From: a virus
Strand: one strand, 5' to 3'
IMG/VR virus record: IMGVR_UViG_3300023180_000042
Coordinates: 10,323-74,322 of that record
Length of the DNA: 64,000 bases
Shown here one piece after another: positions 1-64,000 of the stretch. The notes under the pieces were generated by a model, which worked only from the letters and a program-made list of their open reading frames with translations, was not told the origin of the DNA and made no database searches. Numbering within the stretch: the first letter of the stretch is position 1; every line of letters starts with the position of its first letter. The position numbers were made by a program, and so were the translations under genes.

Positions 1-2
1 AA

Positions 3-665
3 GGCAAGATGTTGTCGAGTACTAGAATCAATGCGGCTGGACGATGGAGCCAAGATGCGGATTACTCTAGAGTCACATTGATGCAAAACATCGACTTCGA
101 CACTCCAAAGGCTATTTACAATCTAGCGGCTGAGGAAGCGAATTTCGGTGCTGGAGTCAGATCAGTATACTTCAAGCTTGATTTGAAAACATCGAATGAT
201 TATGTTTCACCTATCGTCGATATGCAGAGAGCATCTTTGACGCTTGCTGGATTCAAGCTTGACAATCCAACCGTAACACCAGGAATTATCTCAGTCGATG
301 AGACAAATCCGACTTCAGGAACAACGGGTTCGAAGCACATTACAACACCTGTATTCCTCGAACAAGATGCTGTAGGCATTGATGTCAGAGCGTTAGTAAA
401 TATTCCTAATGATGCTGATATCTTGTGTTACTACAGAACTGCTGGTGCAGACGAAAATATACAAGATAAGTATTGGATATATCAGGAGAAAGTTGATAAT
501 ATCCCATACGACAATTCTCAAGTATATCGAGATGCACAATGGTTGCCTGGTGGTCTAGGTGGTACTCTGAAGCCATTTAATCAAGCACAGTTTAAGTTTG
601 TGTTTGTGGGTGGCGATAGAGCACCCTCTATTAAGAACCTGAGATACAGATATCTGGCAGTGTAA
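3..665 (+). CDS. C-terminal part of a large virion structural protein (5'-truncated by window)
   Basis: Frame is open from position 3. The C-terminus (SPIVDMQRASL...SKHITTPVFL...FNQAQFKFVF...PSIKNLR) resembles the ends of large structural proteins of marine T4-like phages. Confidence 0.6.
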   Translation, partial: GKMLSSTRINAAGRWSQDADYSRVTLMQNIDFDTPKAIYNLAAEEANFGAGVRSVYFKLDLKTSNDYVSPIVDMQRASLTLAGFKLDNPTVTPGIISVDETNPTSGTTGSKHITTPVFLEQDAVGIDVRALVNIPNDADILCYYRTAGADENIQDKYWIYQEKVDNIPYDNSQVYRDAQWLPGGLGGTLKPFNQAQFKFVFVGGDRAPSIKNLRYRYLAV

Positions 666-898
666 TGAGCAGATATGTACCTGTGAAGGGGCACTCTGGC
701 TTAGTTCGTGACACATATTCCAACGCATTGATTAACACCAATGCTCAGGAGATCGAACAAGCCAGAGAGCGTAAACGCCTCCGTCAACTTGAAAAAGCCC
801 AAAAACAATCACTTGAACAAAAGGTAGAGACTATCGAAAAGGATCTGGATGAAATAAAAAGTATGTTGAAAGACTTGATCCACAATTCTTATAAATAA
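665..898 (+). CDS. Small conserved phage protein with C-terminal coiled coil
   Basis: VKGHSGLVRD..SNALIN motif followed by a heptad-like C-terminus; start overlaps the upstream stop. Confidence 0.7.
   Translation: MSRYVPVKGHSGLVRDTYSNALINTNAQEIEQARERKRLRQLEKAQKQSLEQKVETIEKDLDEIKSMLKDLIHNSYK
890..897 (+). promoter_or_regulatory. T4-type late promoter for the giant fibre cluster
   Basis: TATAAATA 33 nt upstream of ATG 931; gp55 is present in the window. Confidence 0.8.
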
Positions 899-930
899 AG
901 AATAATTGTTTTTGTGCTGTCGGAAAATTA

Positions 931-3900
931 ATGTCTTATCGTCCTCTCAAACACTTAAATGAAGGTGCGTTCAAAGAGCTACTGACTTCTGAAGAAGACT
1001 ATCTGGCTTATCGAGCGGGTGTTCATTTAAGTAAAATGACAACAAGTGATTTGTCTGCGCTTTCTACTAACGCGGCAGGCGAACTTGTTGGTACGTTTGA
1101 AGACACTTTTTATACCTCTGGTCTAGGTCCCATTCCTGGCTCGACAATTACTCGCACAATTGCGATTACTCATGCATCTGATCCTGCTGGATCAACGCAC
1201 ACTTCTACGTTTGGTGCTTTCACGCCTTTACCCACTGTTGTTTATGTGGGAGACACAATTGAACTAACAATTCAAGGCACAGCGACAAACACAGGCATTG
1301 GATTTGAAGAGATTGAATATCAGTTAGGTATTTCTGGTAGCGCGGCTATAGGAACTATTACTACGACTCCTTCGCCAGCGGCAACGAGTACGAGTGCAAA
1401 CGGTCGAGAAGTATCGTGGGAAAATTATCCTGACGGCAATCTTAGCGGTTCTTATCAAGTCACGTGGTCTATTCCGATTACCGATGATGGCGTAATCAAC
1501 TTCACACTCAACGGTACTACTACTGATTTTCAAAACAGTGTTGTAAGTTCTACCGATGCTGAAGTGCTACCTTCTGTTCGTGTAGAGCCACAGTTGAAGC
1601 CAACTACTTCGGCTACACTGTATGAATTATATCAGAACGATGCGAATGTAGCAACCATCGACAACGACAATGCTCTAAAAAGAAATCCACTCTATTGGGA
1701 TCGAACTGCAACGCCTGCTGGCTTGAAAGAAATGAGCGATGCAGAACTCGATATTGTAGTTCAAAGACTTCTTTTAAAAATCTTTGCAAACGATCTTCCC
1801 GGTCAGTATCGCCTTGCTACAGTATCTCCGGGCGCACAGTGGTCAGAGTTTATCGCAGATGTATTTGAAGACACTCGTGGTGACGGTTCACTTGTTACTT
1901 ATTCTATCTGGGTCAAAACAACCGCAACAGTTCCGACAGTAGTTAAACCTATTTCGCCTTTACGTCAACCGTTGACTAACAAGTTTCAAGGTATAAAGGA
2001 TCTTAATGATTTAGAACTTGAAATGACTTTCGGCGAACGAATGAAGCAGGTTATTCAAGACACTGGCATTGGTAAGTATCAACTTCGATCTTCTGCTGAC
2101 GGACCACCTACAGATCCAGGTACGTGGGAAGCACGTGGTAGTGCAATCGATACAAACCTAACTTACGAATCTGAAACGGCTTATATTTCAACCGATTCGT
2201 ATGATATTAACTACGCTTCGCAGTATCAAGGTTCATATGTTCCTGATTACATAGGCGAGTACATTGACACATACGAATCCAACTATCTTGGTGAATACGG
2301 CGCTACTTATACATCATCTTATACTGGCAATTACGAGGCTACGTACATCGGTACGTTTAGTGGTGATTACGCGCAGAGTTATATAGGCGATTATCTTCTT
2401 GAGTACGCTCAATCTTATGAGAGTGGTTATGAAGGTGAATATGTTCCCAATTATTCGGGTCTTACTGTTGAAGAGCAGTACACGACCATTTACGAAGCTG
2501 AGGACGCGATTGAATTTTATGCGTCAGCATACGCAGAACTTTATGGTGATCTTCCTGTAATTTATACGGGCAACTATGTTACTCAGTACGTCGAGGAAGT
2601 TTATACAGGTAACTTTACGGAACTGTATGTCGGCGATTACGTCATAGACTATAGTGGTAACTTTACAGAAAATTACATCGATGATGTCTATACAGGTAAC
2701 TATATTGACGTATACACTGGCGACTACACAGAAAATTATGAAGGCAACTTTACCGTTAACTATATTCAAACTGAATATGCCGGTAACTTTACACAGCCGT
2801 ACACTGGTGATTTTACAGCCGCATACTCTACGTCTTATGCAGTTACTTACGCACAAGAAAACTATACTGGTAACTATCAATCAGATTATGCTTCTGAATA
2901 TCAAGTGCCTTACACAGGCGACTTCTTAGCCACTTATATTCAGTTGATTTACGGTGGTAATTTCATCGAACAATACAGCGGTGACTTTACTGCAACTTAT
3001 GCGGGCAACTTTACCGAAACTTATACTCAAGCCCAATATACTGGTAACTACTTGTCACAGTACGCTGGCAACTATCAGTCTGATTATTCTGGCGATTATA
3101 TTGGAACTTATGAGCAACAGACTTACACGGGTAACTATATTTCTGATTACACGGGTAACTATCAGTCTCAGTATTCTGGTGACTTTACTGCCACTTATGC
3201 TCAAGCACAATACACAGGTGACTTCATTGTAAGTTACTCTGGTGACTTTATTGCTACATTCCAAGGACAGTATGAAGGCAATTATCAGTCTCAATACACT
3301 GGTAACTTCTTACAGGACTATACTGGTAACTTTATTCAAGGTTTTGAAGGACAATATCAAGGTAACTATCAAGTCAACTATGACGGTAATTACATTTCGG
3401 ACTATGTTACTGCTAGTTACACAGGCGACTTCTTGGCTGTTTATTCGGGCAACTTTGTAGAAACGTTCGAAGGTCAGTACACTGGTAACTATCTTTCGAC
3501 GTATGCTGGCAACTATACTTCAGATTACGTCGGCGATTTTGTTCAGACATTCCAAGGGCAATATGTCACTGTTTACGAAGAGCCGTATACCGGTAACTTT
3601 GTAAACACATTTATTTCTGCTGACTATACAGGCGATTACATCTCGCAATACGAGAGTAATTTCTTGCAAGCGTATTCTGGTAATTACGTCTCACTTTATG
3701 TGCAAGCCAACTATACTGGCAACTTCGCGGCTCAATATACTGGCGACTTTACCGCAAACTATCAAGGCGATTTTCTAACTACATTCGTTGATGCGAACTA
3801 CACTGGTAACTATGCTTCGGATTATGTTCGTGCGTCTTATACCGGTAACTTCCTAGCCACATATTCTGGCGATTTTCTTGCCTCTTATACCGGTGACTTT

Positions 3901-6900
3901 GTTACAACGTTCGTTGATGCGAACTATACTGGTAACTATGTTAGTCAATATTTGGGGACTCGGAATGTAACTTATTCGGGTAACTACATTTCGAATTACG
4001 CACAGGCGAACTATACGGGTAACTTCCTTGCAACATTCGTTGATGCAAACTACACAGGCAACTTCCTAGTAACTTATGCTGGCGACTTTACTGCTACATT
4101 CCAAGGGCAGTATCAAGGTGACTATGAGTCGGGCTATGCTGGCTCATTCGTCGCTCGATATACTGGTGACTTCTTAGGAACATTCCAGGGTCAATATGTT
4201 GGTGATTTCTTAGCCAACTATGATGGCAACTTTATTGCAAATTACGCTGGCGACTTCCTTGCTACGTTCCAAGGGCAGTATGTTGGTGACTATGTTGGTC
4301 AGTATACAAGACAAATCAACGTAGGCTATACAGGAAGCTTTCTGGCGACATTCCAGGGACAGTACACAGGTTCGTTTTCTCAAACTTATGTAGGGACTTA
4401 CACAGGCACATATGTCGGTAACTACACTGGTACATATGTCGGAAACTATGCTGGTGCTTATGTATCGGCGGCAGCCACTTATCAAGGTGGCTACGCCGGT
4501 GCTGCCGCTTGGACATCGTACTTCTTCAGTCTTAGTTCTCCTCGTTATTACTGGTATACGACACAAGCAAGATTTGCTTTTCCCGTAAACCGTTGGTTTT
4601 ATTGGAATAATTCATTTCAATCATTGGCGAGCATTGCCAATGACGGATTAGTTCCCTTTTTTAGTCGCGGTTTTGAATATGAAGCGGGTACCATACAATA
4701 TCAGACAGGATCGTCTTTAAGCACTCTCCGCAACTATTACAATATCAGACGCCGGTCAATTTTTGGTGGCTCAACATACACTGGCGGATATACCGGCGGT
4801 GGCGGCACTTATACAGGAACATATGTTGGTTCGATTCAGCAAACCTATACTGGCTCGATTCAACAGTCGTACGATGGTAATTATATTGGCTCTGTTAACA
4901 TAACATTCGTTGACGCAAACTATACTGGTGACTATCTTGGTCAGTATATACGAGCAATTAATCAAAGTTACACAAGTGTGTTCCAACAAACATTCGTTGA
5001 TGCAAACTACACTGGTAACTTTATTGTTAATTATTCAGGCGATTATGTTTCTCGTTATACGGGCAACTTCCTTGCAACGTTCGTTGATGCAAACTACTCT
5101 GGTAACTTCTTAGCGACATATACCGGCAACTATACTGGTGTATATGTTGGTAGCTTCCTTGCAACGTTTGTTGATGCAAACTATGTGGGTAACTATGTTT
5201 CGAACTATACCGGTGACTTCTTAGGAACGTTCCAGGGTCAGTACGTTGGTGATTTCTTAGCAACATTCCAAGGTCAGTATCAAGGCGATTTTATTGCGAA
5301 CTACGTTGCAACGTTCGAACAAAATTACACTGGTGACTTCCTTGCTACGTTCCAAGGCCAGTATCTGGGTAACTTTGTAACGCCTTATACTGGCAACTAT
5401 ATTTCAAATTATGCTGGCGACTTTACGGCGGCGTATACTGGAAACTATGTTGGCGATTTCTTAGCCACGTTCCAGGGACAATATCTGGGTAACTTTACTG
5501 TACAATATACCGGTAATTATCTGAGTCAATATACTTCTGATTTCTTAGCCACGTTCCAGGGACAGTATGTCGGTGATTACATTTCGAACTATAATGCAGA
5601 CTTCAATACTCAGTATCAGTCAAACTTTACGGCAACGTTCCAGGGTCAGTACATTGGTGATTTCTTAGCAACATACACTGGCACTTATGACACAATATAT
5701 GTTCAAGCCGACTACACTGGTAACTTCGTCACAACATACAGTGGTGATTATATCTCTGATTACACCGGTGACTTTACTGCCAACTTCGTTTCACAGCAAT
5801 ACACTGGTGATTATATCTCTGATTACACTGGTAACTTTGCAGTAACGTATACTGGTAATTATCTCGGCGATTACGTTTCGCGATACACTGGCGACTACGT
5901 TGGAAATTACGCCGATCAAGTGTACGGTGGTGACTTTACTCAAGTCTATACTGGCGACTTTACGAATAACTACGTTGGCGATTATATTTCTACATACGCT
6001 CAAGCAGATTATTCTGGTAACTACGTATCAAATTATCAGGGTAACTTCACGGCGCAGTTCGAAGGTCAATACGTAGGCAACTTCTTAGAAGATTATACGG
6101 GCGACTTTACAGCTATTTACTCTGGTGACTTCCTTCAAGGATTTGCTGGTCAATACGAAGGTAATTATATTACTCCGTATACCGGTGATTATATTTCAGC
6201 CTATACTGGTGATTTTCTTGCAACGTTTGAAGGTCAATATGTTGGCGATTTCATCGTACAATACACTGGTAACTTCATCGAAACTTATGAAGCAGACTTC
6301 GTACAAGATTTTGAAGGTCAGTATACTGGTAACTATCAGTCTGACTATACTGGCGATTATGTCGCAATTTATACTGGTGACTTCTTACAGATTTTCCAAG
6401 GGCAATATGTCGGCGATTACGTAAAAGCATATATCGGCAATTATCAGTCAGCCTATACGGGCGATTTCGTATCGATATTTGAAGGTCAGTACACCGGTGA
6501 TTATCTGTCTGATTACACTGGTAACTATCAAGCAAATTATTCAGGCGACTATCTGTCTAACTTCGAAGGTCAGTACACTGGTGACTTTATCGTAACATAC
6601 ACAGGCAATTACGAAGTAGACTACACGGGCGACTTTGTTGAATCATACACCCAAGATTATGAGCAAGACTACATAGAAGATTATGTTGCTCAAGAAGCAT
6701 ACGTAACGGCTTATGCTGGAAACTACACTCCAACATACGAAACAGTTTATACTGGTGATTATACTCCTGATTACGAAGGTCCATCGGGCGACTATTTAGG
6801 AACCTATCTTTCGAATTACACTGAAGAGTTGTATGCGCAAGAGTTTACGGTTGACTACATATCATTAGACTATACGAGAAATCGCGAAGAAAGTTACACT

Positions 6901-7173
6901 GGTGATTCTTATATAGAAACGTACACAACTGATTTCGAATCAAGTACTGATTACGCCACTTATTTGGGCGGTGATGATAATGAAGAATATGTAGGAACAT
7001 TTGAGGGCGCGGGAGATGCAGAAGTTTATGGTGGTTCTCCTTATGAAGGATCTAGTTACGTATCTGATTACAATCGAGTAGTTACCATCGCAGAAGCATA
7101 TTTGGATGACGCTAAATTAACATCAACACCAGTAACAATTGAGACATTTACATTATACGTACGTGTTGCTTAA
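931..7173 (+). CDS. Giant Tyr/Phe tetrad-repeat protein; putative self-complementary beta-hairpin fibre with central tip domain
   Basis: 2080 aa: ~410-aa N-terminal base, ~1640 aa with Y/F every 4th residue, and a unique central domain at aa 1194-1282. Late promoter; lies among virion genes. Confidence 0.75.
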   Translation: MSYRPLKHLNEGAFKELLTSEEDYLAYRAGVHLSKMTTSDLSALSTNAAGELVGTFEDTFYTSGLGPIPGSTITRTIAITHASDPAGSTHTSTFGAFTPLPTVVYVGDTIELTIQGTATNTGIGFEEIEYQLGISGSAAIGTITTTPSPAATSTSANGREVSWENYPDGNLSGSYQVTWSIPITDDGVINFTLNGTTTDFQNSVVSSTDAEVLPSVRVEPQLKPTTSATLYELYQNDANVATIDNDNALKRNPLYWDRTATPAGLKEMSDAELDIVVQRLLLKIFANDLPGQYRLATVSPGAQWSEFIADVFEDTRGDGSLVTYSIWVKTTATVPTVVKPISPLRQPLTNKFQGIKDLNDLELEMTFGERMKQVIQDTGIGKYQLRSSADGPPTDPGTWEARGSAIDTNLTYESETAYISTDSYDINYASQYQGSYVPDYIGEYIDTYESNYLGEYGATYTSSYTGNYEATYIGTFSGDYAQSYIGDYLLEYAQSYESGYEGEYVPNYSGLTVEEQYTTIYEAEDAIEFYASAYAELYGDLPVIYTGNYVTQYVEEVYTGNFTELYVGDYVIDYSGNFTENYIDDVYTGNYIDVYTGDYTENYEGNFTVNYIQTEYAGNFTQPYTGDFTAAYSTSYAVTYAQENYTGNYQSDYASEYQVPYTGDFLATYIQLIYGGNFIEQYSGDFTATYAGNFTETYTQAQYTGNYLSQYAGNYQSDYSGDYIGTYEQQTYTGNYISDYTGNYQSQYSGDFTATYAQAQYTGDFIVSYSGDFIATFQGQYEGNYQSQYTGNFLQDYTGNFIQGFEGQYQGNYQVNYDGNYISDYVTASYTGDFLAVYSGNFVETFEGQYTGNYLSTYAGNYTSDYVGDFVQTFQGQYVTVYEEPYTGNFVNTFISADYTGDYISQYESNFLQAYSGNYVSLYVQANYTGNFAAQYTGDFTANYQGDFLTTFVDANYTGNYASDYVRASYTGNFLATYSGDFLASYTGDFVTTFVDANYTGNYVSQYLGTRNVTYSGNYISNYAQANYTGNFLATFVDANYTGNFLVTYAGDFTATFQGQYQGDYESGYAGSFVARYTGDFLGTFQGQYVGDFLANYDGNFIANYAGDFLATFQGQYVGDYVGQYTRQINVGYTGSFLATFQGQYTGSFSQTYVGTYTGTYVGNYTGTYVGNYAGAYVSAAATYQGGYAGAAAWTSYFFSLSSPRYYWYTTQARFAFPVNRWFYWNNSFQSLASIANDGLVPFFSRGFEYEAGTIQYQTGSSLSTLRNYYNIRRRSIFGGSTYTGGYTGGGGTYTGTYVGSIQQTYTGSIQQSYDGNYIGSVNITFVDANYTGDYLGQYIRAINQSYTSVFQQTFVDANYTGNFIVNYSGDYVSRYTGNFLATFVDANYSGNFLATYTGNYTGVYVGSFLATFVDANYVGNYVSNYTGDFLGTFQGQYVGDFLATFQGQYQGDFIANYVATFEQNYTGDFLATFQGQYLGNFVTPYTGNYISNYAGDFTAAYTGNYVGDFLATFQGQYLGNFTVQYTGNYLSQYTSDFLATFQGQYVGDYISNYNADFNTQYQSNFTATFQGQYIGDFLATYTGTYDTIYVQADYTGNFVTTYSGDYISDYTGDFTANFVSQQYTGDYISDYTGNFAVTYTGNYLGDYVSRYTGDYVGNYADQVYGGDFTQVYTGDFTNNYVGDYISTYAQADYSGNYVSNYQGNFTAQFEGQYVGNFLEDYTGDFTAIYSGDFLQGFAGQYEGNYITPYTGDYISAYTGDFLATFEGQYVGDFIVQYTGNFIETYEADFVQDFEGQYTGNYQSDYTGDYVAIYTGDFLQIFQGQYVGDYVKAYIGNYQSAYTGDFVSIFEGQYTGDYLSDYTGNYQANYSGDYLSNFEGQYTGDFIVTYTGNYEVDYTGDFVESYTQDYEQDYIEDYVAQEAYVTAYAGNYTPTYETVYTGDYTPDYEGPSGDYLGTYLSNYTEELYAQEFTVDYISLDYTRNREESYTGDSYIETYTTDFESSTDYATYLGGDDNEEYVGTFEGAGDAEVYGGSPYEGSSYVSDYNRVVTIAEAYLDDAKLTSTPVTIETFTLYVRVA
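2164..7070 (+). repeat. Coding tetrad repeat array ([YF]xG[DN] alternating with [YF]xxx), punctuated by 5-aa bulges and FxGQ units
   Basis: Direct parse of the translation. DNA repeats are degenerate, with some exact copies, e.g. GATTTCTTAGCCACGTTCCAGGGACA at 5455 and 5539. Confidence 0.95.
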
Positions 7174-7188
7174 AATATGGAGTAAATT

Positions 7189-7668
7189 ATGGCAAAGTAT
7201 GAGTACTTAGATAATGCATTTTGGGAAGCAGAAGATCGCTCAATCGTAAAATGCATTAGGCTAACTACGCTTGAAGGTCAAGAAGGCAAGAAGAAAAAAG
7301 ACGTTATGGAGTTTCGCAAGATTCGTCCTGATGGCTCTGAATGCCCTCACTATAAAGAAGTGGTAACAAAAGTAGGCATTCCAAAGATTGATGAGAATAC
7401 TGCTGAACGTAAAGAAAGAAAAGAGCGTGAAGTAAGAGAAAAACGCGCTCATCACGAGCAAAAGAAAAAGACTGCTGAACTAGAGCAACTTTTCAATCTT
7501 AAGCTTCAAGCCTTTGAAATTGAAGAGATTAAAAATTCTGAAGATCGTGTATTACGTGGCAAGATTCGTAGAGCGCAAAATGTAGTAGAAATGAATGCGT
7601 TGTGTGCAGTTTTGATCGCAAAAGAATTGGGCTATTATGGAGACAAAGATGACGCAGGAGCCAACTAA
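7189..7668 (+). CDS. Basic, helical hypothetical protein; possible fibre assembly chaperone
   Basis: GGAG RBS; K/E/R-rich; immediately downstream of the giant gene. Function inferred from position only. Confidence 0.5.
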   Translation: MAKYEYLDNAFWEAEDRSIVKCIRLTTLEGQEGKKKKDVMEFRKIRPDGSECPHYKEVVTKVGIPKIDENTAERKERKEREVREKRAHHEQKKKTAELEQLFNLKLQAFEIEEIKNSEDRVLRGKIRRAQNVVEMNALCAVLIAKELGYYGDKDDAGAN

Positions 7669-8386
7669 GGGTTACGTAATCGTTGCGTCACGGCGAAGTT
7701 TCTTTTATGTGTCTGCACTTAATTTGATGGAATCAATTCGCGATTTTTATCCTGATGCAAATATCTGTCTAGTCTGTGAAGAAAAGTTTCTTGATGATCG
7801 AGGACGAAAACTCGCCAACGAAATAATTTTCTGTAACGATCACAAGCGAGCCAAACTTTGGGGCATGGCAAAGTCTCCATGGGATATTACATTCTATATT
7901 GACGCAGACACAGAAGTCGAGCATGAAGACATTGAACATGTCTTTGGCGAACTGAATGGCTATGATGTCATGTACACTGGTCTTCCCGAAGAACGTTCTT
8001 ACTGTTATGCAGAACTGAAGTTTCCTGGTGGTCAATTCGAACTGTGTGGGGCAGTGTGTCTGTATGACATGCGCAATCCATTAGTGCGCGAGTTTATGTG
8101 GGACTGGTATGATCTGACTGTTCAACAATACGCAGGCACTTGGTGGCCACAGAAAGAAGATGGAACAGAAGATACTGAATTATATCCTGCAACGTTGAAG
8201 CGTTGGGATCAATTCTCTCTTTGGTGGCTTGTAAACAAAGAGCCCAAGTATCAAGACTTGAAAGTGGGTATCTTTGAAGATGACGCCAGATGGAACTATT
8301 TTTCACGCTATAAATATGCTCACAACAAGAAGCCTGTTGTTATTAGACATTATTCTGCTTCTGAAGCGAAGCATATGGAGTTTTGA
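7649..8386 (+). CDS. GT-A fold glycosyltransferase
   Basis: N-terminal GYVIVA strand, DxD motif FYIDADT, later WDQ..L and C-terminal VIRHY motifs as in GT8-like enzymes. GGAG precedes ATG 7649. Confidence 0.75.
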   Translation: MTQEPTKGYVIVASRRSFFYVSALNLMESIRDFYPDANICLVCEEKFLDDRGRKLANEIIFCNDHKRAKLWGMAKSPWDITFYIDADTEVEHEDIEHVFGELNGYDVMYTGLPEERSYCYAELKFPGGQFELCGAVCLYDMRNPLVREFMWDWYDLTVQQYAGTWWPQKEDGTEDTELYPATLKRWDQFSLWWLVNKEPKYQDLKVGIFEDDARWNYFSRYKYAHNKKPVVIRHYSASEAKHMEF

Positions 8387-9063
8387 TGAGAGATATTCCA
8401 CTTAACGATTTTGCATTAGACATCTTAGATGATGCGCTTTGGTTCACTCAAGACAAGAACTATGAGACTGTTGTGCTAACAAAGAAAGATAAGCACACCA
8501 AAGAAGATGCTGACTGGTATACCGGCGAAGCATACTTCAAACAAATTATGGCGCAAGGTACAGGTCATAATGGATTTCCAGAAATTGTGGTATCTCATGG
8601 TTTTGGCATTGGTCAAATGCATTTCTCTAAAGAGAGAACTTCGCAGGCAAGAATTCCTGAAGTCTCTATGAAACAGGATGCGTTTTTGCAAAAAATACAA
8701 ACTACGTTCAATTTGAAACGTAATGCTCTATTTGCGGTTTATCCGCCAGGTGGTTACATTTCTTGGCACAACAATGCGAATGCTTCTGCATTCAACTGCG
8801 TCTTTACTTGGAGCGAAACCGGCGATGGTTGGTGGAAGCACTGGGATAATGAAAAGAAAGAAATGGTAACGATACCTGATAAGAAAGGCTGGCAATGTAA
8901 AGTTGGTTACTTTGGTGCGTACGAAGATCCTGCCGAAAAGCTAGTGTATCACACAGCACGAAATGGCGACACAGGTTTACGCATGACAGTTGCATTTGTG
9001 CTTGACAGATCAGAGATGGCTATAGGAATGCAAGATTGGATTATTGAAGATATTCACGCCTAA
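8386..9063 (+). CDS. 2OG-Fe(II) oxygenase-like (double-stranded beta-helix) protein
   Basis: YPPGGYISWHNN, distal VYHTA and R-x-T-VAF. HxN replaces canonical HxD. TGATG-coupled to the glycosyltransferase. Confidence 0.6.
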   Translation: MRDIPLNDFALDILDDALWFTQDKNYETVVLTKKDKHTKEDADWYTGEAYFKQIMAQGTGHNGFPEIVVSHGFGIGQMHFSKERTSQARIPEVSMKQDAFLQKIQTTFNLKRNALFAVYPPGGYISWHNNANASAFNCVFTWSETGDGWWKHWDNEKKEMVTIPDKKGWQCKVGYFGAYEDPAEKLVYHTARNGDTGLRMTVAFVLDRSEMAIGMQDWIIEDIHA

Positions 9064-9068
9064 ATTAT

Positions 9069-9076
9069 TATAAATA
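9069..9076 (+). promoter_or_regulatory. T4-type late promoter
   Basis: Intergenic TATAAATA. Confidence 0.8.
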
Positions 9077-9110
9077 GAGCCATAAGATTCATTTTTTAGG
9101 TTAGAGACTT

Positions 9111-9464
9111 ATGGCAAGGTATGAAGAATTAACTATCGATCAGGGAACAGATGTTTCTCTTGACGTGTATCTTACGAACATCGATGGTTCACCAAAAGAT
9201 TTGTCTGGCTATTCAGCCGCGGCTAAAATGAGTACGCGGTATGACGTTGATAGCTCAGATAAAATCTCTTTCGACGCTTATGTCACTGTCCCTCCAACTG
9301 CCGGCATTGTTAACTTATCTTTGACAAACACCGTCACAGATACGCTAAATAGTAAAAGAAAATATGTTTACGATATGGAAATTTCATATCAAGACAGCGA
9401 TGCCAACACTATCGTAGAAAGAGTTCTTGAAGGACTTATAACAGTAACGCCTTCGGTAACATGA
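9111..9464 (+). CDS. Small beta-sandwich virion/baseplate adaptor protein
   Basis: IDQG.D...DLSGY.A...YVYD.EI...RVLEG.ITVTPSVT pattern typical of marine myovirus structural adaptors. Confidence 0.65.
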   Translation: MARYEELTIDQGTDVSLDVYLTNIDGSPKDLSGYSAAAKMSTRYDVDSSDKISFDAYVTVPPTAGIVNLSLTNTVTDTLNSKRKYVYDMEISYQDSDANTIVERVLEGLITVTPSVT

Positions 9465-9471
9465 GGTCAGT

Positions 9472-10623
9472 ATGTCAGTACAAGTAGGAAACAGGACATT
9501 AGTAAGCAAGATAACGTACGGTACACCTTATCGTACTGCTGTCATTTCTGCTAGTGCCGACATTGATGCAATCACAGGTCTTGTCACATCAGGTGCAGTA
9601 GACGGCTCTCTCTTTGAATACGACTCAGCGTCAGGCAACTGGAAAGCCACGTTAACACTTCGAAAGCAGATTATCGATGGTCGTGTTTATCCGTCTGACT
9701 CAGATCGTGCACAGATTCTTATTCGGCGCTCGGGCACTCAGGGCGATCCACTTGTTTTAAGAACAGGTGAATTAGCATACTCATATCTTTCAGACTCTGG
9801 TAGTTCCGCAGACGGCTTCGGCTTAGGCGGTGATCGTCTGTTTATTGGTGCTGGCGGCGATTCGTCAGTTGCGGGTGTACTACAAGCAGAGCGCATCGAT
9901 GTAATCGGTGGTAAGTATTTTACTGATCTACTGAATCATCCACATGGTGTGCTAACTGCTTCTAGTGCGATTATAACAGACTCCGAAGGTAAAGTCAATA
10001 CTTTAAAAGCTGGCTCGCTAGAACTAGACAGTGCTACGCTGGGTAGACTGGCGGTATCTGATTCTGCAATCTTTAACGATCTGCAAGTTCTTGGCACACA
10101 AACCATTGTAGAAATTATTGCTGATCGTATCAACGTTGACAACCTCACTGTTGATAGTAGTCTGAGTGTTCTAGGACTAGCCTCGTTCAACGACAGTGCA
10201 ACCTTTGCTGGTAAAATTACTGTAAGTGGTGCTGGTGTATTTGATGATACACTCGATGTAGCAGGACTTACCACACTCGATTCTGCTGTTATAAACAATC
10301 TGAGGGTTGATTCTAGCCTTGAAATTCCTGGCTCATTGACCATTGCAGGCACTACTACGTTTGACTCTACTGCAACGTTCAATGGTGAAGTCAACATTGG
10401 CGAAAGAACACTAAGCGAGTTTATTGATAGCGATGTGTTCCAATTGTTACGTGCAGGTCAGGCTATCATCTTAACATATGCAGATGATAGTGACAAATTA
10501 ACGATTTCAGTTCCAACAGCTACGGCTAATACACCTGGAGTTGCGTTCTTCGACTCAGCGCAGTTCACTGTCGATTCAAACGGTCAGGTTTCATTGCTGG
10601 AATTTGAAGGCGGTGACTTTTAA
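9472..10623 (+). CDS. Tail-fibre-like virion protein, Asp-Ser rich
   Basis: GELAYS/DRLFIG...VIGGKYFTDLL fibre motif and beta-rich repeats; 16 DS dipeptides. Confidence 0.65.
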   Translation: MSVQVGNRTLVSKITYGTPYRTAVISASADIDAITGLVTSGAVDGSLFEYDSASGNWKATLTLRKQIIDGRVYPSDSDRAQILIRRSGTQGDPLVLRTGELAYSYLSDSGSSADGFGLGGDRLFIGAGGDSSVAGVLQAERIDVIGGKYFTDLLNHPHGVLTASSAIITDSEGKVNTLKAGSLELDSATLGRLAVSDSAIFNDLQVLGTQTIVEIIADRINVDNLTVDSSLSVLGLASFNDSATFAGKITVSGAGVFDDTLDVAGLTTLDSAVINNLRVDSSLEIPGSLTIAGTTTFDSTATFNGEVNIGERTLSEFIDSDVFQLLRAGQAIILTYADDSDKLTISVPTATANTPGVAFFDSAQFTVDSNGQVSLLEFEGGDF

Positions 10624-10658
10624 TAAATAGAACAATATCGGTAGGATAGAGACTTAAC

Positions 10659-13600
10659 ATGGCAATAACAAAAATTATCCATAAAAAGACGAGTGTCCCG
10701 GAGAAACGTCCGGGCATCGCCGATATCGAGCTTGGTGAAATTGCGATCAATACGTTTGATGGCAAGATGTTCATCAAACAAGATAGAAATGGTGAGGTTG
10801 ACATTGTTCAAGTCGGTGACGATCCTACACCCAACGTATACTATGTTTCTAAATCAGGTAAGAATGGAAACTTAGGTACGTCTCTTTCTGATGCATTCCG
10901 CACAATTGACTCTGCTGTCGATCTTATCACAACACTCAAAGATTTTGATTTTGACGAAGGTATTTGTCGAAGAGACTTGGGTCTCATTCTTGATGGTCTA
11001 CAGTTTGATATTGCTTTTGGAACAAACTATAACGCAGTAACGTCTGGTCTCGCATATCAAAGAGGCAGTGTAAGTGCGGTCAAAGTTATTGAAGAGCAAA
11101 TCGTTGCTACACGAAGTGCATTCAACGAAGCAAAGGGTGCTATCGCTTCCCTAGATCCTGTTAAAGCAAGCACTGGCGATGATGGTGCACTTGCAAGAAA
11201 TGCTAGACACTGGGCAGAGGTTGTTGATATTCTTGTCAACGGAACGCAAAGCACAGAAAACTTTGCTGACTCTATCGAATATCCAGTTCCTGTTGTTCTG
11301 CCTACAGCAGACGCAGATGATGCGGCTGTCATTCTACAGAACAACCGTGAGTATCTAAAGAACGAATTAGTCCAGTACATTGCAGAGAACTTCCCTGCTC
11401 TTACTTATGACCGAGACTTGTGTTCGCGTGACACAGGATACATCATCGATGCTGTAACGCTCGATTTGATGCTCGGTACAAACTTCAACTCCGTCACTGC
11501 GGGCTCTGCATATTATAGAGGAAATGCATCTGCGCAGTTGGTGATCAGTGATCAGCTAGAAGGAACAGTTGGTGCAATCAACGAATTAGGTCGTTTGATT
11601 GGCGAACTTGCCATCGACTCTGATTCTCGGGTAAATGTTACAAGCAGTATTGCAGAGATTACTGACATTATTAGCAACGGTCTTGATGGTGCTGATGCGT
11701 TTACTTATCCTGCGGCTCCTGCATCTACAGCAAATCAACAAACAGCCGCTACTGCAATTCAGTCTAATCGAACAGCAATCATCAACTCGACGATTGCTTG
11801 GATCGACAGTAACTATCCAGCATTGTCTTACAACTCTGCTACTTGTGGTCGTGACGTAGGATTTGTACTTGACGGCTTGACACACGATATTCTCTATGGT
11901 GGTAACTATCAGTCTCGTAGAAGTGCTGATGCATACTTCTCTAATGCTGTAAGTCAGTTGGGCGATTCTGAAACATTACCTACTGTTGCGGCATATGACG
12001 AACTAAAGAACATCGTCAACACTTATGTCACAACTTCAACAGAGCAAGCCCGTGTCAACGACTTGATCGAAATTGTAAACGAAGTTCTTGAAGCCGGTAA
12101 TGTTGCTGTACTCAGACCTCTCGTTTATCCAAACTTTACAGGTATTGACGGCACAACAACTGCATCTTACAATTTGATTCTAGCCGACTCTGCTAATCTT
12201 AAAGCGGGCGTGATTGCATATGCCGATCAGAATGGTCCTGCAACGTATGATCGTGTTCGCTGTAAGCGAGACGTTGGTTTCATCGTAGACGGCTTGACAT
12301 TTGACGTTCTGTATGGTGGTAACTTTGCGAGCGATATTGTTGCACGTGCATACTTCTCGTTTGGCACAAATCAGTTGGGAGACAGTGCTTCTGATCCTGA
12401 AGTTGTCGCGACAGTATCGACTTATCAGCACCTGAAGCAGATTGTTGACGAATTGCTTTCTAACAGCCTGTCTTCTAATTTGTACGAGCAAGGAACTTGG
12501 CCAGGTGCTGGTGTTGGTCCTGACTCTTCTGGTAATGGCGGTAACTACTCTACTGCAACTGAAGCGCAGGTCACAAATGACTTGCTAGACAATTTGATCA
12601 CTGTTATTACAGAGGGAAGTCTTGCCAGTATCGATTCTGTACAAGAGCCTAGCCTTGCGGCTCGTGCTGTTCCTATCGAGTTAAGAAACGCTGTTCAGTC
12701 TATTAACGACGAACGAAACCTCATTATTACTCAATCAGTACAGCGAGCGCAAGCTACAAATGATATTACAATTTATCTCAAGTCGGGTGATTATGTAATT
12801 AATAACCCAATTCAGCTACCTGAGAAGGTTGCTATCGTGGGCGACAACTTGAGAACAACGACGATTCGTCCGTTTAGCGTAGACTCTGATTTGTTCTATG
12901 TGAGAAGCGGATGTTTCTTGAAAGACATTACGTTCCGAGATCATCAAAGCGGAGCGGCTTGCGTAGCATTTAACCCGAACGTTGACTCGCCAAGAGCAGG
13001 TCCGTTTATTGTACAGTCTCCTTACGTACAGAACTGTACGTCGATTACTACTGACGGTATTGGTATGAAGATCGACGGTTCGAAATGTTGGGGTCTGCGT
13101 TCGATGGTATCTGACGCATTCACTCAGTACAACGCGGCTGGTACTGGCGTATATCTACTCAATCGTGGTTATGCGCAGTTGGTATCGATCTTTACGATTT
13201 CGACTGCAACATCTATTCTTGCTGAAACTGGTGGTCAGTGTTCTATCACTAACTCTAACACCAGCTTTGGTGACTTTGGTCTTATCGCACGAGGTAGTAG
13301 CCCAGTTCTTTACTCTGGTATTCTCGACTCTGATTATGCCAAGTTTGATGATGTGATGCAAGTGAATGAGATTATTAATCTTGATTCGGCAGACTGGCTA
13401 AATCCATACGGCGAGTATAAGAAGCCGAACTATGGTGATGCGATAAAGTTTGACTCAGAAGATTACTATTACACATGTCTTGGCGTCGATTCAGTTGCAC
13501 CTGGTGTTTATAACATCACATTCCAGCCACCGTTGAACCAAGACATGAGACGTAATCAGAAAATTAGTTTTGTTCAACGTTCTGTTATCACATCATCTTC

Positions 13601-13868
13601 ACACACGTTTGAATACGTGGGTGCGGGTACGAACACCTTTACTGCTATTCCTCAGAATGGTGGTATTCCTGATCCTACAAAAGAAGTTATTTTCGATTCT
13701 GAGACGAACGAAGGTCTGGTGGTATTCACGAGTACGGACCAGCTGGGTGACTTTAGAATTGGTGCTGAACTGACAATTCGTAGACAGGCAGGTCGAATCG
13801 AGGGCGAGACGTTCGAAAGATCGTTGTACGCAATTCTAACTCCATACATTCTAGCACTAGAGGGTTGA
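10659..13868 (+). CDS. Large virion protein: fibre-type N-terminus, four CxRD helical repeats, pectin-lyase-like beta-helix
   Basis: GEIAINTFDGKMF N-terminus. The beta-helix start (YYVSKSG...AFRTI / IYLKSGDY...IVGDNLR...QSPYVQNCT) is split by 4 repeats. Confidence 0.7.
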   Translation: MAITKIIHKKTSVPEKRPGIADIELGEIAINTFDGKMFIKQDRNGEVDIVQVGDDPTPNVYYVSKSGKNGNLGTSLSDAFRTIDSAVDLITTLKDFDFDEGICRRDLGLILDGLQFDIAFGTNYNAVTSGLAYQRGSVSAVKVIEEQIVATRSAFNEAKGAIASLDPVKASTGDDGALARNARHWAEVVDILVNGTQSTENFADSIEYPVPVVLPTADADDAAVILQNNREYLKNELVQYIAENFPALTYDRDLCSRDTGYIIDAVTLDLMLGTNFNSVTAGSAYYRGNASAQLVISDQLEGTVGAINELGRLIGELAIDSDSRVNVTSSIAEITDIISNGLDGADAFTYPAAPASTANQQTAATAIQSNRTAIINSTIAWIDSNYPALSYNSATCGRDVGFVLDGLTHDILYGGNYQSRRSADAYFSNAVSQLGDSETLPTVAAYDELKNIVNTYVTTSTEQARVNDLIEIVNEVLEAGNVAVLRPLVYPNFTGIDGTTTASYNLILADSANLKAGVIAYADQNGPATYDRVRCKRDVGFIVDGLTFDVLYGGNFASDIVARAYFSFGTNQLGDSASDPEVVATVSTYQHLKQIVDELLSNSLSSNLYEQGTWPGAGVGPDSSGNGGNYSTATEAQVTNDLLDNLITVITEGSLASIDSVQEPSLAARAVPIELRNAVQSINDERNLIITQSVQRAQATNDITIYLKSGDYVINNPIQLPEKVAIVGDNLRTTTIRPFSVDSDLFYVRSGCFLKDITFRDHQSGAACVAFNPNVDSPRAGPFIVQSPYVQNCTSITTDGIGMKIDGSKCWGLRSMVSDAFTQYNAAGTGVYLLNRGYAQLVSIFTISTATSILAETGGQCSITNSNTSFGDFGLIARGSSPVLYSGILDSDYAKFDDVMQVNEIINLDSADWLNPYGEYKKPNYGDAIKFDSEDYYYTCLGVDSVAPGVYNITFQPPLNQDMRRNQKISFVQRSVITSSSHTFEYVGAGTNTFTAIPQNGGIPDPTKEVIFDSETNEGLVVFTSTDQLGDFRIGAELTIRRQAGRIEGETFERSLYAILTPYILALEG

Positions 13869-13871
13869 TAC

Positions 13872-14240
13872 ATGGCTATCCCACTAAATACATTTAAAAC
13901 GACAACTGCGGTAGTTCCGGAGGAACCCCCCGGCGGATTTACCGGGGATAGCGATGTCATCTACGTTGTTCCTGCGGGGATTACAGCAATTGTGCTTATG
14001 GCGCAGATTGCGAATCTAGACTCTGCTGAACACACAGTAACGTTCACTCACTATGATCGTGACGAAGTACTGAACACAGAACTTGTGAAGGATCTTCCTG
14101 TTCTGCCGAAAGACGCTGTTGGTGTGATTACTGGTAAGTTGATCGTAGAAGAAACAAATAGAGTTAGATGCTCGGGTTCTACTGGCTCAAGTGGCAAACT
14201 CAAACTAGTATTAAGTTATCTGGAATCTCTAAATGGCTAA
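13872..14240 (+). CDS. Small virion structural protein
   Basis: LNTFKT...IYVVPAG.TAIVLMAQIAN...GKLIVE...LSYLES pattern seen in marine myoviruses. Confidence 0.6.
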   Translation: MAIPLNTFKTTTAVVPEEPPGGFTGDSDVIYVVPAGITAIVLMAQIANLDSAEHTVTFTHYDRDEVLNTELVKDLPVLPKDAVGVITGKLIVEETNRVRCSGSTGSSGKLKLVLSYLESLNG

Positions 14241-15459
14241 ACGAATAGAACACGTTAGCGGACGTGTAAAACTAAGAGATCCGAGTCAGTTAGATTCTGA
14301 TCGCTTTATTTACATTACGCTAGATCAAGCGGAAGCAAACTTTGGACGACCTGATTCAGATCGTCTATTAGTCATTTCTAATGTCGATGGCACGAGACTG
14401 TTCACCGACGAAATTGCGCTGGGCGGTCTTGCTTTCAAACCCGGCTCGCTTGATTCTGCGGATTCTGCTTCGCTATATGCTCTATTTGTTAAAGGCGATC
14501 CTTTCGACGGTACAGTTGATAGTGTTGCCGTCAAGAAACTTTCTGAAGCTTTCTTCGAAGAAGACACACTTGATACGGTCACAACTCGTGGCAATACTAC
14601 GACAAACACAATCGATGTTGGCAGAGTTATTGCTGACAGTGCGTTTATTTCTGGTCGATTAATTGTAGGCGGTGATCTTCAGGTCAACGGCACAACTACC
14701 ACGATCAATTCTACAGAACTGTCTATTAACGACAAGAACATTGTACTGGCTGACAGCGCCCTAAGTGCGGCAGCCGCAGACAGTGCAGGTATTACGGTTG
14801 CTGGTGCAAACGCACAAATTTACTACAAAGCCGCCAGCGACACATGGAATCTAAACAAAGCAACGATCTTTGACTCTACCGTTGAAATCAACAACACGTT
14901 GACTCTTAACAATGTAGAAAGAAGACAGACGACTTTAGTTCTTTATCTTGATGAAATTACAGGTGAAGTAGTTGCAGGCGATCCTTCGGGTGATAGTGCA
15001 GAAGGTGCAATTGCATCGAAGCAGATACAAGTTGTCAATGTCAATGACAGCAACGAATATCATCCATTATTCGTACGTGATTATATCGGCATTGACAGTA
15101 TCAACACTGATATTCAATTCACATACAATCCTGGTCTAGACAGAATTAGTGTTGGTCGACTTGAACTGAATCAACTCGATTCACAAGAAGGCGTTACTCG
15201 ATTCTTGGTACTGAACGATTCTGATCAGGTACGTTTTAGAAACTTAGGCGGTCTTTCTCTTCTCGACTCAGAAACAGATACACTGCAAACTGTAACAAGA
15301 CGTGGTGATTCTACTGATCAGCCAATTACCGTTAAGAAACTTACGACAGTTGACAGTGCATCAATTGGAGGCGACTTGCAGTTCCAAGGTGCACTCCGAG
15401 ACGAACAAGGCTTCAGACTAGTAATCTATGATTCTGCTGGACTTGTGCTTTGGGGCTAA
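14233..15459 (+). CDS. Tail-fibre-like virion protein, Asp-Ser rich
   Basis: GDLQVNGTTTTINST..I.DKNIVL and DTL.TVT.RG motifs; 18 DS dipeptides. Confidence 0.65.
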   Translation: MAKRIEHVSGRVKLRDPSQLDSDRFIYITLDQAEANFGRPDSDRLLVISNVDGTRLFTDEIALGGLAFKPGSLDSADSASLYALFVKGDPFDGTVDSVAVKKLSEAFFEEDTLDTVTTRGNTTTNTIDVGRVIADSAFISGRLIVGGDLQVNGTTTTINSTELSINDKNIVLADSALSAAAADSAGITVAGANAQIYYKAASDTWNLNKATIFDSTVEINNTLTLNNVERRQTTLVLYLDEITGEVVAGDPSGDSAEGAIASKQIQVVNVNDSNEYHPLFVRDYIGIDSINTDIQFTYNPGLDRISVGRLELNQLDSQEGVTRFLVLNDSDQVRFRNLGGLSLLDSETDTLQTVTRRGDSTDQPITVKKLTTVDSASIGGDLQFQGALRDEQGFRLVIYDSAGLVLWG

Positions 15460-15471
15460 TAGGAGAAATCG

Positions 15472-16227
15472 ATGGCATCACCTACAACACGCAACGAACT
15501 GATTGATTTTTGCTTGCGCAGACTCGGAGAGCCTGTGCTTGAAATCAACGTGGACGTTGATCAGATTGAAGATAAAGTAGATGATGCGATTCAAAAATAT
15601 CAAGAGTTTCACAGTGATGCTACGATTCGAACTTATCTGAAGCACCAAATCACTGCGACTGATGTGGCGAACAAGTACATTCCTGTTTCGTCTGACATTA
15701 TTTTTGTTTCGAAAGTATTTCCGATCTCTACTACATTCAGCACCACAGGTAATCTTTTTGATATTCGCTATCAGATGTTCTTAAACAATATGGGCGACTT
15801 CATTAATTTTGCTGGTGACTTATCTTATCTGTATCAGATGGAACAGTACTTAAGTATGATCGACATGCAGTTGCATGGTCATCCTCAAGTAACGTTCTCT
15901 CGTAGACAGAATCGTCTTTATGTGTTTGGCGATTTTGAAGACGAAGATTTGCAAGAAGGAGATTATTTGGTTGCAGAGATTTATCAAACCATTGATCCCG
16001 AAACACATACAAGCATCTACAATGATATGTTTATCAAAGACTATACGACCGCTTTGATCAAACAACAATGGGGTGCTAATCTCAGTAAATTCGAAGGTAT
16101 GCAATTACCTGGTGGAGTTACGATGAACGGTCGTCAAATCTACGAAGACGCAACGGCTGACATTGAACGACTTGAAGAGAAACTGAGAAACGAACAAGAA
16201 CTTCCGGTCGATTTCTTTGTAGGGTAA
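15472..16227 (+). CDS. gp13: Neck protein gp13
   Basis: LRRLG.PV.EINV...KQQWG.NLSKF.G.QLPGGVT.NG; synteny. Confidence 0.9.
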   Translation: MASPTTRNELIDFCLRRLGEPVLEINVDVDQIEDKVDDAIQKYQEFHSDATIRTYLKHQITATDVANKYIPVSSDIIFVSKVFPISTTFSTTGNLFDIRYQMFLNNMGDFINFAGDLSYLYQMEQYLSMIDMQLHGHPQVTFSRRQNRLYVFGDFEDEDLQEGDYLVAEIYQTIDPETHTSIYNDMFIKDYTTALIKQQWGANLSKFEGMQLPGGVTMNGRQIYEDATADIERLEEKLRNEQELPVDFFVG

Positions 16228-16228
16228 G

Positions 16229-17116
16229 ATGGCGACGAATAGGTATTTCAGACAAGGTGCGACATCGGAGCAGATTCTCTATGAAGATTTAATCATCGAG
16301 TCTCTTAAGATATATGGTCAAGATGTTTACTACCTGCCTCGCGAGATAGTCAAAAGAGACACAATCTTTGGCGACGATTCGACTTCGCGTTTTGATAATG
16401 CCTATCGATTAGAAATGTATATTGAAAACGTCGAAGGATTCGACGGCGAGGGTGATCTGTTCACAAAGTTTGGTGTAGAAATTCGTGATGCCGCAACGTT
16501 CATTGTAGCACGGCGTCGATGGAAAAGTCAAGTACAATTCTACGAAAATACTGATGAAAAGCCCATGTATCGTCCACGCGAGGGCGATCTGATCTATCTC
16601 ACGCTGTCAGATTCTTTCTTTGAGATTACAAAGGTAGAGACTGAGAATCCATTCTATCAGTTAAAAGATTTGCCTGTCTTTAGAATTCGTGCAGAACTCT
16701 TTGAGTACAATGATGAAGACTTTGATACAGGTCTTGATCTCGATGACATTGAACAACAAGCATTCCAGAGACTGGTCACATTTGATCTTGCGAACATGAC
16801 AGGTAAATTTGAAGTGGGCGACACGTTGACACAGACAAATCCAAATGGCTTCACTATTACAGGTGATGTTGTGAAGATTGATGCTTCGATTCCTTCGTCG
16901 TATAAAGTCTATATTGCTCACGCAGGCGCAGATGATGGTGCGTATCATACATTCAGTGCTGACTATCGTATTGAAAACGAAGACGGTATTGGTGGAAAAC
17001 CTTCTATAGTGAATCAAGAAATACTAGAAGAAGGTGCGCAGAACACAGACTTCGACACTGAAGCGTCTGGCATCATCGATTTCTCTGAATCTAATCCGTT
17101 TGGAGATCCTGCATAA
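16229..17116 (+). CDS. gp14: Neck protein gp14
   Basis: EQ.LYEDLIIES.KIYGQDVYYLPR, RPREGDLIY, DFSESNPFG. Confidence 0.9.
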   Translation: MATNRYFRQGATSEQILYEDLIIESLKIYGQDVYYLPREIVKRDTIFGDDSTSRFDNAYRLEMYIENVEGFDGEGDLFTKFGVEIRDAATFIVARRRWKSQVQFYENTDEKPMYRPREGDLIYLTLSDSFFEITKVETENPFYQLKDLPVFRIRAELFEYNDEDFDTGLDLDDIEQQAFQRLVTFDLANMTGKFEVGDTLTQTNPNGFTITGDVVKIDASIPSSYKVYIAHAGADDGAYHTFSADYRIENEDGIGGKPSIVNQEILEEGAQNTDFDTEASGIIDFSESNPFGDPA

Positions 17117-18498
17117 TGTTTGGCACTTACTTCTATCATCAAAGAATTCGAAAAGCAGTGGCTGTGTTTGGCTCGCTGTTTAATAATCTAAATGTTCTTA
17201 GAACAAATGCGGCTGGTGATATTATCAGTCAAGTTAAGGTGCCTTTATCTTATGCACCCAAGAGAGACTTTCTGGCTAGAATCGACGCAATGAACAACGG
17301 CGAAGAGGCTGAGCGTCAGATCGCAATCAAGTTGCCAAGAATGTCCTTTGAAATTATGTCGATGAACTACGATGCTACTCGACAGTTACCTAAGATGAAT
17401 AAGTGTGTGACGTTTCCTGATAACTTTTCGGGAAGTGCACAAGAGATTTACACACCAGTACCCTACTCGATTGGCTTTCAACTGAACGTATACGCAAAGT
17501 CGCAAGACGATGCACTACAAATTGTAGAGCAAATCTTGCCCTACTTTACGCCTCAGTACACCGTTACAGTCAAGCCACTTTCTGATTTTGACACGAAAGA
17601 AGATACGCCGATCACACTAACTGGTATTACGTTCCAAGACGATTACGATGGACCATTAGAAGCGCGTAGAACGATTATATACACACTCGACTTTGAAATG
17701 AAGTTGAGTCTGTATAAAAATGTTTCGTCTTCCAGTTCGATCATTACACAAGCCACTGTTAACTTTTACGAAATTGATAAGACTGATATTCTATCGTCTG
17801 TTGTTCTTGATTCGTTCACTACAGAAGGTCTGAGCGGTAAGATTGCAGAAGATGATGGTACGTTAACAAACAACAATTTTAAGATTCGATTTGCACCAAG
17901 AGAAATTACTTCAATAGAAGTGTCATCAAATCCACAGAATGGAACAGCCACAGCATCACTGACATCAAATACAACAACCACAACTGGTCGTATTACTGCG
18001 AACGGTTCATGGTCTTATACACCGAACGCTGACTGGCACGGCACAGACACATTTACAATTCGTGCTAACATTACTGGTGGTGGTAGCGTAGAGCGTACAG
18101 TTACCGTTGTTGTTGGTCCGACTGAACGTGACACATTCGATCAAACTGAATTTATTAATGTTGGTGCAGGTGAGGCGTTCCTTGATATCTTTGTAGGAAC
18201 AACCGATCAATTTGAAACGACTGGCGGCGTAACATATTCTATTGCCGCTGGTGGATATCCAAACCATGGTTCTTTGTCAGTAACCAACGCAAATACTGGC
18301 GAATTTAAATATATACCAGATGCAGGCTTTGATGGCTCAGATAGTTTTGTTTACAGAGCGACTCCAGCTGGCGGCAAGTCTGAAGTAGGAATTGTTTCTA
18401 TTACCGTTGTTTCAACAGCAAACATTATGGCGGCTGAAAACGGAGAAATCTTAACAATCGAACAAGCTTCTGATGACATCTTAGAACTAGAACAATAA
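17116..18498 (+). CDS. gp15: Tail sheath stabiliser gp15 with C-terminal Ig/cadherin-like (Big_9-type) extension
   Basis: FG.YFYH..IRK...FGSLFN, KVPLSYAPK and QIVEQILPYF.P, then YTPNADWHGTDTF and YIPDAGFDGSDSF repeats. Confidence 0.85.
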   Translation: MFGTYFYHQRIRKAVAVFGSLFNNLNVLRTNAAGDIISQVKVPLSYAPKRDFLARIDAMNNGEEAERQIAIKLPRMSFEIMSMNYDATRQLPKMNKCVTFPDNFSGSAQEIYTPVPYSIGFQLNVYAKSQDDALQIVEQILPYFTPQYTVTVKPLSDFDTKEDTPITLTGITFQDDYDGPLEARRTIIYTLDFEMKLSLYKNVSSSSSIITQATVNFYEIDKTDILSSVVLDSFTTEGLSGKIAEDDGTLTNNNFKIRFAPREITSIEVSSNPQNGTATASLTSNTTTTTGRITANGSWSYTPNADWHGTDTFTIRANITGGGSVERTVTVVVGPTERDTFDQTEFINVGAGEAFLDIFVGTTDQFETTGGVTYSIAAGGYPNHGSLSVTNANTGEFKYIPDAGFDGSDSFVYRATPAGGKSEVGIVSITVVSTANIMAAENGEILTIEQASDDILELEQ

Positions 18499-18510
18499 CG
18501 AGGAATAGAA

Positions 18511-19245
18511 ATGGCAACTGTAAAAATATCGCAACTGGCACCAATGATCGGGACTCCTGATAGCGATGATTTTATTGCAATCGTTGACGCCAGTTTGTCA
18601 GAGACAAAAAGAATTCTGGTCAGTGATTTTCTTTCAGGAATTGATAGCGTTGCGAATGCAACATTTGCCATTCAAGCCACTTATGCTGATAGCGCACTTG
18701 ATGCTAGATTTGCAGTTGTAGCAAATAGAGCATTTGTCGCTGATAGCGTTGCAGTTGCGGCTTCGGCATTAACTGCTGACGCCGCTGACAGTGCAACAAA
18801 TGCAACGAATGCAATCCTTGCTCTAAGGGCAAACAGTGCTGACAGTGCGACAAACGCAACTTTCGCTAATTATGCTCAACGGGCTGAAACTGCCGACAGC
18901 GCCACAACAGCCGCTTTTGCATTCAGAGCGGATTACTTAACGTTAGATAGTGTTGGTAACGCCACTTTCGCATTTACTGCTGACAGTGCAAATAGAGCAA
19001 CGCGAGCAATTTTTGCTGATCGAGCAGGATTTGCAGATTATGTCAGTCAAGATAGCGACCTTATTTGGGGCGCCGCGGCGCCATCATCTGTTGATAGTGC
19101 ACTTGATTATTTGAAAAACAATCTGAATGCTTATTCTACTGACAGTGCTGCCCTCTGGACTGGTTCAGCACCAACAACGATTGATAGTGCTTTAGACAGA
19201 TTGGCACTTGTTGTTAGAACATTGAATGGCGGTACTGGCGCATAA
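18511..19245 (+). CDS. Fibre-like protein 1 with KISxL N-terminal module and Ala-x-x repeats
   Basis: MATVKISQL start; ADSATNA-type repeats; 13 DS. Confidence 0.65.
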   Translation: MATVKISQLAPMIGTPDSDDFIAIVDASLSETKRILVSDFLSGIDSVANATFAIQATYADSALDARFAVVANRAFVADSVAVAASALTADAADSATNATNAILALRANSADSATNATFANYAQRAETADSATTAAFAFRADYLTLDSVGNATFAFTADSANRATRAIFADRAGFADYVSQDSDLIWGAAAPSSVDSALDYLKNNLNAYSTDSAALWTGSAPTTIDSALDRLALVVRTLNGGTGA

Positions 19246-19249
19246 CCTA

Positions 19250-19257
19250 TATAAATA
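19250..19257 (+). promoter_or_regulatory. T4-type late promoter
   Basis: Intergenic TATAAATA. Confidence 0.8.
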
Positions 19258-19286
19258 AGAGAAAGATTTTCAATTGAGGATATAAA

Positions 19287-20000
19287 ATGGCAATTGCAGG
19301 CGTTAAAATATCGAGTCTTCGGGAGCTGACTAATGCCGAAGATAATGATTACATCGTCATCAATGACTTTAGCACGACCACTACTAAGAAGATTAGTAGG
19401 GAAAATTTTCTTAGGAACTCTACTAACGTAAGAGACTCTGGTGAGAATGGCGCGTTTATCCAAACGCTTACGTGCAACTCCCTTGACGTAAACGTGGATG
19501 CGGCTATTAATGGATCGACAACTATTGGTGCTGATCTTAGTGTTAATGGCACCATTACTTTTGATAATCTAAAAGACGCTGTTGAGAACATTATCATCAC
19601 TAAGTTTGTTGATGAAGCGGACGGTATTTCGTCTAATGACGATGACGTTTCTATTCCTACATCTGCGGCTGTTAAAGATTACGTCGATGGTGCTGTATCT
19701 GACCATCGTGCAAAAATTGTACATGGCGAAACTCAGAATGGTTTGAGTCTTGTCAATCAACTGAAAGTCTATCAAACAGAATATGTAAAAGAAGTAGGCG
19801 CCTTTGAAGAAGGAATCTTTGATTCGTTAATTGCACATGAGGTACAAGAGATTGTTCCTTATGTTGTGCTTGGTGAAAAAGATGCTGTACATCGTGACGG
19901 TAAGCCTAACTATCAGAAAATTAATTATCAGAAATTGGTACCCATATTGATCACTGCTATTCAGGAGTTGTCAAGACAAATTGAAGAACTTAGGAGCTAA
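19287..20000 (+). CDS. Fibre-like protein 2 with C-terminal intramolecular chaperone (peptidase S74-like) domain
   Basis: KISSL N-terminus; SDHRAK...LIAHEVQEIVP...INYQKLVPILITAIQEL. Confidence 0.75.
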   Translation: MAIAGVKISSLRELTNAEDNDYIVINDFSTTTTKKISRENFLRNSTNVRDSGENGAFIQTLTCNSLDVNVDAAINGSTTIGADLSVNGTITFDNLKDAVENIIITKFVDEADGISSNDDDVSIPTSAAVKDYVDGAVSDHRAKIVHGETQNGLSLVNQLKVYQTEYVKEVGAFEEGIFDSLIAHEVQEIVPYVVLGEKDAVHRDGKPNYQKINYQKLVPILITAIQELSRQIEELRS

Positions 20001-20003
20001 ACA

Positions 20004-21476
20004 ATGCCAGGCGTAAAGATTACAGACTTAGAAGAATTAGCACAAGCGCCTGCTGATGATGACATTCTTGTCATTGTCGATCTTGATGCAAACGCTACTA
20101 AGTTTATTTCAGTTGAAAATCTTCTAGAGCCAGCAAGTGCGGCGGCATCTGCCGGCACTGCTGACAAACTTCTGATCGAAGCGACTGATGCAGATGTTAC
20201 ATTTTATCTGGGTATGTTTCCTAACGCGCCTGGCACACCAGCGGCAGACTCCTGTAAAGTTGATACTGACTTAAGATATAACGCACTTACAAACACGCTG
20301 ACAACTGGATTCTTTGCAGGTAACGGTGCTAATCTAACGGGCGTTCTTGCAGATAGTGCCGCAAGAGCAACAACTGCGATTGAAGCCCAACGAGCATTAT
20401 TTGCAGAAGCCGCTCTAAGTGCTGATAGCGCAGACTTTGCGACTCAAGCAGTTTCAGCAGAACGAGCAGACAGTGCAACAAACGCGACCAATGCTGTGTT
20501 TGCAACAACTGCGAACTTTGCGTTTGGTGCTGACAGTGCAAACAGAGCGACCACAGCAATTCAAGCGGATCGCGCAACTCAAGCAGATAGTGCAATCAAT
20601 GCCACTTTAGCAAATACTGCTTTGACTGCAAACTTTGCTATCGATGCAGATAGCGCAAACTATGCTACAACTGCTGGCTTTGCGCTAACTGCTGGCAATG
20701 CTGAAACTGCTGATAGTGCTGTCAATGCTACATTTGCAAACACCGCATTAACTGCTGAGAACGCAATTACTGCTGACAGTGCTATTAATGCATCGAATGC
20801 GGTATTAGCCGATGTTGCTGAACTTGCTAGACGCCTTGGAAACTTTATTGATTCTGCAACAGGATCAAGAGCCCTTGGTGATCTGAAAGTAGATAGCGAT
20901 TTGATTGTACAAGGCGACATTCGAAGCGTAAACGGAATTTTTTACGGTGATGGATCTGGCTTAACAAACGTTACTAGTACGACTGTGGCTTTGGCGACTC
21001 AGCAAACCGATGCCAAAGCTATTGACTCGGCGGGCAAACACTATCTCATGTTGCGTACCGTAGAGTTAGGATATGATAGTGTTGCCACTACTGCACTTCT
21101 TACTTATGATCCCGCAACATTTACACTCAGCGCAAATGCATTCTCTGGCGATGGCTCTAACTTAACAAACGTTACTGCTATTCAAGCGACCAACGCAGAA
21201 AACGTTGATGTAACAACTGTTGGCGATAGTGCGCTTTATTTTGTGCATTTAGGAAGTACCACATCTGGTAATGATAACGTCAACGTAAACACAAACCTAA
21301 CCTACAATCCATTAAGAGGCAGACTATCTGCAACAATTTTCGATACTGGCGAATGGGAAGTGTACGAGAGTGCGGGTAACTTAACTTTTGCACACAACGG
21401 TACGAAACAGATGAGTCTTTCTGAGAATGGTGATCTTGCTATTGCTGGCACACTGTCTCAAAGTGCAACAATATAA
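20004..21476 (+). CDS. Fibre-like protein 3 with Ala-x-x repeats
   Basis: KITDL N-terminus; repeated GDGSNLTNV-like motifs; ADSA-initiated repeats; 14 DS. Confidence 0.65.
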   Translation: MPGVKITDLEELAQAPADDDILVIVDLDANATKFISVENLLEPASAAASAGTADKLLIEATDADVTFYLGMFPNAPGTPAADSCKVDTDLRYNALTNTLTTGFFAGNGANLTGVLADSAARATTAIEAQRALFAEAALSADSADFATQAVSAERADSATNATNAVFATTANFAFGADSANRATTAIQADRATQADSAINATLANTALTANFAIDADSANYATTAGFALTAGNAETADSAVNATFANTALTAENAITADSAINASNAVLADVAELARRLGNFIDSATGSRALGDLKVDSDLIVQGDIRSVNGIFYGDGSGLTNVTSTTVALATQQTDAKAIDSAGKHYLMLRTVELGYDSVATTALLTYDPATFTLSANAFSGDGSNLTNVTAIQATNAENVDVTTVGDSALYFVHLGSTTSGNDNVNVNTNLTYNPLRGRLSATIFDTGEWEVYESAGNLTFAHNGTKQMSLSENGDLAIAGTLSQSATI

Positions 21477-21479
21477 ATA
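21472..21479 (+). promoter_or_regulatory. T4-type late promoter
   Basis: TATAAATA overlapping the upstream stop codon. Confidence 0.75.
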
Positions 21480-21509
21480 TTGACAGCCGCAAAGTATTGA
21501 GGAAATAAA

Positions 21510-22931
21510 ATGGCAGACATTAGAATTTCAGAATTGCAAGAATTGATCAACGTTCAAGACAGTGACGTTCTTGTGATCAATGATATTACTGCGGCTACTA
21601 CCAAAAAGATTACTCGTGATCGCTTTCTTGTAGGCATCACACGGAACGTTTTTGACTCCGCAAATAACGCAGTTGTAAAGCAAGACTTAAAGGTCAACAA
21701 CGATCTGATCGTTGGTGGTGATATCGAAGCGACAGGTGATATTTCGTTTGGTTCATTGACCGACGTTACTGCTGGTATTACAGCACTTCGATTTATTGGC
21801 ACTGGTATTGAAAATAATGACAGTAATGGTGCTATTCCAACTGCGGCGGCTGTTGCTGATTATCTCGATTACTTCTTGCAGGATCTTTATGACTCTGCTA
21901 CACTACCAGTCACGCTCAATGCGTTGACAGATGTTAGTATTGTCACGCCACTCGCAAATGAAGTTCTAAAGTACGATGGCTCAAACTGGATCAATGCGAT
22001 TGACTCTGCGGGTATTACAAATCTTGGTGCACTTGATGATGTAATCATTTCAAGTCTTACTGACGGTCAGGCACTGAAGTATAATGGATCTTACTGGGTA
22101 AACGCAACTGACTCAGCCGGTCCAACTAATCTTTATCAGCTAGACGATATTTTTATCGACTCAGCACTGTCGGCTAATCCTCTTACGACTGGACAAGTTC
22201 TCAAGTGGAACGGAACTAAGTGGGCTAACGCTAACGACTCTAGCGGTGGTGGCGGTGGTGCTGGCGGTGGACTCGACAGTGCGCTGACATTGCAACTGAT
22301 TAGTTCGTCTGTCAATCTGAATACGCTTTCTGGTGTAGCAATCTCTGCACCCTCGACAAATCAGGTTCTCAAGTACAATGGGTCTCAGTGGGTAAATGCC
22401 GCTGACTCTGTTGGTGCTGGCGGAAGTAATGCTCTCAACGATTTGACCGATGTTGTCATCTCAACACCTAGCACGAATCAAGTTCTGAAGTATAATGGTT
22501 CTAACTGGGTAAATGCGGCTGACTCCGTTGGCGGAGCTGGCGCTGGTTTATCGTCTCGCGGCACATTCAATACTGTCACCGCTTCGTTGAGCAATAATGA
22601 CTCAGTAGACGTGAACATTACTGGAGCATATAAAGGTTATTCGATGCTCAAGATTCAAACAGACGTTGCGGCATGGGTAAGAGTCTACACTGATTCGGCT
22701 TCGCGTACTGCTGATCTCGGTCGGCTTTCGTCAGAAGATCCAGCACCAGGCTCTGGTGTTGTAACTGAGGTAATCACATCGGGTGCAGAGACAATCAACT
22801 TGGCTCCTGGACCTATCGGCTTTAACAATTCGTCGCCCGTAACTGACACTATTCCTATCAAGATCGTAAATCTAAGTGGAGGTGCATCCGCGGTCGACGT
22901 TACACTTACGGCGTTGAAGCTTGAAGCATGA
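21510..22931 (+). CDS. Fibre-like protein 4 with five L..L.DV...QVLKYNGS.W.NA repeats
   Basis: RISEL N-terminus; common phage fibre repeat; each repeat ends in DS. Confidence 0.7.
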   Translation: MADIRISELQELINVQDSDVLVINDITAATTKKITRDRFLVGITRNVFDSANNAVVKQDLKVNNDLIVGGDIEATGDISFGSLTDVTAGITALRFIGTGIENNDSNGAIPTAAAVADYLDYFLQDLYDSATLPVTLNALTDVSIVTPLANEVLKYDGSNWINAIDSAGITNLGALDDVIISSLTDGQALKYNGSYWVNATDSAGPTNLYQLDDIFIDSALSANPLTTGQVLKWNGTKWANANDSSGGGGGAGGGLDSALTLQLISSSVNLNTLSGVAISAPSTNQVLKYNGSQWVNAADSVGAGGSNALNDLTDVVISTPSTNQVLKYNGSNWVNAADSVGGAGAGLSSRGTFNTVTASLSNNDSVDVNITGAYKGYSMLKIQTDVAAWVRVYTDSASRTADLGRLSSEDPAPGSGVVTEVITSGAETINLAPGPIGFNNSSPVTDTIPIKIVNLSGGASAVDVTLTALKLEA

Positions 22932-25900
22932 CATTAAAAGTCTATCACGTCATATTGCATCGTACAGAGGATCTGGATGCATTTTATGCTGATATGGAGA
23001 CGCCGGGAGGCTATCTCCATATACCAGATCGTGCTGTTGATTATGCCGCAAGGCTTCCTTTCAGTAAAGTCACTGCATATCGTCTAACAGACGAAGAAGC
23101 GGAACAAGTAAAACAAGATCCTCGTGTTCGTGCAGTTGAACCTGCACTTGAAGACCACGGCATTTTTGCGAAGCCCACTTGGACCGATACTGGTCAATGG
23201 CGCAAAGATGACGGCGCAAACGCAACAAACAGTCAACAAAACTGGGCTTTGTATCAGTGTACCCGAGATACAATCTCTACCACATATGGCACAGACGGCA
23301 CAGCACTTGTCATATCACAAACTTCAGCCAATGCTGAAGGAAAAGACGTTGATGTCATTGTTGTCGATGGCATTCCCAATTTAGATCACCCAGAATTTGC
23401 TGTCAATGCTGACGGCACGGGTGGATCACGCATCATTCAATACAACTGGTTTCAACATACTGATTCTGTTACGGGCGGTGCATATGCAAATGGAACGTGG
23501 GATTATACTACAGAATCGCTAGGTGATTCAGAAAACAATAACCATGGCACACACGTCATGGGCACAGTTGCGGGTAATAGACAGGGTTGGGCACGAAAAG
23601 CAAATCTGTACTCGATCAGTCCGTATGGTTCTAACTACAATTGGACATCTACTGGCATTAGTTCTAGTTATGTATTTGACTACGTACGAGCGTTTCATCG
23701 AAATAAAAGCATCAATCCTAGAACTGGTCGAAAGAATCCAACGATTATTAACAACAGTTGGGGTTACTCGTACCCTGATACAGGCAATATCATCGACTCA
23801 GCTGGATCAGTAGAGCGAATTGTCTTTCGAGGAACAACGTACAACGGTCCCTTTACGACCGAGCAAATGCTAAACTATGGTGTTCCACCTTATTGGGCTT
23901 ACACAAAAGCCGCGGTCGACGCTGGTATTCCTATTGAAGTTGCTGATGGTGTCTATACCACTCCGCCAGCAAAAGTCACAAGCATTGGATGGAAGCTTAC
24001 AACTCCCGCAACAAAAACACAAGAGTGCATCGACGATGGAATCATTGTGGTTTCTGCGGCGGGTAACAGTTCTCAGTACATTGATTCGTCGAATGGCGAT
24101 GATTATAATAATAAGTTGTTTTTAAAATATAATGCGTTTCCTGCTACCATCTCTGCATTTCAAGGAGCGAGCGATTCAGCGATATACTATCATCGAGGGT
24201 CAGCACCCGGAAATACTTCGTTGTGTATTGGTAATGCATCCATCTATCAAAACAATCAGAGAGAATTTTCAAGCAACTTCGGTCCTAGAATCGATCTCTT
24301 TGCGCCTGGTGATGAGATCATTAGCGCAATTCGTCACAATGATTTTTATGACAACATCGTAACTGATCCAAGAAATGCATCATACTATTACGGAATCATT
24401 GGTGGCACAAGTATGTCTGCACCTCAGGTGACAGGTGTTCTTGCATCTATTCTTCAGATTAATCCAGACTTTAGACAAGCAGACGCAAAGAGATACATTC
24501 AAGGCACAGCATTCACAGGTGCGATGTTCGATTCTTCAACTGATTGGGGAAATGTCACAACGTATGGCTGGAATACTCTTTATGCTTTGAGTACAGATTT
24601 AAAAGATACAGTTGACTTGTATCTTCGTTATAGAGAAGAACGTGCAAGTGTTGGTGTCACACTTCCAAAAATAAATAATAGAGAAAGACCAACAACGGGT
24701 GTTCTTTGGCCTAGACCTAAAGTTATTAAGACACGCAGAAGCACTGGTGATATTCTTTATCCTTCGCCTGATGCTGATCTTGCACTAGCACCGCTTGACG
24801 CTCAAACTTCATATGCGGGTACTTTCACGGCTAACTTTGTGGGCGATTCTGCTATTACATATACGGGTGACTTCACAACTGATTACACAAGTATTGACAT
24901 ATACGTCAATGACAGCACAGGACTAGATTATAGCCCAGCCTATGCGAGTGGTTATATTGGCGACTTTACTGCTGTTTATACGGGAAATTATCTTGGAGCG
25001 TATGAAGGAAATTATAATCTAACTTATGCAAGTACAGCGTATCTAAGTCGTTATAGTGCGACAGACTACATTGGGTCGGATGGTTCATATGAAACCAGTT
25101 ATAATAGCTTTTACGAAGGTCCATCGGGCACCTATTTAGCAACTTACGTGGGCACGATGGCGTACTTTGGTGATTATGTGGTATCACCCGACGAACTAGA
25201 TTACACTACTGACTACGGCGTTGGCATAAAGTATACGGGAGATTATCAAGGTCCTGCACATCCGGGCTTTGAAACAAATTATATTGGTTCTTATCAGTCT
25301 GAAGTTCAAGAAGGTGGTGGCACGTTCTTGGATTCAGTAACATACTCCGGTAACTTTATTAGTGATTACTCAAATCCAACAGACTATGTATCTGATTATA
25401 CAGGTAACTATGTAGCAAACTACCTTGCTACTATTATAGTTTACTCGTCTGAGTATATTTCCAATTACGCCGGTAATTATACTCTTGAAGGCTATACTGG
25501 AGACTTTCTTGCCAACTTTACTGGAACTGAAGCATATACTTCAGACAGTGCGGGTGACGGCGCTATCATAATTTCAGATTATCTGGGAACATATACTGGA
25601 AACTATGTTGACTCTGGTGATGCATCATACATTGGATCTTACTTGGGCGACTTCAGTGCGAATTACACAGGTAACTTCTCATCTAATCTAGAATACACTG
25701 GTGGAGATGGCGGCACATATTTGGGCGCATATCTAGGAAACTTTAGTGCGATTTACACAGGCAATTATGTCGGTGGGGCTTACCAGGCAACTTATGTCGG
25801 TGCATCGAACACTTCGTTGAATGTAACGAACAATGGTGCTTCTAACTACATTATTGATAGTGCATCGAACCCAACGTTGACACTTGAAAGAGACACTACA

Positions 25901-26209
25901 TATACATTTAACTTAAGTGTCGGTGGACATCCGTTCTGGATTAAGACAGCGGCAACTACTGGAACTGGCGATCAGTTCAATACTGGTGTGACAAACAACG
26001 GCGCAGAAACAGGCACGTTGACGTTTACTCCTGACTCTGCCGCACCAAGTACTCTCTACTACATCTGTCAGTACCATAGCGGAATGGTAGGCACTATAAA
26101 TATTGTTGCCGCCGGTTCTACAGACTACGTTACTGTCTTTACCGGTGTCGATCAAGAAAATTATATAGGTGACTTTACAACATCGTTTACAGGCGGCTAC
26201 AATGCATAA
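22928..26209 (+). CDS. Subtilisin-like (S8) serine protease fused to Tyr-tetrad repeats and a cupredoxin-like domain
   Basis: Catalytic motifs DVIVVDG, HGTHVMGTVAG, SAAGNS, GTSMSAPQV. C-terminal YxG[DN] repeats and HPF...YYICQYHSGM. Confidence 0.85.
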   Translation: MTLKVYHVILHRTEDLDAFYADMETPGGYLHIPDRAVDYAARLPFSKVTAYRLTDEEAEQVKQDPRVRAVEPALEDHGIFAKPTWTDTGQWRKDDGANATNSQQNWALYQCTRDTISTTYGTDGTALVISQTSANAEGKDVDVIVVDGIPNLDHPEFAVNADGTGGSRIIQYNWFQHTDSVTGGAYANGTWDYTTESLGDSENNNHGTHVMGTVAGNRQGWARKANLYSISPYGSNYNWTSTGISSSYVFDYVRAFHRNKSINPRTGRKNPTIINNSWGYSYPDTGNIIDSAGSVERIVFRGTTYNGPFTTEQMLNYGVPPYWAYTKAAVDAGIPIEVADGVYTTPPAKVTSIGWKLTTPATKTQECIDDGIIVVSAAGNSSQYIDSSNGDDYNNKLFLKYNAFPATISAFQGASDSAIYYHRGSAPGNTSLCIGNASIYQNNQREFSSNFGPRIDLFAPGDEIISAIRHNDFYDNIVTDPRNASYYYGIIGGTSMSAPQVTGVLASILQINPDFRQADAKRYIQGTAFTGAMFDSSTDWGNVTTYGWNTLYALSTDLKDTVDLYLRYREERASVGVTLPKINNRERPTTGVLWPRPKVIKTRRSTGDILYPSPDADLALAPLDAQTSYAGTFTANFVGDSAITYTGDFTTDYTSIDIYVNDSTGLDYSPAYASGYIGDFTAVYTGNYLGAYEGNYNLTYASTAYLSRYSATDYIGSDGSYETSYNSFYEGPSGTYLATYVGTMAYFGDYVVSPDELDYTTDYGVGIKYTGDYQGPAHPGFETNYIGSYQSEVQEGGGTFLDSVTYSGNFISDYSNPTDYVSDYTGNYVANYLATIIVYSSEYISNYAGNYTLEGYTGDFLANFTGTEAYTSDSAGDGAIIISDYLGTYTGNYVDSGDASYIGSYLGDFSANYTGNFSSNLEYTGGDGGTYLGAYLGNFSAIYTGNYVGGAYQATYVGASNTSLNVTNNGASNYIIDSASNPTLTLERDTTYTFNLSVGGHPFWIKTAATTGTGDQFNTGVTNNGAETGTLTFTPDSAAPSTLYYICQYHSGMVGTINIVAAGSTDYVTVFTGVDQENYIGDFTTSFTGGYNA
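26095..26102 (+). promoter_or_regulatory. Possible internal late promoter for the downstream gene
   Basis: TATAAATA ~100 nt upstream of ATG 26202, inside a CDS. Confidence 0.4.
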
Positions 26210-29200
26210 TGGATTTCTAGACAAAAGAAGAAGACATCTCAACCTGCGTGAAATGCAGGTCGAGAACGTGTTGCCTGAACATTTTGCTCAGTTCTATCCT
26301 AAGTTTATCGCTCTGCTAAAAAACTACTACGAGTGGCAAGATCAGAACGATCCTAACGAGTTGTTAAATCATCTCTTCGCTGTTCGTGATATTAACGAAA
26401 CTGACATCACACTACTCTCGTTTATCGAGGACGAGTTTCTTTTGGGTGAAGCATACTTCGAAGGCTTTGGTACAGAAGACTTTGAAAAGCGAGCCGCCGC
26501 AAACTTCTCTAATACTCTGTTCAGATCAAAGGGTACAAAGTTTGCTATCGAATGGTTCTTTAGATCATTCTACGGTCTAGACGCTGACGTAATTTATCCA
26601 AAAGAAAACGTTTTCACACTAAACAATCCAAATTCGCAGGTTGGTCCTGACTCGTTGAGATACTTGACCAATGATAAGTTATATCAAACGTTCGCTCTGT
26701 TAATACGTGTTGGTGTGCCTATTTCAAAGTGGCGAGATATTTTCAAACTGTTTGTTCATCCTGCGGGCATGTATCTTGGTGCTGAAGTGTCGGTTGACGA
26801 TGTTGTTACTCCAGCAATCAACGCTGTCATGCAAGACTCTGCTGTGGATCAGAGACCTTCTCCTGTTTGGACGCTAACACGCTTTCTTGATAGTGCGGGT
26901 CGTTACGGTGAAGCTTACATCGGCGATCCTGTATACAACACACTGACAGGTAATATCGATAGTGTTCCAGAAGGAACAATATTTAAGTATAAAATTAGCG
27001 GCACAAATATTCCAGCTGGTACAGGCACTGTTCGTTATTTTGTTGATCCTGCTGGTGGTGATCTTGCCAGTGATACATCAACAAATGACTTCTACAATTT
27101 CGATTCGGCGGGCGCATTCAACTACACGCCGCCGTATGAAGTGCCTCTTAGAAGCAGTAAAGCAATTTTGCAGTTACAGCAAGACAGTCCGCTGGGACCT
27201 GCGTTTGGTTACTTTACAATACCAACAGGCATTGATAGTGTCGAAACAGAAGGTCAAGAAGCATTTACTGTATTCGTTGAAGACGTTGGTGAAAGAACCA
27301 TCGCGTCCGATCGTGTAGTGTTAAACGATGTCATTACAAGATATCAAATGACACCCTTTGATCCTGTTGACGAAGGAAATAATCTTTCGATTTTTGTATC
27401 GCACGGCTCAGGTTCTCTTTATGATGGTAACCCCAATACGAAAGCGTGGAATAGCACAACGCTGTACTGGTATGGTAAACATATTTCAACAACCGATTCT
27501 GATTTTGTCACGCCGTTGCCTGACTCAAGCAGTCCACAACCCGTAAATATTAGACCAGCATCGATCAGTGGAAATCCTCCTAACGTCGGAACTGTGTCAG
27601 AAGGTTTAATCACTATTCCGATTCGTGGCGACACGGTATCAGAAAGCACAGAGCATTTCGCTGTAATACTTGAGACGTTCGAAGGAATTAAGAAAGACTC
27701 TGTAACTGTTGCGATTAACAACACAGCGGCTACGTTTACGGTCACACCGAGCGCGGCGAGCTATACTGAAGGTGATACTCTTTCATTTACAATCAATCAT
27801 AGTTCGCAAGATGGTGGCGATACAGTCACATGGCAATTTACTGGCGGGATAGCTAGTGATCCACGTCCACTTGCAACTTCTGGATCGTTTAACTTAAATA
27901 GCGGCACATCGACAACATTTAGCATTCAAGTTCGGGCTGATACTATTCAACGAGGTACAGTCGGAGGATTTTTTCAAGTTACGAATAGTAAATACAGTCC
28001 TGCTCTCGTAGCAACCTCTTCTGGTTTCAACGTGTTCGATCAAAATCCAGTATACAATCTTACGATGAATCCTACAACCGCAAATGAAGGTGATACTGTT
28101 ACATTCGATGTGTCTGGAAGCAACATTACTGACGGCACTTATTATCTTCAGATTGGTAATGTCGGCACAAATAATTTAGATTTCTTAACGTATGCTGGCA
28201 ATGGAGGAGCTCCTGGACAAGGATTAAACTCACGTGCTTCAATTACGGTAACAAACAATAGTGGAACAAGTTCATCTCTTGTTTTTGCTGACAGTTCCGA
28301 AACTGCTGATGAATCTTTTTATGCGTATCTTCATTCAGATCCTGTAGTGTTCGATCCGCTTGTTTCTTCGTTAAATCAGATTCGTGGTGGTGCGGCGGCT
28401 ACTTACACTCTTACTCCGAACAAAACACGTGTTCCAGAAGGTGAGACTTTAACGTTTACATTTACAACGACTGGCGCTGACGGAATATTCGATTGGCAAG
28501 TACGAACGTCCGACACTTTCTTAACTTTTGATGGATTACGAGGCTTAACGCCAAATGACTTTGGTAAACTAAATCCCACCACAGGCGAGTGGGATGTCGA
28601 TGAGCCTACAAATGTAGGACTGTATTCCTATTCGCAATTGCCATACGGAGATGAAGCAAGCGAAGGAAATGGAATGGTAGTTTCTGGTGGAACAGGAACG
28701 TTCTCGTTGCTAATTCGTGATGATGGTCAAGACGAAGATTCAGACGAACAAGATTTCTGGGCAATTGTTAAAAACAGTTCGGGTGTAACACTCGCTCAGT
28801 CTGCTTCTGTTCGTATCATCGATGCAGACGCAGTTGATTATAATCTGTACGTTGTTGAGCAAACGGGTGTGCGCGATAGTGCTGTTACAGAAGGTACTGA
28901 GAGTCTTGTATTAAACTTTACGACGAATGCGGCAGTTGACGAAAACTTGTATTTTGAATTGCAAAAGTCAGATGCTCTTGGTAGCCCTTGGTCTAGCAAA
29001 TGGACAAACAATGCACAAAAATACATACCCTTTGCTGAAACTGATCCAGCATCTACAGCGATAAAACTTTTGTATACGCAAAATGGTGGTGCTGACATGG
29101 GCGCACCAATATTTGATGGCACATACGAAGGCGAGCAATTTGGCGTAGCGTATCTATCACGAAACGATTTTGCAAGTAATGGTGGTGACGTACTCGACAC

Positions 29201-30278
29201 AATGACGTTCTCTGTACTAGATGCGCCTGCAACATGGACATTAACTGCTAGCCCTTCGACTACTGTAGACGAAGGTGATGCAATTTCGTGGAGTGTTGGT
29301 GGAACTAATATTCAAGACGGCACGTACTATTATAACATTACTGACTATGATGTAATTGAAACCGATCAAAGTGGTTCCGGTTCGGGGCAGTCTGCGATTC
29401 GCACAAGTGATCCAGAAGCACTGAACATTCCAAATGGCAGTGTATGTATTAACAATGCAAATGTGCCAGGAACTGTTACAGGCGCATTTGCTGTGACCGT
29501 CAGTGGTTCTATATTATATTATCAAATCAACATGAGCGAAAACTTAACTGCAACCGTTCAGAACGCACGGCTAGTATTTGGCAGTGAAGAAGCTTTGGCT
29601 GACTTTAACTCAGGATCGGCAGGCACGTTCACTATGACAAGTAATAGTGGTGGATTTGCTACGTCTACAGCCACAAATGACGATACGATTGATGACACAT
29701 ACACAATGGCTATATATGATCGAGCAGGTCCAACAGCACCAGCGGCAAGTGTAGGATTTACAATCACTGATACGACTGTGGGCGGTCCTGGTGGACAATC
29801 TACAGTGAACTTTGTTGCCGAACCCAGCATTGGCGGGTTCTTTGTCGCTGATCTGAAAGTTGTTACTGATGCAGATGCTCTTGCTACGGCGATATCATCC
29901 GTAGAGATTCGACCAGATGGTGGAGTATACGGAAAAGGCAATCTTGATCCTTTAGGCAGTAATGGAGTAACATTTATTAAGATCGGCACATGGCATCAAT
30001 CAGCGACTACTACAGGTAACTTTACCGTAAGGGCTGAAATTATTTCTGGTCCTACTCTCACGTCAGTAGCACAGGGTAGCTACGGAACAGACTTATCATT
30101 GTCTTCTACTCAGTCTTGGTCGCATCAAGTGCGAGTCCGAGCGCCGAATTCTAGATTTACTTCAATGCAAGTTAGATATACGATTACCGATGATGCTGAT
30201 CCTACAAACACAGCTAGCCAAAACATAGTGTTTAACAGCGAAGTTGAATACATCGGAAATGCAGTAGAAACTCCATAA
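26202..30278 (+). CDS. Baseplate wedge gp7-like core fused to a long array of Ig-like/Calx-beta-like domains
   Basis: YPKFI.LL..YYEW, RSKGT, YQTFA.LI...W...K.FVHPAGM motifs, then repeated V.EG..L.F units. ATG 26202 preferred over GTG 26169. Confidence 0.6.
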   Translation: MHNGFLDKRRRHLNLREMQVENVLPEHFAQFYPKFIALLKNYYEWQDQNDPNELLNHLFAVRDINETDITLLSFIEDEFLLGEAYFEGFGTEDFEKRAAANFSNTLFRSKGTKFAIEWFFRSFYGLDADVIYPKENVFTLNNPNSQVGPDSLRYLTNDKLYQTFALLIRVGVPISKWRDIFKLFVHPAGMYLGAEVSVDDVVTPAINAVMQDSAVDQRPSPVWTLTRFLDSAGRYGEAYIGDPVYNTLTGNIDSVPEGTIFKYKISGTNIPAGTGTVRYFVDPAGGDLASDTSTNDFYNFDSAGAFNYTPPYEVPLRSSKAILQLQQDSPLGPAFGYFTIPTGIDSVETEGQEAFTVFVEDVGERTIASDRVVLNDVITRYQMTPFDPVDEGNNLSIFVSHGSGSLYDGNPNTKAWNSTTLYWYGKHISTTDSDFVTPLPDSSSPQPVNIRPASISGNPPNVGTVSEGLITIPIRGDTVSESTEHFAVILETFEGIKKDSVTVAINNTAATFTVTPSAASYTEGDTLSFTINHSSQDGGDTVTWQFTGGIASDPRPLATSGSFNLNSGTSTTFSIQVRADTIQRGTVGGFFQVTNSKYSPALVATSSGFNVFDQNPVYNLTMNPTTANEGDTVTFDVSGSNITDGTYYLQIGNVGTNNLDFLTYAGNGGAPGQGLNSRASITVTNNSGTSSSLVFADSSETADESFYAYLHSDPVVFDPLVSSLNQIRGGAAATYTLTPNKTRVPEGETLTFTFTTTGADGIFDWQVRTSDTFLTFDGLRGLTPNDFGKLNPTTGEWDVDEPTNVGLYSYSQLPYGDEASEGNGMVVSGGTGTFSLLIRDDGQDEDSDEQDFWAIVKNSSGVTLAQSASVRIIDADAVDYNLYVVEQTGVRDSAVTEGTESLVLNFTTNAAVDENLYFELQKSDALGSPWSSKWTNNAQKYIPFAETDPASTAIKLLYTQNGGADMGAPIFDGTYEGEQFGVAYLSRNDFASNGGDVLDTMTFSVLDAPATWTLTASPSTTVDEGDAISWSVGGTNIQDGTYYYNITDYDVIETDQSGSGSGQSAIRTSDPEALNIPNGSVCINNANVPGTVTGAFAVTVSGSILYYQINMSENLTATVQNARLVFGSEEALADFNSGSAGTFTMTSNSGGFATSTATNDDTIDDTYTMAIYDRAGPTAPAASVGFTITDTTVGGPGGQSTVNFVAEPSIGGFFVADLKVVTDADALATAISSVEIRPDGGVYGKGNLDPLGSNGVTFIKIGTWHQSATTTGNFTVRAEIISGPTLTSVAQGSYGTDLSLSSTQSWSHQVRVRAPNSRFTSMQVRYTITDDADPTNTASQNIVFNSEVEYIGNAVETP

Positions 30279-30279
30279 T

Positions 30280-30630
30280 ATGAAAAAAGACGATCCTAAC
30301 ATTAAGTCAGACTACGATTATTCCCGAGCAACTTACTATGAGTTGATTGACAAGGGAAGAGAATCGCTCGATCTGATGATCGAGGTTGCTCGCGAGTCTG
30401 AGCATCCAAGAGCCTTTGAAGTTCTGTCGAATATGATCAAGAACATTTCAGATGTCAATGACAAGTTGATGGAACTAAATAAGAAAACCAAAGACATTAC
30501 ACAAGAAAAAGAAGAGCCTAAAGCAATTACCAATAATAATGTTTTTATAGGAAGTACAACTGATCTGCAACGTCTGTTGCAACAAAGCGAAGATGAAAAG
30601 GTGATTGATGTTAGCCCATCGAATGAGTGA
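30280..30630 (+). CDS. gp16: Terminase small subunit
   Basis: DYDYSR...ARESEHPRAFEV...NNNVFIGSTTDLQ. Confidence 0.9.
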   Translation: MKKDDPNIKSDYDYSRATYYELIDKGRESLDLMIEVARESEHPRAFEVLSNMIKNISDVNDKLMELNKKTKDITQEKEEPKAITNNNVFIGSTTDLQRLLQQSEDEKVIDVSPSNE

Positions 30631-32227
30631 TCACGAACATTATTTAGGTAATATCAATGTAAAACGTGACGGGGTACAGCAAGAGTGGACTCAGCATCAA
30701 GTGCTAGAGTACGCGAAGTGCATGAAAGATCCTGCATATTTTGCAAAGACTTACGTAAAGATTATATCACTTGATAAAGGACTTGTCAACTTTGACCTAT
30801 ACCCATATCAAGAAAAAATGTTCAACCATTTTAACGATAATCGGTTTTCTATCGTCTTGGCTTGTCGTCAGTCTGGTAAAAGTATTTCGTCAGTTGTTTA
30901 CTTACTTTGGTACGCTATATTCCATCCTGAGAAAACGATTGCGGTTCTTGCCAACAAAGGCGCAACTGCAAGAGAAATGCTTGCACGTGTCACGTTGGCT
31001 CTTGAAAACTTACCCTTCTTTTTACAGCCTGGTTGCCGCGCTCTCAACAAAGGTAGTATTGAGTTTTCAAATAATTCTCGCATCATTGCTTCTGCTACTT
31101 CAGGCAGTTCTATTCGTGGTATGTCTGTCAATCTATTGTTTCTTGACGAGTTTGCTTTTGTTGAAAGAGCTAGTGAGTTTTACACCTCGACATATCCGGT
31201 AATCTCTGCGGGTAAAGATACAAAAGTTATCATAACATCTACCGCTAACGGTATTGGTAATACGTTCCACAAAATCTGGGAAGGCGCTGTACAAAAGACT
31301 AACGAGTATCAAGCCTTTACAGTTAACTGGTGGGACGTGCCAGGACGTGATGAAGAGTGGAAGAAGCAGACGATTTCGAACACGTCACAGATGCAGTTCG
31401 ATCAAGAATTTGGTAATACGTTTTTCGGAACGGGCGATACACTGATCAATGCAGAAACACTGCTTAATCTAAGAGCAATGCCACCTCTCAAAATGCTTGA
31501 GGGCGGTGATGTAAAAATCTACGAAGAAACATCAAAGAATCACGAATATCTCATGATGGTCGACGTAGCAAAAGGAAGAGGACAGGACTATTCGACGTTT
31601 AACGTAATCGATATATCTGTGCGACCCTTCAAACAGGTCGCTGTGTATCGGAACAATACTATTTCTCCAATACTCTTCCCTGACATTATCTATAAGTTTG
31701 CGAAAGTCTACAATAACGCATATGTGATCGTTGAATCAAATGATCAAGGTAGCGTGGTTTGTAGAGGCTTGTATTATGATCTAGAATACGAAAATGTTCA
31801 CGTGGAGTCAACAGTAAAGGCAAATGCTGTTGGCATTGAAATGACACGGAAGACAAAACGTCTTGGTTGTTCTGGCATCAAAGACCTTCTTGAAAACAAT
31901 AAATTAGATATTGTTGACGATGATACCATCTTAGAGATTTCTACGTTCGTATCGAAGGGACAGTCTTACGAAGCCGCTGATGGCAACCACGACGATTTGA
32001 TGATGAACTTAGTGATGCTTGGTTACTTTATATCGACACAGATGTTCTCAGACATGACAGACATCAATCTCAAGCAGATGATGTTCGAACAGCAGATGAG
32101 ACGTATCGAAGAAGATGTGGTGCCGTTTGGTTTTCATGATGATGGGTCTAGTGCCATTCAAGAAATCGAAGATAGAGAACGTATGAAGTACGAACCGTGG
32201 CAGTTGTCATGGGACGAACCATACTGA
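30623..32227 (+). CDS. gp17: Terminase large subunit
   Basis: Walker A RQSGKS, LFLDEFAF, ITSTANG; nuclease motifs DVAKGRGQDYS and HDDLMM. Confidence 0.95.
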   Translation: MSDHEHYLGNINVKRDGVQQEWTQHQVLEYAKCMKDPAYFAKTYVKIISLDKGLVNFDLYPYQEKMFNHFNDNRFSIVLACRQSGKSISSVVYLLWYAIFHPEKTIAVLANKGATAREMLARVTLALENLPFFLQPGCRALNKGSIEFSNNSRIIASATSGSSIRGMSVNLLFLDEFAFVERASEFYTSTYPVISAGKDTKVIITSTANGIGNTFHKIWEGAVQKTNEYQAFTVNWWDVPGRDEEWKKQTISNTSQMQFDQEFGNTFFGTGDTLINAETLLNLRAMPPLKMLEGGDVKIYEETSKNHEYLMMVDVAKGRGQDYSTFNVIDISVRPFKQVAVYRNNTISPILFPDIIYKFAKVYNNAYVIVESNDQGSVVCRGLYYDLEYENVHVESTVKANAVGIEMTRKTKRLGCSGIKDLLENNKLDIVDDDTILEISTFVSKGQSYEAADGNHDDLMMNLVMLGYFISTQMFSDMTDINLKQMMFEQQMRRIEEDVVPFGFHDDGSSAIQEIEDRERMKYEPWQLSWDEPY

Positions 32228-32239
32228 AAACAGGTAATT

Positions 32240-32247
32240 TATAAATA
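32240..32247 (+). promoter_or_regulatory. T4-type late promoter
   Basis: TATAAATA upstream of the sheath gene. Confidence 0.8.
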
Positions 32248-32311
32248 AATACATTGAAATTATCCGTATTATGTTCTCTTATCATATATTAACGAAAAAA
32301 AGGACACGACC

Positions 32312-34054
32312 ATGGCATTAATACCATCTGAGTCTCCAAGCATTCTCGTAAAGGAATTCGATCTGTCTGGTGTTGTGCCGGCAGTCACTTCTTCAACGGG
32401 AGCGTTTGTAGGGGACTTTAACTGGGGTCCAGCTAATCAGCCTATTCTGGTAAGTAGTGAAGCAGAATTGGCTTCGCAATTTGGATCTCCTTCTGACGAT
32501 TCTGCGGCGGCAGTATCGGATTTTCTCTCCGCTTCAATGTTTTTGAAGTATTCAAGTAGCGCGTACGTAACACGTACCGTAGACGATTCAGCACAAAACG
32601 CAATTGCGGCTGGTGCTGACCAAGTGTTGATTAGAAATCGTGCTGATTGGGATGCGCGTAGCGTCACAACTCTCAACAACTATGTTATCGCAAAATATCC
32701 TGGCACTTTAGGTAACAGCCTTAAGATTTCAATGTGCCCATACAGCGAAGGTGATAGTGCGTTCGATAACTGGACTATTGACGGCGCTAATATCTCTACA
32801 CTGTTTGATGGTGCACCAAGATCATCGGCTAACGTAGCTGGTTTTGGCTTTGCGGCTGACTCTGAAGTTGGTGATGAAGTGCACGTTGTCATTCTCGACG
32901 AGGATGGTAAAATTTCAGGAACACCGGGAACAGTACTAGAGAAGTATGAGTATCTTTCTCTAGCCACTGACGCAAAAACTTCTAATGGCTCAACAAACTT
33001 TATTCAGAACGTTTTGAATAACAAGTCTGAATATGTTTGGGCACCCAACTTGTCGGATGCTTTCCCAGGAATTACAAGTGCGGCATCGTTTAGAGGTTCT
33101 CAAGCGGCTCGTGTAGCGAACTATTCTCTTGATCGAGGTAGAGCGGCTAATCCGGGCATAAACGATTATCTGATTAGTTTTGGTGAATACAACGATCCTG
33201 ATGTAATTCAAGTGGACTTCTTAGTTGCACCAGAAATTTCAGACAGTGCTGACTGTAGAACTATGGCCAACAGCTTGACTGCACAAGCGGTAGCACGTAA
33301 AGACTGCGTTGTTGTAACTTCACCTCCTGCAGAAATTGTGACAGGAAGAGGTTCGAATACCAGTACAATTGCTTCTGCTACAGCGGCATGGGCTAATACG
33401 CTGAACGCTTCTTCCTACTTGATCGTCGATGGCAACTACTTGAAAGTATACGATAAGTATAACGATGAGTATGTGAATATTCCTGCGGCTGCCGCAACAG
33501 CGGGTGTGATGGCGTCTACCGATCTGAATGCAGATCCGTGGTACTCTCCTGCAGGCTCTAGAAGAGGGCAGTACTTTGGAGTGACATCTCTGGTGTACAA
33601 CCCTGCTAAGGCTCAAAGAGATACGCTGTATAAAGCCGGTGTTAACCCAATCGTTAACTTGCCAGGACAAGGAATTTTGTTGTACGGAGATAAGACTAAG
33701 TTAGGTCGTCCTTCTGCGTTTGATCGCATTAACGTTCGTCGCCTCTTCTTGGTGATCGAGCGAGCAATCAAAGGCGCCGCACAGAACGTTATGTTCGAAT
33801 TCAATGATGAATTCACTCGTGCGGAATTCGTTAATATCATCGAGCCTTTCTTGAGAGAGATCAAGGGTCGAAGGGGTATCACTGACTTCAGAGTGGTGTG
33901 TGATGAAACAAACAACACTCCGAACATCATTGATAACAATCAATTTGTCGCATCGGTCTTCATTAAGCCTGCACGTTCTATCAACTACGTAACATTGAAC
34001 TTCGTAGCAGTTAGAACTGGCGTAGACTTTGATGAAGTCGTTGGACTGGTTTAA
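32312..34054 (+). CDS. gp18: Tail sheath protein
   Basis: SPSI.VKE.D, F.WGP, PWYSPAG..RG, FDRINVRRLF, KPARSINY. Confidence 0.95.
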   Translation: MALIPSESPSILVKEFDLSGVVPAVTSSTGAFVGDFNWGPANQPILVSSEAELASQFGSPSDDSAAAVSDFLSASMFLKYSSSAYVTRTVDDSAQNAIAAGADQVLIRNRADWDARSVTTLNNYVIAKYPGTLGNSLKISMCPYSEGDSAFDNWTIDGANISTLFDGAPRSSANVAGFGFAADSEVGDEVHVVILDEDGKISGTPGTVLEKYEYLSLATDAKTSNGSTNFIQNVLNNKSEYVWAPNLSDAFPGITSAASFRGSQAARVANYSLDRGRAANPGINDYLISFGEYNDPDVIQVDFLVAPEISDSADCRTMANSLTAQAVARKDCVVVTSPPAEIVTGRGSNTSTIASATAAWANTLNASSYLIVDGNYLKVYDKYNDEYVNIPAAAATAGVMASTDLNADPWYSPAGSRRGQYFGVTSLVYNPAKAQRDTLYKAGVNPIVNLPGQGILLYGDKTKLGRPSAFDRINVRRLFLVIERAIKGAAQNVMFEFNDEFTRAEFVNIIEPFLREIKGRRGITDFRVVCDETNNTPNIIDNNQFVASVFIKPARSINYVTLNFVAVRTGVDFDEVVGLV

Positions 34055-34072
34055 GCGCAAGGAGAATAACTC

Positions 34073-34600
34073 ATGGCGATTTTAGGAGTAGATGACTTTA
34101 AGTCGAAGCTGAGAGGTGGTGGCGCAAGACCTAATCTGTTCAAGGCGACACTTAACTTTCCAGTATACGCAGGGGGTGACGTAGAACTTACGTCATTCCT
34201 CTGTAAGACTGCGCAGTTGCCACAATCCTCAACTAACTCGTTTGCAGTACCGTTTCGCGGTCGCGAACTAAAAGTTGCGGGTGATCGTACATTCGAAGAT
34301 TGGACAGTCACTATCATTAACGATACTGACTTTACCATTCGTGATTCGTTTGAGCGATGGATGAATGGCATCAACGCACACAGTGCTAACACAGGCTTGA
34401 CAAACCCAGTTGATTATCAATCAGACTTGCTGGTTGATCAATTGGATCGTGACGAATCTGTGATCAAGCGTTATACGTTTAGAGGTGCATTCCCGACAGT
34501 TGTTGGACCAATCACCCTTGACTATGACCAGCGTGATCAGATCGAAACGTTTGATGTCACGTTCTCGTATCAGTATTGGGAAAGCAATACGACATCTTAA
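34073..34600 (+). CDS. gp19: Tail tube protein
   Basis: GGGARPNLF, FRGR.LKVAGDRTFEDWT. Confidence 0.95.
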   Translation: MAILGVDDFKSKLRGGGARPNLFKATLNFPVYAGGDVELTSFLCKTAQLPQSSTNSFAVPFRGRELKVAGDRTFEDWTVTIINDTDFTIRDSFERWMNGINAHSANTGLTNPVDYQSDLLVDQLDRDESVIKRYTFRGAFPTVVGPITLDYDQRDQIETFDVTFSYQYWESNTTS

Positions 34601-34611
34601 TGGTGTACTAA

Positions 34612-34649
34612 ATATAAGGGAGTCTTCGGGCTCCCTTATATAATTTTTT
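34612..34649 (+). terminator. UUCG-capped stem-loop, probable intrinsic terminator
   Basis: ATATAAGGGAGTC-TTCG-GGCTCCCTTATAT followed by AATTTTTT. Confidence 0.7.
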
Positions 34650-34659
34650 AGGAATACGT

Positions 34660-36246
34660 ATGGCAGATAACGTAAACACATTGAAACTTTTTGGCTTCGA
34701 AATCAAGCGAGCCAAAAAAGATGACAAAGACAAAGAGAAATTACAGTCTGTTGTCCCACCAACTGACACTGACGGCGCGGGTTATGTAACTGCGACGGCG
34801 GGTCATTTTGGTCAGTACATTAATATGGATGGAGATGAGTCGAAAGACAACCATCATCTTATTTTGCGCTATCGTGGTGTAGCCATGCATCCTGAAGTAG
34901 ATATGGCAATTGACGAAATTGTCAACGAAGGCATTTCTGCTTCTGAACTATCATCTTCTGTAGAAATTTCACTTGATGACATTGAAGCTGGTGAAAAGAT
35001 CAAAGAGCAGATTCGTGAAGAGTTTGAAAACATTATCGGTATGCTCCGATTCAATGAGATCGGTCACGAAATCTTTAGGTCTTGGTACGTAGATGGTCGT
35101 ATCTATCATCATCTTCTTATCAATGATGCACAACCAAAAGCAGGCATTCAAGAGATTCGAAACATTGACTCGACTCGCATTCGAAAGGTGCGCGAAGTCA
35201 AATACAAGAAAGATCCAACAACTGGCGTCAAGGTCGTAGACAAAGTTGATGAATACTATATCTACGAAGACAAGCCAGGCAACACGCAAACTGGTGTAAA
35301 ACTGTCTAATGATTCGATCAGTTATGTCACTAGTGGTCTATTAGATGAGACAAAAAAGAAAGTTGTTTCGCATCTCCATAAAGCACTGAAGCCAATCAAC
35401 CAGTTGCGCATGATGGAAGACTCGTTGGTCATCTATCGTCTCGCACGTGCACCCGAACGTCGAATTTTTTACATCGACGTAGGTTCTTTGCCTCGTGGTA
35501 AAGCAGAGCAGTACATGTCGGACATCATGTCCAAGTATCGCAACAAGCTGGTCTATGATGCAAACACTGGTCAGATCAAAGATGATCGCAAGCACATGTC
35601 AATGCTTGAAGACTTCTGGCTACCACGTCGAGAGAACGGACGTGGAACAGAGATCACAACACTGCCAGGCGGCGAGAATCTGGGACAGATAGATGACATC
35701 ATCTATTTCCAGAAGCGACTGTATCGTTCTCTGAATGTCCCAGTGAATCGTTTAGAGCAAGAAGCACAATTCTCGCTTGGCAGATCGACTGAAATTTCTA
35801 GAGATGAGGTTAAGTTCCAAAAATTCATTGATCGGCTTCGTAGAAGATTCTCTTGGGTGTTCTTGGGTATTCTCAAGAAGCAACTCATACTTAAAGGTAT
35901 TATCACCGAGCAAGACTGGGAAGAGTGGAAAGACAACATCTATGTTGACTTCGTAAAAGACAACCACTTTACCGAACTGAAAGAGATGGAGATTCTTCGC
36001 GAACGTATCGGTATCATGAACGAAATTACACAGTTCGTTGGTGAGTACTATTCGAAAGAATGGGTTATGCGTAACGTCTTGCGCATGTCCGATGATGATC
36101 TAGAAGCAATGAAAAAAGAGATCGATCAAGAAACTAAAGACGGTGAAATTGAAGATAAAGATGAAGAAGAGCAACAAGAGCCAGCGGCGCCTAAACCCGT
36201 ACCTGTTCAAGTTGTTCCCGATGAACCAAAAGATGAGGAAAAATAA
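34660..36246 (+). CDS. gp20: Portal protein
   Basis: WYVDGR, IYRLARAPERRIFYIDVG, EDFWLPRRE.GRGTEITTLPGG. Confidence 0.95.
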   Translation: MADNVNTLKLFGFEIKRAKKDDKDKEKLQSVVPPTDTDGAGYVTATAGHFGQYINMDGDESKDNHHLILRYRGVAMHPEVDMAIDEIVNEGISASELSSSVEISLDDIEAGEKIKEQIREEFENIIGMLRFNEIGHEIFRSWYVDGRIYHHLLINDAQPKAGIQEIRNIDSTRIRKVREVKYKKDPTTGVKVVDKVDEYYIYEDKPGNTQTGVKLSNDSISYVTSGLLDETKKKVVSHLHKALKPINQLRMMEDSLVIYRLARAPERRIFYIDVGSLPRGKAEQYMSDIMSKYRNKLVYDANTGQIKDDRKHMSMLEDFWLPRRENGRGTEITTLPGGENLGQIDDIIYFQKRLYRSLNVPVNRLEQEAQFSLGRSTEISRDEVKFQKFIDRLRRRFSWVFLGILKKQLILKGIITEQDWEEWKDNIYVDFVKDNHFTELKEMEILRERIGIMNEITQFVGEYYSKEWVMRNVLRMSDDDLEAMKKEIDQETKDGEIEDKDEEEQQEPAAPKPVPVQVVPDEPKDEEK

Positions 36247-36602
36247 TGTCTGACGAAGATGTAGTAATTGACGAATTGCAAGCAGAGCCTATTCAACCAA
36301 ACTCTAAAGCAGTTGAAGATTTTCTAAAGGCGATTGAAGATCAAAACTTCACTCAAGCCGAGCGACAGTTTAATGATATGGTAGGTGATCGTTTGCAAGA
36401 TACTTTGGATCAAGCCAAAGCAAGAATTGCGGCGTCTCTGGGTCAAGAAGAGCCAGAAGCTGAAGAAGATGATCTAGATGCTGTTGAGGACTCGCTTGAC
36501 GATGACGAAGAAATTAGTCTTGATGATCTTGACTTAGACATCGATGATAATGAAGATGACGTGGATGAGGATGACGACGAAGACCTCGTTGCTCCTGTTT
36601 AA
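36246..36602 (+). CDS. Acidic prohead core protein (gp67-like)
   Basis: Very acidic; position directly after portal. Confidence 0.6.
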   Translation: MSDEDVVIDELQAEPIQPNSKAVEDFLKAIEDQNFTQAERQFNDMVGDRLQDTLDQAKARIAASLGQEEPEAEEDDLDAVEDSLDDDEEISLDDLDLDIDDNEDDVDEDDDEDLVAPV

Positions 36603-36614
36603 AAATCATTATTT

Positions 36615-36622
36615 TATAAATA
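36615..36622 (+). promoter_or_regulatory. T4-type late promoter
   Basis: TATAAATA 16 nt before ATG 36639. Confidence 0.8.
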
Positions 36623-36638
36623 AATAACACGAGACAAA

Positions 36639-37283
36639 ATGTCAAAGGTAACTGATAAAGAAATTAAATTATTGGAAAAAGTTGCTAACGCCCATCTGTA
36701 TGAAGTAATGGGCAACAAAGACAGGTATATAGACAAGCCTGATAATTTTAGCACAGTCCAATATATGAATGCAAGAGGACATGTTGATCAACTCAAATTA
36801 AAGGAGATGATCGTAAAATGTATCATAGATCATGTTGGAACGTCTGAAGCGTTTCTAAACATGGGAACAGCATGTGGTCATTTAGAGTATGCTAATCGAT
36901 TGAACCACGGGCGATTGACAATCAGTTCATGCGAATGGGATTATCAATATGAGTGCTGTGAAAAGATACGTGACATGCTGGGCGTTCAGATCAGTTACAG
37001 ATGTAATGACGTTTTAGGTGATGATTTTGAAATACGTGATTGTAAGACGTATTTCGATCACGTTATTTTAGATAGGTTTTTTCCTGTGTATCGAGCAGAT
37101 ACACACCACAGAACAGAAGAGGTATTGAAGAAATTTAAACCATACGCAAGGAGAGCAATTTTAATTGAGTCCGATGGCAACTGGTCAAAAGAACAATGGT
37201 CTTGGTTAGTCAAGACAGCCGAACGAAGAATTAAAATCTCAGGCGAATGGAATATGTTTCTGATAAAACTGGAAAACTTATGA
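36639..37283 (+). CDS. Putative class I SAM-dependent methyltransferase
   Basis: FLNMGTACGHL (motif I-like), SSCEWD, FDHVIL. Confidence 0.55.
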   Translation: MSKVTDKEIKLLEKVANAHLYEVMGNKDRYIDKPDNFSTVQYMNARGHVDQLKLKEMIVKCIIDHVGTSEAFLNMGTACGHLEYANRLNHGRLTISSCEWDYQYECCEKIRDMLGVQISYRCNDVLGDDFEIRDCKTYFDHVILDRFFPVYRADTHHRTEEVLKKFKPYARRAILIESDGNWSKEQWSWLVKTAERRIKISGEWNMFLIKLENL

Positions 37284-37486
37284 AGACGTTTAAGAGCATC
37301 CGCGAAGCGAAGAAAAAAATGCCAGCAGGTGAACATGTCTTCGACAAGAAAGTGAATCGTCACTCAGTGATGATCCACAAAGACAACAAAGGGTTTACTG
37401 TCTATATTGACGGTGACAAACTAGACACCTATCGTTCTCAGAAAGAAGCTGAGAAGATGGGTGTAGCTTTCGCTAAGGAAATGTAA
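37280..37486 (+). CDS. Small basic head-cluster protein (gp68 position)
   Basis: MKTFKSIRE start via ATGA overlap; lies directly before gp21. Confidence 0.55.
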   Translation: MKTFKSIREAKKKMPAGEHVFDKKVNRHSVMIHKDNKGFTVYIDGDKLDTYRSQKEAEKMGVAFAKEM

Positions 37487-38152
37487 ATGAAACTTATTAC
37501 CGAATATCATGAAAACGACTTACAGTGCATCGTCGAAGCAAAGGATGGTGGTGAAAAGTCTTATATGATTGAAGGTATCTTTGCGCAAGCAGAACAAAAG
37601 AATCGTAACGGGCGTATCTATCCTAAAACAATTATGGAAAAGGCTGTAAATACGTACGTTGAACAACAGGTTAGCAAAAAGCGGGCTGTGGGTGAATTGA
37701 ATCATCCCGAAGGTCCCACTGTTAACTTAGACAAAGTTTCTCACCTCATCACTGATCTTCGATTCGAAGGCAATGATGTAGTAGGAAAGGCACAAATATT
37801 GGATACTCCAATGGGCAAGATCGTTAAAGGCTTGCTTGATGGTGGCGTTCAACTAGGCGTGTCAACTCGTGGCATGGGTAGTCTTGAGCAAAGAAATGGC
37901 ACAATGTATGTGCGAGAAGACTTTATTTTGAATACTGTCGATATCGTACAAGATCCTTCCGCGCCTGCGGCTTTCGTTAATGGTATTATGGAAGGCGTAG
38001 AGTGGGTATGGAATAACGGTGTTATTGAGGCTCAAGAAATTGAAAAAATGGAGACTGAAATTAAATCGGCTCCGACAAAGCATCTCTATGAGACGCAAGT
38101 TCGTGAGTACAAAAATTTCCTCTCGTTGCTCAAATCAAACTTTAAGGAGTAA
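37487..38152 (+). CDS. gp21: Prohead protease
   Basis: KNRNGRIYP, GELNHP, LGVSTRGMGS, DIVQDPSAP.AFV. Confidence 0.95.
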   Translation: MKLITEYHENDLQCIVEAKDGGEKSYMIEGIFAQAEQKNRNGRIYPKTIMEKAVNTYVEQQVSKKRAVGELNHPEGPTVNLDKVSHLITDLRFEGNDVVGKAQILDTPMGKIVKGLLDGGVQLGVSTRGMGSLEQRNGTMYVREDFILNTVDIVQDPSAPAAFVNGIMEGVEWVWNNGVIEAQEIEKMETEIKSAPTKHLYETQVREYKNFLSLLKSNFKE

Positions 38153-38157
38153 AACAT

Positions 38158-39198
38158 ATGTCTGATCTAGACCAAAATGTTGAGCTTCCTATCGATGAGG
38201 ACAACCAAATCGAGGAAGCAAGTGCTCAGAAGATGCCTGTTGGTACAGAGGCGGACTCTATTGCGTCTGTAGACAAGACTGACGCTCCTGTTAAGAAAGC
38301 TCCCGCTCGTAAAGGGGATCAGACTAAACAGGATCCGATGCCTAAGACCAAAGCAGGAATGCTAAACGCTATGTACAGCAAGATGTCTGGTATGAAAAAA
38401 GACCAACTGACTGCTATGTTCAGCAAGATGTCTGAAGAGTTCGAAGATGTAGAAGAAGGCGAAGCAGTTGAACTGCCCGAGTTCTCTTACAACGATGAAC
38501 TGTCTGCTCTTGTAGAAAGCGAAGCTACTTTATCTGATGAGTTCAAAGCGAAAACTGCTGTGATCTTTGAAACTGCTATTCGTTCTAAGCTGTCCGAGGA
38601 AATCGAACGCCTAGAGGATGAATATCAAACTCGACTCGACGAAGAGCTGGACGCTACGCGCACAGACCTCGTAGAGAAAGTTGATAGCTACCTCAACTAC
38701 GTAGTTGAGAACTGGATGCAGGAAAACAAACTCGCTGTTGAGACTGGCTTGCGCACTGAAATCGCTGAAGATTTCATGGGCAAACTGAAGGATCTGTTCC
38801 TTGAGTCTTACATCGAAGTTCCTGAGTCTAAAGTTGACCTAGTTGATGAACTTGCAGAGCAGGTTGAAGAGCTTGAAGAAAAGCTTAACAGCCAAACTGC
38901 AACTGTTCTTGAAATGTCTGAGAAGGTTGAGATTTATCAGCGTGAAGCGATTATTCGCGAAGCGTCTCGTGATCTCGCCGAAACTCAGGTAGAAAAACTC
39001 GCGTCTTTGGTGAGTTCTCTCGACTTCGAAGATGAAGAATCTTTCGCATCTAAAGTCAAGACTGTAAAAGAGTCTTACTTCAAGAAGGAAGTTGCTTCTA
39101 CAGAAGAAGAGATCGTCGAAGACTGGGATACAAACAACACAGAGGTTTCTTCTGTGATGGACATGTATCTCAACGCCATCAAAAAATCTAATAAGTAA
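38158..39198 (+). CDS. gp22: Prohead core scaffold protein
   Basis: Acidic; EKVDSYLNYVVENWM.EN.LAVE.G.RTEIAE.F. Confidence 0.9.
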   Translation: MSDLDQNVELPIDEDNQIEEASAQKMPVGTEADSIASVDKTDAPVKKAPARKGDQTKQDPMPKTKAGMLNAMYSKMSGMKKDQLTAMFSKMSEEFEDVEEGEAVELPEFSYNDELSALVESEATLSDEFKAKTAVIFETAIRSKLSEEIERLEDEYQTRLDEELDATRTDLVEKVDSYLNYVVENWMQENKLAVETGLRTEIAEDFMGKLKDLFLESYIEVPESKVDLVDELAEQVEELEEKLNSQTATVLEMSEKVEIYQREAIIREASRDLAETQVEKLASLVSSLDFEDEESFASKVKTVKESYFKKEVASTEEEIVEDWDTNNTEVSSVMDMYLNAIKKSNK

Positions 39199-39209
39199 GG
39201 AGTACTAAG

Positions 39210-40589
39210 ATGACTGTTCAAGTATCTTATGACAAACTCATCGAGAAGTGGAGCCCAGTTCTCGAGGAAACGTCTGCTGGTGAGATCAAAGATCATCACC
39301 GTAAAGCTGTAACTGCCGCTGTTCTTGAGAACCAAGAGCAAGCATTCCGGGAAGAAGCAGGCATGCTTGCTGAAGCCCCAACCAACACCAACTTCAGCGC
39401 AACTGGCGCTGCCGCTGGCGTAACTGGCGCAAACTGGAACCCTGTTCTGATTGCTCTCGTTCGACGTGCTATGCCTAACCTCATGGCTTACGATCTCGCA
39501 GGCGTTCAGCCTATGACTGGTCCTACTGGCTTGATCTTCGCAATGAAGGCTCGTCACAAGACTACTCGTGGTGGTGCAACTGCTGACACTGAAGCTTTGT
39601 TCCAAGAAGCGCACACTCCGTTCTCTGGCGACTCTTCTGTGTCGCAAGATTCGGCTAATGCCGCTGGTAACAAGGGTCCTTCTGGTCTGACTGGTGTTTC
39701 TGACACTGACAACGACTCTTCTATCGTTGACTCTGGTTCGTCTTACGTTCCTGGTGTTGGCGGTGGTATGTCTACGGCTGATGCTGAAGCCCTCGGTTCT
39801 ACCGGTTCTGCATTCGCAGAGATGGGATTCACCATCGAAAAGAGCACGGTTACTGCGAAGTCTCGTGCACTGAAAGCAGAATACAGCCTCGAATTGGCTC
39901 AAGACTTGAAAGCGATTCACGGTCTTGACGCTGAGACAGAGCTGGCTAACATTCTGTCTACTGAGATCCTCGCTGAAATCAACCGTGAGATCATCCGTAC
40001 TATCAACAGCCAAGCCAAGATTGGTTGCCGACAAGCTGGTCTCCAGACTGCTGGTATCTTCGATCTTAGCACTGACGCTGATGGTCGTTGGTCTGTTGAG
40101 AAGTTCAAGGGTCTGTTGGTTCAACTTGAGCGTGAAGCAAACGTAATCGCGAAAGAAACTCGTCGCGGTAAGGGTAACATCGTTGTATGTTCTTCTGACG
40201 TTGCTACTGCTCTCGTTGCGGCTGGTATGCTCGACTACGCTCCTGCACTCAGCACGAACCTGCAAGTCGATGACACTGGTAACACCTTCGCTGGTGTTCT
40301 GAACGGACGTACTCGCGTCTACATCGATCCGTATGCAACTTCTGACTACGTAACTGTAGGCTACAAGGGTACTAACCCTTATGACGCTGGTGTGTTCTAC
40401 TGCCCATACGTGCCTCTCCAGATGGTACGTGCAGTTGGCGAGAATGACTTCCAGCCACGGATCGGCTTTAAGACTCGTTACGGCATGGCTTCTAACCCAT
40501 TCGTGGGCGCGACTCCTGCTGACGGTCTTGCTACCGCTCGTACTAACCAGTACTACCGTATCTTCCGCGTGGACAACATCCTCGCCTAA
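39210..40589 (+). CDS. gp23: Major capsid protein
   Basis: LVRRAMPNL.AYD..GVQPMTGPTGLIFA, KSRALKAEYSLELAQDLKAIHGLDAE, FQPRIGFKTRYG. Confidence 0.98.
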   Translation: MTVQVSYDKLIEKWSPVLEETSAGEIKDHHRKAVTAAVLENQEQAFREEAGMLAEAPTNTNFSATGAAAGVTGANWNPVLIALVRRAMPNLMAYDLAGVQPMTGPTGLIFAMKARHKTTRGGATADTEALFQEAHTPFSGDSSVSQDSANAAGNKGPSGLTGVSDTDNDSSIVDSGSSYVPGVGGGMSTADAEALGSTGSAFAEMGFTIEKSTVTAKSRALKAEYSLELAQDLKAIHGLDAETELANILSTEILAEINREIIRTINSQAKIGCRQAGLQTAGIFDLSTDADGRWSVEKFKGLLVQLEREANVIAKETRRGKGNIVVCSSDVATALVAAGMLDYAPALSTNLQVDDTGNTFAGVLNGRTRVYIDPYATSDYVTVGYKGTNPYDAGVFYCPYVPLQMVRAVGENDFQPRIGFKTRYGMASNPFVGATPADGLATARTNQYYRIFRVDNILA

Positions 40590-40629
40590 GAGATACAATA
40601 AAAAGAATCTCTTTAGAGATCATTTTTGG

Positions 40630-40654
40630 GGGAGCCGCAAGGCTCCCTTTTTTT
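40630..40654 (+). terminator. Rho-independent terminator after gp23
   Basis: GGGAGCC-GCAA-GGCTCCC followed by T7. Confidence 0.9.
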
Positions 40655-40661
40655 ATAAATA
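40654..40661 (+). promoter_or_regulatory. T4-type late promoter
   Basis: TATAAATA starting in the terminator T-tract. Confidence 0.7.
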
Positions 40662-40739
40662 TTTTCAGTCCTATGCTTGATACTGCATATGTGCCTGGTG
40701 CAGGTACATATCCGCGGTCTCACATATAGGAGAAATGAA

Positions 40740-41120
40740 ATGAGATATACTCTGCTAGTATTAGCATTTTTAAGTACTTTTGCTATGGCGCATACAATTA
40801 CGTATGACAATGGAGATGTTTATACAGTGGCTGATGACGAATTCGTTTTTGTGGCAAAGCAAAGCGAATTGTGGACTCGCCAAGTTTATAACAATGGCAA
40901 CACGAATCAGTTTAAGAAAATTGTCCCATGGACGAAGGTAGACTATACGCCGCCTGATAATGGGACAAACACTGGCATGGTGTTTGGTTCGCACGAGTGG
41001 TGTGCGGCCTATGTGCCTTGGTCAGAAGGATACACTTTTGCAATGCAAGCATGGCAACGTTATTGTGATAGCAATAACGATGGAGTCTATGACGAAGACG
41101 ATGAACGCTGGGAAGGATAA
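40740..41120 (+). CDS. Small secreted/periplasmic protein
   Basis: AGGAG RBS; signal peptide MRYTLLVLAFLSTFAMA; two Cys; C-terminal DxNxDG Ca-binding-like loop. Confidence 0.7.
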   Translation: MRYTLLVLAFLSTFAMAHTITYDNGDVYTVADDEFVFVAKQSELWTRQVYNNGNTNQFKKIVPWTKVDYTPPDNGTNTGMVFGSHEWCAAYVPWSEGYTFAMQAWQRYCDSNNDGVYDEDDERWEG

Positions 41121-41122
41121 AG

Positions 41123-41146
41123 AAAAGGGGCTTGCGCCCCTTTTTT
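41123..41146. terminator. Bidirectional terminator between convergent genes
   Basis: AAAAGGGGC-TTGC-GCCCCTTTTTT. Confidence 0.85.
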
Positions 41147-42554
41147 AATAGTAGCAAACTGGATTTTCAAAGTAATACACAAGAGGGTCAGGACTAGGTG
41201 CTGGCGAAAAAGCGACGATGTAATCGTCTTCAGCCAGTTGACTCATTCTATATCTGACTCTGTTTAGATGTTTCACAGCCTGTGTTTCTGGTGGTTGTGT
41301 TTCAATAGGCTGTAGGCAGAAACAGCCACCTTTTGTGCCAAGTCTTACTGTTTTACTGTTTTCAGGTATTTCAAAATATGCATCATAGTCTGAAAATCTA
41401 CCAGTAGGCAGATCAGAGTATGACATAACGGTGCCGTAGCCAGCCCAGATCGAATTATCTTCTTTCTCTACTGGTGCTCGATATTCTGGTAGCAGATAGC
41501 CAAACGAATATTCAAAAATGTTTACTGTGCCTTGATGATCACCAAAGTGATGATCGAGTCCTAAAATGTGACCGACTTCGTGCACGAATGTTTCATGCGC
41601 TCGCTCATAGTATCGTGTTGCGGCATAATCCTGAAAGACTGTGTTCTGAAAACATTGTGTGATTCCTCGTGTTTTTTGGACTCCTCGTGTTCCATCTACT
41701 TGAGCAACACCACACGCAATAGGATCTTCCTCTTTCTTTTTAAACAGAAATGCAATGTCAGCCTCTGCGTTTCGTTGCCACTTTTCGACATCACTAAATT
41801 CGTAACGATCACCAAAGAATGCTGTGTACTGCCGCCTTAGATCACCTGCACCAACTTCTACCATTTTTAAATCGACAAGTCGAAGAACAATATAAACACC
41901 AGAATCAGCAAAGACTTTGTTGGCAAAATCCAATTCACGGCGAATGTATTCTTCATGTGTCAAGCCTTCCATGTCTTCTTCGGTGAGTTTGCTATCAACA
42001 ACTGCGAGTAAATCGATTACTGCTAGTTGCTCATTATCCACTTCATATGGAAAGTCAACGCCTGTTCGCTGAAGCACACCATCACAATTCATGTAGTCAT
42101 ACCAAGGGTGTTTAGTGTCAGTTGGATCAGAAGGGCAAGATGCTGGCGGATCCATCTGAGGAATAAAACCACATTCTTCAGCATCTTCTTGTATAGTCTC
42201 AACCTGTTTGCCACCGTTTCCATCAGCTACGTCTTGCACAAGTGTAAGAAGCTGAATAAATCTATTCTCAGGACTAGGCTCTTCTACACAGTATGGTTCT
42301 GATAAAGGTGTGCCAAATGCGGGTGGAGGTTCATAGCCACATTCTTCTGAATTTTCTGTTTTTTCTACGATCTCGCCGCCAGCACCATCTGCTGTGACAA
42401 TTACTAATGTGTGCGGATCTTCACAGTACTCATCTAAAACAGTGCCTTGTGCGGGATGATTAACAACTGGTGGTTGCTCTATAATAGCAGAAGATTCGTT
42501 ACCGCCTGAACAACCTACAAGCAGAGCGAATACAAAGGGCATGTACTTAATCAT
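41145..42554 (-). CDS. Lipoprotein metzincin (reprolysin-like) Zn metalloprotease
   Basis: Lipobox LVGC; HEVGHILGLDH (HExxHxxGxxH); Met-turn TVMSY. Confidence 0.85.
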   Translation of the reverse strand: MIKYMPFVFALLVGCSGGNESSAIIEQPPVVNHPAQGTVLDEYCEDPHTLVIVTADGAGGEIVEKTENSEECGYEPPPAFGTPLSEPYCVEEPSPENRFIQLLTLVQDVADGNGGKQVETIQEDAEECGFIPQMDPPASCPSDPTDTKHPWYDYMNCDGVLQRTGVDFPYEVDNEQLAVIDLLAVVDSKLTEEDMEGLTHEEYIRRELDFANKVFADSGVYIVLRLVDLKMVEVGAGDLRRQYTAFFGDRYEFSDVEKWQRNAEADIAFLFKKKEEDPIACGVAQVDGTRGVQKTRGITQCFQNTVFQDYAATRYYERAHETFVHEVGHILGLDHHFGDHQGTVNIFEYSFGYLLPEYRAPVEKEDNSIWAGYGTVMSYSDLPTGRFSDYDAYFEIPENSKTVRLGTKGGCFCLQPIETQPPETQAVKHLNRVRYRMSQLAEDDYIVAFSPAPSPDPLVYYFENPVCYY

Positions 42555-42581
42555 ATTATTAGTCCAAATAGTGCCTTAATT

Positions 42582-42595
42582 TATTTATATAAATA
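42582..42595. promoter_or_regulatory. Overlapping divergent late promoters
   Basis: Palindrome TATTTATATAAATA reads TATAAATA on both strands, between divergent genes. Confidence 0.8.
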
Positions 42596-42626
42596 CCATT
42601 ATAAAGCAACTCACTTGGGAATATCA

Positions 42627-43136
42627 ATGGCTGATTTTACATGCGATCCTACATATCTTGCGCCGACTGGATTTAAGGTTGCGCTTGATCGAAAGAACTA
42701 TCCAAACATTCAGTTCTTTGCTCAACAAGTACAGCATCCTTCTATGGACATGACTGCTACTGAATTGCCTTATCGTAGAGTGGGTAATGTTGTTACACCG
42801 GGCGATACTTTGTCTTTCGGCACTGTCAGCATGGATATTCTGATGGACGAAAACATGAACGTCTATCAAGAAATCTATGACTGGATGCGCAGACTTGTCG
42901 AAGAAGAATATAAGTCAAATACAGGCAGACTGCTGTCCACTAATGCGGATGAAATTGGATCATTCTGTGATATCAGTGTGTCTGTATTGACAAGTCACAA
43001 TAATATTGGTCGAACAATCAAGTATGTAAATGCACTGCCTACTTCGCTAGGTGACGTACAGTTTGCGGCTACGAGTCAGGGTGAATACATCACGTTCCCT
43101 GTCTCATTCAGATTTGATTATTTTGAGCTAGTGTGA
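42627..43136 (+). CDS. gp3: Tail completion/tube terminator protein (gp3-like)
   Basis: YLAPTGFK, PGD.L.FG, DENM..Y.EIYDW, PTSLG; position before uvsY. Confidence 0.75.
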   Translation: MADFTCDPTYLAPTGFKVALDRKNYPNIQFFAQQVQHPSMDMTATELPYRRVGNVVTPGDTLSFGTVSMDILMDENMNVYQEIYDWMRRLVEEEYKSNTGRLLSTNADEIGSFCDISVSVLTSHNNIGRTIKYVNALPTSLGDVQFAATSQGEYITFPVSFRFDYFELV

Positions 43137-43179
43137 TATAATACACTTTGTGTATCTTTTAATACAGTAATGGTATATT

Positions 43180-43623
43180 ATGAATTTAGAAAACATTCTT
43201 CAGGAGTGGAAGAAAGACTCACATATCGAGTATAACAAACTTGATGTGACTTCGCAAGAGACTCCTAAACTACACGCAAAATATCTTGAGCTATATAGTA
43301 ACGCAAAGCTTAAACTCAAAGACGCGGAGTTTAAGCAGAAGGTATTGCTCAAAGACAAGTGGCTATATTACAACGGGAAGATGCCCGTCGAAACAGTGAT
43401 TGAGAAAGGTTGGAATCCTGATCCGTTCGATGGTCTAAAAATTCTCAAAGGCGAGATGGATTACTACTACGATAGTGATCCTGAGATTATGGCAAGTGAA
43501 GCAAAACTCGCTTACATGAAAGAGGTTGTCGATACTCTCAAAGAGATTATGGACAACATTAAGTGGCGTCATTCGACGATAAAGAACATGATCGATTGGA
43601 AAAAGTTTGAGGCTGGATTTTGA
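43180..43623 (+). CDS. uvsY: Recombination mediator UvsY
   Basis: W.KDS.I, P.LHAKYL, KWLYYNGK, IKNMIDWKKFEAG. Confidence 0.9.
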   Translation: MNLENILQEWKKDSHIEYNKLDVTSQETPKLHAKYLELYSNAKLKLKDAEFKQKVLLKDKWLYYNGKMPVETVIEKGWNPDPFDGLKILKGEMDYYYDSDPEIMASEAKLAYMKEVVDTLKEIMDNIKWRHSTIKNMIDWKKFEAGF

Positions 43624-43760
43624 TTGGATTGCTAGGACTACTGGCTGTGTTTATGTGTCCGATGGTATTTGGTGGCATTACGTTTGTTTACTCGCACAGT
43701 GCAATACATCAAGAAACCTTAGACCGCTGGAAGCGACAAGAGTACGATGCAAATAATTAA
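43620..43760 (+). CDS. Small membrane protein (46 aa, not in ORF track)
   Basis: TTG start overlapping the uvsY stop; MIGLLGLLAVFMCPMVFGGITFVY... Confidence 0.5.
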   Translation: MIGLLGLLAVFMCPMVFGGITFVYSHSAIHQETLDRWKRQEYDANN

Positions 43761-45228
43761 ACTCAAAATGAAAGACTATGCGATGCTTCAGTTGACCGAG
43801 TGTGAACCACACATTGTCACTGAACTGTCCGAGCATTTCACGTTTGAGGTACCAGGCGCTAAGTTTATGCCCGCTGTCAAACGCAGAGTTTGGGACGGCA
43901 AGATTCGTATGCTTGATCGAACTACTGGTCAGATAAATGCTGGCTTGTACTGGGCGATTAAGAAGTTTGCGATGGAGCGCGGCTATGGTATTAAAGTCGA
44001 AGAAGGACCATATGGCTATCCATACGCGACCAACAAAGTAAATCATCTCAAAACAATCGAGTGGCTTGACTCGCTCGATATGCCTTACAAGCCTCGTGAC
44101 TATCAGTACGAAGCACTGACACACGCAATCAAATATCGTCGCGCTATTCTGCTGTCGCCCACTGGCTCTGGTAAGTCTTTTATCATCTACATGTTGATGC
44201 GATGGTACTTAGAAAATCGACAGGCGGGCAAAAAGATTCTACTGATTGTGCCTACGACCTCTCTTGTAGAGCAAATGTATTCAGACTTCAAAGACTATGG
44301 CTTTGACGTTGACAATAATTGTCATCGAATCTACAGCGGCAAAGATAAAGAGACGGACAAAGATATAGTCATCACAACATGGCAATCTATTTACAAACTG
44401 CACCCTGTTTGGTTTCACGAGTTTGGTTGCATCTTTGGCGATGAGGTACATGGATTCAAATCAAAATCGCTCTCATCAATTATGAACAAAGCTGTAAACG
44501 CTGAGTATCGATTCGGCACAACAGGTACACTTGACGGCACACAGGTACACAAATTGGTGCTTGAAGGTCTATTTGGTCCTGTTCATCGTGTGACTACAAC
44601 GCACGAACTTCAGCAGAAAGATACGCTGGCTAAACTAAATATAGATATACTATTGCTTCAGTATTCTAAAGAACAGTGTAAAGAAATGGAGGGCAAGACC
44701 TATCAAGAAGAAATTGACTTCATCGTCTCAAACGAAAAGCGAAACAAATTCATTTCAAATCTTGCGGTCGATAGGAACGGAAATACGTTGGTTTTATTTA
44801 ACTTGGTGGATCGTCATGGCAAGGTGTTGCGGGATCTGATTGAAACCAAGCTGAAAGATGGGCAACGATTATTTTACGTCTCTGGTGAAACCAAAACCAG
44901 CGACAGAGAGCAGATTCGGAATATTGTGGAGAAGCAAAAGGATTCTATTATACTCGCTAGTCTGGGTACTTTCTCCACTGGCATTAATATCAAAAATATA
45001 CATAATATTATATTTGCGTCTCCTTCAAAAAGCCAAATCCGTGTCTTACAATCAATCGGAAGAGGACTAAGAAAATCTGATGATGGTACTGACGCACACT
45101 TGTTTGATATTGCAGATGATCTGCATTGGAAGTCACGAAAGAATTTTACATTGTTGCACAGTGCCGAGCGAATTAAAATTTATAATAATGAAAAGTTTCC
45201 TTACAAAATAACACAAATAGGAATGTGA
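43747..45228 (+). CDS. uvsW: SF2 helicase UvsW
   Basis: PRDYQ, SPTGSGKS, DEVH, QSIGRGLR. Confidence 0.95.
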   Translation: MQIIKLKMKDYAMLQLTECEPHIVTELSEHFTFEVPGAKFMPAVKRRVWDGKIRMLDRTTGQINAGLYWAIKKFAMERGYGIKVEEGPYGYPYATNKVNHLKTIEWLDSLDMPYKPRDYQYEALTHAIKYRRAILLSPTGSGKSFIIYMLMRWYLENRQAGKKILLIVPTTSLVEQMYSDFKDYGFDVDNNCHRIYSGKDKETDKDIVITTWQSIYKLHPVWFHEFGCIFGDEVHGFKSKSLSSIMNKAVNAEYRFGTTGTLDGTQVHKLVLEGLFGPVHRVTTTHELQQKDTLAKLNIDILLLQYSKEQCKEMEGKTYQEEIDFIVSNEKRNKFISNLAVDRNGNTLVLFNLVDRHGKVLRDLIETKLKDGQRLFYVSGETKTSDREQIRNIVEKQKDSIILASLGTFSTGINIKNIHNIIFASPSKSQIRVLQSIGRGLRKSDDGTDAHLFDIADDLHWKSRKNFTLLHSAERIKIYNNEKFPYKITQIGM

Positions 45229-45229
45229 C

Positions 45230-45679
45230 ATGGATTATCAAGACAATTTAGCACAGTTCAAATTTAGTAACGGCCAAGAAGTTGTTTGTGAAGTCATGGA
45301 GTGGCCTGAAGATAAAACTCAAGATATCATTGTTCGAAATGCCATGTCAATCATTATGGGCGAAGATCAAGATGGTGATAGAGTCTATATGTTTAGACCA
45401 TGGGCGCATTATCTAGAAGCGCCTGACGAATATATTTTGGTGAACACTCTCCATGTTGTGAGTACAAATCGCCCTAGTGTTCATCTTGAAGAAGAGTATA
45501 AGTATGCTGTTACAGAGATGCACAAACACAGGCGACTCAGAGATGCTGCCGCAAGAAAAGAGCAGAATGAAGCCTTTGAAAGATTACAAAACGCTATGGT
45601 AAAAATGATTGAAAATGACTCTACTGGAATCTTATCAAACGTGCTACCATTTCCTAAACGCGATGACACATTGCATTAG
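45230..45679 (+). CDS. Conserved hypothetical protein (possible Sm-like fold)
   Basis: QFKFSNGQEVVCEV...FRPW; position between uvsW and gp55. Confidence 0.55.
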   Translation: MDYQDNLAQFKFSNGQEVVCEVMEWPEDKTQDIIVRNAMSIIMGEDQDGDRVYMFRPWAHYLEAPDEYILVNTLHVVSTNRPSVHLEEEYKYAVTEMHKHRRLRDAAARKEQNEAFERLQNAMVKMIENDSTGILSNVLPFPKRDDTLH

Positions 45680-45709
45680 TATATTCTGTCGCCCTGCGCG
45701 TGGAGTTAG

Positions 45710-45738
45710 ATTTTAACACGATTTTTTTAATCTGTCAA
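45710..45738 (-). promoter_or_regulatory. Antisense sigma70-type promoter
   Basis: Minus strand TTGACA-17 nt-TAAAAT with extended TG. Confidence 0.6.
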
Positions 45739-45801
45739 GCTTTTTTTTAAACTAATTTTAGTTTATAATAGTAACAATATGTAAACCGTGAGTAGACATT
45801 T

Positions 45802-46380
45802 ATGAAAGAAAACAAACCACATTACGTCAACAACGCTCAGTTTTCTGAGGCTGTTGTCGAGTACGTAAGACACGCCAACTCTGAAACCGAGGCTGGTAAT
45901 CCAAAACCCATCGTGCCAAACTACGTTGCAGAGTGTTTTCTGAAGATCGCAGAAGGCTTGTCTCATAAGGCTAACTTTGTGCGGTACACGTACCGTGAAG
46001 AGATGGTCATGGACGCTGTAGAAAACTGTCTTAAGGCTATCGAGAACTACAATCTTGAAACTGCTACTCGCACAGGCAAACCCAACGCATTCGCATACTT
46101 TACACAGATTGCATGGTACGCATTTTTGCGCCGTATCGAGAAAGAGAAAAAGCAACAGGACGTTAAACTCAAGTTCATTGCCGAAGCAGATATCAGTCAA
46201 TTTATGGAAAACGCTGATGACATTGATATGAGTGACGATACCACATTCTCTTTCATTGAAGAATTACGCTATCGAATTGACGCTGTAAAAGAAAGCGATC
46301 GAATGTTCAAAGAATATGCTACAAAAGAAAAGCGCCGCCGTAAAGCAAAAGTAGACTCAGACTTGACACAGTGGTTATAA
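45802..46380 (+). CDS. gp55: Late transcription sigma factor
   Basis: HYVNN, CFLKIAEGLSHK.NF..YTYREEMV.D, NAFAYFTQI.WYAFLRRI.KEKKQ. Confidence 0.95.
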   Translation: MKENKPHYVNNAQFSEAVVEYVRHANSETEAGNPKPIVPNYVAECFLKIAEGLSHKANFVRYTYREEMVMDAVENCLKAIENYNLETATRTGKPNAFAYFTQIAWYAFLRRIEKEKKQQDVKLKFIAEADISQFMENADDIDMSDDTTFSFIEELRYRIDAVKESDRMFKEYATKEKRRRKAKVDSDLTQWL

Positions 46381-46395
46381 ATGGAGTATACTTGT

Positions 46396-46515
46396 ATGTG
46401 GAAGTATGAGTGTAAGTCAGGCACGTACGCAGAGACGAGTCTACTTGCTTTGTTATGGACTATCTTTACTCACCGTTTGCATCATCTGATCGAGGACGGT
46501 AAGTTTACGGACTAA
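46396..46515 (+). CDS. Small hypothetical protein (39 aa)
   Basis: GGAG RBS; MWKYECKSGTY...HRLHHLIEDGKFTD fills the gp55-gp47 gap. Confidence 0.5.
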   Translation: MWKYECKSGTYAETSLLALLWTIFTHRLHHLIEDGKFTD

Positions 46516-46516
46516 T

Positions 46517-47590
46517 ATGAAAATAGCATTGCTAAACGATACGCATTGTGGCATCCGCAATTCATCGGATATCATGATGAAGTATCAAGAGAAATTCTAT
46601 TCTGAAGTATTCTTTCCTTATCTGTTAGAGAACAACATCACCAAGATTCTACACCTTGGTGACTACTACGATAATCGAAAGTTTATCAACTTCAAAGCCC
46701 TTGAACACAATCGTAAAATCTTCCTTGAGAAGTTGCGTGAACACAAGATACACATGGACATCATTCCTGGTAACCATGACGTATTCTACAAGAACACGAA
46801 CGATCTGAGTTCACTGAAAGAACTGCTCGGTCACTACATGGCTGAAGTTCGTATCATCGAGAAGCCAACTGTGGTTGAGTATGATGGCACACCGGTTGCA
46901 CTCGTGCCATGGATCAATGATGAGAACGAAGCAGAGACCGAAAAGTTTCTGAAGACGTGCAAAGCGTCTATCGTCGGCGCTCACCTAGAGTTAGAAGGCT
47001 TTGAGATGCAAGCAGGCATTCCATGTACGCATGGCATGAGTGCAGATGATTTCAAAAGATTTGACACAGTACTCACTGGTCACTTCCATACGAAATCAAA
47101 TCACGGCAACATTCACTATCTTGGCTCACAGATGGAGTTCTTCTGGTCAGATGCACATGATCCAAAGTACTTTCACATCTTCGATACCAAGACACGTGAA
47201 CTGACACCTGTACAAAACACCGTCACACTGTTTCATCGGCTGTACTACGATGATACCGTAGAGAAGGCTGAGTATAAGTATCGTACAGGCAAACTGCCCG
47301 ACATCACTGACAAGTTCGTCAAGGTTGTTGTGGCTAACAAATCTAATCCAAAACTATTTGAACACTGGCTTGATCGTATTCAGTCCAAGCGTATTCATGA
47401 ACTGAAGATCGCAGAGAACTTCGAAGAGTTCGTTGGTTCGTCGGTCGAAGATGATCGAGTATCTGTAGAGTCAACTGAACAATTGTTAAGCAGTTATATT
47501 GACGCTGTTGAAACACCTCTTGATAAAGGACATATTAAAAAACTTGTCCATGAATTAATGATAGAGGCTCAGACAGCAGATATAGTATAG
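46517..47590 (+). CDS. gp47: Recombination nuclease subunit (Mre11/SbcD-like)
   Basis: DTHCG, HLGD, GNHD, GHFH. Confidence 0.95.
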   Translation: MKIALLNDTHCGIRNSSDIMMKYQEKFYSEVFFPYLLENNITKILHLGDYYDNRKFINFKALEHNRKIFLEKLREHKIHMDIIPGNHDVFYKNTNDLSSLKELLGHYMAEVRIIEKPTVVEYDGTPVALVPWINDENEAETEKFLKTCKASIVGAHLELEGFEMQAGIPCTHGMSADDFKRFDTVLTGHFHTKSNHGNIHYLGSQMEFFWSDAHDPKYFHIFDTKTRELTPVQNTVTLFHRLYYDDTVEKAEYKYRTGKLPDITDKFVKVVVANKSNPKLFEHWLDRIQSKRIHELKIAENFEEFVGSSVEDDRVSVESTEQLLSSYIDAVETPLDKGHIKKLVHELMIEAQTADIV

Positions 47591-47627
47591 AAACGCACCT
47601 GCCGTATTACCAGAGGTCTGGTGATGC

Positions 47628-47656
47628 TTGACACACTACTTTCGGTATGATATAGT
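47628..47656 (+). promoter_or_regulatory. Sigma70-type promoter for gp46
   Basis: TTGACA-17-TATAGT with TG; ATG follows 6 nt later. Confidence 0.7.
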
Positions 47657-47662
47657 ACACAT

Positions 47663-49369
47663 ATGATTAAATTTACAAATTTGCGTTACCGTAACTTTTT
47701 GTCTACGGGCGATCAATTCACTGAAATTTCCTTAGATCGTGCTAGGTCTACTCTAGTCGTTGGACAAAACGGCGCTGGCAAATCGACAATGCTGGATGCG
47801 TTGTCGTTTGCCCTTTTTGGCAAAGCACATCGAAGCATCAACAAGGGTCAGTTAGTCAACTCAATCAACGGCAAAGCCATGCTAGTCGAAGTCGAGTTCT
47901 CAATTGGTCCATCAAACTATAAGATTGTGCGTGGCGTCAAGCCCAACAAGTTTGAAATCTGGAAAGATAATGTACTGATCAACCAAGACAGTCACAGTAA
48001 AGAGTACCAGAAAGTTCTTGAGCAGAACATTTTGAAATTGAATCACAAATCGTTTCACCAGATTGTGGTGCTTGGTAGTTCATCGTTCATTCCGTTCATG
48101 CAACTACCGGCACAGCATCGCCGTGAGGTGATTGAAGACTTGCTCGACATTAACGTGTTCTCTAAGATGAACACCATTTTGAAAGAACGCATTTCGATTC
48201 TGCGCGAGCGCGAGCGAGCCAACAAAGTTGCGTTAGAACTGATCGAAGAAAAGATCAAGACACAGCGCGACTACGTGGCTAAACTAGAAAAACTTAGCCG
48301 TGAGCAGAAGACCGAACGCCTAAAAGAAATTGCTGTACTGCAAGAGTCAATCACAACTCTTGGTCTTGGTCGTGTCTCTGTGTCTCAAGATCAGATGAAG
48401 AATCTGAAGAGTCAGATGGATGAGCTAAATAGTAAGATTCGTGAGGTCGAGAAATTCGACACACAATTTTCTACGAAGCAAAAAGCACTGAACAAAGAGA
48501 TTAAGTTTTATGAAAGTAACTCCACTTGTCCCACCTGTGACCAAAGTATCGAGCCAGAGGTTAAGCAAGCAAAGACTGAAACAGCGGCTAGAAAGTGGGA
48601 CGAATTCGAAGAAGCAAGACACCAAGCCTCAGCCCAAATCAAATCACTCTCGGATCGACATCGAAGTGTAGAAGAAAACATTGCGAAGATTCAAGAGCAG
48701 TTGAATCGCGAGTTTGAAATCAACACACAGATCACTCAGGCTCAAAATAGAATCGAGCAGTTACAACGAGAGGTCGATAAGGTTGAGACTGAGACTGACT
48801 CTGTAGAAGATTCGCTTTCGCAGTTAGAAATTTACACCAAAGAAGAGCAAGCCCTAACTAAAGACAGACGCCAACTGTCCGAAGAGGGTGCGTACAATAC
48901 TGTCATCACAGAACTGTTAAAAGATACTGGCATCAAGACTAAGATCATCAAACAGTATTTGCCCGTGATCAATAATCTGGTCAACAAGTATCTGCAAGTT
49001 CTGGACTTCTATGTGTCGTTTCATCTGGACGATACGTTTAAAGAGTCTATTCGTTCTCGTTACAGAGACGAATTTTCGTACGACTCATTCAGCGAAGGAG
49101 AGAAACAGCGAATCGATTTAGCCTTGCTGTTCACTTGGCGTATGGTCGCAAAGATGAAGAATAGTGTCGCAACCAATCTTCTCATTCTTGACGAAACTTT
49201 CGATAGCAGTTTGGACGCTGACGGCGTAGACAACCTGTCGAAGATTCTTGAGACGCTTGACGAAGATACGTGCGTATTTGTTATTTCACACAAAGGAGAA
49301 ATGCTTGACGGTAAATTTGATGAGAAAATTGAGTTCGTTAAATCAAAGAACTTCAGCAAAGTCGCTTGA
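47663..49369 (+). CDS. gp46: Recombination ATPase subunit (Rad50/SbcC-like)
   Basis: GQNGAGKST, CPTC hook, FSEGEKQRIDLA, LILDE. Confidence 0.95.
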   Translation: MIKFTNLRYRNFLSTGDQFTEISLDRARSTLVVGQNGAGKSTMLDALSFALFGKAHRSINKGQLVNSINGKAMLVEVEFSIGPSNYKIVRGVKPNKFEIWKDNVLINQDSHSKEYQKVLEQNILKLNHKSFHQIVVLGSSSFIPFMQLPAQHRREVIEDLLDINVFSKMNTILKERISILRERERANKVALELIEEKIKTQRDYVAKLEKLSREQKTERLKEIAVLQESITTLGLGRVSVSQDQMKNLKSQMDELNSKIREVEKFDTQFSTKQKALNKEIKFYESNSTCPTCDQSIEPEVKQAKTETAARKWDEFEEARHQASAQIKSLSDRHRSVEENIAKIQEQLNREFEINTQITQAQNRIEQLQREVDKVETETDSVEDSLSQLEIYTKEEQALTKDRRQLSEEGAYNTVITELLKDTGIKTKIIKQYLPVINNLVNKYLQVLDFYVSFHLDDTFKESIRSRYRDEFSYDSFSEGEKQRIDLALLFTWRMVAKMKNSVATNLLILDETFDSSLDADGVDNLSKILETLDEDTCVFVISHKGEMLDGKFDEKIEFVKSKNFSKVA

Positions 49370-49394
49370 CCTCAAGCGCAGAAAAGTGTATAAT
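49366..49394 (+). promoter_or_regulatory. Sigma70-type promoter for gp45
   Basis: TTGACC-17-TATAAT. Confidence 0.7.
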
Positions 49395-49431
49395 TTATTG
49401 AAATTAACGTGCATAAAAGTGCGAGGATATT

Positions 49432-50106
49432 ATGGAACTAACTGAAAAGACGTTGACTGTTCTGAAGAACTATGCAACGATTAACCCTAACGTTGTGATC
49501 AACAATGGCAACGTAATCAAAACAATCTCTGAGGCTAAGAATGTTCTTAGCAGTGCTGAGGTTGACGTTGAGTTTCCCAAGCAGGTCGGCATCTATGACC
49601 TGAGCGAGTTTCTCAGCGTCTTGTCTTTGGTTGATTCGCCACGTCTTACATTTGAAGACAACAACTTTTTGATCAGTGACGGTAGTGGTCGCACTCGTAT
49701 CAAGTACTTTTACTCTGATATAGATATGCTTACTGTCCCGAGCAAAGACATCATCATGCCTGAGTGTGAGGTATCTTTCTCTCTGGATCGTGAGACGTTG
49801 ACCCGAGTGAAGCGAGCGGCTTCTGTTCTTGGTCACACTGAAATGTCTTTGTCTGTTGTGAATGATGTATTGCAGTTGTCTGTAATCGATCAGAACGACA
49901 AGACTTCGAACGTATTCTCTATCGACGTTGATGGTGAGTACAAAGACGCAAATTTCAACTTCGTATTCAACATTGCGAACTTGAAGATGGTTGATGATGA
50001 TTATCGAGTTGATATCTCATCTAAATTGATTTCTCATTTTGTCAATGAGATTAGCGGTATCCAATACTGGGTAGCACTTGAAAAAACTAGCACTTACGGA
50101 GAATAA
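49432..50106 (+). CDS. gp45: Sliding clamp
   Basis: T..VLKNYATIN, GIYDL.EFL, YWVALE. Confidence 0.95.
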   Translation: MELTEKTLTVLKNYATINPNVVINNGNVIKTISEAKNVLSSAEVDVEFPKQVGIYDLSEFLSVLSLVDSPRLTFEDNNFLISDGSGRTRIKYFYSDIDMLTVPSKDIIMPECEVSFSLDRETLTRVKRAASVLGHTEMSLSVVNDVLQLSVIDQNDKTSNVFSIDVDGEYKDANFNFVFNIANLKMVDDDYRVDISSKLISHFVNEISGIQYWVALEKTSTYGE

Positions 50107-50110
50107 TGCT

Positions 50111-50317
50111 ATGGCTAAGAATGAAACGAACGAAAGCGTCGAGCAACTGATGGAACTCGCTAATCGCGTGACCCGCAGTACTGTCGCTGTAATTGATACC
50201 GTGACCGGACGTGGTGGCTTTCGCGGTGAAGAACTCTCGACTATCGGCCAGTTGCGAGATCAATCTATTCAGTTGATTCAACTTGTTGAACAAATGCAAG
50301 GTGAATCTGGCGAATAA
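50111..50317 (+). CDS. Small conserved hypothetical protein
   Basis: RSTVAVIDT...RGGFRGEELSTIGQLRD. Confidence 0.65.
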   Translation: MAKNETNESVEQLMELANRVTRSTVAVIDTVTGRGGFRGEELSTIGQLRDQSIQLIQLVEQMQGESGE

Positions 50318-50335
50318 TTCTGATATAATACTCCT

Positions 50336-50497
50336 ATGAACAAACTCTGGACTATCTGGAAGTACGCTATCGGTAGCTTCAGTGATGACAAGACCGCAGA
50401 CTATGACAATCATGTCGCGGTTATTCGAACGTTTGTTGTCGTAATCAATGTTGGCTGTGCTTGCATGATTATGGCAAACATCGTTCACAAATGGTAA
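50336..50497 (+). CDS. Small membrane protein (53 aa, not in ORF track)
   Basis: MNKLWTIWKYAIGSFSDDKT..YDN.VA.IRT...ANIVHKW, a family seen in marine myoviruses. TGATATAAT ends 6 nt upstream. Confidence 0.7.
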   Translation: MNKLWTIWKYAIGSFSDDKTADYDNHVAVIRTFVVVINVGCACMIMANIVHKW

Positions 50498-50521
50498 TTT
50501 TATTATGATGCGGAGTAATTT

Positions 50522-51460
50522 ATGTCTAAAGATTTTCTCTGGGTTGAGAAGTATCGTCCTCGCAAGGTAGAAGACACAATTCTACCAAAAAAACTGAAAG
50601 AAGTTTTTACAAAGATCGTGCAGTCTGGTGAATTGCCTAACATGCTTTTTACCGGCACTGCTGGTCTTGGTAAAACTACCGTAGCACGAGCAATCTGTGA
50701 TGAACTTGGCTATGACTACATTGTCATCAATGGTTCTGAAGAAGGTAACATCGATACGCTACGTGGCAAAATCAAGCGTTTTGCATCCTCTGTCTCTCTA
50801 GGTGGCGATGTCAAGGTCGTCATCCTAGACGAGGCTGATTATCTAAATCCTCAATCGACACAGCCAGCTCTTCGTGGCTTCATTGAAGAGTTTTCTGATA
50901 ACTGTCGATTCATTCTGACTTGTAACTTCAAGAATCGAATCATCGAGCCGCTTCACTCTCGGTGTGGTGTATATGAATTCAATACGACCAAGAAAGAGAT
51001 GCAGACTCTCTGTGCCGATTTCTTTGTGCGATTGATCCACATTCTTGAATCTGAGCAAGTCGCATTCAACAAAGACCTGCTTGCACAACTGATCATGAAG
51101 TACGCCCCAGACTGGCGGCGTGTAATCAATGAGTGTCAGCGGTACTCGATTGGCGGTCAATTGGAAACTACAGTTCTCAATAATGATGCAAGTGGTAACT
51201 ACGATTCTCTTTTCAAGTCGCTCAAAGACAAAGACTTTAAAAAGATGCGCAGTTGGGTCGCTCAGAACGTAGACGTTGATGTGTCTGCAATCTTTCGTCA
51301 AATCTATGACAACATGTACGAGAAAGTGGACGCATCTTCGATTCCGCAACTGGTGTTGATTCTTGCTGACTACCAGTACAAGAATGCCTTCGTTGCTGAT
51401 CATGAGTTGAACATCGTCGCATGTATGACTGAGATCATGGCAAACGTGGAGTTTAAATAA
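50522..51460 (+). CDS. gp44: Clamp loader large subunit
   Basis: LWVEKYRP, GTAGLGKTT, ILDEAD, SRC. Confidence 0.95.
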   Translation: MSKDFLWVEKYRPRKVEDTILPKKLKEVFTKIVQSGELPNMLFTGTAGLGKTTVARAICDELGYDYIVINGSEEGNIDTLRGKIKRFASSVSLGGDVKVVILDEADYLNPQSTQPALRGFIEEFSDNCRFILTCNFKNRIIEPLHSRCGVYEFNTTKKEMQTLCADFFVRLIHILESEQVAFNKDLLAQLIMKYAPDWRRVINECQRYSIGGQLETTVLNNDASGNYDSLFKSLKDKDFKKMRSWVAQNVDVDVSAIFRQIYDNMYEKVDASSIPQLVLILADYQYKNAFVADHELNIVACMTEIMANVEFK

Positions 51461-51837
51461 TGAATCCGTTTGACTATGTGACAGCCATTAATCATGGCAA
51501 GCAAGACATCATGGACGATGATTTGAAAGAGAAAGCCTATAACTCTTTTCTGACAAATCGATCACTAAGTTATTTTCCTGATACCGTTGCCGCGGCTAAC
51601 GTTATGAATCAGTTTCACCACTTGGATAACAAGTTACAATTTCATTTTTTACTAAATATAGTAAGAAAGCGAAAGCGGTTCTCTAAGTGGGAGAAACAAG
51701 AGACTTTCGATGACGTGGAAGCGGTAAAGGAGTATTATGGATACAGCAACGAAAAAGCACGTTCGGCTTTATCCCTCCTTTCACCTGATCAAATTAATGA
51801 AATAAGAACAAGGATCTACAAAGGTGGAAGAAAATAG
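51460..51837 (+). CDS. gp62: Clamp loader small subunit
   Basis: Y..FL.NRSLSYF.DT, RKRKRFSKW, KEYYGYS.EKA. Confidence 0.9.
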   Translation: MNPFDYVTAINHGKQDIMDDDLKEKAYNSFLTNRSLSYFPDTVAAANVMNQFHHLDNKLQFHFLLNIVRKRKRFSKWEKQETFDDVEAVKEYYGYSNEKARSALSLLSPDQINEIRTRIYKGGRK

Positions 51838-52231
51838 AATTTGGAAACCAGCAGATATGCTGGAAGTGACGTTGAACGAACCCGATGATTTTCTCAAGGT
51901 TCGTGAGACATTGACAAGAATGGGTGTAGCATCTCGACGTGAAAACAAACTGTTTCAGTCATGTCATATCTTGCACAAACAAGGTCGGTACTTTATCGTG
52001 CACTTCAAAGAATTGTTTCTACTCGACGGCAAGAAGTCTAATCTAGAAGAGGCTGATGTTCTAAGAAGAAACACCATCGCTACTTTGTTAGCAGATTGGG
52101 GACTCGTGCAGATCGTCGATAAGGCTCAGGTAGCAGAGTGTGCACCACTGCGACAAGTGAAGATCATTTCTCACAAGGATAAAGATCAGTGGGAGTTGTG
52201 TCCAAAATATAATATCGGTAATAAGGCTTGA
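51824..52231 (+). CDS. regA: Translational repressor RegA
   Basis: PDDFLKVRETLTRMGVAS, CHILHKQGRYFIVHFKELF.LDGK. Confidence 0.95.
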   Translation: MEENRIWKPADMLEVTLNEPDDFLKVRETLTRMGVASRRENKLFQSCHILHKQGRYFIVHFKELFLLDGKKSNLEEADVLRRNTIATLLADWGLVQIVDKAQVAECAPLRQVKIISHKDKDQWELCPKYNIGNKA

Positions 52232-52377
52232 CAGTCCAAGAACATTACGCTAGAATGGAAAAGATATTCGGCAAACTACCTAATCCCTATCATGAGCCTA
52301 AGCAGTTTGCCTATTTCGTCAAGCTATACAAATACTACCATTTCAGTAGAGATGGAAAGAATCACTGGGTTGCTTAA
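52228..52377 (+). CDS. Small conserved protein (49 aa, not in ORF track)
   Basis: TTG overlapping the regA stop; FGKLPNPYHEPKQFAYFVKLYKY. Confidence 0.55.
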   Translation: MTVQEHYARMEKIFGKLPNPYHEPKQFAYFVKLYKYYHFSRDGKNHWVA

Positions 52378-52658
52378 ATTCTCGCAATCGATTCAACGTG
52401 ACAAGTTTTCTTGCGTGAGAACTTGATCGGTGTTCCTTCTCTGACTTGACGCGAACGAAATTGAAACTGAGTGATTTCTTCTACGTCATATTCGCAGTTT
52501 GTTTTGATAGCGTACTTATTACCTTGCTTGTCTCTGATCTGAATTAAGTCGCTAGACGTATCAAACATGACAATCGGAGTAAGATTGGCAGTGACAACAC
52601 TCTCATTAGCGAATGAGATTAGCGGTAACATAAGTAATACGAGGATGATGTTTTTCAT
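52374..52658 (-). CDS. Small secreted protein
   Basis: GGAGG RBS; signal peptide MKNIILVLLMLPLISFA; two Cys. Confidence 0.7.
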   Translation of the reverse strand: MKNIILVLLMLPLISFANESVVTANLTPIVMFDTSSDLIQIRDKQGNKYAIKTNCEYDVEEITQFQFRSRQVREGTPIKFSRKKTCHVESIARI

Positions 52659-52746
52659 ATTTGCCTCCAGTCGCCTCACGGCGTAGTTATTGTTACAGTT
52701 TTATTACACTGTATATACATTATATATAGGTTTTTGGACTTAGACC

Positions 52747-52905
52747 ATGAAAAAAGATGACAATCTTCTTGTGAAAATCAATAAGGAAGATAAGAAAGAA
52801 TTTATTGCGCTGTGTAAAGAAATGGACACAAGCGCATCTCGTGAAGTGAGACACTTCATAAAAAAATTTATACAAGAGAACCAAAAGCAAACTTCTCGCG
52901 TATAA
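52747..52905 (+). CDS. Ribbon-helix-helix DNA-binding protein (52 aa, not in ORF track)
   Basis: MKKDDNLLVKINKEDKKEFIALCKEMDTSASREVRHFIKKFIQ: strand-helix-helix pattern. Confidence 0.65.
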   Translation: MKKDDNLLVKINKEDKKEFIALCKEMDTSASREVRHFIKKFIQENQKQTSRV

Positions 52906-52970
52906 ATAACCGCGTGATGCCTTTATAGGGTCACATATACAACACAACCTTGCTTAATTAATTAGGAGGT
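52901..52970 (+). promoter_or_regulatory. TATAAATA box plus structured hsp20 leader with ROSE-like RNA thermometer
   Basis: TATAAATA 52901-08; hairpin GTGATGCC/GGGTCAC; ACCTTGCT...AGGAGGT hairpin covering the SD. Confidence 0.6.
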
Positions 52971-52977
52971 ACCGTTT

Positions 52978-53415
52978 ATGGTAACTAAAGCATTTACCTT
53001 TCCACGTTCGCATTTTATTGGCTTCGATCACGTTTGGTCTGAGATTGAACGTCTTTCAGAGATGTCAGACAACAAACTTTTTCCTCCACACAACGTAGTC
53101 AAGCATGACGAATCAACGTTTTCAATCGAACTTGCACTGGCTGGTTATAGCAGAGACAACCTAGAAATTGAAGTGAAAGAAGGCAACGCTCTTCTTGTGA
53201 TTTCTGGCGACAACCGAGTCGAAGAGTTTGAAAACGAGCGATCAAAGGAGTACCTGCATCGTGGAATCTCAGGTAAGAAGTTTACTCGCACCTTTAGACT
53301 GTCAGAACATGTTGTTGTTGATGGAGCAGACTTCGTGGACGGATTACTCGTCATTAACTTGAGAGTAGAGATTCCTGAAGAAAAGCGTCCGAGAAAAATC
53401 TCAATCTCATCTTAA
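52978..53415 (+). CDS. hsp20: Small heat shock protein
   Basis: FPPHNVVK, IELALAGY, YLHRGIS.K.F.R.F.L, DGLL.I.L...IPEEKRPRKI. Confidence 0.95.
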   Translation: MVTKAFTFPRSHFIGFDHVWSEIERLSEMSDNKLFPPHNVVKHDESTFSIELALAGYSRDNLEIEVKEGNALLVISGDNRVEEFENERSKEYLHRGISGKKFTRTFRLSEHVVVDGADFVDGLLVINLRVEIPEEKRPRKISISS

Positions 53416-53429
53416 AGGACGTAATACAA

Positions 53430-53717
53430 TTGAAAAGAATTTTAGCCCTCGCACTTGCATTGGGTTTATCTGCTAGTGTTAGCGCCAATGATGTTGAAGA
53501 AGTAAAAGTGTATGCGACAAAGATCGACAACTCAGGCTATACTATGAGAGCCGGTCTGACGAACGTTGCGCTGTTGCACGAATACGACGAAAGACTTGAC
53601 ACTTGGCATTACATTGGTTATACTGATGAATACGGTCAAACTGTAACAGTTGATGTTGATAAATCTATCAACAAAGCTATTGCAGACGCCGTGAAGACAT
53701 TCTTCAGTGTCGATTAA
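53430..53717 (+). CDS. Small secreted protein with TonB-box-like N-terminus
   Basis: AAGGA RBS, TTG start, signal peptide, then NDVEEVKVYATK. Confidence 0.6.
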   Translation: MKRILALALALGLSASVSANDVEEVKVYATKIDNSGYTMRAGLTNVALLHEYDERLDTWHYIGYTDEYGQTVTVDVDKSINKAIADAVKTFFSVD

Positions 53718-53724
53718 CCCGATG

Positions 53725-53770
53725 TATAAATATTAACGGTTTGCGGAGTTCCGTTTAAATAAAACTCCGC
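53725..53770 (+). promoter_or_regulatory. Late promoter followed by H-type pseudoknot
   Basis: TATAAATA 53725-32; interleaved stems AACGG/CCGTT and GCGGAGTT/AACTCCGC. Confidence 0.6.
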
Positions 53771-53789
53771 TCTACATAAGGAGCTAATT

Positions 53790-53906
53790 ATGATCAAGGC
53801 AATTGGGGATTGGGTAAAAGATTTCTTTATGGGTCTGACTCATGAACAAGCAGGATGGTTAACCATCGGAACTGTTGGGGTCATTGTACTTCTAGCTATC
53901 GTATAG
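53790..53906 (+). CDS. Small membrane protein (38 aa)
   Basis: AAGGAG RBS; C-terminal hydrophobic helix. Confidence 0.6.
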   Translation: MIKAIGDWVKDFFMGLTHEQAGWLTIGTVGVIVLLAIV

Positions 53907-53914
53907 GATTTATT

Positions 53915-54670
53915 ATGATTGATGCATACATGCAGGTCGATCTTAACGATCCTCTCGCTGTAAAATATCATAAAGTCGCATTGAAATCCTTTGAATGCGT
54001 ATCAGACATTTTCAGAATAAATGTTGTGCAGTGTATCACGCCTGATACGCTTCTCGATCTACCATTCTCAGAAGATAAAAGAAGATCACCTCAAGAAAAA
54101 GCCTCTTTGTGTTCTCAATACAGAATGCATAAGCGCATGTCCCAAGAAGGTCCAATGAAGCGGTTCTTTATTATGGAACACGATGCATATCTAAGACCTG
54201 ATCAAGAAGAAACGTTTCGCATGATCATGTCTAAGTGGGAACAAATGATCACTCTTAATATTGGCATTGCTATGGAATGCTACACGTGTAAGCGCCAAAT
54301 TTCTAAGTTGTTTTGTGAGGCTGTAGAAAACGATAAGACCACAAAAATGACTGGTCCTATGGGTATTCTGCATTCAGTCACAGATGCTTGGGTAAAGAAG
54401 AACAATCTTCAAGTCCGTGCGGTATACTGGCCCAAGATCGGTAAAGACAACAAAACAGGAGTTTCGAATGATGTGACTCGTGCACATCGAAAGCCTCAGA
54501 TAGTTATCGAGGCTCCTGTCACACAATTAATTGATACGAGTTTGGGAACAACTGTAACTGATCGACCAGAGTCGCAAGTAAAAAATTACTACAACCAAGA
54601 CACGCATCCTAATTTTCATTTCGTCAATTTGTCGGAATCGGTTGACAATTCTACTGATACTTTAGTATAA
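53915..54670 (+). CDS. Glycosyltransferase family 25-like protein
   Basis: E.A...SQY..H, then [10 protein letters not shown] (cf. LILEDD of GT25). ATG 53915 preferred. Confidence 0.55.
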
Positions 54671-54671
54671 T
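54642..54671 (+). promoter_or_regulatory. Sigma70-type promoter for DNA polymerase
   Basis: TTGACA-18-TATAAT; ATG follows 6 nt later. Confidence 0.75.
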
Positions 54672-54677
54672 ACGTAC

Positions 54678-57113
54678 ATGAAATTTTATACGAATGTTGT
54701 CCGCGCGGGCAACAAAATACTCTATCGTGGTTACGAAAGTGGATCTCGCGTCGAGCGTAGAATTCCGTACACTCCTACCCTGTTCGTTGAAAGCAATCGT
54801 GCAACTGGCAAGTACAAGACGCTCTACGGTAAGTCTGTCGAGCCTATGCAGTTCGGTGACATGCGTGAAGCTTCTGACTTTATGAAGCAGTACGAGAACG
54901 TTCCTAACTTCTCCGTACATGGTCAGACGAATTATGTCACTCAGTTCATCGGCGACACTTTTCCTAACGATATCAAGTTTGATCGTGACCTGATCAACGT
55001 AATGACTATCGACATCGAGGTCGCATCTGATCAAGGCTTTCCTCATCCGAGAGAAGCCGCACATCCTATTATCTCTATCGCCGCCAAGTCTAATCGATCA
55101 AAGACTTACTATGTGTGGGGTATGGACAATTACGATACGGATCTGAACGATCATGAAATCACCTACTTTCGTTGTGAAAATGAATATGATCTACTCACTG
55201 CGTTTCTTGGTTGGTGGCAAGGCAACTGCCCAGATGTACTGACTGGCTGGAACTCCAAACTCTTTGACATTCCATATCTGGTGCGCCGTACTCAACAAGT
55301 TCTCCATGCCGAGGCTGTAAAGAAGTTCTCGCCGTGGGGTCTCGTGCGTGAGCGTGAGATTCGCATGATGAACACGGTTGAGATTGCATATGAGATCGAG
55401 GGCATCTCTCAGATGGACTACCTTGATCTGTTCAAGAAGTTTGGCAAGCAGACCTGGGGTGAGCAAGAATCATACAAGCTTGATCATATCGCACACGTGA
55501 TACTTGGCGAGCGCAAACTGTCGTATGAAGAATACGGTTCGCTTCACAGTCTGTACAAGCATGACTACCAAAAGTTCATTGACTACAACATCAAAGACGT
55601 TGAACTGGTTGATCGTTTCGAAGAGAAGATGGGTCTGATCTCGCTGGCTATGACTATGGCATACCAAGCAAAGACAAACTACCAAGACACGTTTGGCACC
55701 ACTGCGATCTGGGATTCAATCATCTATAATCAACTGCGGCAAAAGAACGTGGTGATTCCTGGCAAGCCTGACATTGACCATGACGCTGGCAAGATCGTCG
55801 GCGGCTATGTAAAAGATCCCATGGTCGGTGCGCACGATTGGGTTGTGTCGTTCGACCTTAACTCTCTGTATCCGAACATCATCGTGCAGTACAACATGTC
55901 GCCCGAGACAATGTGCTACGACGAAAACGTAGAGACCACGAAGTGTGCCAATGGTGCGATGTTCCGAAAAGACTTTGAGGGCATCATCCCTAACGTGATT
56001 CGTAAGTTCTATGATGATCGTGTGACCATCAAGGGCAACATGCTCAAAGCCAAACAGCAATACGAAGAAGCGCCTACCAAGAAACTTGAGAACGAAATCG
56101 CTACGATGGACAATCAGCAGATGGCGATCAAGATTCTGATGAACTCTCTCTATGGTGCACTCGCCAACAAATACTTTCGGTACTTCGATCAGAAGATTGC
56201 TGAGGGTGTGACCACAAATGGTCAGCGAGCAATCAAGTGTGCCGAGAAAGCAGTGAACGATGAGATGCAAGAGATTCTTGGTACCAAAGACGACTACGTG
56301 ATTGCAATCGACACCGACTCTGTGTACATTAACTTCGCACCGCTGGTCGAGTTGCACAAGCCTGTCAATCCCGTCAACTTCTGTAGTAAAGTCGCAGAAC
56401 ATTTTGAAACTAAAATCGCAGAAGCCTATGCAAAGCTGGCGGACGAGACTAGTGCGTACGAAAATCGTATGGTGATGAAGCGTGAAGCGATTGCTGATCG
56501 CGGCATCTGGATGGCTAAGAAGCGATACATTCTAAATGTCCATGACAACGAGGGTGTGCGGTACGCTCAGCCGAAACTCAAGATGATGGGTATCGAAGCG
56601 ATCAAGTCTAGTACGCCGCAGGTCGTACGTGACAAAATGAAAGAGACGTTCAAAGTAATCATCGAGGGCACTGAGTCTGACACGCAACGATTCATTGCCA
56701 ACTTCAAGGCTGAGTTTAAAAACCTAGAGCCCGAAGTAATTGCGTTTCCGCGTGGCGTCTCTGAAGTGACAAAGTGGAAAGATCGTCAGACTATTTACGG
56801 CAAGGGCACACCGATTCATGTTCGTGGCTCTCTGCTATATAATCATTATGTTAAGCAAGCTGGCTTACAAGACAAATACGAGTTGATTCAAGACGGTGAG
56901 AAAATTAAGTTTCTGTACCTCCGCCAGCCGAACAAGATTAAAGAGAACGTAATATCTTTTCCAATGCAGTTGCCCAAAGAACTTGGCTTGCACGTGTCAA
57001 TAGATTATGATATGATGTTCGTTAAAACATTCCTTGATCCGCTTGAGCCAATTCTCGCCGCAGTCGGCTGGTCAGCAGAACCAAGGGCAACGCTTGAGGA
57101 CTTCTTTGGATGA
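54678..57113 (+). CDS. gp43: Family B DNA polymerase
   Basis: DIEV, GWN...[28 protein letters not shown]. Confidence 0.97.
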
Positions 57114-57715
57114 ATCTAGAACACTTATCTTTTCCTGATATAGGATGGGGTTACATGCCACCGACTGATGATGTGTTTAGAGCGTTTGAGTGGGCACAAA
57201 AACTCTTCAAGCCGAAGCGAGTTTTAGAGATCGGATTTCATCTAGGCCATTCGACCACATATCAACTTGAAATCTACAAAGACCTTGAAAGACTGATTTC
57301 GGTTTCGCCGTACGAAGATCGAAATGGTAAGCCGTCAGATCGAATTAATCCTGCGGCTCGATGGACTGTTGCTATGAAATTGGCAAAAATGTATCGAGGA
57401 AAATGGCGATGGATTCCTGGTAAAGCACATCAAATGATAGACGAAATTTCTATCTACGATTACGACTTCGCACTAATCGATGGCGGTCACACTTATCCTG
57501 CGGCTTCACATGATATGACTATGTGCATTGATCTCGGCATTAAAGCTATGTTGATCGATAACTTTGAGTTGGTTCCTGTTCGCGATGCATTCGCAGACCA
57601 TCACGAACTAAAGTTGATAAAAAAGTTCTACTACGAGCAAACGTTCAAGGGTAGACGTAAGATGAATCAATTGGCATTGGTAAAGGTTGACAGCCCACAA
57701 CTTAATCTGTTATAA
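57110..57715 (+). CDS. SAM-dependent methyltransferase (Methyltransf_24-like)
   Basis: [22 protein letters not shown]. Confidence 0.8.
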
Positions 57716-57716
57716 T
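57687..57716 (+). promoter_or_regulatory. Sigma70-type promoter
   Basis: TTGACA-18-TATAAT; ATG follows 6 nt later. Confidence 0.75.
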
Positions 57717-57722
57717 TTCTGA

Positions 57723-58646
57723 ATGAAACTAGAACTGACGCTGTTTAAAAATCGTTATGACAATAAGACTCATAAACGAATGACCATGAATAATTGGCAT
57801 GAGTTTACTGAGTTGCTGTCTGGTTTGTCTAGCATACCCGAGTCGAAGAAAACTGCTTCGCTGATTAGTCCTGCAATTTATACTGAAGGTACAACAAGAT
57901 CAAATGACAACGTTGAGTACTGGGGTCGCTGGGCGGCTGTCGATGTTGATGATGTCACTTTTGAGGAGCCACTAACAAATGAGCTTCATAGTAGGTATGG
58001 GCATTGGAACTTTGTGTGTTATTCTACTGCAAGTAGTACAGTCGATACACCTAAATTCCGACTTGTATTTGAACTTACACGAAACGTCGAGCGAGATGAG
58101 ATCCGACATTTCTGGCATGCCCTCAACACAGAACTTGGTGAGATCGGCGATGCTCAGACAAAGGATCTTAGTCGTATGTACTACGTTCCTGCTCAGTATT
58201 TCGACGCTCATAATTTTATGTTTTCTAATCACGGCGACCCTATTGATCCAGACTACTTAAAGGCTAAACATCCATACAAAGAGAAAGAAGGCAAAAACTT
58301 TTTAGATCGTCTGCCGCCCGAGTTGCAAAAAGCAGTGCTTGAGCATCGTAAGCAAGCACTAGATAACACCAACGTTTCTTGGTCCAGCTATCGTGATTGC
58401 CCGTTTTGGCCAAAGAAACTTTCTATGCAGTATCAAACAATAACGAGTACCGGATGGTATCACAAGATGTATCAGATCATGGTTGCTACAGCAGGCAATG
58501 CCATCAAGAATGGTTATCCTATTTCTGCAAAGCAAATCGCAGAACTTTGTAGACAATTTGACAATGAAAATGGAATGTGGTATACTAATCGACCACTAGA
58601 GAAAGAAGCTGATAGAGCAGTTGAATATGCCTATCGCAATAACTAG
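57723..58646 (+). CDS. Archaeo-eukaryotic primase (PrimPol)-like protein
   Basis: R.NDNV, AAVDVDD, YSTASST...PKFRLVF.L, D...KDLSRMYYVP; helical C-terminal domain. Confidence 0.65.
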   Translation: MKLELTLFKNRYDNKTHKRMTMNNWHEFTELLSGLSSIPESKKTASLISPAIYTEGTTRSNDNVEYWGRWAAVDVDDVTFEEPLTNELHSRYGHWNFVCYSTASSTVDTPKFRLVFELTRNVERDEIRHFWHALNTELGEIGDAQTKDLSRMYYVPAQYFDAHNFMFSNHGDPIDPDYLKAKHPYKEKEGKNFLDRLPPELQKAVLEHRKQALDNTNVSWSSYRDCPFWPKKLSMQYQTITSTGWYHKMYQIMVATAGNAIKNGYPISAKQIAELCRQFDNENGMWYTNRPLEKEADRAVEYAYRNN

Positions 58647-58652
58647 GAGCAA

Positions 58653-59609
58653 ATGATGAGTGATAATGTAACTGAAATCGCGCCAAAACTGAGCGAACCT
58701 CAAGTGGCAGCCGATGGAACTGTTGTACGAGTAGATGAAGAAGGCTGGGAGCATCCTCAATCACCGCCTATTGGTCAAGAGGAAGCTGGTCTTCAGACGA
58801 TGAAAGCGGGCATTATTGGTAGCAATATGCTTGCTGATGCAACTGCTGTTGCTTTCAATACCAAAGCATCTGAGTTTGTAAGAGCAGAATCGTTTAATGA
58901 CGTTGATGCTCTGATTGAGTCGCGACCTACTATCGTATTCATCTGTGAAGAAATTCCTTTGATGAAAAACGATACGTTCGATGACGCGGATTTTCTAAAC
59001 GCTGTAAACAAATTGTTTAAGCAAACCGAGTGTGCCATCTGCATTCGATCAACGCTAAACATCGAAACAACTCAGCGGTTGATTGCGACTCTGGGCTATG
59101 ATGTCTTTAGCGCAAAAGTTTGTTACTTCCCTGAGATGAGTGATGCAACAAACATGGGTGAAATTTTAGTCTCTGACTATCATATAGTTGGTGGCGAAGA
59201 AAAGCCTCGGCAAGCATTAATGCAACTTCTGCAACACGCGAGCCATTTCTCAGCCGCACAAGTTGCTGTTGGTAGCATTTGGGAAGTAATTTATGCTAAA
59301 CTAGGTCTTGCGGGCTTCAAAGCAGTCAAGCAGACTTTCTTTAATCAGTTGTATGATACCATTCTTGATGTTAAGAATGCGAATCCAACAATCGTTCGAC
59401 GTTTGATGGAGAATGCACCTGACATTACTGACAAGAGTGTCATGGTTCCTACGTTCGTTCGTGCGAAGACTGACGATTCGATTAGTTACAAGCAAGCCCG
59501 TGGGTATGCTGGTGAATTCTTGAATCACGATGTACGCGCACTTGCGGGTCTGTCTGACAAACTACCGCTAATTGATGAGTGCATTAACTTTAAAAATCTG
59601 AAGGACTAA
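58653..59609 (+). CDS. Degenerate UDP-glucose/GDP-mannose dehydrogenase-like protein
   Basis: AGIIG, VFIC..IP, IRST, Y.PE, IVGG, AKL..F.A.K.TFFNQLY, GYAG.FL..D. Confidence 0.7.
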   Translation: MMSDNVTEIAPKLSEPQVAADGTVVRVDEEGWEHPQSPPIGQEEAGLQTMKAGIIGSNMLADATAVAFNTKASEFVRAESFNDVDALIESRPTIVFICEEIPLMKNDTFDDADFLNAVNKLFKQTECAICIRSTLNIETTQRLIATLGYDVFSAKVCYFPEMSDATNMGEILVSDYHIVGGEEKPRQALMQLLQHASHFSAAQVAVGSIWEVIYAKLGLAGFKAVKQTFFNQLYDTILDVKNANPTIVRRLMENAPDITDKSVMVPTFVRAKTDDSISYKQARGYAGEFLNHDVRALAGLSDKLPLIDECINFKNLKD

Positions 59610-59612
59610 TAT

Positions 59613-60662
59613 ATGTCAGTAATGAACAAGCTGAAGAAAAACTCTAAAGTCGCACACACGGCTGTGCTGTCTGAGTCTGAGTTTTTTCAAGAGCGTGAGA
59701 TTACAACCCTCGACGTTCCTATGTTGAATGTCGCTCTGTCTGGTAGTCTGAAGGGTGGACTGGCGTCAGGACTTACTGTTCTCGCTGGTCCATCTAAGCA
59801 CTTTAAAACTTCGTTTGCACTAAAGATGGCGGCTGAGTTTTTGAAGTCTGATCCAGATGCAGTAATGCTGTTCTATGATTCTGAGTTTGGTTCGCCTCAG
59901 TCTTACTTTGAAACGTTTGGTATTGATGTGAATCGTGTGCTCCACACGCCTATCACCAATGTCGAAGAACTGAAGTTTGATCTGATCAACCAGCTTGAGA
60001 ATCTGGACAAAGCCGATAAAGTTATTGTGGTGATTGACTCTATTGGTAACCTAGCATCTAAGAAAGAACTTGAGGATGCAATCAACGAAAAGTCTGTGGC
60101 TGATATGTCACGTGCGAAAGCACTCAAGGGCTTGTTCAGAATGACAACTCCTTATCTGACGATGAAGAACATTCCTCTTCTTGCAATCAATCATACGTAC
60201 AAAGAGATTGGTTTGTTTCCGAAAGATATTGTTGGCGGTGGTACCGGTATCTACTACTCTGCTGATAACATCTGGATTCTCGGTCGTCGGCAGAACAAAA
60301 CTGGCACTGAGGTAACTGGTTATGACTTTATTATCAACGTCGAAAAGTCTCGATTTGTTAAAGAGAAGTCAAAGATTCCTATCCGAGTTTCTTGGGAAGG
60401 TGGGATTGAGCCTTATAGTGGTCTTCTGGATGTTGCTCTTGCTGGTGGTTTTGTTATTAAGCCTAGTAACGGCTGGTATCAACTGGTTGATAAAGCTACT
60501 GGACAACTGGTTGGCGGAAAGGTCAGAGAGAAAGACACGCTCGCGCATTCTTTCTGGGAAGGACTATTAGAAGACGAAGACTTCCAGTCGTTCATTGAAA
60601 AGCAATACAAGATTGGTGCTGGTGCATCGATTGAACTTGATCTAGAAATGGAAGTTGAGTGA
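59613..60662 (+). CDS. uvsX: RecA-like recombinase UvsX
   Basis: LAGPSKHFKTSF, FYDSEFG, IDSIGNLASKKE, GGGTGIYYSAD. Confidence 0.95.
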   Translation: MSVMNKLKKNSKVAHTAVLSESEFFQEREITTLDVPMLNVALSGSLKGGLASGLTVLAGPSKHFKTSFALKMAAEFLKSDPDAVMLFYDSEFGSPQSYFETFGIDVNRVLHTPITNVEELKFDLINQLENLDKADKVIVVIDSIGNLASKKELEDAINEKSVADMSRAKALKGLFRMTTPYLTMKNIPLLAINHTYKEIGLFPKDIVGGGTGIYYSADNIWILGRRQNKTGTEVTGYDFIINVEKSRFVKEKSKIPIRVSWEGGIEPYSGLLDVALAGGFVIKPSNGWYQLVDKATGQLVGGKVREKDTLAHSFWEGLLEDEDFQSFIEKQYKIGAGASIELDLEMEVE

Positions 60663-60985
60663 TGGGTATTGGAGTAGCACGAGAAGGAATTGACTATCAG
60701 TTGATTCCTGCTACAGACGATGAGCGCGATCAGTCTTGGGATATTCGTATCATCAAGGGTGAGTTTACTGAGACTGTATTGCGTTTTGGAAACATTGCTT
60801 TCGACGGAGAAAATGATTGCTTAAACTTTAATTTTATGATAGTATCAACACCTGATACTGAATTGACAGAAGCGAACGTAGCCCTTCAAGATCGAGCCGC
60901 AGAAGTTCTTGCGTCTGTTCTTGAAGAAGCGGCGCAAACCGGTAGTTTACAATTAGGCAATCCCGACGATGACAGTGAAGATTGA
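60662..60985 (+). CDS. Hypothetical acidic protein
   Basis: Coupled between uvsX and gp41. Confidence 0.6.
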   Translation: MGIGVAREGIDYQLIPATDDERDQSWDIRIIKGEFTETVLRFGNIAFDGENDCLNFNFMIVSTPDTELTEANVALQDRAAEVLASVLEEAAQTGSLQLGNPDDDSED

Positions 60986-62348
60986 TTTAGAACAAACAAT
61001 CATTCGAAACATTTTGACAAATGAACCTTACATGCGTAAGGTCATTCCTTTCATTAAGAAAGAATACTTCGAAGGTGTGTACCAACATCTGTTCACTGAG
61101 GTGACGAAGTTTGTTGGCAAATACAATAAGTTGCCGACGCTAGAATCTTTTAAGATTGAATTGGATCAGTCTGACAAATTGACTGACCAGATGTACACTC
61201 ATGCCATGGACATTCTTCCTAACATCTTTGAGGTGAAAGAAGAGAATGATACGTGGCTATTAGATACAACAGAAAAGTGGTGTCAAGATCGTGCGGTCTA
61301 TCGTGCTATCATGGAGTCGATTACAATCATCGACGGTAAGCATGAGAAGCTATCAAAGAACGCTCTGCCTGACATCCTACAGAATGCACTAGCCGTATCG
61401 TTCGACACGAACGTAGGTCATGACTACCTTGAAAACGTAGATGAACGATACGCCTTTTATCATGAGCAAGAAGAGCGCATCCCCTTCGATCTCGATTACT
61501 TCAATCGAATCACAAAGGGTGGACTGCCAAATAAGACGCTAAACATCGCCTTGGCAGGCACGGGTGTTGGTAAGTCATTGTTCATGTGTCACGTTGCGGC
61601 TAGTGCCCTATCGCAGGGTCGTAATGTCTTGTACATTACGATGGAGATGGCAGAGGAGCGCATTGCTGAACGCATTGACGCAAATCTGCTGAATGTGCCA
61701 ATCGATCAGTTAGAGAACATGTCGCAGACAATGTTCACTGACCGTGTGCGTCAAATTGCGAATAGCACAAACGGTAAGCTGATCATCAAGGAGTACCCGA
61801 CTGGACAGGCTCATAGCGGTCACTTCCGGGCGTTGCTGATGGAACTCAAACTGAAGAAAAAGTTTGTTCCCGAGTTAATCTTCATTGATTACTTGAACAT
61901 CTGTGCATCGTCTAGAATGAAAGCCATGGGCGGTGCAATCAACTCTTATACTTATGTCAAGGCTATCGCAGAAGAAATACGCGGGCTTGCTGTAGAGTTT
62001 GATGTGCCTATTGTGTCAGCAACACAAACGACTCGGTCGGGGTATGGCAATTCTGATCCTGGACTAGAAGACACATCTGAGTCTTTCGGTCTTCCTGCAA
62101 CGGCTGACCTGATGTTCGCCCTTGTGTCCAACGATGAGCTAAATAGTCTTGGACAGATAATGGTGAAACAGTTAAAGAATCGTTACAATGATCCTAACGT
62201 CGATAAGCGATTTGTGATTGGCGTAGATCGAAGTAAGATGAAACTATATGATGTAGATGAAACACAACAGAACCTTGTTGATGATGATATACCGGTTTTT
62301 GACAAATCGTCTTCGGGCGAAAAACTCAAGAACATAAAAATCTTCTAG
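60969..62348 (+). CDS. gp41: Replicative DnaB-like helicase
   Basis: LAGTGVGKSLFM, IKEYPT, IFIDYLNI, ATQTTRSG, QLKNRYND. Confidence 0.95.
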   Translation: MTVKIDLEQTIIRNILTNEPYMRKVIPFIKKEYFEGVYQHLFTEVTKFVGKYNKLPTLESFKIELDQSDKLTDQMYTHAMDILPNIFEVKEENDTWLLDTTEKWCQDRAVYRAIMESITIIDGKHEKLSKNALPDILQNALAVSFDTNVGHDYLENVDERYAFYHEQEERIPFDLDYFNRITKGGLPNKTLNIALAGTGVGKSLFMCHVAASALSQGRNVLYITMEMAEERIAERIDANLLNVPIDQLENMSQTMFTDRVRQIANSTNGKLIIKEYPTGQAHSGHFRALLMELKLKKKFVPELIFIDYLNICASSRMKAMGGAINSYTYVKAIAEEIRGLAVEFDVPIVSATQTTRSGYGNSDPGLEDTSESFGLPATADLMFALVSNDELNSLGQIMVKQLKNRYNDPNVDKRFVIGVDRSKMKLYDVDETQQNLVDDDIPVFDKSSSGEKLKNIKIF

Positions 62349-62358
62349 GAGGTGCGTT

Positions 62359-62562
62359 ATGGATCCCTACACTCATACTCTTATTGCAGTAGGGCTGATG
62401 TTTGGCTCGTATTGGGCTGGTAGACATCTTGGTTATAAAGACGGCTTGATCGATGTATGGTCTGCTTTGCTTACAGTCTTTGATGCTAAGTCTATCGTTA
62501 TTAATGAAAATGAAGAACTGATTGTCACTGACAAAAACGGTGCCGAAAGAAAGGTGAATTGA
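62359..62562 (+). CDS. Small membrane protein
   Basis: AGGAGG RBS; N-terminal hydrophobic helix. Confidence 0.65.
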   Translation: MDPYTHTLIAVGLMFGSYWAGRHLGYKDGLIDVWSALLTVFDAKSIVINENEELIVTDKNGAERKVN

Positions 62563-63026
62563 TGGCTATTGAATATAAGTTTCGTGAAGATGAGTTGATC
62601 CAAGAATTCAAAGACTACATTGACGCTACGTACAGCGGTCACTATGGTCATGGTGGATTCCAATCGAGTGAAGTAATTGTTGATCGTGGGCATGGTCTCG
62701 GTTTCTTTCTTGGCAACGTTGATAAATACAACGGTCGATATGGCAAGAAAGGTTCTTCAGACGACCATCGCAAAGACTTGATGAAGATTCTGCACTATGC
62801 ACTTCTTGCACTGTACGAACATGACCGACTGAATCCTGTAGTGTCAATCAAGATGGATACCGATTGGCTCGATCATGCGCCTTCTAAAGATACTATCGGT
62901 CTAGGTCCACTCACAGTAGATACAATTTCGTATCCATCAATCAACATTGAGAGTGACGTGAAAGTGGACATCACTGATTATCCTGAGTATGATGTTAAAT
63001 TCAACGTAGACGGACTCAAGGTATGA
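62562..63026 (+). CDS. DUF3310-like protein
   Basis: YID.TY..HY, GFFLGNV.KY..RYGKKG, DLMKILHYA. Confidence 0.7.
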   Translation: MAIEYKFREDELIQEFKDYIDATYSGHYGHGGFQSSEVIVDRGHGLGFFLGNVDKYNGRYGKKGSSDDHRKDLMKILHYALLALYEHDRLNPVVSIKMDTDWLDHAPSKDTIGLGPLTVDTISYPSINIESDVKVDITDYPEYDVKFNVDGLKV

Positions 63027-63268
63027 CAGAAGACATTTTCGATTTTGGCTTTACAGCCGTAACTGAAGAAGAGTTGGAGATTGTTCAGAAATCTTCGACA
63101 GAAAAGGATGCGGTTGAAAGTCGGCTCGATAAGTTGTATAATGCTATTCAACCATTGTTGGATAATCTGAGAAAGAATCCAGAGAAGGACTATATCTATT
63201 GGCCCAATCGTCTGGATAAAGTCGATCAGTTTAGGGATTACATCGACGACATCTATACTGGAAAGTAA
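63023..63268 (+). CDS. Conserved hypothetical protein
   Basis: FDFGFTAV.E.EL...L.KNPEKDYIYWPNR. Confidence 0.7.
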   Translation: MTEDIFDFGFTAVTEEELEIVQKSSTEKDAVESRLDKLYNAIQPLLDNLRKNPEKDYIYWPNRLDKVDQFRDYIDDIYTGK

Positions 63269-63484
63269 ATGACATTTAACATGAAGGCCGCTAAGACGGC
63301 TGTAAGTGATACAATCGTAGCAACACCAATTAACTTAGTTCTCAACTACATACTTCTCAAAATGTTTCTACCTCTCAGTTTGACTGCGGAGTTGATGACT
63401 ATAATCTTTACTTCCATATTTTTCGTTGTCGCTTGCGTCCGAAAATATTTTGTGATATCATTCTTTAATAGGAGAAATAAATGA
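63269..63484 (+). CDS. Small two-helix membrane protein
   Basis: Two hydrophobic segments; RKYF near the C-terminus. Confidence 0.6.
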   Translation: MTFNMKAAKTAVSDTIVATPINLVLNYILLKMFLPLSLTAELMTIIFTSIFFVVACVRKYFVISFFNRRNK

Positions 63485-64000
63485 CTAGCCCCGTAAAAGT
63501 GCCTGACGTTGTATTCAAAACTCGGGTTCGTGATGATTCAATCCCCGGTGCAAATCCGTATCGATGGGAAGATGTGACCAGTGAAGACCTTTTCATGGGT
63601 AAGTCTGTGATCGTCTTTTCTCTTCCTGGTGCATTTACGCCGACTTGCTCTACGTATCAACTGCCCAACTTCGAGAAGTTGTATGGCGACTTCAAGCAGT
63701 ACGGCGTTGATGATATCTACTGCATCTCGGTCAATGATGCGTTCGTGATGAATGCATGGGCAAAGGCTCAAGGGCTCAAGCACGTTAAAGTGATTCCTGA
63801 TGGTTCAGGTTATTTCACTGAGCAGATGGGAATGCTTGTCGCTAAAGACAATCTTGGTTTCGGTATGCGTTCGTGGCGCTATGCGATGCACGTAGTCGAT
63901 GGCGTGATTATGAAAATCTTCGAAGAGCCAGGTCGCGAAGATAATTGTGAAACTGACCCTTACGAGGTCACTTCTCCTGAAAACATTCTGTCTTACTTCG
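63481..64000 (+). CDS. Peroxiredoxin (Prx5/type II), 3'-truncated by window; not in ORF track
   Basis: AGGAG RBS; translation gives FSLPGAFTPTCS, ISVNDAFVM.AW, GFGMRSWRYAM. Confidence 0.9.
   Translation, partial: MTSPVKVPDVVFKTRVRDDSIPGANPYRWEDVTSEDLFMGKSVIVFSLPGAFTPTCSTYQLPNFEKLYGDFKQYGVDDIYCISVNDAFVMNAWAKAQGLKHVKVIPDGSGYFTEQMGMLVAKDNLGFGMRSWRYAMHVVDGVIMKIFEEPGREDNCETDPYEVTSPENILSYF

Follow-up and report, generated by a model that had tools for sequence, protein, structure and literature searches.

Where receptor-binding regions are sought in marine phage genomes, the tip of a fibre is usually assumed to be its C-terminus. In the long tail fibre protein gp37 of phage T4, D10 comprises residues 811-881 together with residues 1010-1026, two segments flanking the needle. 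The needle is trimeric, and seven iron atoms coordinated by His hold it together (PMC6957217). Twisted, two-stranded beta-hairpin "tentacles" of up to ~88 Å are described for intramolecular chaperone domains and Alteromonas phage fibre chaperones (PMC10579305). Other systems to compare are the beta-solenoid rods, which include antifreeze or ice-binding proteins, the curli and Fap amyloids, and tailspike beta-helices. Here we describe P0001, a protein of 2080 amino acids (aa) from a marine T4-like phage that has not been cultured, encoded in the window, a stretch of 64,000 nucleotides of IMG/VR virus record IMGVR_UViG_3300023180_000042 (positions 10,323 to 74,322).

P0001 would share with the gp37 needle (D10-D11) an out-and-back topology and a receptor-binding tip that lies mid-sequence, as it does in the gp37 fragment (PMC6957217), as well as the character of a thin, beta-structured receptor-binding fibre end. 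The out-and-back part measures ~200 residues in gp37 and would measure ~1,650 in P0001, and only the tip of gp37 runs out and back, whereas in P0001 the whole shaft would do so. Neither tetrads marked by Tyr or Phe (Y/F) nor a bulge code occur in gp37, and the arms of P0001 contain no His (four in the entire protein). Pfam, PHROGs and PDB sequences gave no similarity in P0001 to the gp37/gp12 collar or needle. The analogy with gp37 drawn in the initial annotation stands for topology, but not for sequence or His content. The tentacles resemble P0001 as long two-stranded beta-hairpins in phage fibre biology, but they span tens of residues and belong to the chaperone as accessory elements, not to the shaft. 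To our knowledge, they have not been described as carrying a repeat code. P0001 resembles beta-solenoid rods in its short repeats, its super-period of 28/29 residues and the Gly-Asp/Asn at what may be corners, and these rods are weak structural neighbours of a low-confidence model (see below). P0001 differs from them in that its coil length would not be constant, given periods of 5 and 3 units, and in that it falls in none of the curated Pfam repeat families (pentapeptide, hexapeptide, pectate-lyase-like and others). We know of no solenoid with two arms that carry a mirrored complementary code.

Gene organization and genomic context

The repeat region of P0001 lies wholly inside one ORF (Table 1), within a structural-gene block whose downstream PHROG matches are a tail fibre and a tail-sheath stabiliser. 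Synteny around the gene is kept in relatives, and the four genes downstream occur in identical order in L004, L005, L006 (where only the first three are covered) and Phage C48C1. None of the four has a Pfam match at E<=0.01; the fourth is annotated in C48C1 as "L-shaped tail fiber protein assembly". Judged by this context, P0001 is a putative virion fibre. Among GenBank phage records, the conserved N-terminal module (N-module) of P0001 is present only in the C48C1 protein WJE88074.1 (3347 aa; Kyanoviridae, OQ984149.1). This protein shares the C-terminal ETYTLYVRVA and is followed by the four small genes, but its base is missing the first ~150 aa, its arms are Arg-rich (YSRxRxSxY) and at least five extra globular domains break up the return arm; its annotation is hypothetical only.

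Table 1. Window coordinates of the putative fibre gene, its parts and the genes that follow it.
Feature	Position	Strand	Remarks
Whole gene, putative virion fibre	931..7173	+	single ORF; structural-gene block; synteny kept in relatives
N-terminal base domain, aa 1-410	931..2160	+	widely conserved module = aa ~220-410
N-arm (proposed outbound), aa 411-1176	2161..4458	+	Y/F tetrads, 24 markers, period ~29 aa
Heptamer YVSAAAT	4459..4479	+	N-side origin of mirror register
Central region (proposed tip), aa 1184-1286	4480..4788	+	bounded by two heptamers
Non-repeat domain within central region, aa ~1190-1282			proposed distal receptor-binding domain
Heptamer YTGGGGT	4789..4809	+	C-side origin of mirror register
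C-arm (proposed return), aa 1294-2000	4810..6930	+	Y/F tetrads, 21 markers, period ~28 aa
Irregular acidic linker, aa 2001-2066	6931..7128	+	C-arm to C-terminal strand
C-terminal strand, aa 2067-2080	7129..7170	+	family motif ETYTLYVRxA, FTLY in P0001; predicted insertion beside aa 379-409
Four small genes (159, 249, 226, 117 aa)	7189..9464	+	downstream, travel with fibre gene

The mirror-complementary marker code

Parsed by Y/F position, P0001 resolves into tetrads, with Y/F-to-Y/F gaps of exactly 4 residues in 314 cases and 5 residues in 33. Two types of unit serve as markers, namely 5-residue units (B) and FxGQ (Q). Read outward, the N-arm is QQQQ BBBBBBB QQ B QQ BBBBBBBB, with spacings in tetrads of 8,6,6,6,4,2,6,6,2,6,6,4,6,4,4,6,4,6x7. 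The C-arm is BBBB QQQQQQ BBBB QQQQQQQ, with spacings of 8,6,6,6,4,2,6,9(=6+1+2),6,6,4,6,9(=4+1+4),6,4,6x6. This parse reproduces the tetrads and the outward marker strings of the initial annotation. At shift 0, every C-arm marker (21/21) faces one of the other type in the N-arm, compared with 14-16 matches at shifts of +/-7 and at most 10 everywhere else. The mirror match also held against shuffled marker orders: the best of 200,000 shuffles of (gap+marker) blocks gave 13 matches and the best gap-only shuffle 19, while 21 was reached once in 200,000 type-only shuffles. The mirror pattern is genuine and far above chance.

The mirror extends beyond what had been first described. Tetrads with Gly at position 3 tend to oppose non-Gly tetrads (131/154 at shift 0), compared with 38-40 at +/-1 and 111-116 at +/-7. 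Odd-length units coincide at unit 155 (YGDLPVI/YVAQEA) and unit 162 (YSGLTVEEQ/YEGPSGD), and the symmetry thus spans ~aa 468 to 1998. The individual pairings noted earlier were all found again: both YVxAS bulges lie opposite YTGN, the outermost bulge YVEEV lies opposite YTQD, the heptamers YVSAAAT and YTGGGGT flank the centre, and YTRQ-INVG and YIRA-INQS occupy units 12-13 of the two arms. Automatic segmentation gave arm lengths of 767 and 791 aa. The base-proximal part has regular 7-tetrad periods between markers; in the two thirds of the arms nearer the tip, seven periods are shorter, at 5 or 3 units (20-21 or 12-13 residues). A palindrome at the DNA level was ruled out, with no inverted repeats in positions 2000-7173.

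Covariation of facing units, a further expectation of the initial annotation, showed only weakly in simple residue-level tests. The association between F/Y at position 1 and D/N at position 4 of facing units was weak (p = 0.023 at shift 0, with another shift at 0.04), as was co-substitution of facing units between P0001 and L004 (OR 2.1, p = 0.027, similar at shift -3).

Homologues and the fibre family

By sequence, P0001 belongs to a large phage-fibre family that is apparently undescribed in the literature searched (cyanophage and fibre hairpins, tetrapeptide repeats, and C48C1). The family is defined by the N-module, Y/F tetrad arms, a central domain and C-terminal ETYTLYVRxA, located at the very end or before a short extension. 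P0001 shows N-module homology, the C-terminal motif (...IETFTLYVRVA) and two near-equal aromatic-tetrad arms around a non-repeat centre. In metagenomes, at least 299 protein clusters match the N-module at E<=0.001 (227 at E<=1e-10), and (E)T(Y/F)TLY(V)R lies within 60 residues of the end in 111 collected proteins of >=450 aa. Residues G291, D314, G381, P393, G397, W399 and G403 are invariant in the N-module (110 sequences), as are T2074 and Y2076 in the C-terminal strand. Whole P0001 matched no Pfam family at E<=1 except for one spurious match, PDB sequences gave no match at E<=0.01, and PHROGs gave none for the whole protein, N-domain, centre or the homologue P0038. Together with the ESM Atlas, these searches yielded nothing informative for the whole protein, N-domain or centre.

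Homologues that change both arms together had been named as a sign of pairing, and a 3237-aa homologue (L006:6545) does so. Its arms have 326 and 325 units, the code is common with P0001 over the first ~110 units, and each arm has gained ~170 units (tetrads), with bulges in the N-arm and FxGQ in the C-arm. A new spacing of 2 is mirrored across the arms. Up to unit 300, every C-arm marker is matched (40/40) and Gly complementarity holds at 288/300; the best of 50,000 shuffles gave 27 matches. In the 61 members whose arms are clean, the lengths of the N-arm and the C-arm are correlated (Pearson 0.88, Spearman 0.78). They agree within 10% in 26 members, where random placement would be expected to give 4.2 and gave at most 12. 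Example pairs are 330/330, 302/302 and 290/294, and arms range in the family from ~90 to >1,300 residues. Extra globular domains are present in Phage C48C1, P0004, P0008 and P0055, whose arms are equal only if these are counted as side insertions; a "balance point" always exists in such multi-domain relatives, and balance there discriminates little.

The arms of P0006 are differently composed, with 78-79 slots each, an odd unit at slots 37-38 of each arm and phase slips, read by eye, at matching slots of the two arms. In mirror order, the local period-12 profile gave r of 0.84 for P0071 and 0.78 for P0018, compared with -0.62 and -0.42 in direct order. The same-lag local-period profile gave no mirror in P0047 and P0059, whose arms differ in residue period, and a Gly-only classification of units fails to capture the unit types of distant subfamilies. 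The only family-wide period is 4/8 residues, while longer ones vary (28/29, 12, 32/36, or none).

The base and arms of close relatives are 87-89% identical and the arms are free of indels, whereas the central 93 aa are 35% identical (aa 1190-1282: 35.5% to L004/L005 and 44.1% to L003, with flanks at 87-89%). The central domain has a conserved scaffold (W, GGYEY, YYEIRRR) bearing variable loops, and it sits halfway along the chain from one base anchor to the other. We propose that this ~93-aa domain is a distal, fast-evolving tip that may bind the receptor.

Proposed fibre and alternative explanations

ESMFold2 placed the N-domain (1-420) and C-terminus (2031-2080) of P0001 together with an ipSAE of 0.90, compared with 0.00 for the best control. 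The 0.90 mark was reached by 58/80 solved complexes and 2/110 mismatched pairs, counts that are only rough here because our own alignment was used. At least 67% of contacts agree among the runs, with a partner pLDDT of at least 42. Residues 2067-2080 touch 379-409, with 399-402 antiparallel to 2078-2075, and no confident contacts of the linker (aa 2001-2066) are named in this model; each run contained one copy per part, such that a protein's own C-terminus and a neighbour's look the same. AlphaFold2 modelled full-length P0038 from 72 sequences with a base pLDDT >90, including long strands 242-268 and 585-613 (the latter at 85-98), and with arms at ~33 and without a usable model. Closure of the base and an extended strand pair leaving it are predicted by these models. 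For the tip fragment aa 1036-1440, AlphaFold2 without an alignment drew a disordered centre and short strands that recur every 28 residues, the pattern of a beta-solenoid; this model (mean pLDDT 47.8, 70-78 in the N-arm part) is too uncertain to decide the fold, and Foldseek gave weak beta-helix-like matches only.

We conclude that an out-and-back topology, with in-register antiparallel arms, a mid-sequence tip and both termini in the base, is well supported by the mirror code, the co-expansion of homologue arms, the arm-length correlation, the hypervariable centre and the predicted C-terminal docking in the base. To this extent the giant antiparallel hairpin of the initial annotation stands, including its single fixed register and the non-repeat domain at the turn. 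Its continuous hydrogen-bonded beta-hairpin, aromatics over Gly and length of ~200 nm do not share this support, and the low-confidence AlphaFold2 model of the fragment is solenoid-like instead. As we envisage it, aa 1-410 and the last 14 residues would fold together as a virion-proximal base, from which the N-arm would leave toward the distal tip, and the C-arm would come back beside it, antiparallel and unit for unit. Tetrads of the form YxG[DN] would oppose non-Gly tetrads such as FLAT and YISD, and each phase slip would set a 5-residue unit, read as a beta-bulge, opposite FxGQ. The irregular slip spacing (7,7,7,5,3,7,7,3... units) would permit a single register, and length could be adjusted by duplicating 7-tetrad periods in step in the two arms. 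Taken as a whole, this single-loop fibre is the probable explanation.

Within this explanation, we see the case as evenly balanced for one continuous two-stranded antiparallel beta-ribbon per chain, ~250 nm long (~450 nm in the 3237-aa homologue), registered by the aperiodic bulge code plus Gly/non-Gly complementarity. Direct backbone pairing over the full shaft, the ~250 nm extended length, the oligomeric state, the attachment site and receptor binding are points that we infer. The variable long periods across the family fit a ribbon better than a fixed-size coil. We know of no precedent for a two-stranded ribbon of 250-450 nm; if true, it would be the longest beta-hairpin known and a protein analogue of complementary-strand pairing, evolving by matched duplications at two sites kilobases apart in the gene.

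The out-and-back topology would also be retained if each arm formed its own parallel beta-solenoid, in which every marker period made up one coil of 28/29 residues with sides of ~12-13, 8 and 8 residues and GD/GN at the corners. The two rods would pack antiparallel, coil against coil, with 5-residue bulges in FxGQ notches, and the shaft of P0001 would be only ~13 nm long. Such coils are consistent with the single-sequence AlphaFold2 model, where each 28 residues contain strands of 10, 5 and 5 (pLDDT 70-78 over the N-arm part), and with the best, though weak, Foldseek matches (beta-helical ice-binding/antifreeze proteins and functional amyloids), a strong 28/29-residue autocorrelation, and Gly complementarity that is still 75% at +/-7. 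However, the seven shorter marker periods, of 5 and 3 units, cannot complete a coil of 28 residues, many members have no fixed longer period or have periods of 12 or 32/36, and the 90-120-residue arms of small members would form only 3-4 coils. With an alignment, AlphaFold2 gives continuous 27-29-residue strands from the base, and structure predictors favour solenoids for repeats submitted without alignments. We regard paired solenoids as unlikely. The two leading models differ ~twenty-fold in fibre length.

The code alone cannot separate pairing within a chain from pairing between chains, and most phage fibres are oligomers. The N-arm could pair with the C-arm of another subunit, whether by domain swapping in a dimer or trimer or by head-to-tail polymerization, with the mirror code setting an intermolecular register. 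We consider this very improbable, as the base is predicted to close with its own C-terminus, though single-copy runs would also accommodate a neighbour's, and the arms share the same 93-aa domain and hence are neighbours at the tip regardless. Low-complexity repeats often yield spurious regularities, and the symmetry might be a by-product of repeat evolution or composition, with no contact between the arms. This reading is already contradicted, and we give it almost no credence: DNA duplication cannot yield a mirrored order of protein blocks and inverted DNA repeats are absent, the shuffle controls fall far short for both P0001 and the 3237-aa homologue, and the code is kept and symmetrically extended in that homologue, whose N-terminal domain is 60% identical to that of P0001.

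If true, the out-and-back fibre would represent a new phage-fibre architecture, with the receptor-binding domain encoded mid-gene, both chain ends serving as the anchor, and paired repeat numbers setting the shaft length. It would change the search for receptor-binding regions in marine phage genomes, and hundreds of metagenomic proteins that now lack annotation would gain a name. The fibre would also offer protein design a rule, found in nature and readable from sequence, for setting two very long beta-strands in register, and bear on how long beta-structures avoid misregistration.

A Foldseek search of the base model against the PDB and BFVD gave nothing at E<=0.001. VIA-align gave middling matches to beta-prism domains (MACPF C-terminal domain, MABP; Z 6.0-6.4, rmsd 3.8, 116-122 aligned) over model residues 40-615, including the C-terminal strand, which is a hint rather than a finding that the base may be a three-sheet prism.

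Layout of the putative fibre protein and proposed pairing of its arms

The mirror-coded repeat is contained in a single ORF encoding a putative phage fibre (P0001), in a window that is a portion of a 74-kb IMG/VR contig from an uncultured virus. At the DNA level the closest GenBank relatives of the window are T4-like marine phages, and the neighbourhood of the fibre ORF includes tail-fibre and tail-sheath-stabiliser genes. Successive Tyr or Phe residues of P0001 are spaced by four residues in 314 cases and by five in 33, and its arms contain 24% Tyr plus Phe, 12% Gly and neither His nor Cys. The top long-range self-similarity falls at a lag of 29 in the N-arm and 28 in the C-arm, so that in each period, along most of the shaft, the outbound strand is longer by about one residue. 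A 3237-aa homologue, encoded on related contig L006, has the same lag pattern but sharper (0.41 at 29, 0.48 at 28).

Features of fibre protein P0001 and of the genes around it (window positions, strand and protein residues)
Feature	Window	Strand	Residues
C-terminal part of a second very large protein	9-665	+	
Fibre ORF (P0001)	931-7173	+	2080 aa
N-terminal domain, non-repeat			aa 1-410
N-arm, Y/F tetrads	2161-4458		aa 411-1176
Centre, non-repeat			aa ~1190-1282
C-arm, second Y/F-tetrad arm	4810-6930		aa 1294-2000
C-terminal stretch, irregular, acidic			end, ...IETFTLYVRVA
Four small genes	7189-9464	+	159, 249, 226, 117 aa
Protein with tail-fibre matches	10659-13868	+	1069 aa

The initial annotation read the two arms as mirror-complementary, with two kinds of marker, a five-residue bulge unit and FxGQ, facing each other at the same spacings on either side of the centre. 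A scripted parse recovered all of its marker strings and its spacing series, together with the heptamers beside the centre (YVSAAAT/YTGGGGT), the YTRQ-INVG/YIRA-INQS pair and the three bulges that lie opposite ordinary tetrads. In the register set by the heptamers, 21/21 C-arm markers are opposite an N-arm marker of the other type, and any other shift yields 16 matches or fewer. Shuffled (gap+marker) blocks, the control suggested for the mirror match, gave at most 13 matches in 200,000 trials against the 21 observed; the maximum was 19 when only the gaps were shuffled, and shuffling only the types produced 21 matches once in 200,000.

The mirror symmetry goes deeper than was initially stated. 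In P0001, tetrads carrying Gly at position 3 alternate with tetrads lacking it, and at every marker this alternation slips; because of these two properties, a Gly tetrad faces a non-Gly tetrad in 131 of 154 pairs at shift 0, compared with 38-40 at shifts of +/-1 and 111-116 at +/-7. Past the last marker, odd-length units coincide between the arms at units 155 and 162. No inverted repeats were found in the fibre-gene DNA, and the mirror is therefore confined to the protein level, where such a mirrored order of blocks cannot be obtained by DNA duplication.

Coordinated change of the arms across a family

The N-terminal module (aa ~220-410) marks out a large family, matched at E<=0.001 by 299 clusters (50% identity) from 1.8 billion library proteins, with members of about 480 to 4,046 aa. 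They share a plan in which a base module is followed by an aromatic-tetrad arm, a non-repeat centre, another aromatic-tetrad arm and a C-terminal strand, and nearly all sufficiently long members end in ETYTLYVRxA. Searches of Pfam, PHROGs and PDB sequences did not recover the family. Its one carrier among 50,697 GenBank phage records is Phage C48C1 (Kyanoviridae), where the protein is annotated as hypothetical.

A hairpin had been expected to gain or lose blocks in both arms together, and joint change is demonstrated by the L006 homologue, by arm lengths across the family and by other subfamilies. The N-domain of the L006 homologue is 60% identical to that of P0001, and its arms comprise 326 and 325 units. 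The aperiodic code of P0001 is retained in the first ~110 of these; each arm then has ~170 more units, with bulges in the N-arm, FxGQ in the C-arm and a novel short spacing mirrored from one arm to the other. Over the first 300 units, 40/40 C-arm markers are matched (shuffled maximum 27 in 50,000) and 288/300 pairs are Gly-complementary, and the five unmatched N-arm bulges lie opposite either YTGN, whose two positions are those found in P0001, or degenerate FIGL/FIGA. N- and C-arm lengths are correlated among the 61 members with cleanly segmented arms (Pearson 0.88, Spearman 0.78), and they agree within 10% in 26 of these, where random placement of the centre expects 4.2 and reaches at most 12.

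Differently composed subfamilies obey the same logic. In P0006 each arm comprises 78-79 slots, with an odd unit at slots 37-38 of both and, as read by eye from the slot table, coincident phase slips at slots 1, 12, 19, 26, 31 and 36. Period-12 blocks are mirrored in P0071 and P0018 (r 0.84 and 0.78; negative in direct order), and in P0047, also by eye, five-residue units of the return arm lie opposite outbound YQGT every 7 slots. C48C1, P0004 and P0008 fit only with extra globular domains as side insertions in one arm, a reading that is plausible but weak.

The arms of the C48C1 homologue (L001:1821-11864, OQ984149.1; 3347 aa) are rich in Arg (YSRxRxSxY), and the return half of the protein contains five or more additional globular domains. 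Its aa ~2000-2084 and ~2085-2168 are near-exact copies of a stretch of ~85 aa, apparently through recent duplication within the protein. In metagenomic P0020 (2238 aa), read by eye from the base, a DFILD-type block of the N-arm is opposite an ETNPT-type block of the C-arm and more distally the order is reversed, a pattern that would amount to complementarity between whole blocks, in repeats of quite another kind. In the N-arm of P0020 a third type of repeat, covering ~550 aa, has no obvious partner.

Predicted base closure and proposed architecture of the shaft

If the arms pair, both termini must meet, and two predictors, ESMFold2 and AlphaFold2, say that they do. ESMFold2, supplied with alignments, gave aa 1-420 with aa 2031-2080 a score of 0.90 (best control 0.00), a level reached by 58/80 solved complexes and 2/110 mismatched pairs, counts that are rough because our own alignment was used. 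Contact agreement between runs was at least 67%, with partner pLDDT at least 42, and the model inserts aa 2067-2080 between strand 380-386 and strand 398-402, in antiparallel orientation to the second. The AlphaFold2 model of full-length P0038, a family member of 615 aa (72 sequences), has a base with pLDDT >90 and two long strands (pLDDT 85-98), of which 242-268 exits the base and 585-613 enters it; the remaining arms and the centre have no usable structure. A sequence search found no similar complex in the PDB, so the prediction is unlikely to draw on a structure already solved. By direct sequence count, the paths from heptamer to base contact are 767 and 774 residues.

The P0038 base model, with its C-terminal strand, aligns to three-sheet beta-prism domains of the MACPF C-terminal domain and MABP at a level below what is trustworthy (Z 6.0-6.4, rmsd 3.8, 116-122 residues). 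The alignment is compatible with a pseudo-threefold base into one of whose loops the arms are inserted.

We propose that the base is built from both termini and that the chain would exit there, extend to a distal, putative receptor-binding domain and return in register, with Gly-type tetrads pairing opposite non-Gly tetrads. Each slip would set five residues against four, the classic beta-bulge geometry, and the irregular slip spacing would permit a single register. The 28/29-residue period approximates one full turn of a beta-strand at ~13 degrees of twist per residue, and the bulges may therefore sit along one side of a twisted ribbon. If extended, the strands would give P0001 a shaft of ~250 nm (767 x 0.33 nm) and the 3237-aa relative one of ~450 nm.

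An out-and-back course with in-register arms is very probable overall, counting both the model as stated, itself likely, and its main rival, in which the course is kept but each arm forms a 28/29-residue beta-solenoid in a rod of ~13 nm. Although paired solenoids would suit the strong 28/29 periodicity of the P0001 arms, and AlphaFold2 returned a solenoid-like model of aa 1036-1440 at low confidence, P0001 has seven marker periods of 5 or 3 tetrads, no fixed longer period is common to the family, the arms of small members are too short for a rod, and the alignment-based P0038 model has extended strands at the base. For the fully extended ribbon we judge the case evenly balanced. Residue-level covariation between the arms, which the initial annotation had looked to in homologues, is too weak to prove direct contacts.

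The nearest described system is the T4 gp37 needle, whose chain runs out to the tip and then back (PMC6957217). In contrast to P0001, the needle is ten times shorter and iron-stapled, and the two have no sequence relation. Literature searches yielded no description of the fibre family, nor of a shaft as a coded hairpin, in line with the initial annotation, which knew of none. Should the extended ribbon be confirmed, the scale and register code of the architecture would be without precedent.

The centre and neighbouring genes

The L004 and L005 homologues match P0001 at 82-89% identity in the base, the two arms and the C-terminus, with zero indels in the arms, and aa 1190-1282 of P0001 share 35.5% identity with the same two and 44.1% with L003. 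Variable loops are carried on a conserved scaffold, and the centre, judged by this sequence pattern, appears to behave as a specificity cassette.

Immediately upstream of the fibre gene, the very large protein matches positions 1848-2051 of 2056 in the phrog_358 profile, of unknown function, and this placement is kept in 7/7 related viral contigs (67-87% identity). The order of the four small downstream genes is kept in L004, L005, L006 (first three only) and Phage C48C1, at 37-60% identity. None matches Pfam at E<=0.01, and the fourth is annotated in C48C1 as 'L-shaped tail fiber protein assembly'. The 1069-aa protein has several tail-fibre PHROG matches (best 1.2e-81), and its aa 1-505 are just 79% identical in L004/L005, compared with 91-99% for adjacent genes; it is probably a second variable fibre of the same block.

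Follow-up and report, generated by a model that had tools for sequence, protein, structure and literature searches.

A candidate phage fibre protein with a three-unit base whose third hairpin is probably stretched into a long repeat array and closed by the C-terminus

In the usual view of a phage fibre, the N-terminus is the anchor and the C-terminus the receptor-binding tip; gp37 of phage T4 uses His-x-His iron sites. The gp37 needle is described as six antiparallel strands contributed by three chains, with the receptor-binding head in mid-segment and not at the chain end (Bartual et al. 2010 via PMC9659904). The out-and-back chain path of the needle is also the path proposed here for a fibre protein encoded by an uncultured virus. 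The fold-back of gp37 is limited to about 215 residues that terminate an otherwise conventional N-to-C fibre, whereas in the fibre protein the whole stalk would fold back and, unlike in gp37, both termini would lie in the base. For the comparison with the gp37 tip, no PHROG, Pfam or PDB sequence match was found for the array or the tip of the fibre protein. The base is predicted to be a small prism-like domain, as are the MABP (MVB12-associated beta-prism) domains of perforin-2/MPEG1 P2 (6sb1) and MVB12B (3tow) and those forming the C-terminal domains of Plu-MACPF (2qp2) and Mp2Ba1 (8b6v). In perforin-2 one prism hairpin is hyper-extended and works as a contact element (PMC7593815). The base has no sequence relation to MABP domains (Pfam, PDB sequences), and its units, unlike MABP domains, each carry a helix. 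Its long hairpin measures 87-3760 residues among relatives compared to a few tens in MABP domains, and MABP-bearing proteins are eukaryotic or bacterial membrane binders, not virion parts.

The gene was analysed within a window of viral DNA, 64 kb in total length. Its features are as follows, with positions given in the window and, for motifs, in the protein, where each motif occurs once.

890..897, + strand: T4-type late promoter motif TATAAATA, 34 nt upstream of the fibre start codon
931..7173, + strand: fibre gene (P0001), a single open frame of 2080 aa
931..1125, + strand: initial part of unit 1, aa 1-65 (from the AlphaFold2 model of aa 1-415 and the unit profile comparison)
1126..1599, + strand: predicted Ig-like beta-sandwich domain in hairpin 1, aa 66-223 (all-beta in the AlphaFold2 model; VIA-align)
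1600..1650, + strand: unit 1 closing strand, aa 224-240, TLYELYQ (modelled strand 224-235; profile comparison)
1678..1926, + strand: unit 2, aa 250-332; its hairpin has the minimal turn RGDGS of 5 aa (AlphaFold2 model; loop-2 statistics)
1942..2160, + strand: initial part of unit 3, aa 338-410, up to and including the GSAIDT strand (model and profiles)
2161..4338, + strand: outgoing arm, aa 411-1136 (aromatic residue at each 4th position)
4339..4713, + strand: non-repeat turn/tip region, aa ~1137-1261 (period of 4 broken there)
4714..7125, + strand: returning arm, aa 1262-2065 (mirror complementarity to the outgoing arm)
7126..7170, + strand: unit 3 closing strand, aa 2066-2080, ending ...PVTIETFTLYVRVA (C-terminal logo, unit-2 alignment, relative's model)
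7189..9063, + strand: three small downstream genes (159, 249 and 226 aa) that accompany the fibre gene in relatives
aa 5-22: motif PLKHLNEGAFKELLTSEE
aa 56-60: motif FEDTF
aa 229-235: motif TLYELYQ
aa 253-272: motif PLYWDRTATPAGLKEMSDAE
aa 312-329: motif FEDTRGDGSLVTYSIWVK
aa 343-362: motif PLRQPLTNKFQGIKDLNDLE
aa 405-410: motif AIDTNL
aa 2072-2079: motif TFTLYVRV

Upstream of the fibre gene a gp25-like gene, a gp6-like gene, a phrog_438 wedge gene and a phrog_358 giant gene were found, and tail-fibre genes and the gene for a T4 neck protein lie downstream. The base may dock on the baseplate region, because the fibre gene follows baseplate wedge genes. The gene sits where T4 has gp9-gp12; gp11 (1el6) is a baseplate protein at the short-tail-fibre interface. 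A relationship to gp11 was considered and rejected, as the match (Z 2.8, 48 aligned residues, 29% identity) was far too weak and no sequence relation was found. The window contains the T4-type late promoter motif 13 times (2.7 expected), in 12 cases on the + strand. Gene order at the fibre locus matches that of a second locus (L006), which carries a family member of 430 aa and positional counterparts of the three small downstream genes with 37-45% identity; a third locus (L035) has open reading frames matching these three genes in size. The conserved neighbourhood of the family, consisting of the three downstream genes and the upstream baseplate wedge and phrog_358 genes, is thus present at the fibre locus, and the transferase-like and cupin-like neighbours are conserved.

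The protein belongs to an unannotated viral family with 299 representatives at E <= 0.001 (phmmer). Homology over units 1-3 of the base ranged from E 1e-161 to 1e-22 among the 150 representatives listed. The peptide pattern of the closing strand alone retrieved 218 IMG/VR stretches, 192 of which encode relatives. A search of GenBank phage proteins gave a sole relative, a 10044-bp CDS of Phage C48C1 (Kyanoviridae) annotated as hypothetical protein, and Megablast against GenBank phages gave no nucleotide match. Pfam and PHROGs searches with the whole fibre protein, the base, the tip and the 404-aa relative P0038 gave no family; for the base and P0038 no Pfam family was seen at E <= 0.1, and the array of P0038 had a marginal match to phrog_23509 (E 0.007). 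Nothing significant was found among PDB sequences with the family profile (best E 1.2) or with the array segment (best E 0.14), and the ESM Atlas search returned unnamed viral clusters only. No description of the family was found in literature searches, and the Tentaclins (PMC10743442), considered as candidates, are unrelated to it. In these searches the fibre design has neither a described nor a solved relative.

The original prediction had described three related base units by quoted motifs, and all of these strings were found in place in the open frame 931-7173. Significant similarity among the units, named beforehand as a point on which the prediction could fail, was upheld for all three pairs at the level of family profiles. 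Within the fibre protein alone, the similarity of units 2 and 3 was clear of chance (Smith-Waterman z 6.8), that of units 1 and 2 was not clearly above chance (z 2.7, single sequence), and that of units 1 and 3 was not significant from the single sequence by Smith-Waterman. Comparison of family profiles gave 85% for units 1 and 2 (P 6e-6, 70 columns), 83-86% for units 1 and 3, and 96% for unit 2 against unit 3 plus the C-terminal strand (P 4.5e-9, 74 columns). The C-terminal strand matched the final strand of unit 2 column by column, and the profile score of units 2 and 3 rose from 41.2 to 47.9 once this strand was added. In the same type of comparison, the TLYELYQ strand of unit 1 aligned with YNIYQR of unit 2.

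An AlphaFold2 model of the protein's own base (aa 1-415) had a pLDDT of 92.7. The first part of unit 1 was modelled as strand, strand, helix 19-34 and a strand 51-65 ending in FEDTF, and unit 2 as strands 254-257 and 264-267, helix 270-286 and strands 293-296, 304-315 and 321-329. Unit 3 was modelled as strands 340-345 and 352-357 and helix 360-378; in this model, which lacks the C-terminus, it was unfinished and had no strands past that helix. The base would thus consist of aa 1-410 plus the last 15 residues, arranged as three tandem units, each ordered strand-strand-helix-(strand)-hairpin. Every unit would close in a hairpin made of a strand ending in DT followed by a (Y/F)x(L/I)(Y/W) strand, and the three units most likely pack as a pseudo-threefold, beta-prism-like domain. 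When the base model was compared with known structures by VIA-align, the top four rows were all beta-prism domains (8b6v, 2qp2, 3tow and 6sb1; Z 6.9-4.9, ~115-120 aligned residues, rmsd 3.6-6.1), and the next row had Z 2.8. As modelled, the base resembles the MABP beta-prisms, with the reservation that a Z of 6.9 is in the middling range of the tool and that values in this range can reflect merely a common arrangement. Foldseek with the P0038 model found nothing at E <= 0.001 in the PDB and BFVD.

The closing strand is near-invariant. In the C-terminal logo of 102 representatives the frequencies were E.88, T.99, Y.98, T 1.0, L.99, Y 1.0, V.88 and R.96; the motif [IL]ET[YF]TLY is present in the fibre protein as IETFTLY (aa 2070-2076), F at the Y position being a rare variant. 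The strand stands at the C-terminus, 4 residues from the end, in 102 of 108 complete representatives, and it is internal in P0020, P0030 and the P0010 clade, where 412, 272 and 25 aa follow it, respectively. For a model containing base, closure and array, the natural short relative P0038 was folded with its array in place. The AlphaFold2 model had pLDDT 89-98 for residues 1-260 and 381-404 and 97-98 for the closing strand, and its sole long strands, 242-272 and 370-402, leave and re-enter unit 3. Across the family, residues after DT covary antidiagonally with residues before the closing strand; the peaks lie at offsets +2, +4 and +6, and none of 5000 column permutations reached the signal. A complex prediction of aa 240-425 with aa 2046-2080, run without alignments or controls, scored 0.02, a value that speaks neither for nor against the pairing. 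Strand lengths, model confidence and covariation suggest that the DT strand and the closing strand pair. The return of the C-terminus to complete unit 3, as originally proposed, is supported because the motif is near-invariant despite an array of 87-3760 aa and is retained when internal, and because of the P0038 model and the covariation.

Loop lengths were measured with four sub-profiles, since a joined base-plus-closure hmmalign model left the long inserts unaligned. Inserts of 164, 5 and 1650 aa were obtained for loops 1, 2 and 3 of the fibre protein, which matches the ~150 aa, short turn and ~1650 aa estimated before. A loop 2 of 5 aa was found in 135 of 161 representatives. In 109 of 159 representatives loop 1 measures 10-15 aa (mode 13), and in about 32 it reaches 120-287 aa; the long inserts of P0068, P0149 and P0020 showed no BLASTP similarity to that of the fibre protein. 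P0010 (1190 aa), from the clade of the fibre protein, has the Ig-like insert as well. A scaffold displaying variable loop inserts had been anticipated, and this description fits, with inserts from 13 to 287 aa in loop 1 and a fixed loop 2. The insert of unit 1, expected to be beta-rich, is all-beta in the AlphaFold2 model and has an Ig-like sandwich fold. VIA-align of aa ~85-221 against pilin, adhesin and cohesin sandwiches reached Z 9.3 (rmsd 2.7, 118 aligned residues), with 13 chains at Z >= 8. Like folds include BspA 4z1p, BcpA 3kpt and RrgB 2x9w (Z 9.3-8.2, rmsd 2.7-3.0, ~120 aligned residues); identity to these sandwiches of Gram-positive pilins, adhesins and cohesins is just 6-10%, and unlike them the unit-1 domain is nested within a hairpin of another domain. 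Hairpin 1 would thus bear an Ig-like adhesin-type domain in the lineage of the fibre protein, and the turn of hairpin 2 would be fixed at 5 residues.

Loop 3, from the DT strand of unit 3 to the closing ETYTLYVR, spans 87-3760 aa in the 108 complete representatives. The search for homologs with other inserts at the same loops found wide variation at loop 1 and no short turn at loop 3, the minimum among these 108 proteins being 87 aa. Because no member has a short loop-3 turn, the array appears from these alignments to be an ancestral, founding feature of the family and not an insertion particular to the fibre protein. The earlier description of the repeat region as a loop insertion therefore needed revision. 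Its location in hairpin 3 was correct, but the array prolongs both strands of that hairpin and is not a separate domain dropped into a loop, nor is it peculiar to this protein, as every relative has at least 87 aa there.

In the array of the fibre protein the spacing between aromatic residues is exactly 4 in 314 of 389 cases and 5 in 31. The array DNA is nearly devoid of tandem repeats, and the period is therefore kept at the protein level. The two arms, 722 and 779 aa long (~8% apart), are mirror-complementary: 19 of 24 special units match in mirror order, compared to at best 12 in direct order and 9 with same-type matching, and none of 2000 shuffles reached 19 (best shuffle 12). The 5-residue units of one arm oppose F[QE]GQ units of the other. 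This signal is in unit types only; at the residue level, aromatic correlation between the arms was not higher in mirror than in direct orientation. The mirror register is shifted by 13-14 units at the tip, and irregular units extend past the tip to aa ~1320. With 5-residue steps at different places in the two arms and lengths ~8% apart, a ribbon paired strictly residue by residue would need bulges. Locating the tip in relatives by the longest irregular stretch was too noisy for a test of arm equality (r 0.60). Another protein in the window (22928-26209) carries an array of this kind and has neither this base nor an equal return arm, so the repeat can exist outside a symmetric hairpin. In the proposed arrangement, hairpin 3 would be stretched by 1650 residues, running out along the aromatic arm, through a non-repeat tip in mid-sequence and back along the mirror-complementary arm, until IETFTLYVRVA closes unit 3; both chain ends would lie in the base and the distal end in mid-chain. 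The array may form a stalk, its length set by the size of loop 3 and at most ~250 nm per arm if it is a flat ribbon, and the tip and the Ig-like domain may contact the host surface.

We consider it probable that the gene is expressed late and encodes a virion fibre of an uncultured marine myovirus of the T4-like kind, with a three-unit base whose hairpin 3 is an out-and-back array closed by the C-terminus. The analysis shows the homology of the units, the conservation and place of the closing strand, the loop lengths, the stem covariation, the mirror register of the arms and confident models of the base fold; any oligomeric state, the shape of the stalk and the function are inferred. An unlikely variant is that each chain lends its C-terminal strand to unit 3 of a neighbour, so that strand exchange would hold an oligomer together and pairing of arms within a chain would be unneeded. 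Phage fibres are usually trimers, the gp37 needle combines strands of three chains (PMC9659904), and an AlphaFold2 model of a monomer cannot distinguish a swapped strand from the protein's own. However, mirror-complementary arms with a central tip fit a chain returning to its start, and in a swap the stem covariation would require antiparallel chains with their bases together, which is an equivalent topology.

That the array is no stalk but compact or amyloid-like, or chiefly serves as a substrate for neighbouring enzymes, and lies between two base strands by chance, is improbable. The conserved transferase-like and cupin-like neighbours and the low model confidence at the centre of the array (pLDDT < 40 in the P0038 model) would agree with it, yet a strict period of 4 over ~1500 residues suits a linear extensible element better than a globule, as do the mirror register of the arms and a 40-fold length range on an unchanged base. 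It is more improbable still that the C-terminal motif serves as a signal (assembly, chaperone docking or cleavage) and that the likeness of the three units is superficial. Its terminal position in nearly all complete representatives and the non-significant similarity of units 1 and 3 in the fibre sequence speak for such a signal; against it, the motif is retained where 25 to 412 residues follow, it lines up with the unit-2 closing strand and raises the unit 2-unit 3 score, it is modelled with high confidence in P0038, and without it unit 3 of the own-base model lacks its final strands. The hairpin fibre closed by its own C-terminus is therefore preferred. The original observation was confirmed as a whole and its interpretation supported; neither a C-terminal strand failing to pair with the AIDT strand nor a lack of significant unit similarity was found.

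For the family as a whole, the chances seem evenly balanced that marine T4-like phages build a fibre from a single polypeptide hairpin of ~90 to ~3800 residues, with a four-residue aromatic ladder, a receptor-binding tip in mid-chain and a second hairpin displaying unrelated adhesin domains, the stalk perhaps being modified by the always-present transferase-like and cupin-like enzymes. If true, the single-hairpin fibre would mean that long protein rods can be built on a new structural principle. The short family members of 381-404 aa, such as P0113 (381 aa) and P0038 (404 aa), lend themselves to structure determination; as no Pfam, PHROG or PDB relative was found, hundreds of metagenomic proteins would gain an annotation from a single solved structure. 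A compact base, modelled with confidence, that accepts 13-287 aa in hairpin 1 and 87-3760 aa in hairpin 3 would be a natural example of a length-tunable rod. With both ends in the anchor and the tip in mid-chain, the host-range determinants of these widespread uncultured marine phages would have to be sought elsewhere in the chain than at its C-terminal end.

The fibre protein (P0001; 2080 aa) is encoded by one uninterrupted reading frame (931-7173, + strand), and the window sits within a 74-kb IMG/VR viral contig with a completeness estimate of 41%. The gene is preceded by genes resembling gp25 and gp6, a baseplate wedge gene (phrog_438) and the gene of a 1823-aa phrog_358 protein; after it come a gene resembling those for tail-fibre assembly, several tail-fibre genes and the gene of a T4 neck protein. 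Its closest neighbours are:

665-898, + strand: 77-aa ORF, Lys/Glu/Gln-rich, following the phrog_358 giant and preceding the fibre gene
890-897, + strand: T4-type late promoter motif TATAAATA, 34 nt ahead of the fibre start codon
7189-9063, + strand: three small genes (159, 249 and 226 aa) directly after the fibre gene

The motif was found at 13 sites in the window (e.g. 890, 9069, 19250 and 36615), where 2.7 would be expected. Of these sites, 12 are on the + strand and several stand immediately 5' of ORF starts, which fits putative T4-type late promoters. Because of this motif and the flanking baseplate, tail-fibre and neck genes, the fibre gene was assigned to the late structural genes of a T4-like myovirus, within its baseplate-fibre block. 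The stop codon of the 77-aa ORF overlaps the motif. Gene order was matched at another locus, L006: wedge gene, phrog_358 giant, a family member (430 aa) and three small genes (9310-12523), to which the 159, 249 and 226-aa genes showed 37-45% identity. A Pfam search with these three neighbour proteins gave no matches. The 249-aa protein has a DAD motif, as in some glycosyltransferases, and the 226-aa protein a WHNNANA stretch; L006 additionally has two phrog_1962 glycosyltransferase-like genes.

Exhaustive phmmer searching with aa 1-415 (cut-off E <= 0.001) gave a family of 299 representatives, all of metagenome or viral-contig origin and none with a functional name or Pfam family. Sequence relatives of the family were not found in Pfam, PHROG or PDB, nor was a published description found in the literature. 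C48C1 (Kyanoviridae) was the only GenBank phage with a family member, annotated there as hypothetical; a 76-aa 'virion structural protein' is encoded directly 3' of its large hypothetical protein. The base of the fibre protein (aa 1-410 and the last 15 residues) has three units, U1-U3, each ending in a hairpin, and in most members the base is ~255 aa. The three hairpin loops were measured in 165 sequences with four sub-profiles derived from A1, in which 49 short members, all complete, are aligned:

Loop 1: 10-15 aa (mode 13) in 109/159, 120-200 aa in 30, and 276-287 aa in the members P0020 and P0030; 164 aa in the fibre protein
Loop 2: exactly 5 aa in 135/161, maximum 13 aa; 5 aa in the fibre protein
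Loop 3: 87-3760 aa, median 476 aa, in 108 complete representatives; 1650 aa in the fibre protein

No short turn at loop 3, which is filled by an array of aromatic period-4 repeats, was present among the 108 complete representatives. At locus L035 the family match (8001-9627) starts in one listed ORF (5826-8438) and continues into the next (8449-11856), and this split may reflect a frameshift or fusion, or else faulty assembly.

The loop-1 insert of the fibre protein (aa ~85-221) resembled the Ig-like sandwich domains found in pilins, adhesins and cohesins, with 118 residues aligned at Z 9.3 and rmsd 2.7. BLASTP similarity to this insert was not found in P0068, P0149 or P0020, each with a long loop-1 insert; different domains thus occupy one hairpin across lineages. 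Together with the span of loop 1 among relatives (10-287 aa), this bore out the variable loop inserts of the original prediction.

Each sequence string quoted in that prediction was found once in the translation, at the position assigned to it. From the fibre protein sequence alone, U2-U3 similarity was clearly above chance (z 6.8), U1-U2 was marginal (z 2.7) and U1-U3 was not significant. When the unit slices of A1 were compared profile against profile, all pairs were related, in agreement with the proposed three related units: U1-U2 at 85% (P 6e-6, 70 columns, TTLYQ aligned to YNIYQR), U1-U3 at 83-86%, and U2-U3 at 94.7% (score 41.2, 47 columns) without the C-terminal closing strand and 96% (P 4.5e-9, score 47.9, 74 columns) with it. 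The closing strand, TIETYTLYVR, was aligned on TS..YNIYQR of U2.

The AlphaFold2 model of P0038, a 404-aa family member, was built with A1. pLDDT was 89-98 at residues 1-260 and 381-404, and below 40 in the array middle. All three units had the order strand-strand-helix-(strand)-hairpin, and the only long strands were 242-272 and 370-402. The model of fibre protein aa 1-415 (A2) had a mean pLDDT of 92.7:

U1: strands 6-10, 13-16; helix 19-34; strand 51-65; all-beta insert 66-223; strand 224-235
U2: strands 254-257, 264-267; helix 270-286; strands 293-296, 304-315, 321-329
U3: strands 340-345, 352-357; helix 360-378; final strands absent

A model built without the C-terminus would be expected to lack the final U3 strands if these pair with the C-terminal strand. 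Foldseek gave no matches for the P0038 model in PDB or BFVD. Using VIA-align against 48,161 chains, four beta-prisms topped the list (Mp2Ba1, Plu-MACPF, the MVB12B MABP domain and the perforin-2 P2 domain; Z 6.9-4.9). The alignments took in ~115-120 residues between model residues 40 and 404, and the row below them dropped to Z 2.8. Since, by the tool's own warning, Z-scores of this size can reflect a common arrangement only, this is resemblance and not membership; three homologous units are in keeping with it. For P0038 model residues 219-404, weak rows also came from two baseplate proteins: T4 gp11 (1el6), 29% identical across 48 residues at Z 2.8, and, at Z 2.6, chain 9f4b_FD from the baseplate cup of a Klebsiella phage. 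Neither score is high enough to interpret.

The closing strand (IETFTLYVRVA in the fibre protein) was the C-terminal end in 102/108 complete representatives. These 102, one per cluster at 50% identity, gave the logo E.88, T.99, Y.98, T 1.00, L.99, Y 1.00, V.88, R.96, and the array immediately ahead was almost without conservation. The peptide pattern alone matched 218 IMG/VR stretches, 192 of them encoding relatives. In the P0010 clade the chain runs on for ~25 residues past the strand, in P0030 for 272 and in P0020 (aa 1823-2238) for 412; being internal there, the strand is more than a mere terminal tag, and the base can carry an additional C-terminal domain.

Stem covariation was analyzed by corrected mutual information in 195 non-identical sequences, anchored on the closing strand and on DT, the end motif of the U3 strand before the array. 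Between the first 28 residues past DT and the last 28 ahead of closure, an antidiagonal peak was observed at offsets +2, +4 and +6, reached by 0/5000 column permutations. Odd offsets were lower, as paired beta-strands would give. In the arms of the fibre protein two special types, five-residue units and F[QE]GQ units, occur among ordinary four-residue units. Counted from the tip, with the register shifted by a constant 13-14 units, 19/24 special units of the outgoing arm had their complementary type opposite them in the returning arm. The best score was 12 when the arms were read in direct orientation and 9 when like types were matched, and none of 2000 shuffles exceeded 12. The arms differ by ~8% in length, and the five-residue steps of one do not line up with those of the other. 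Stem covariation, the mirror register, the closing strand on the U2 profile and U3 lacking its final strands when the C-terminus is absent all support the predicted return of the C-terminus to the base. Sequence and model together show a topology with both termini in the base and the array continuing hairpin 3, strand pairing being read indirectly from covariation, strand lengths and model confidence. The array is almost without DNA-level tandem repeats, and its regularity is therefore kept by selection rather than recent duplication.

An array of the same repeat type occurs in a second protein of the window:

22928-26209, + strand: P0273, 1093 aa, aromatic period-4 array in the C-terminal part

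At its N-terminus P0273 carries a subtilase domain (PF00082, E 5e-27), and the three-unit base is missing from the protein. Near its end a domain matching phrog_677 (baseplate wedge tail fibre connector) reads like a possible blue-copper site, Cys..His..Met in YYICQYHSGM.

As to function, gene order suggests that the base may dock near the baseplate. The array would form a stalk, as one two-stranded ribbon or as three bundled hairpins, with a length following loop 3; by our own arithmetic, arms of ~720-780 residues would reach at most ~250 nm, an upper bound for a flat ribbon at ~0.33 nm/residue. One functional analogue is the gp37 needle, described with six antiparallel strands from three chains and a receptor-binding head mid-segment (PMC9659904). 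In the fibre protein, host binding would be carried out by the tip and the Ig-like domain.
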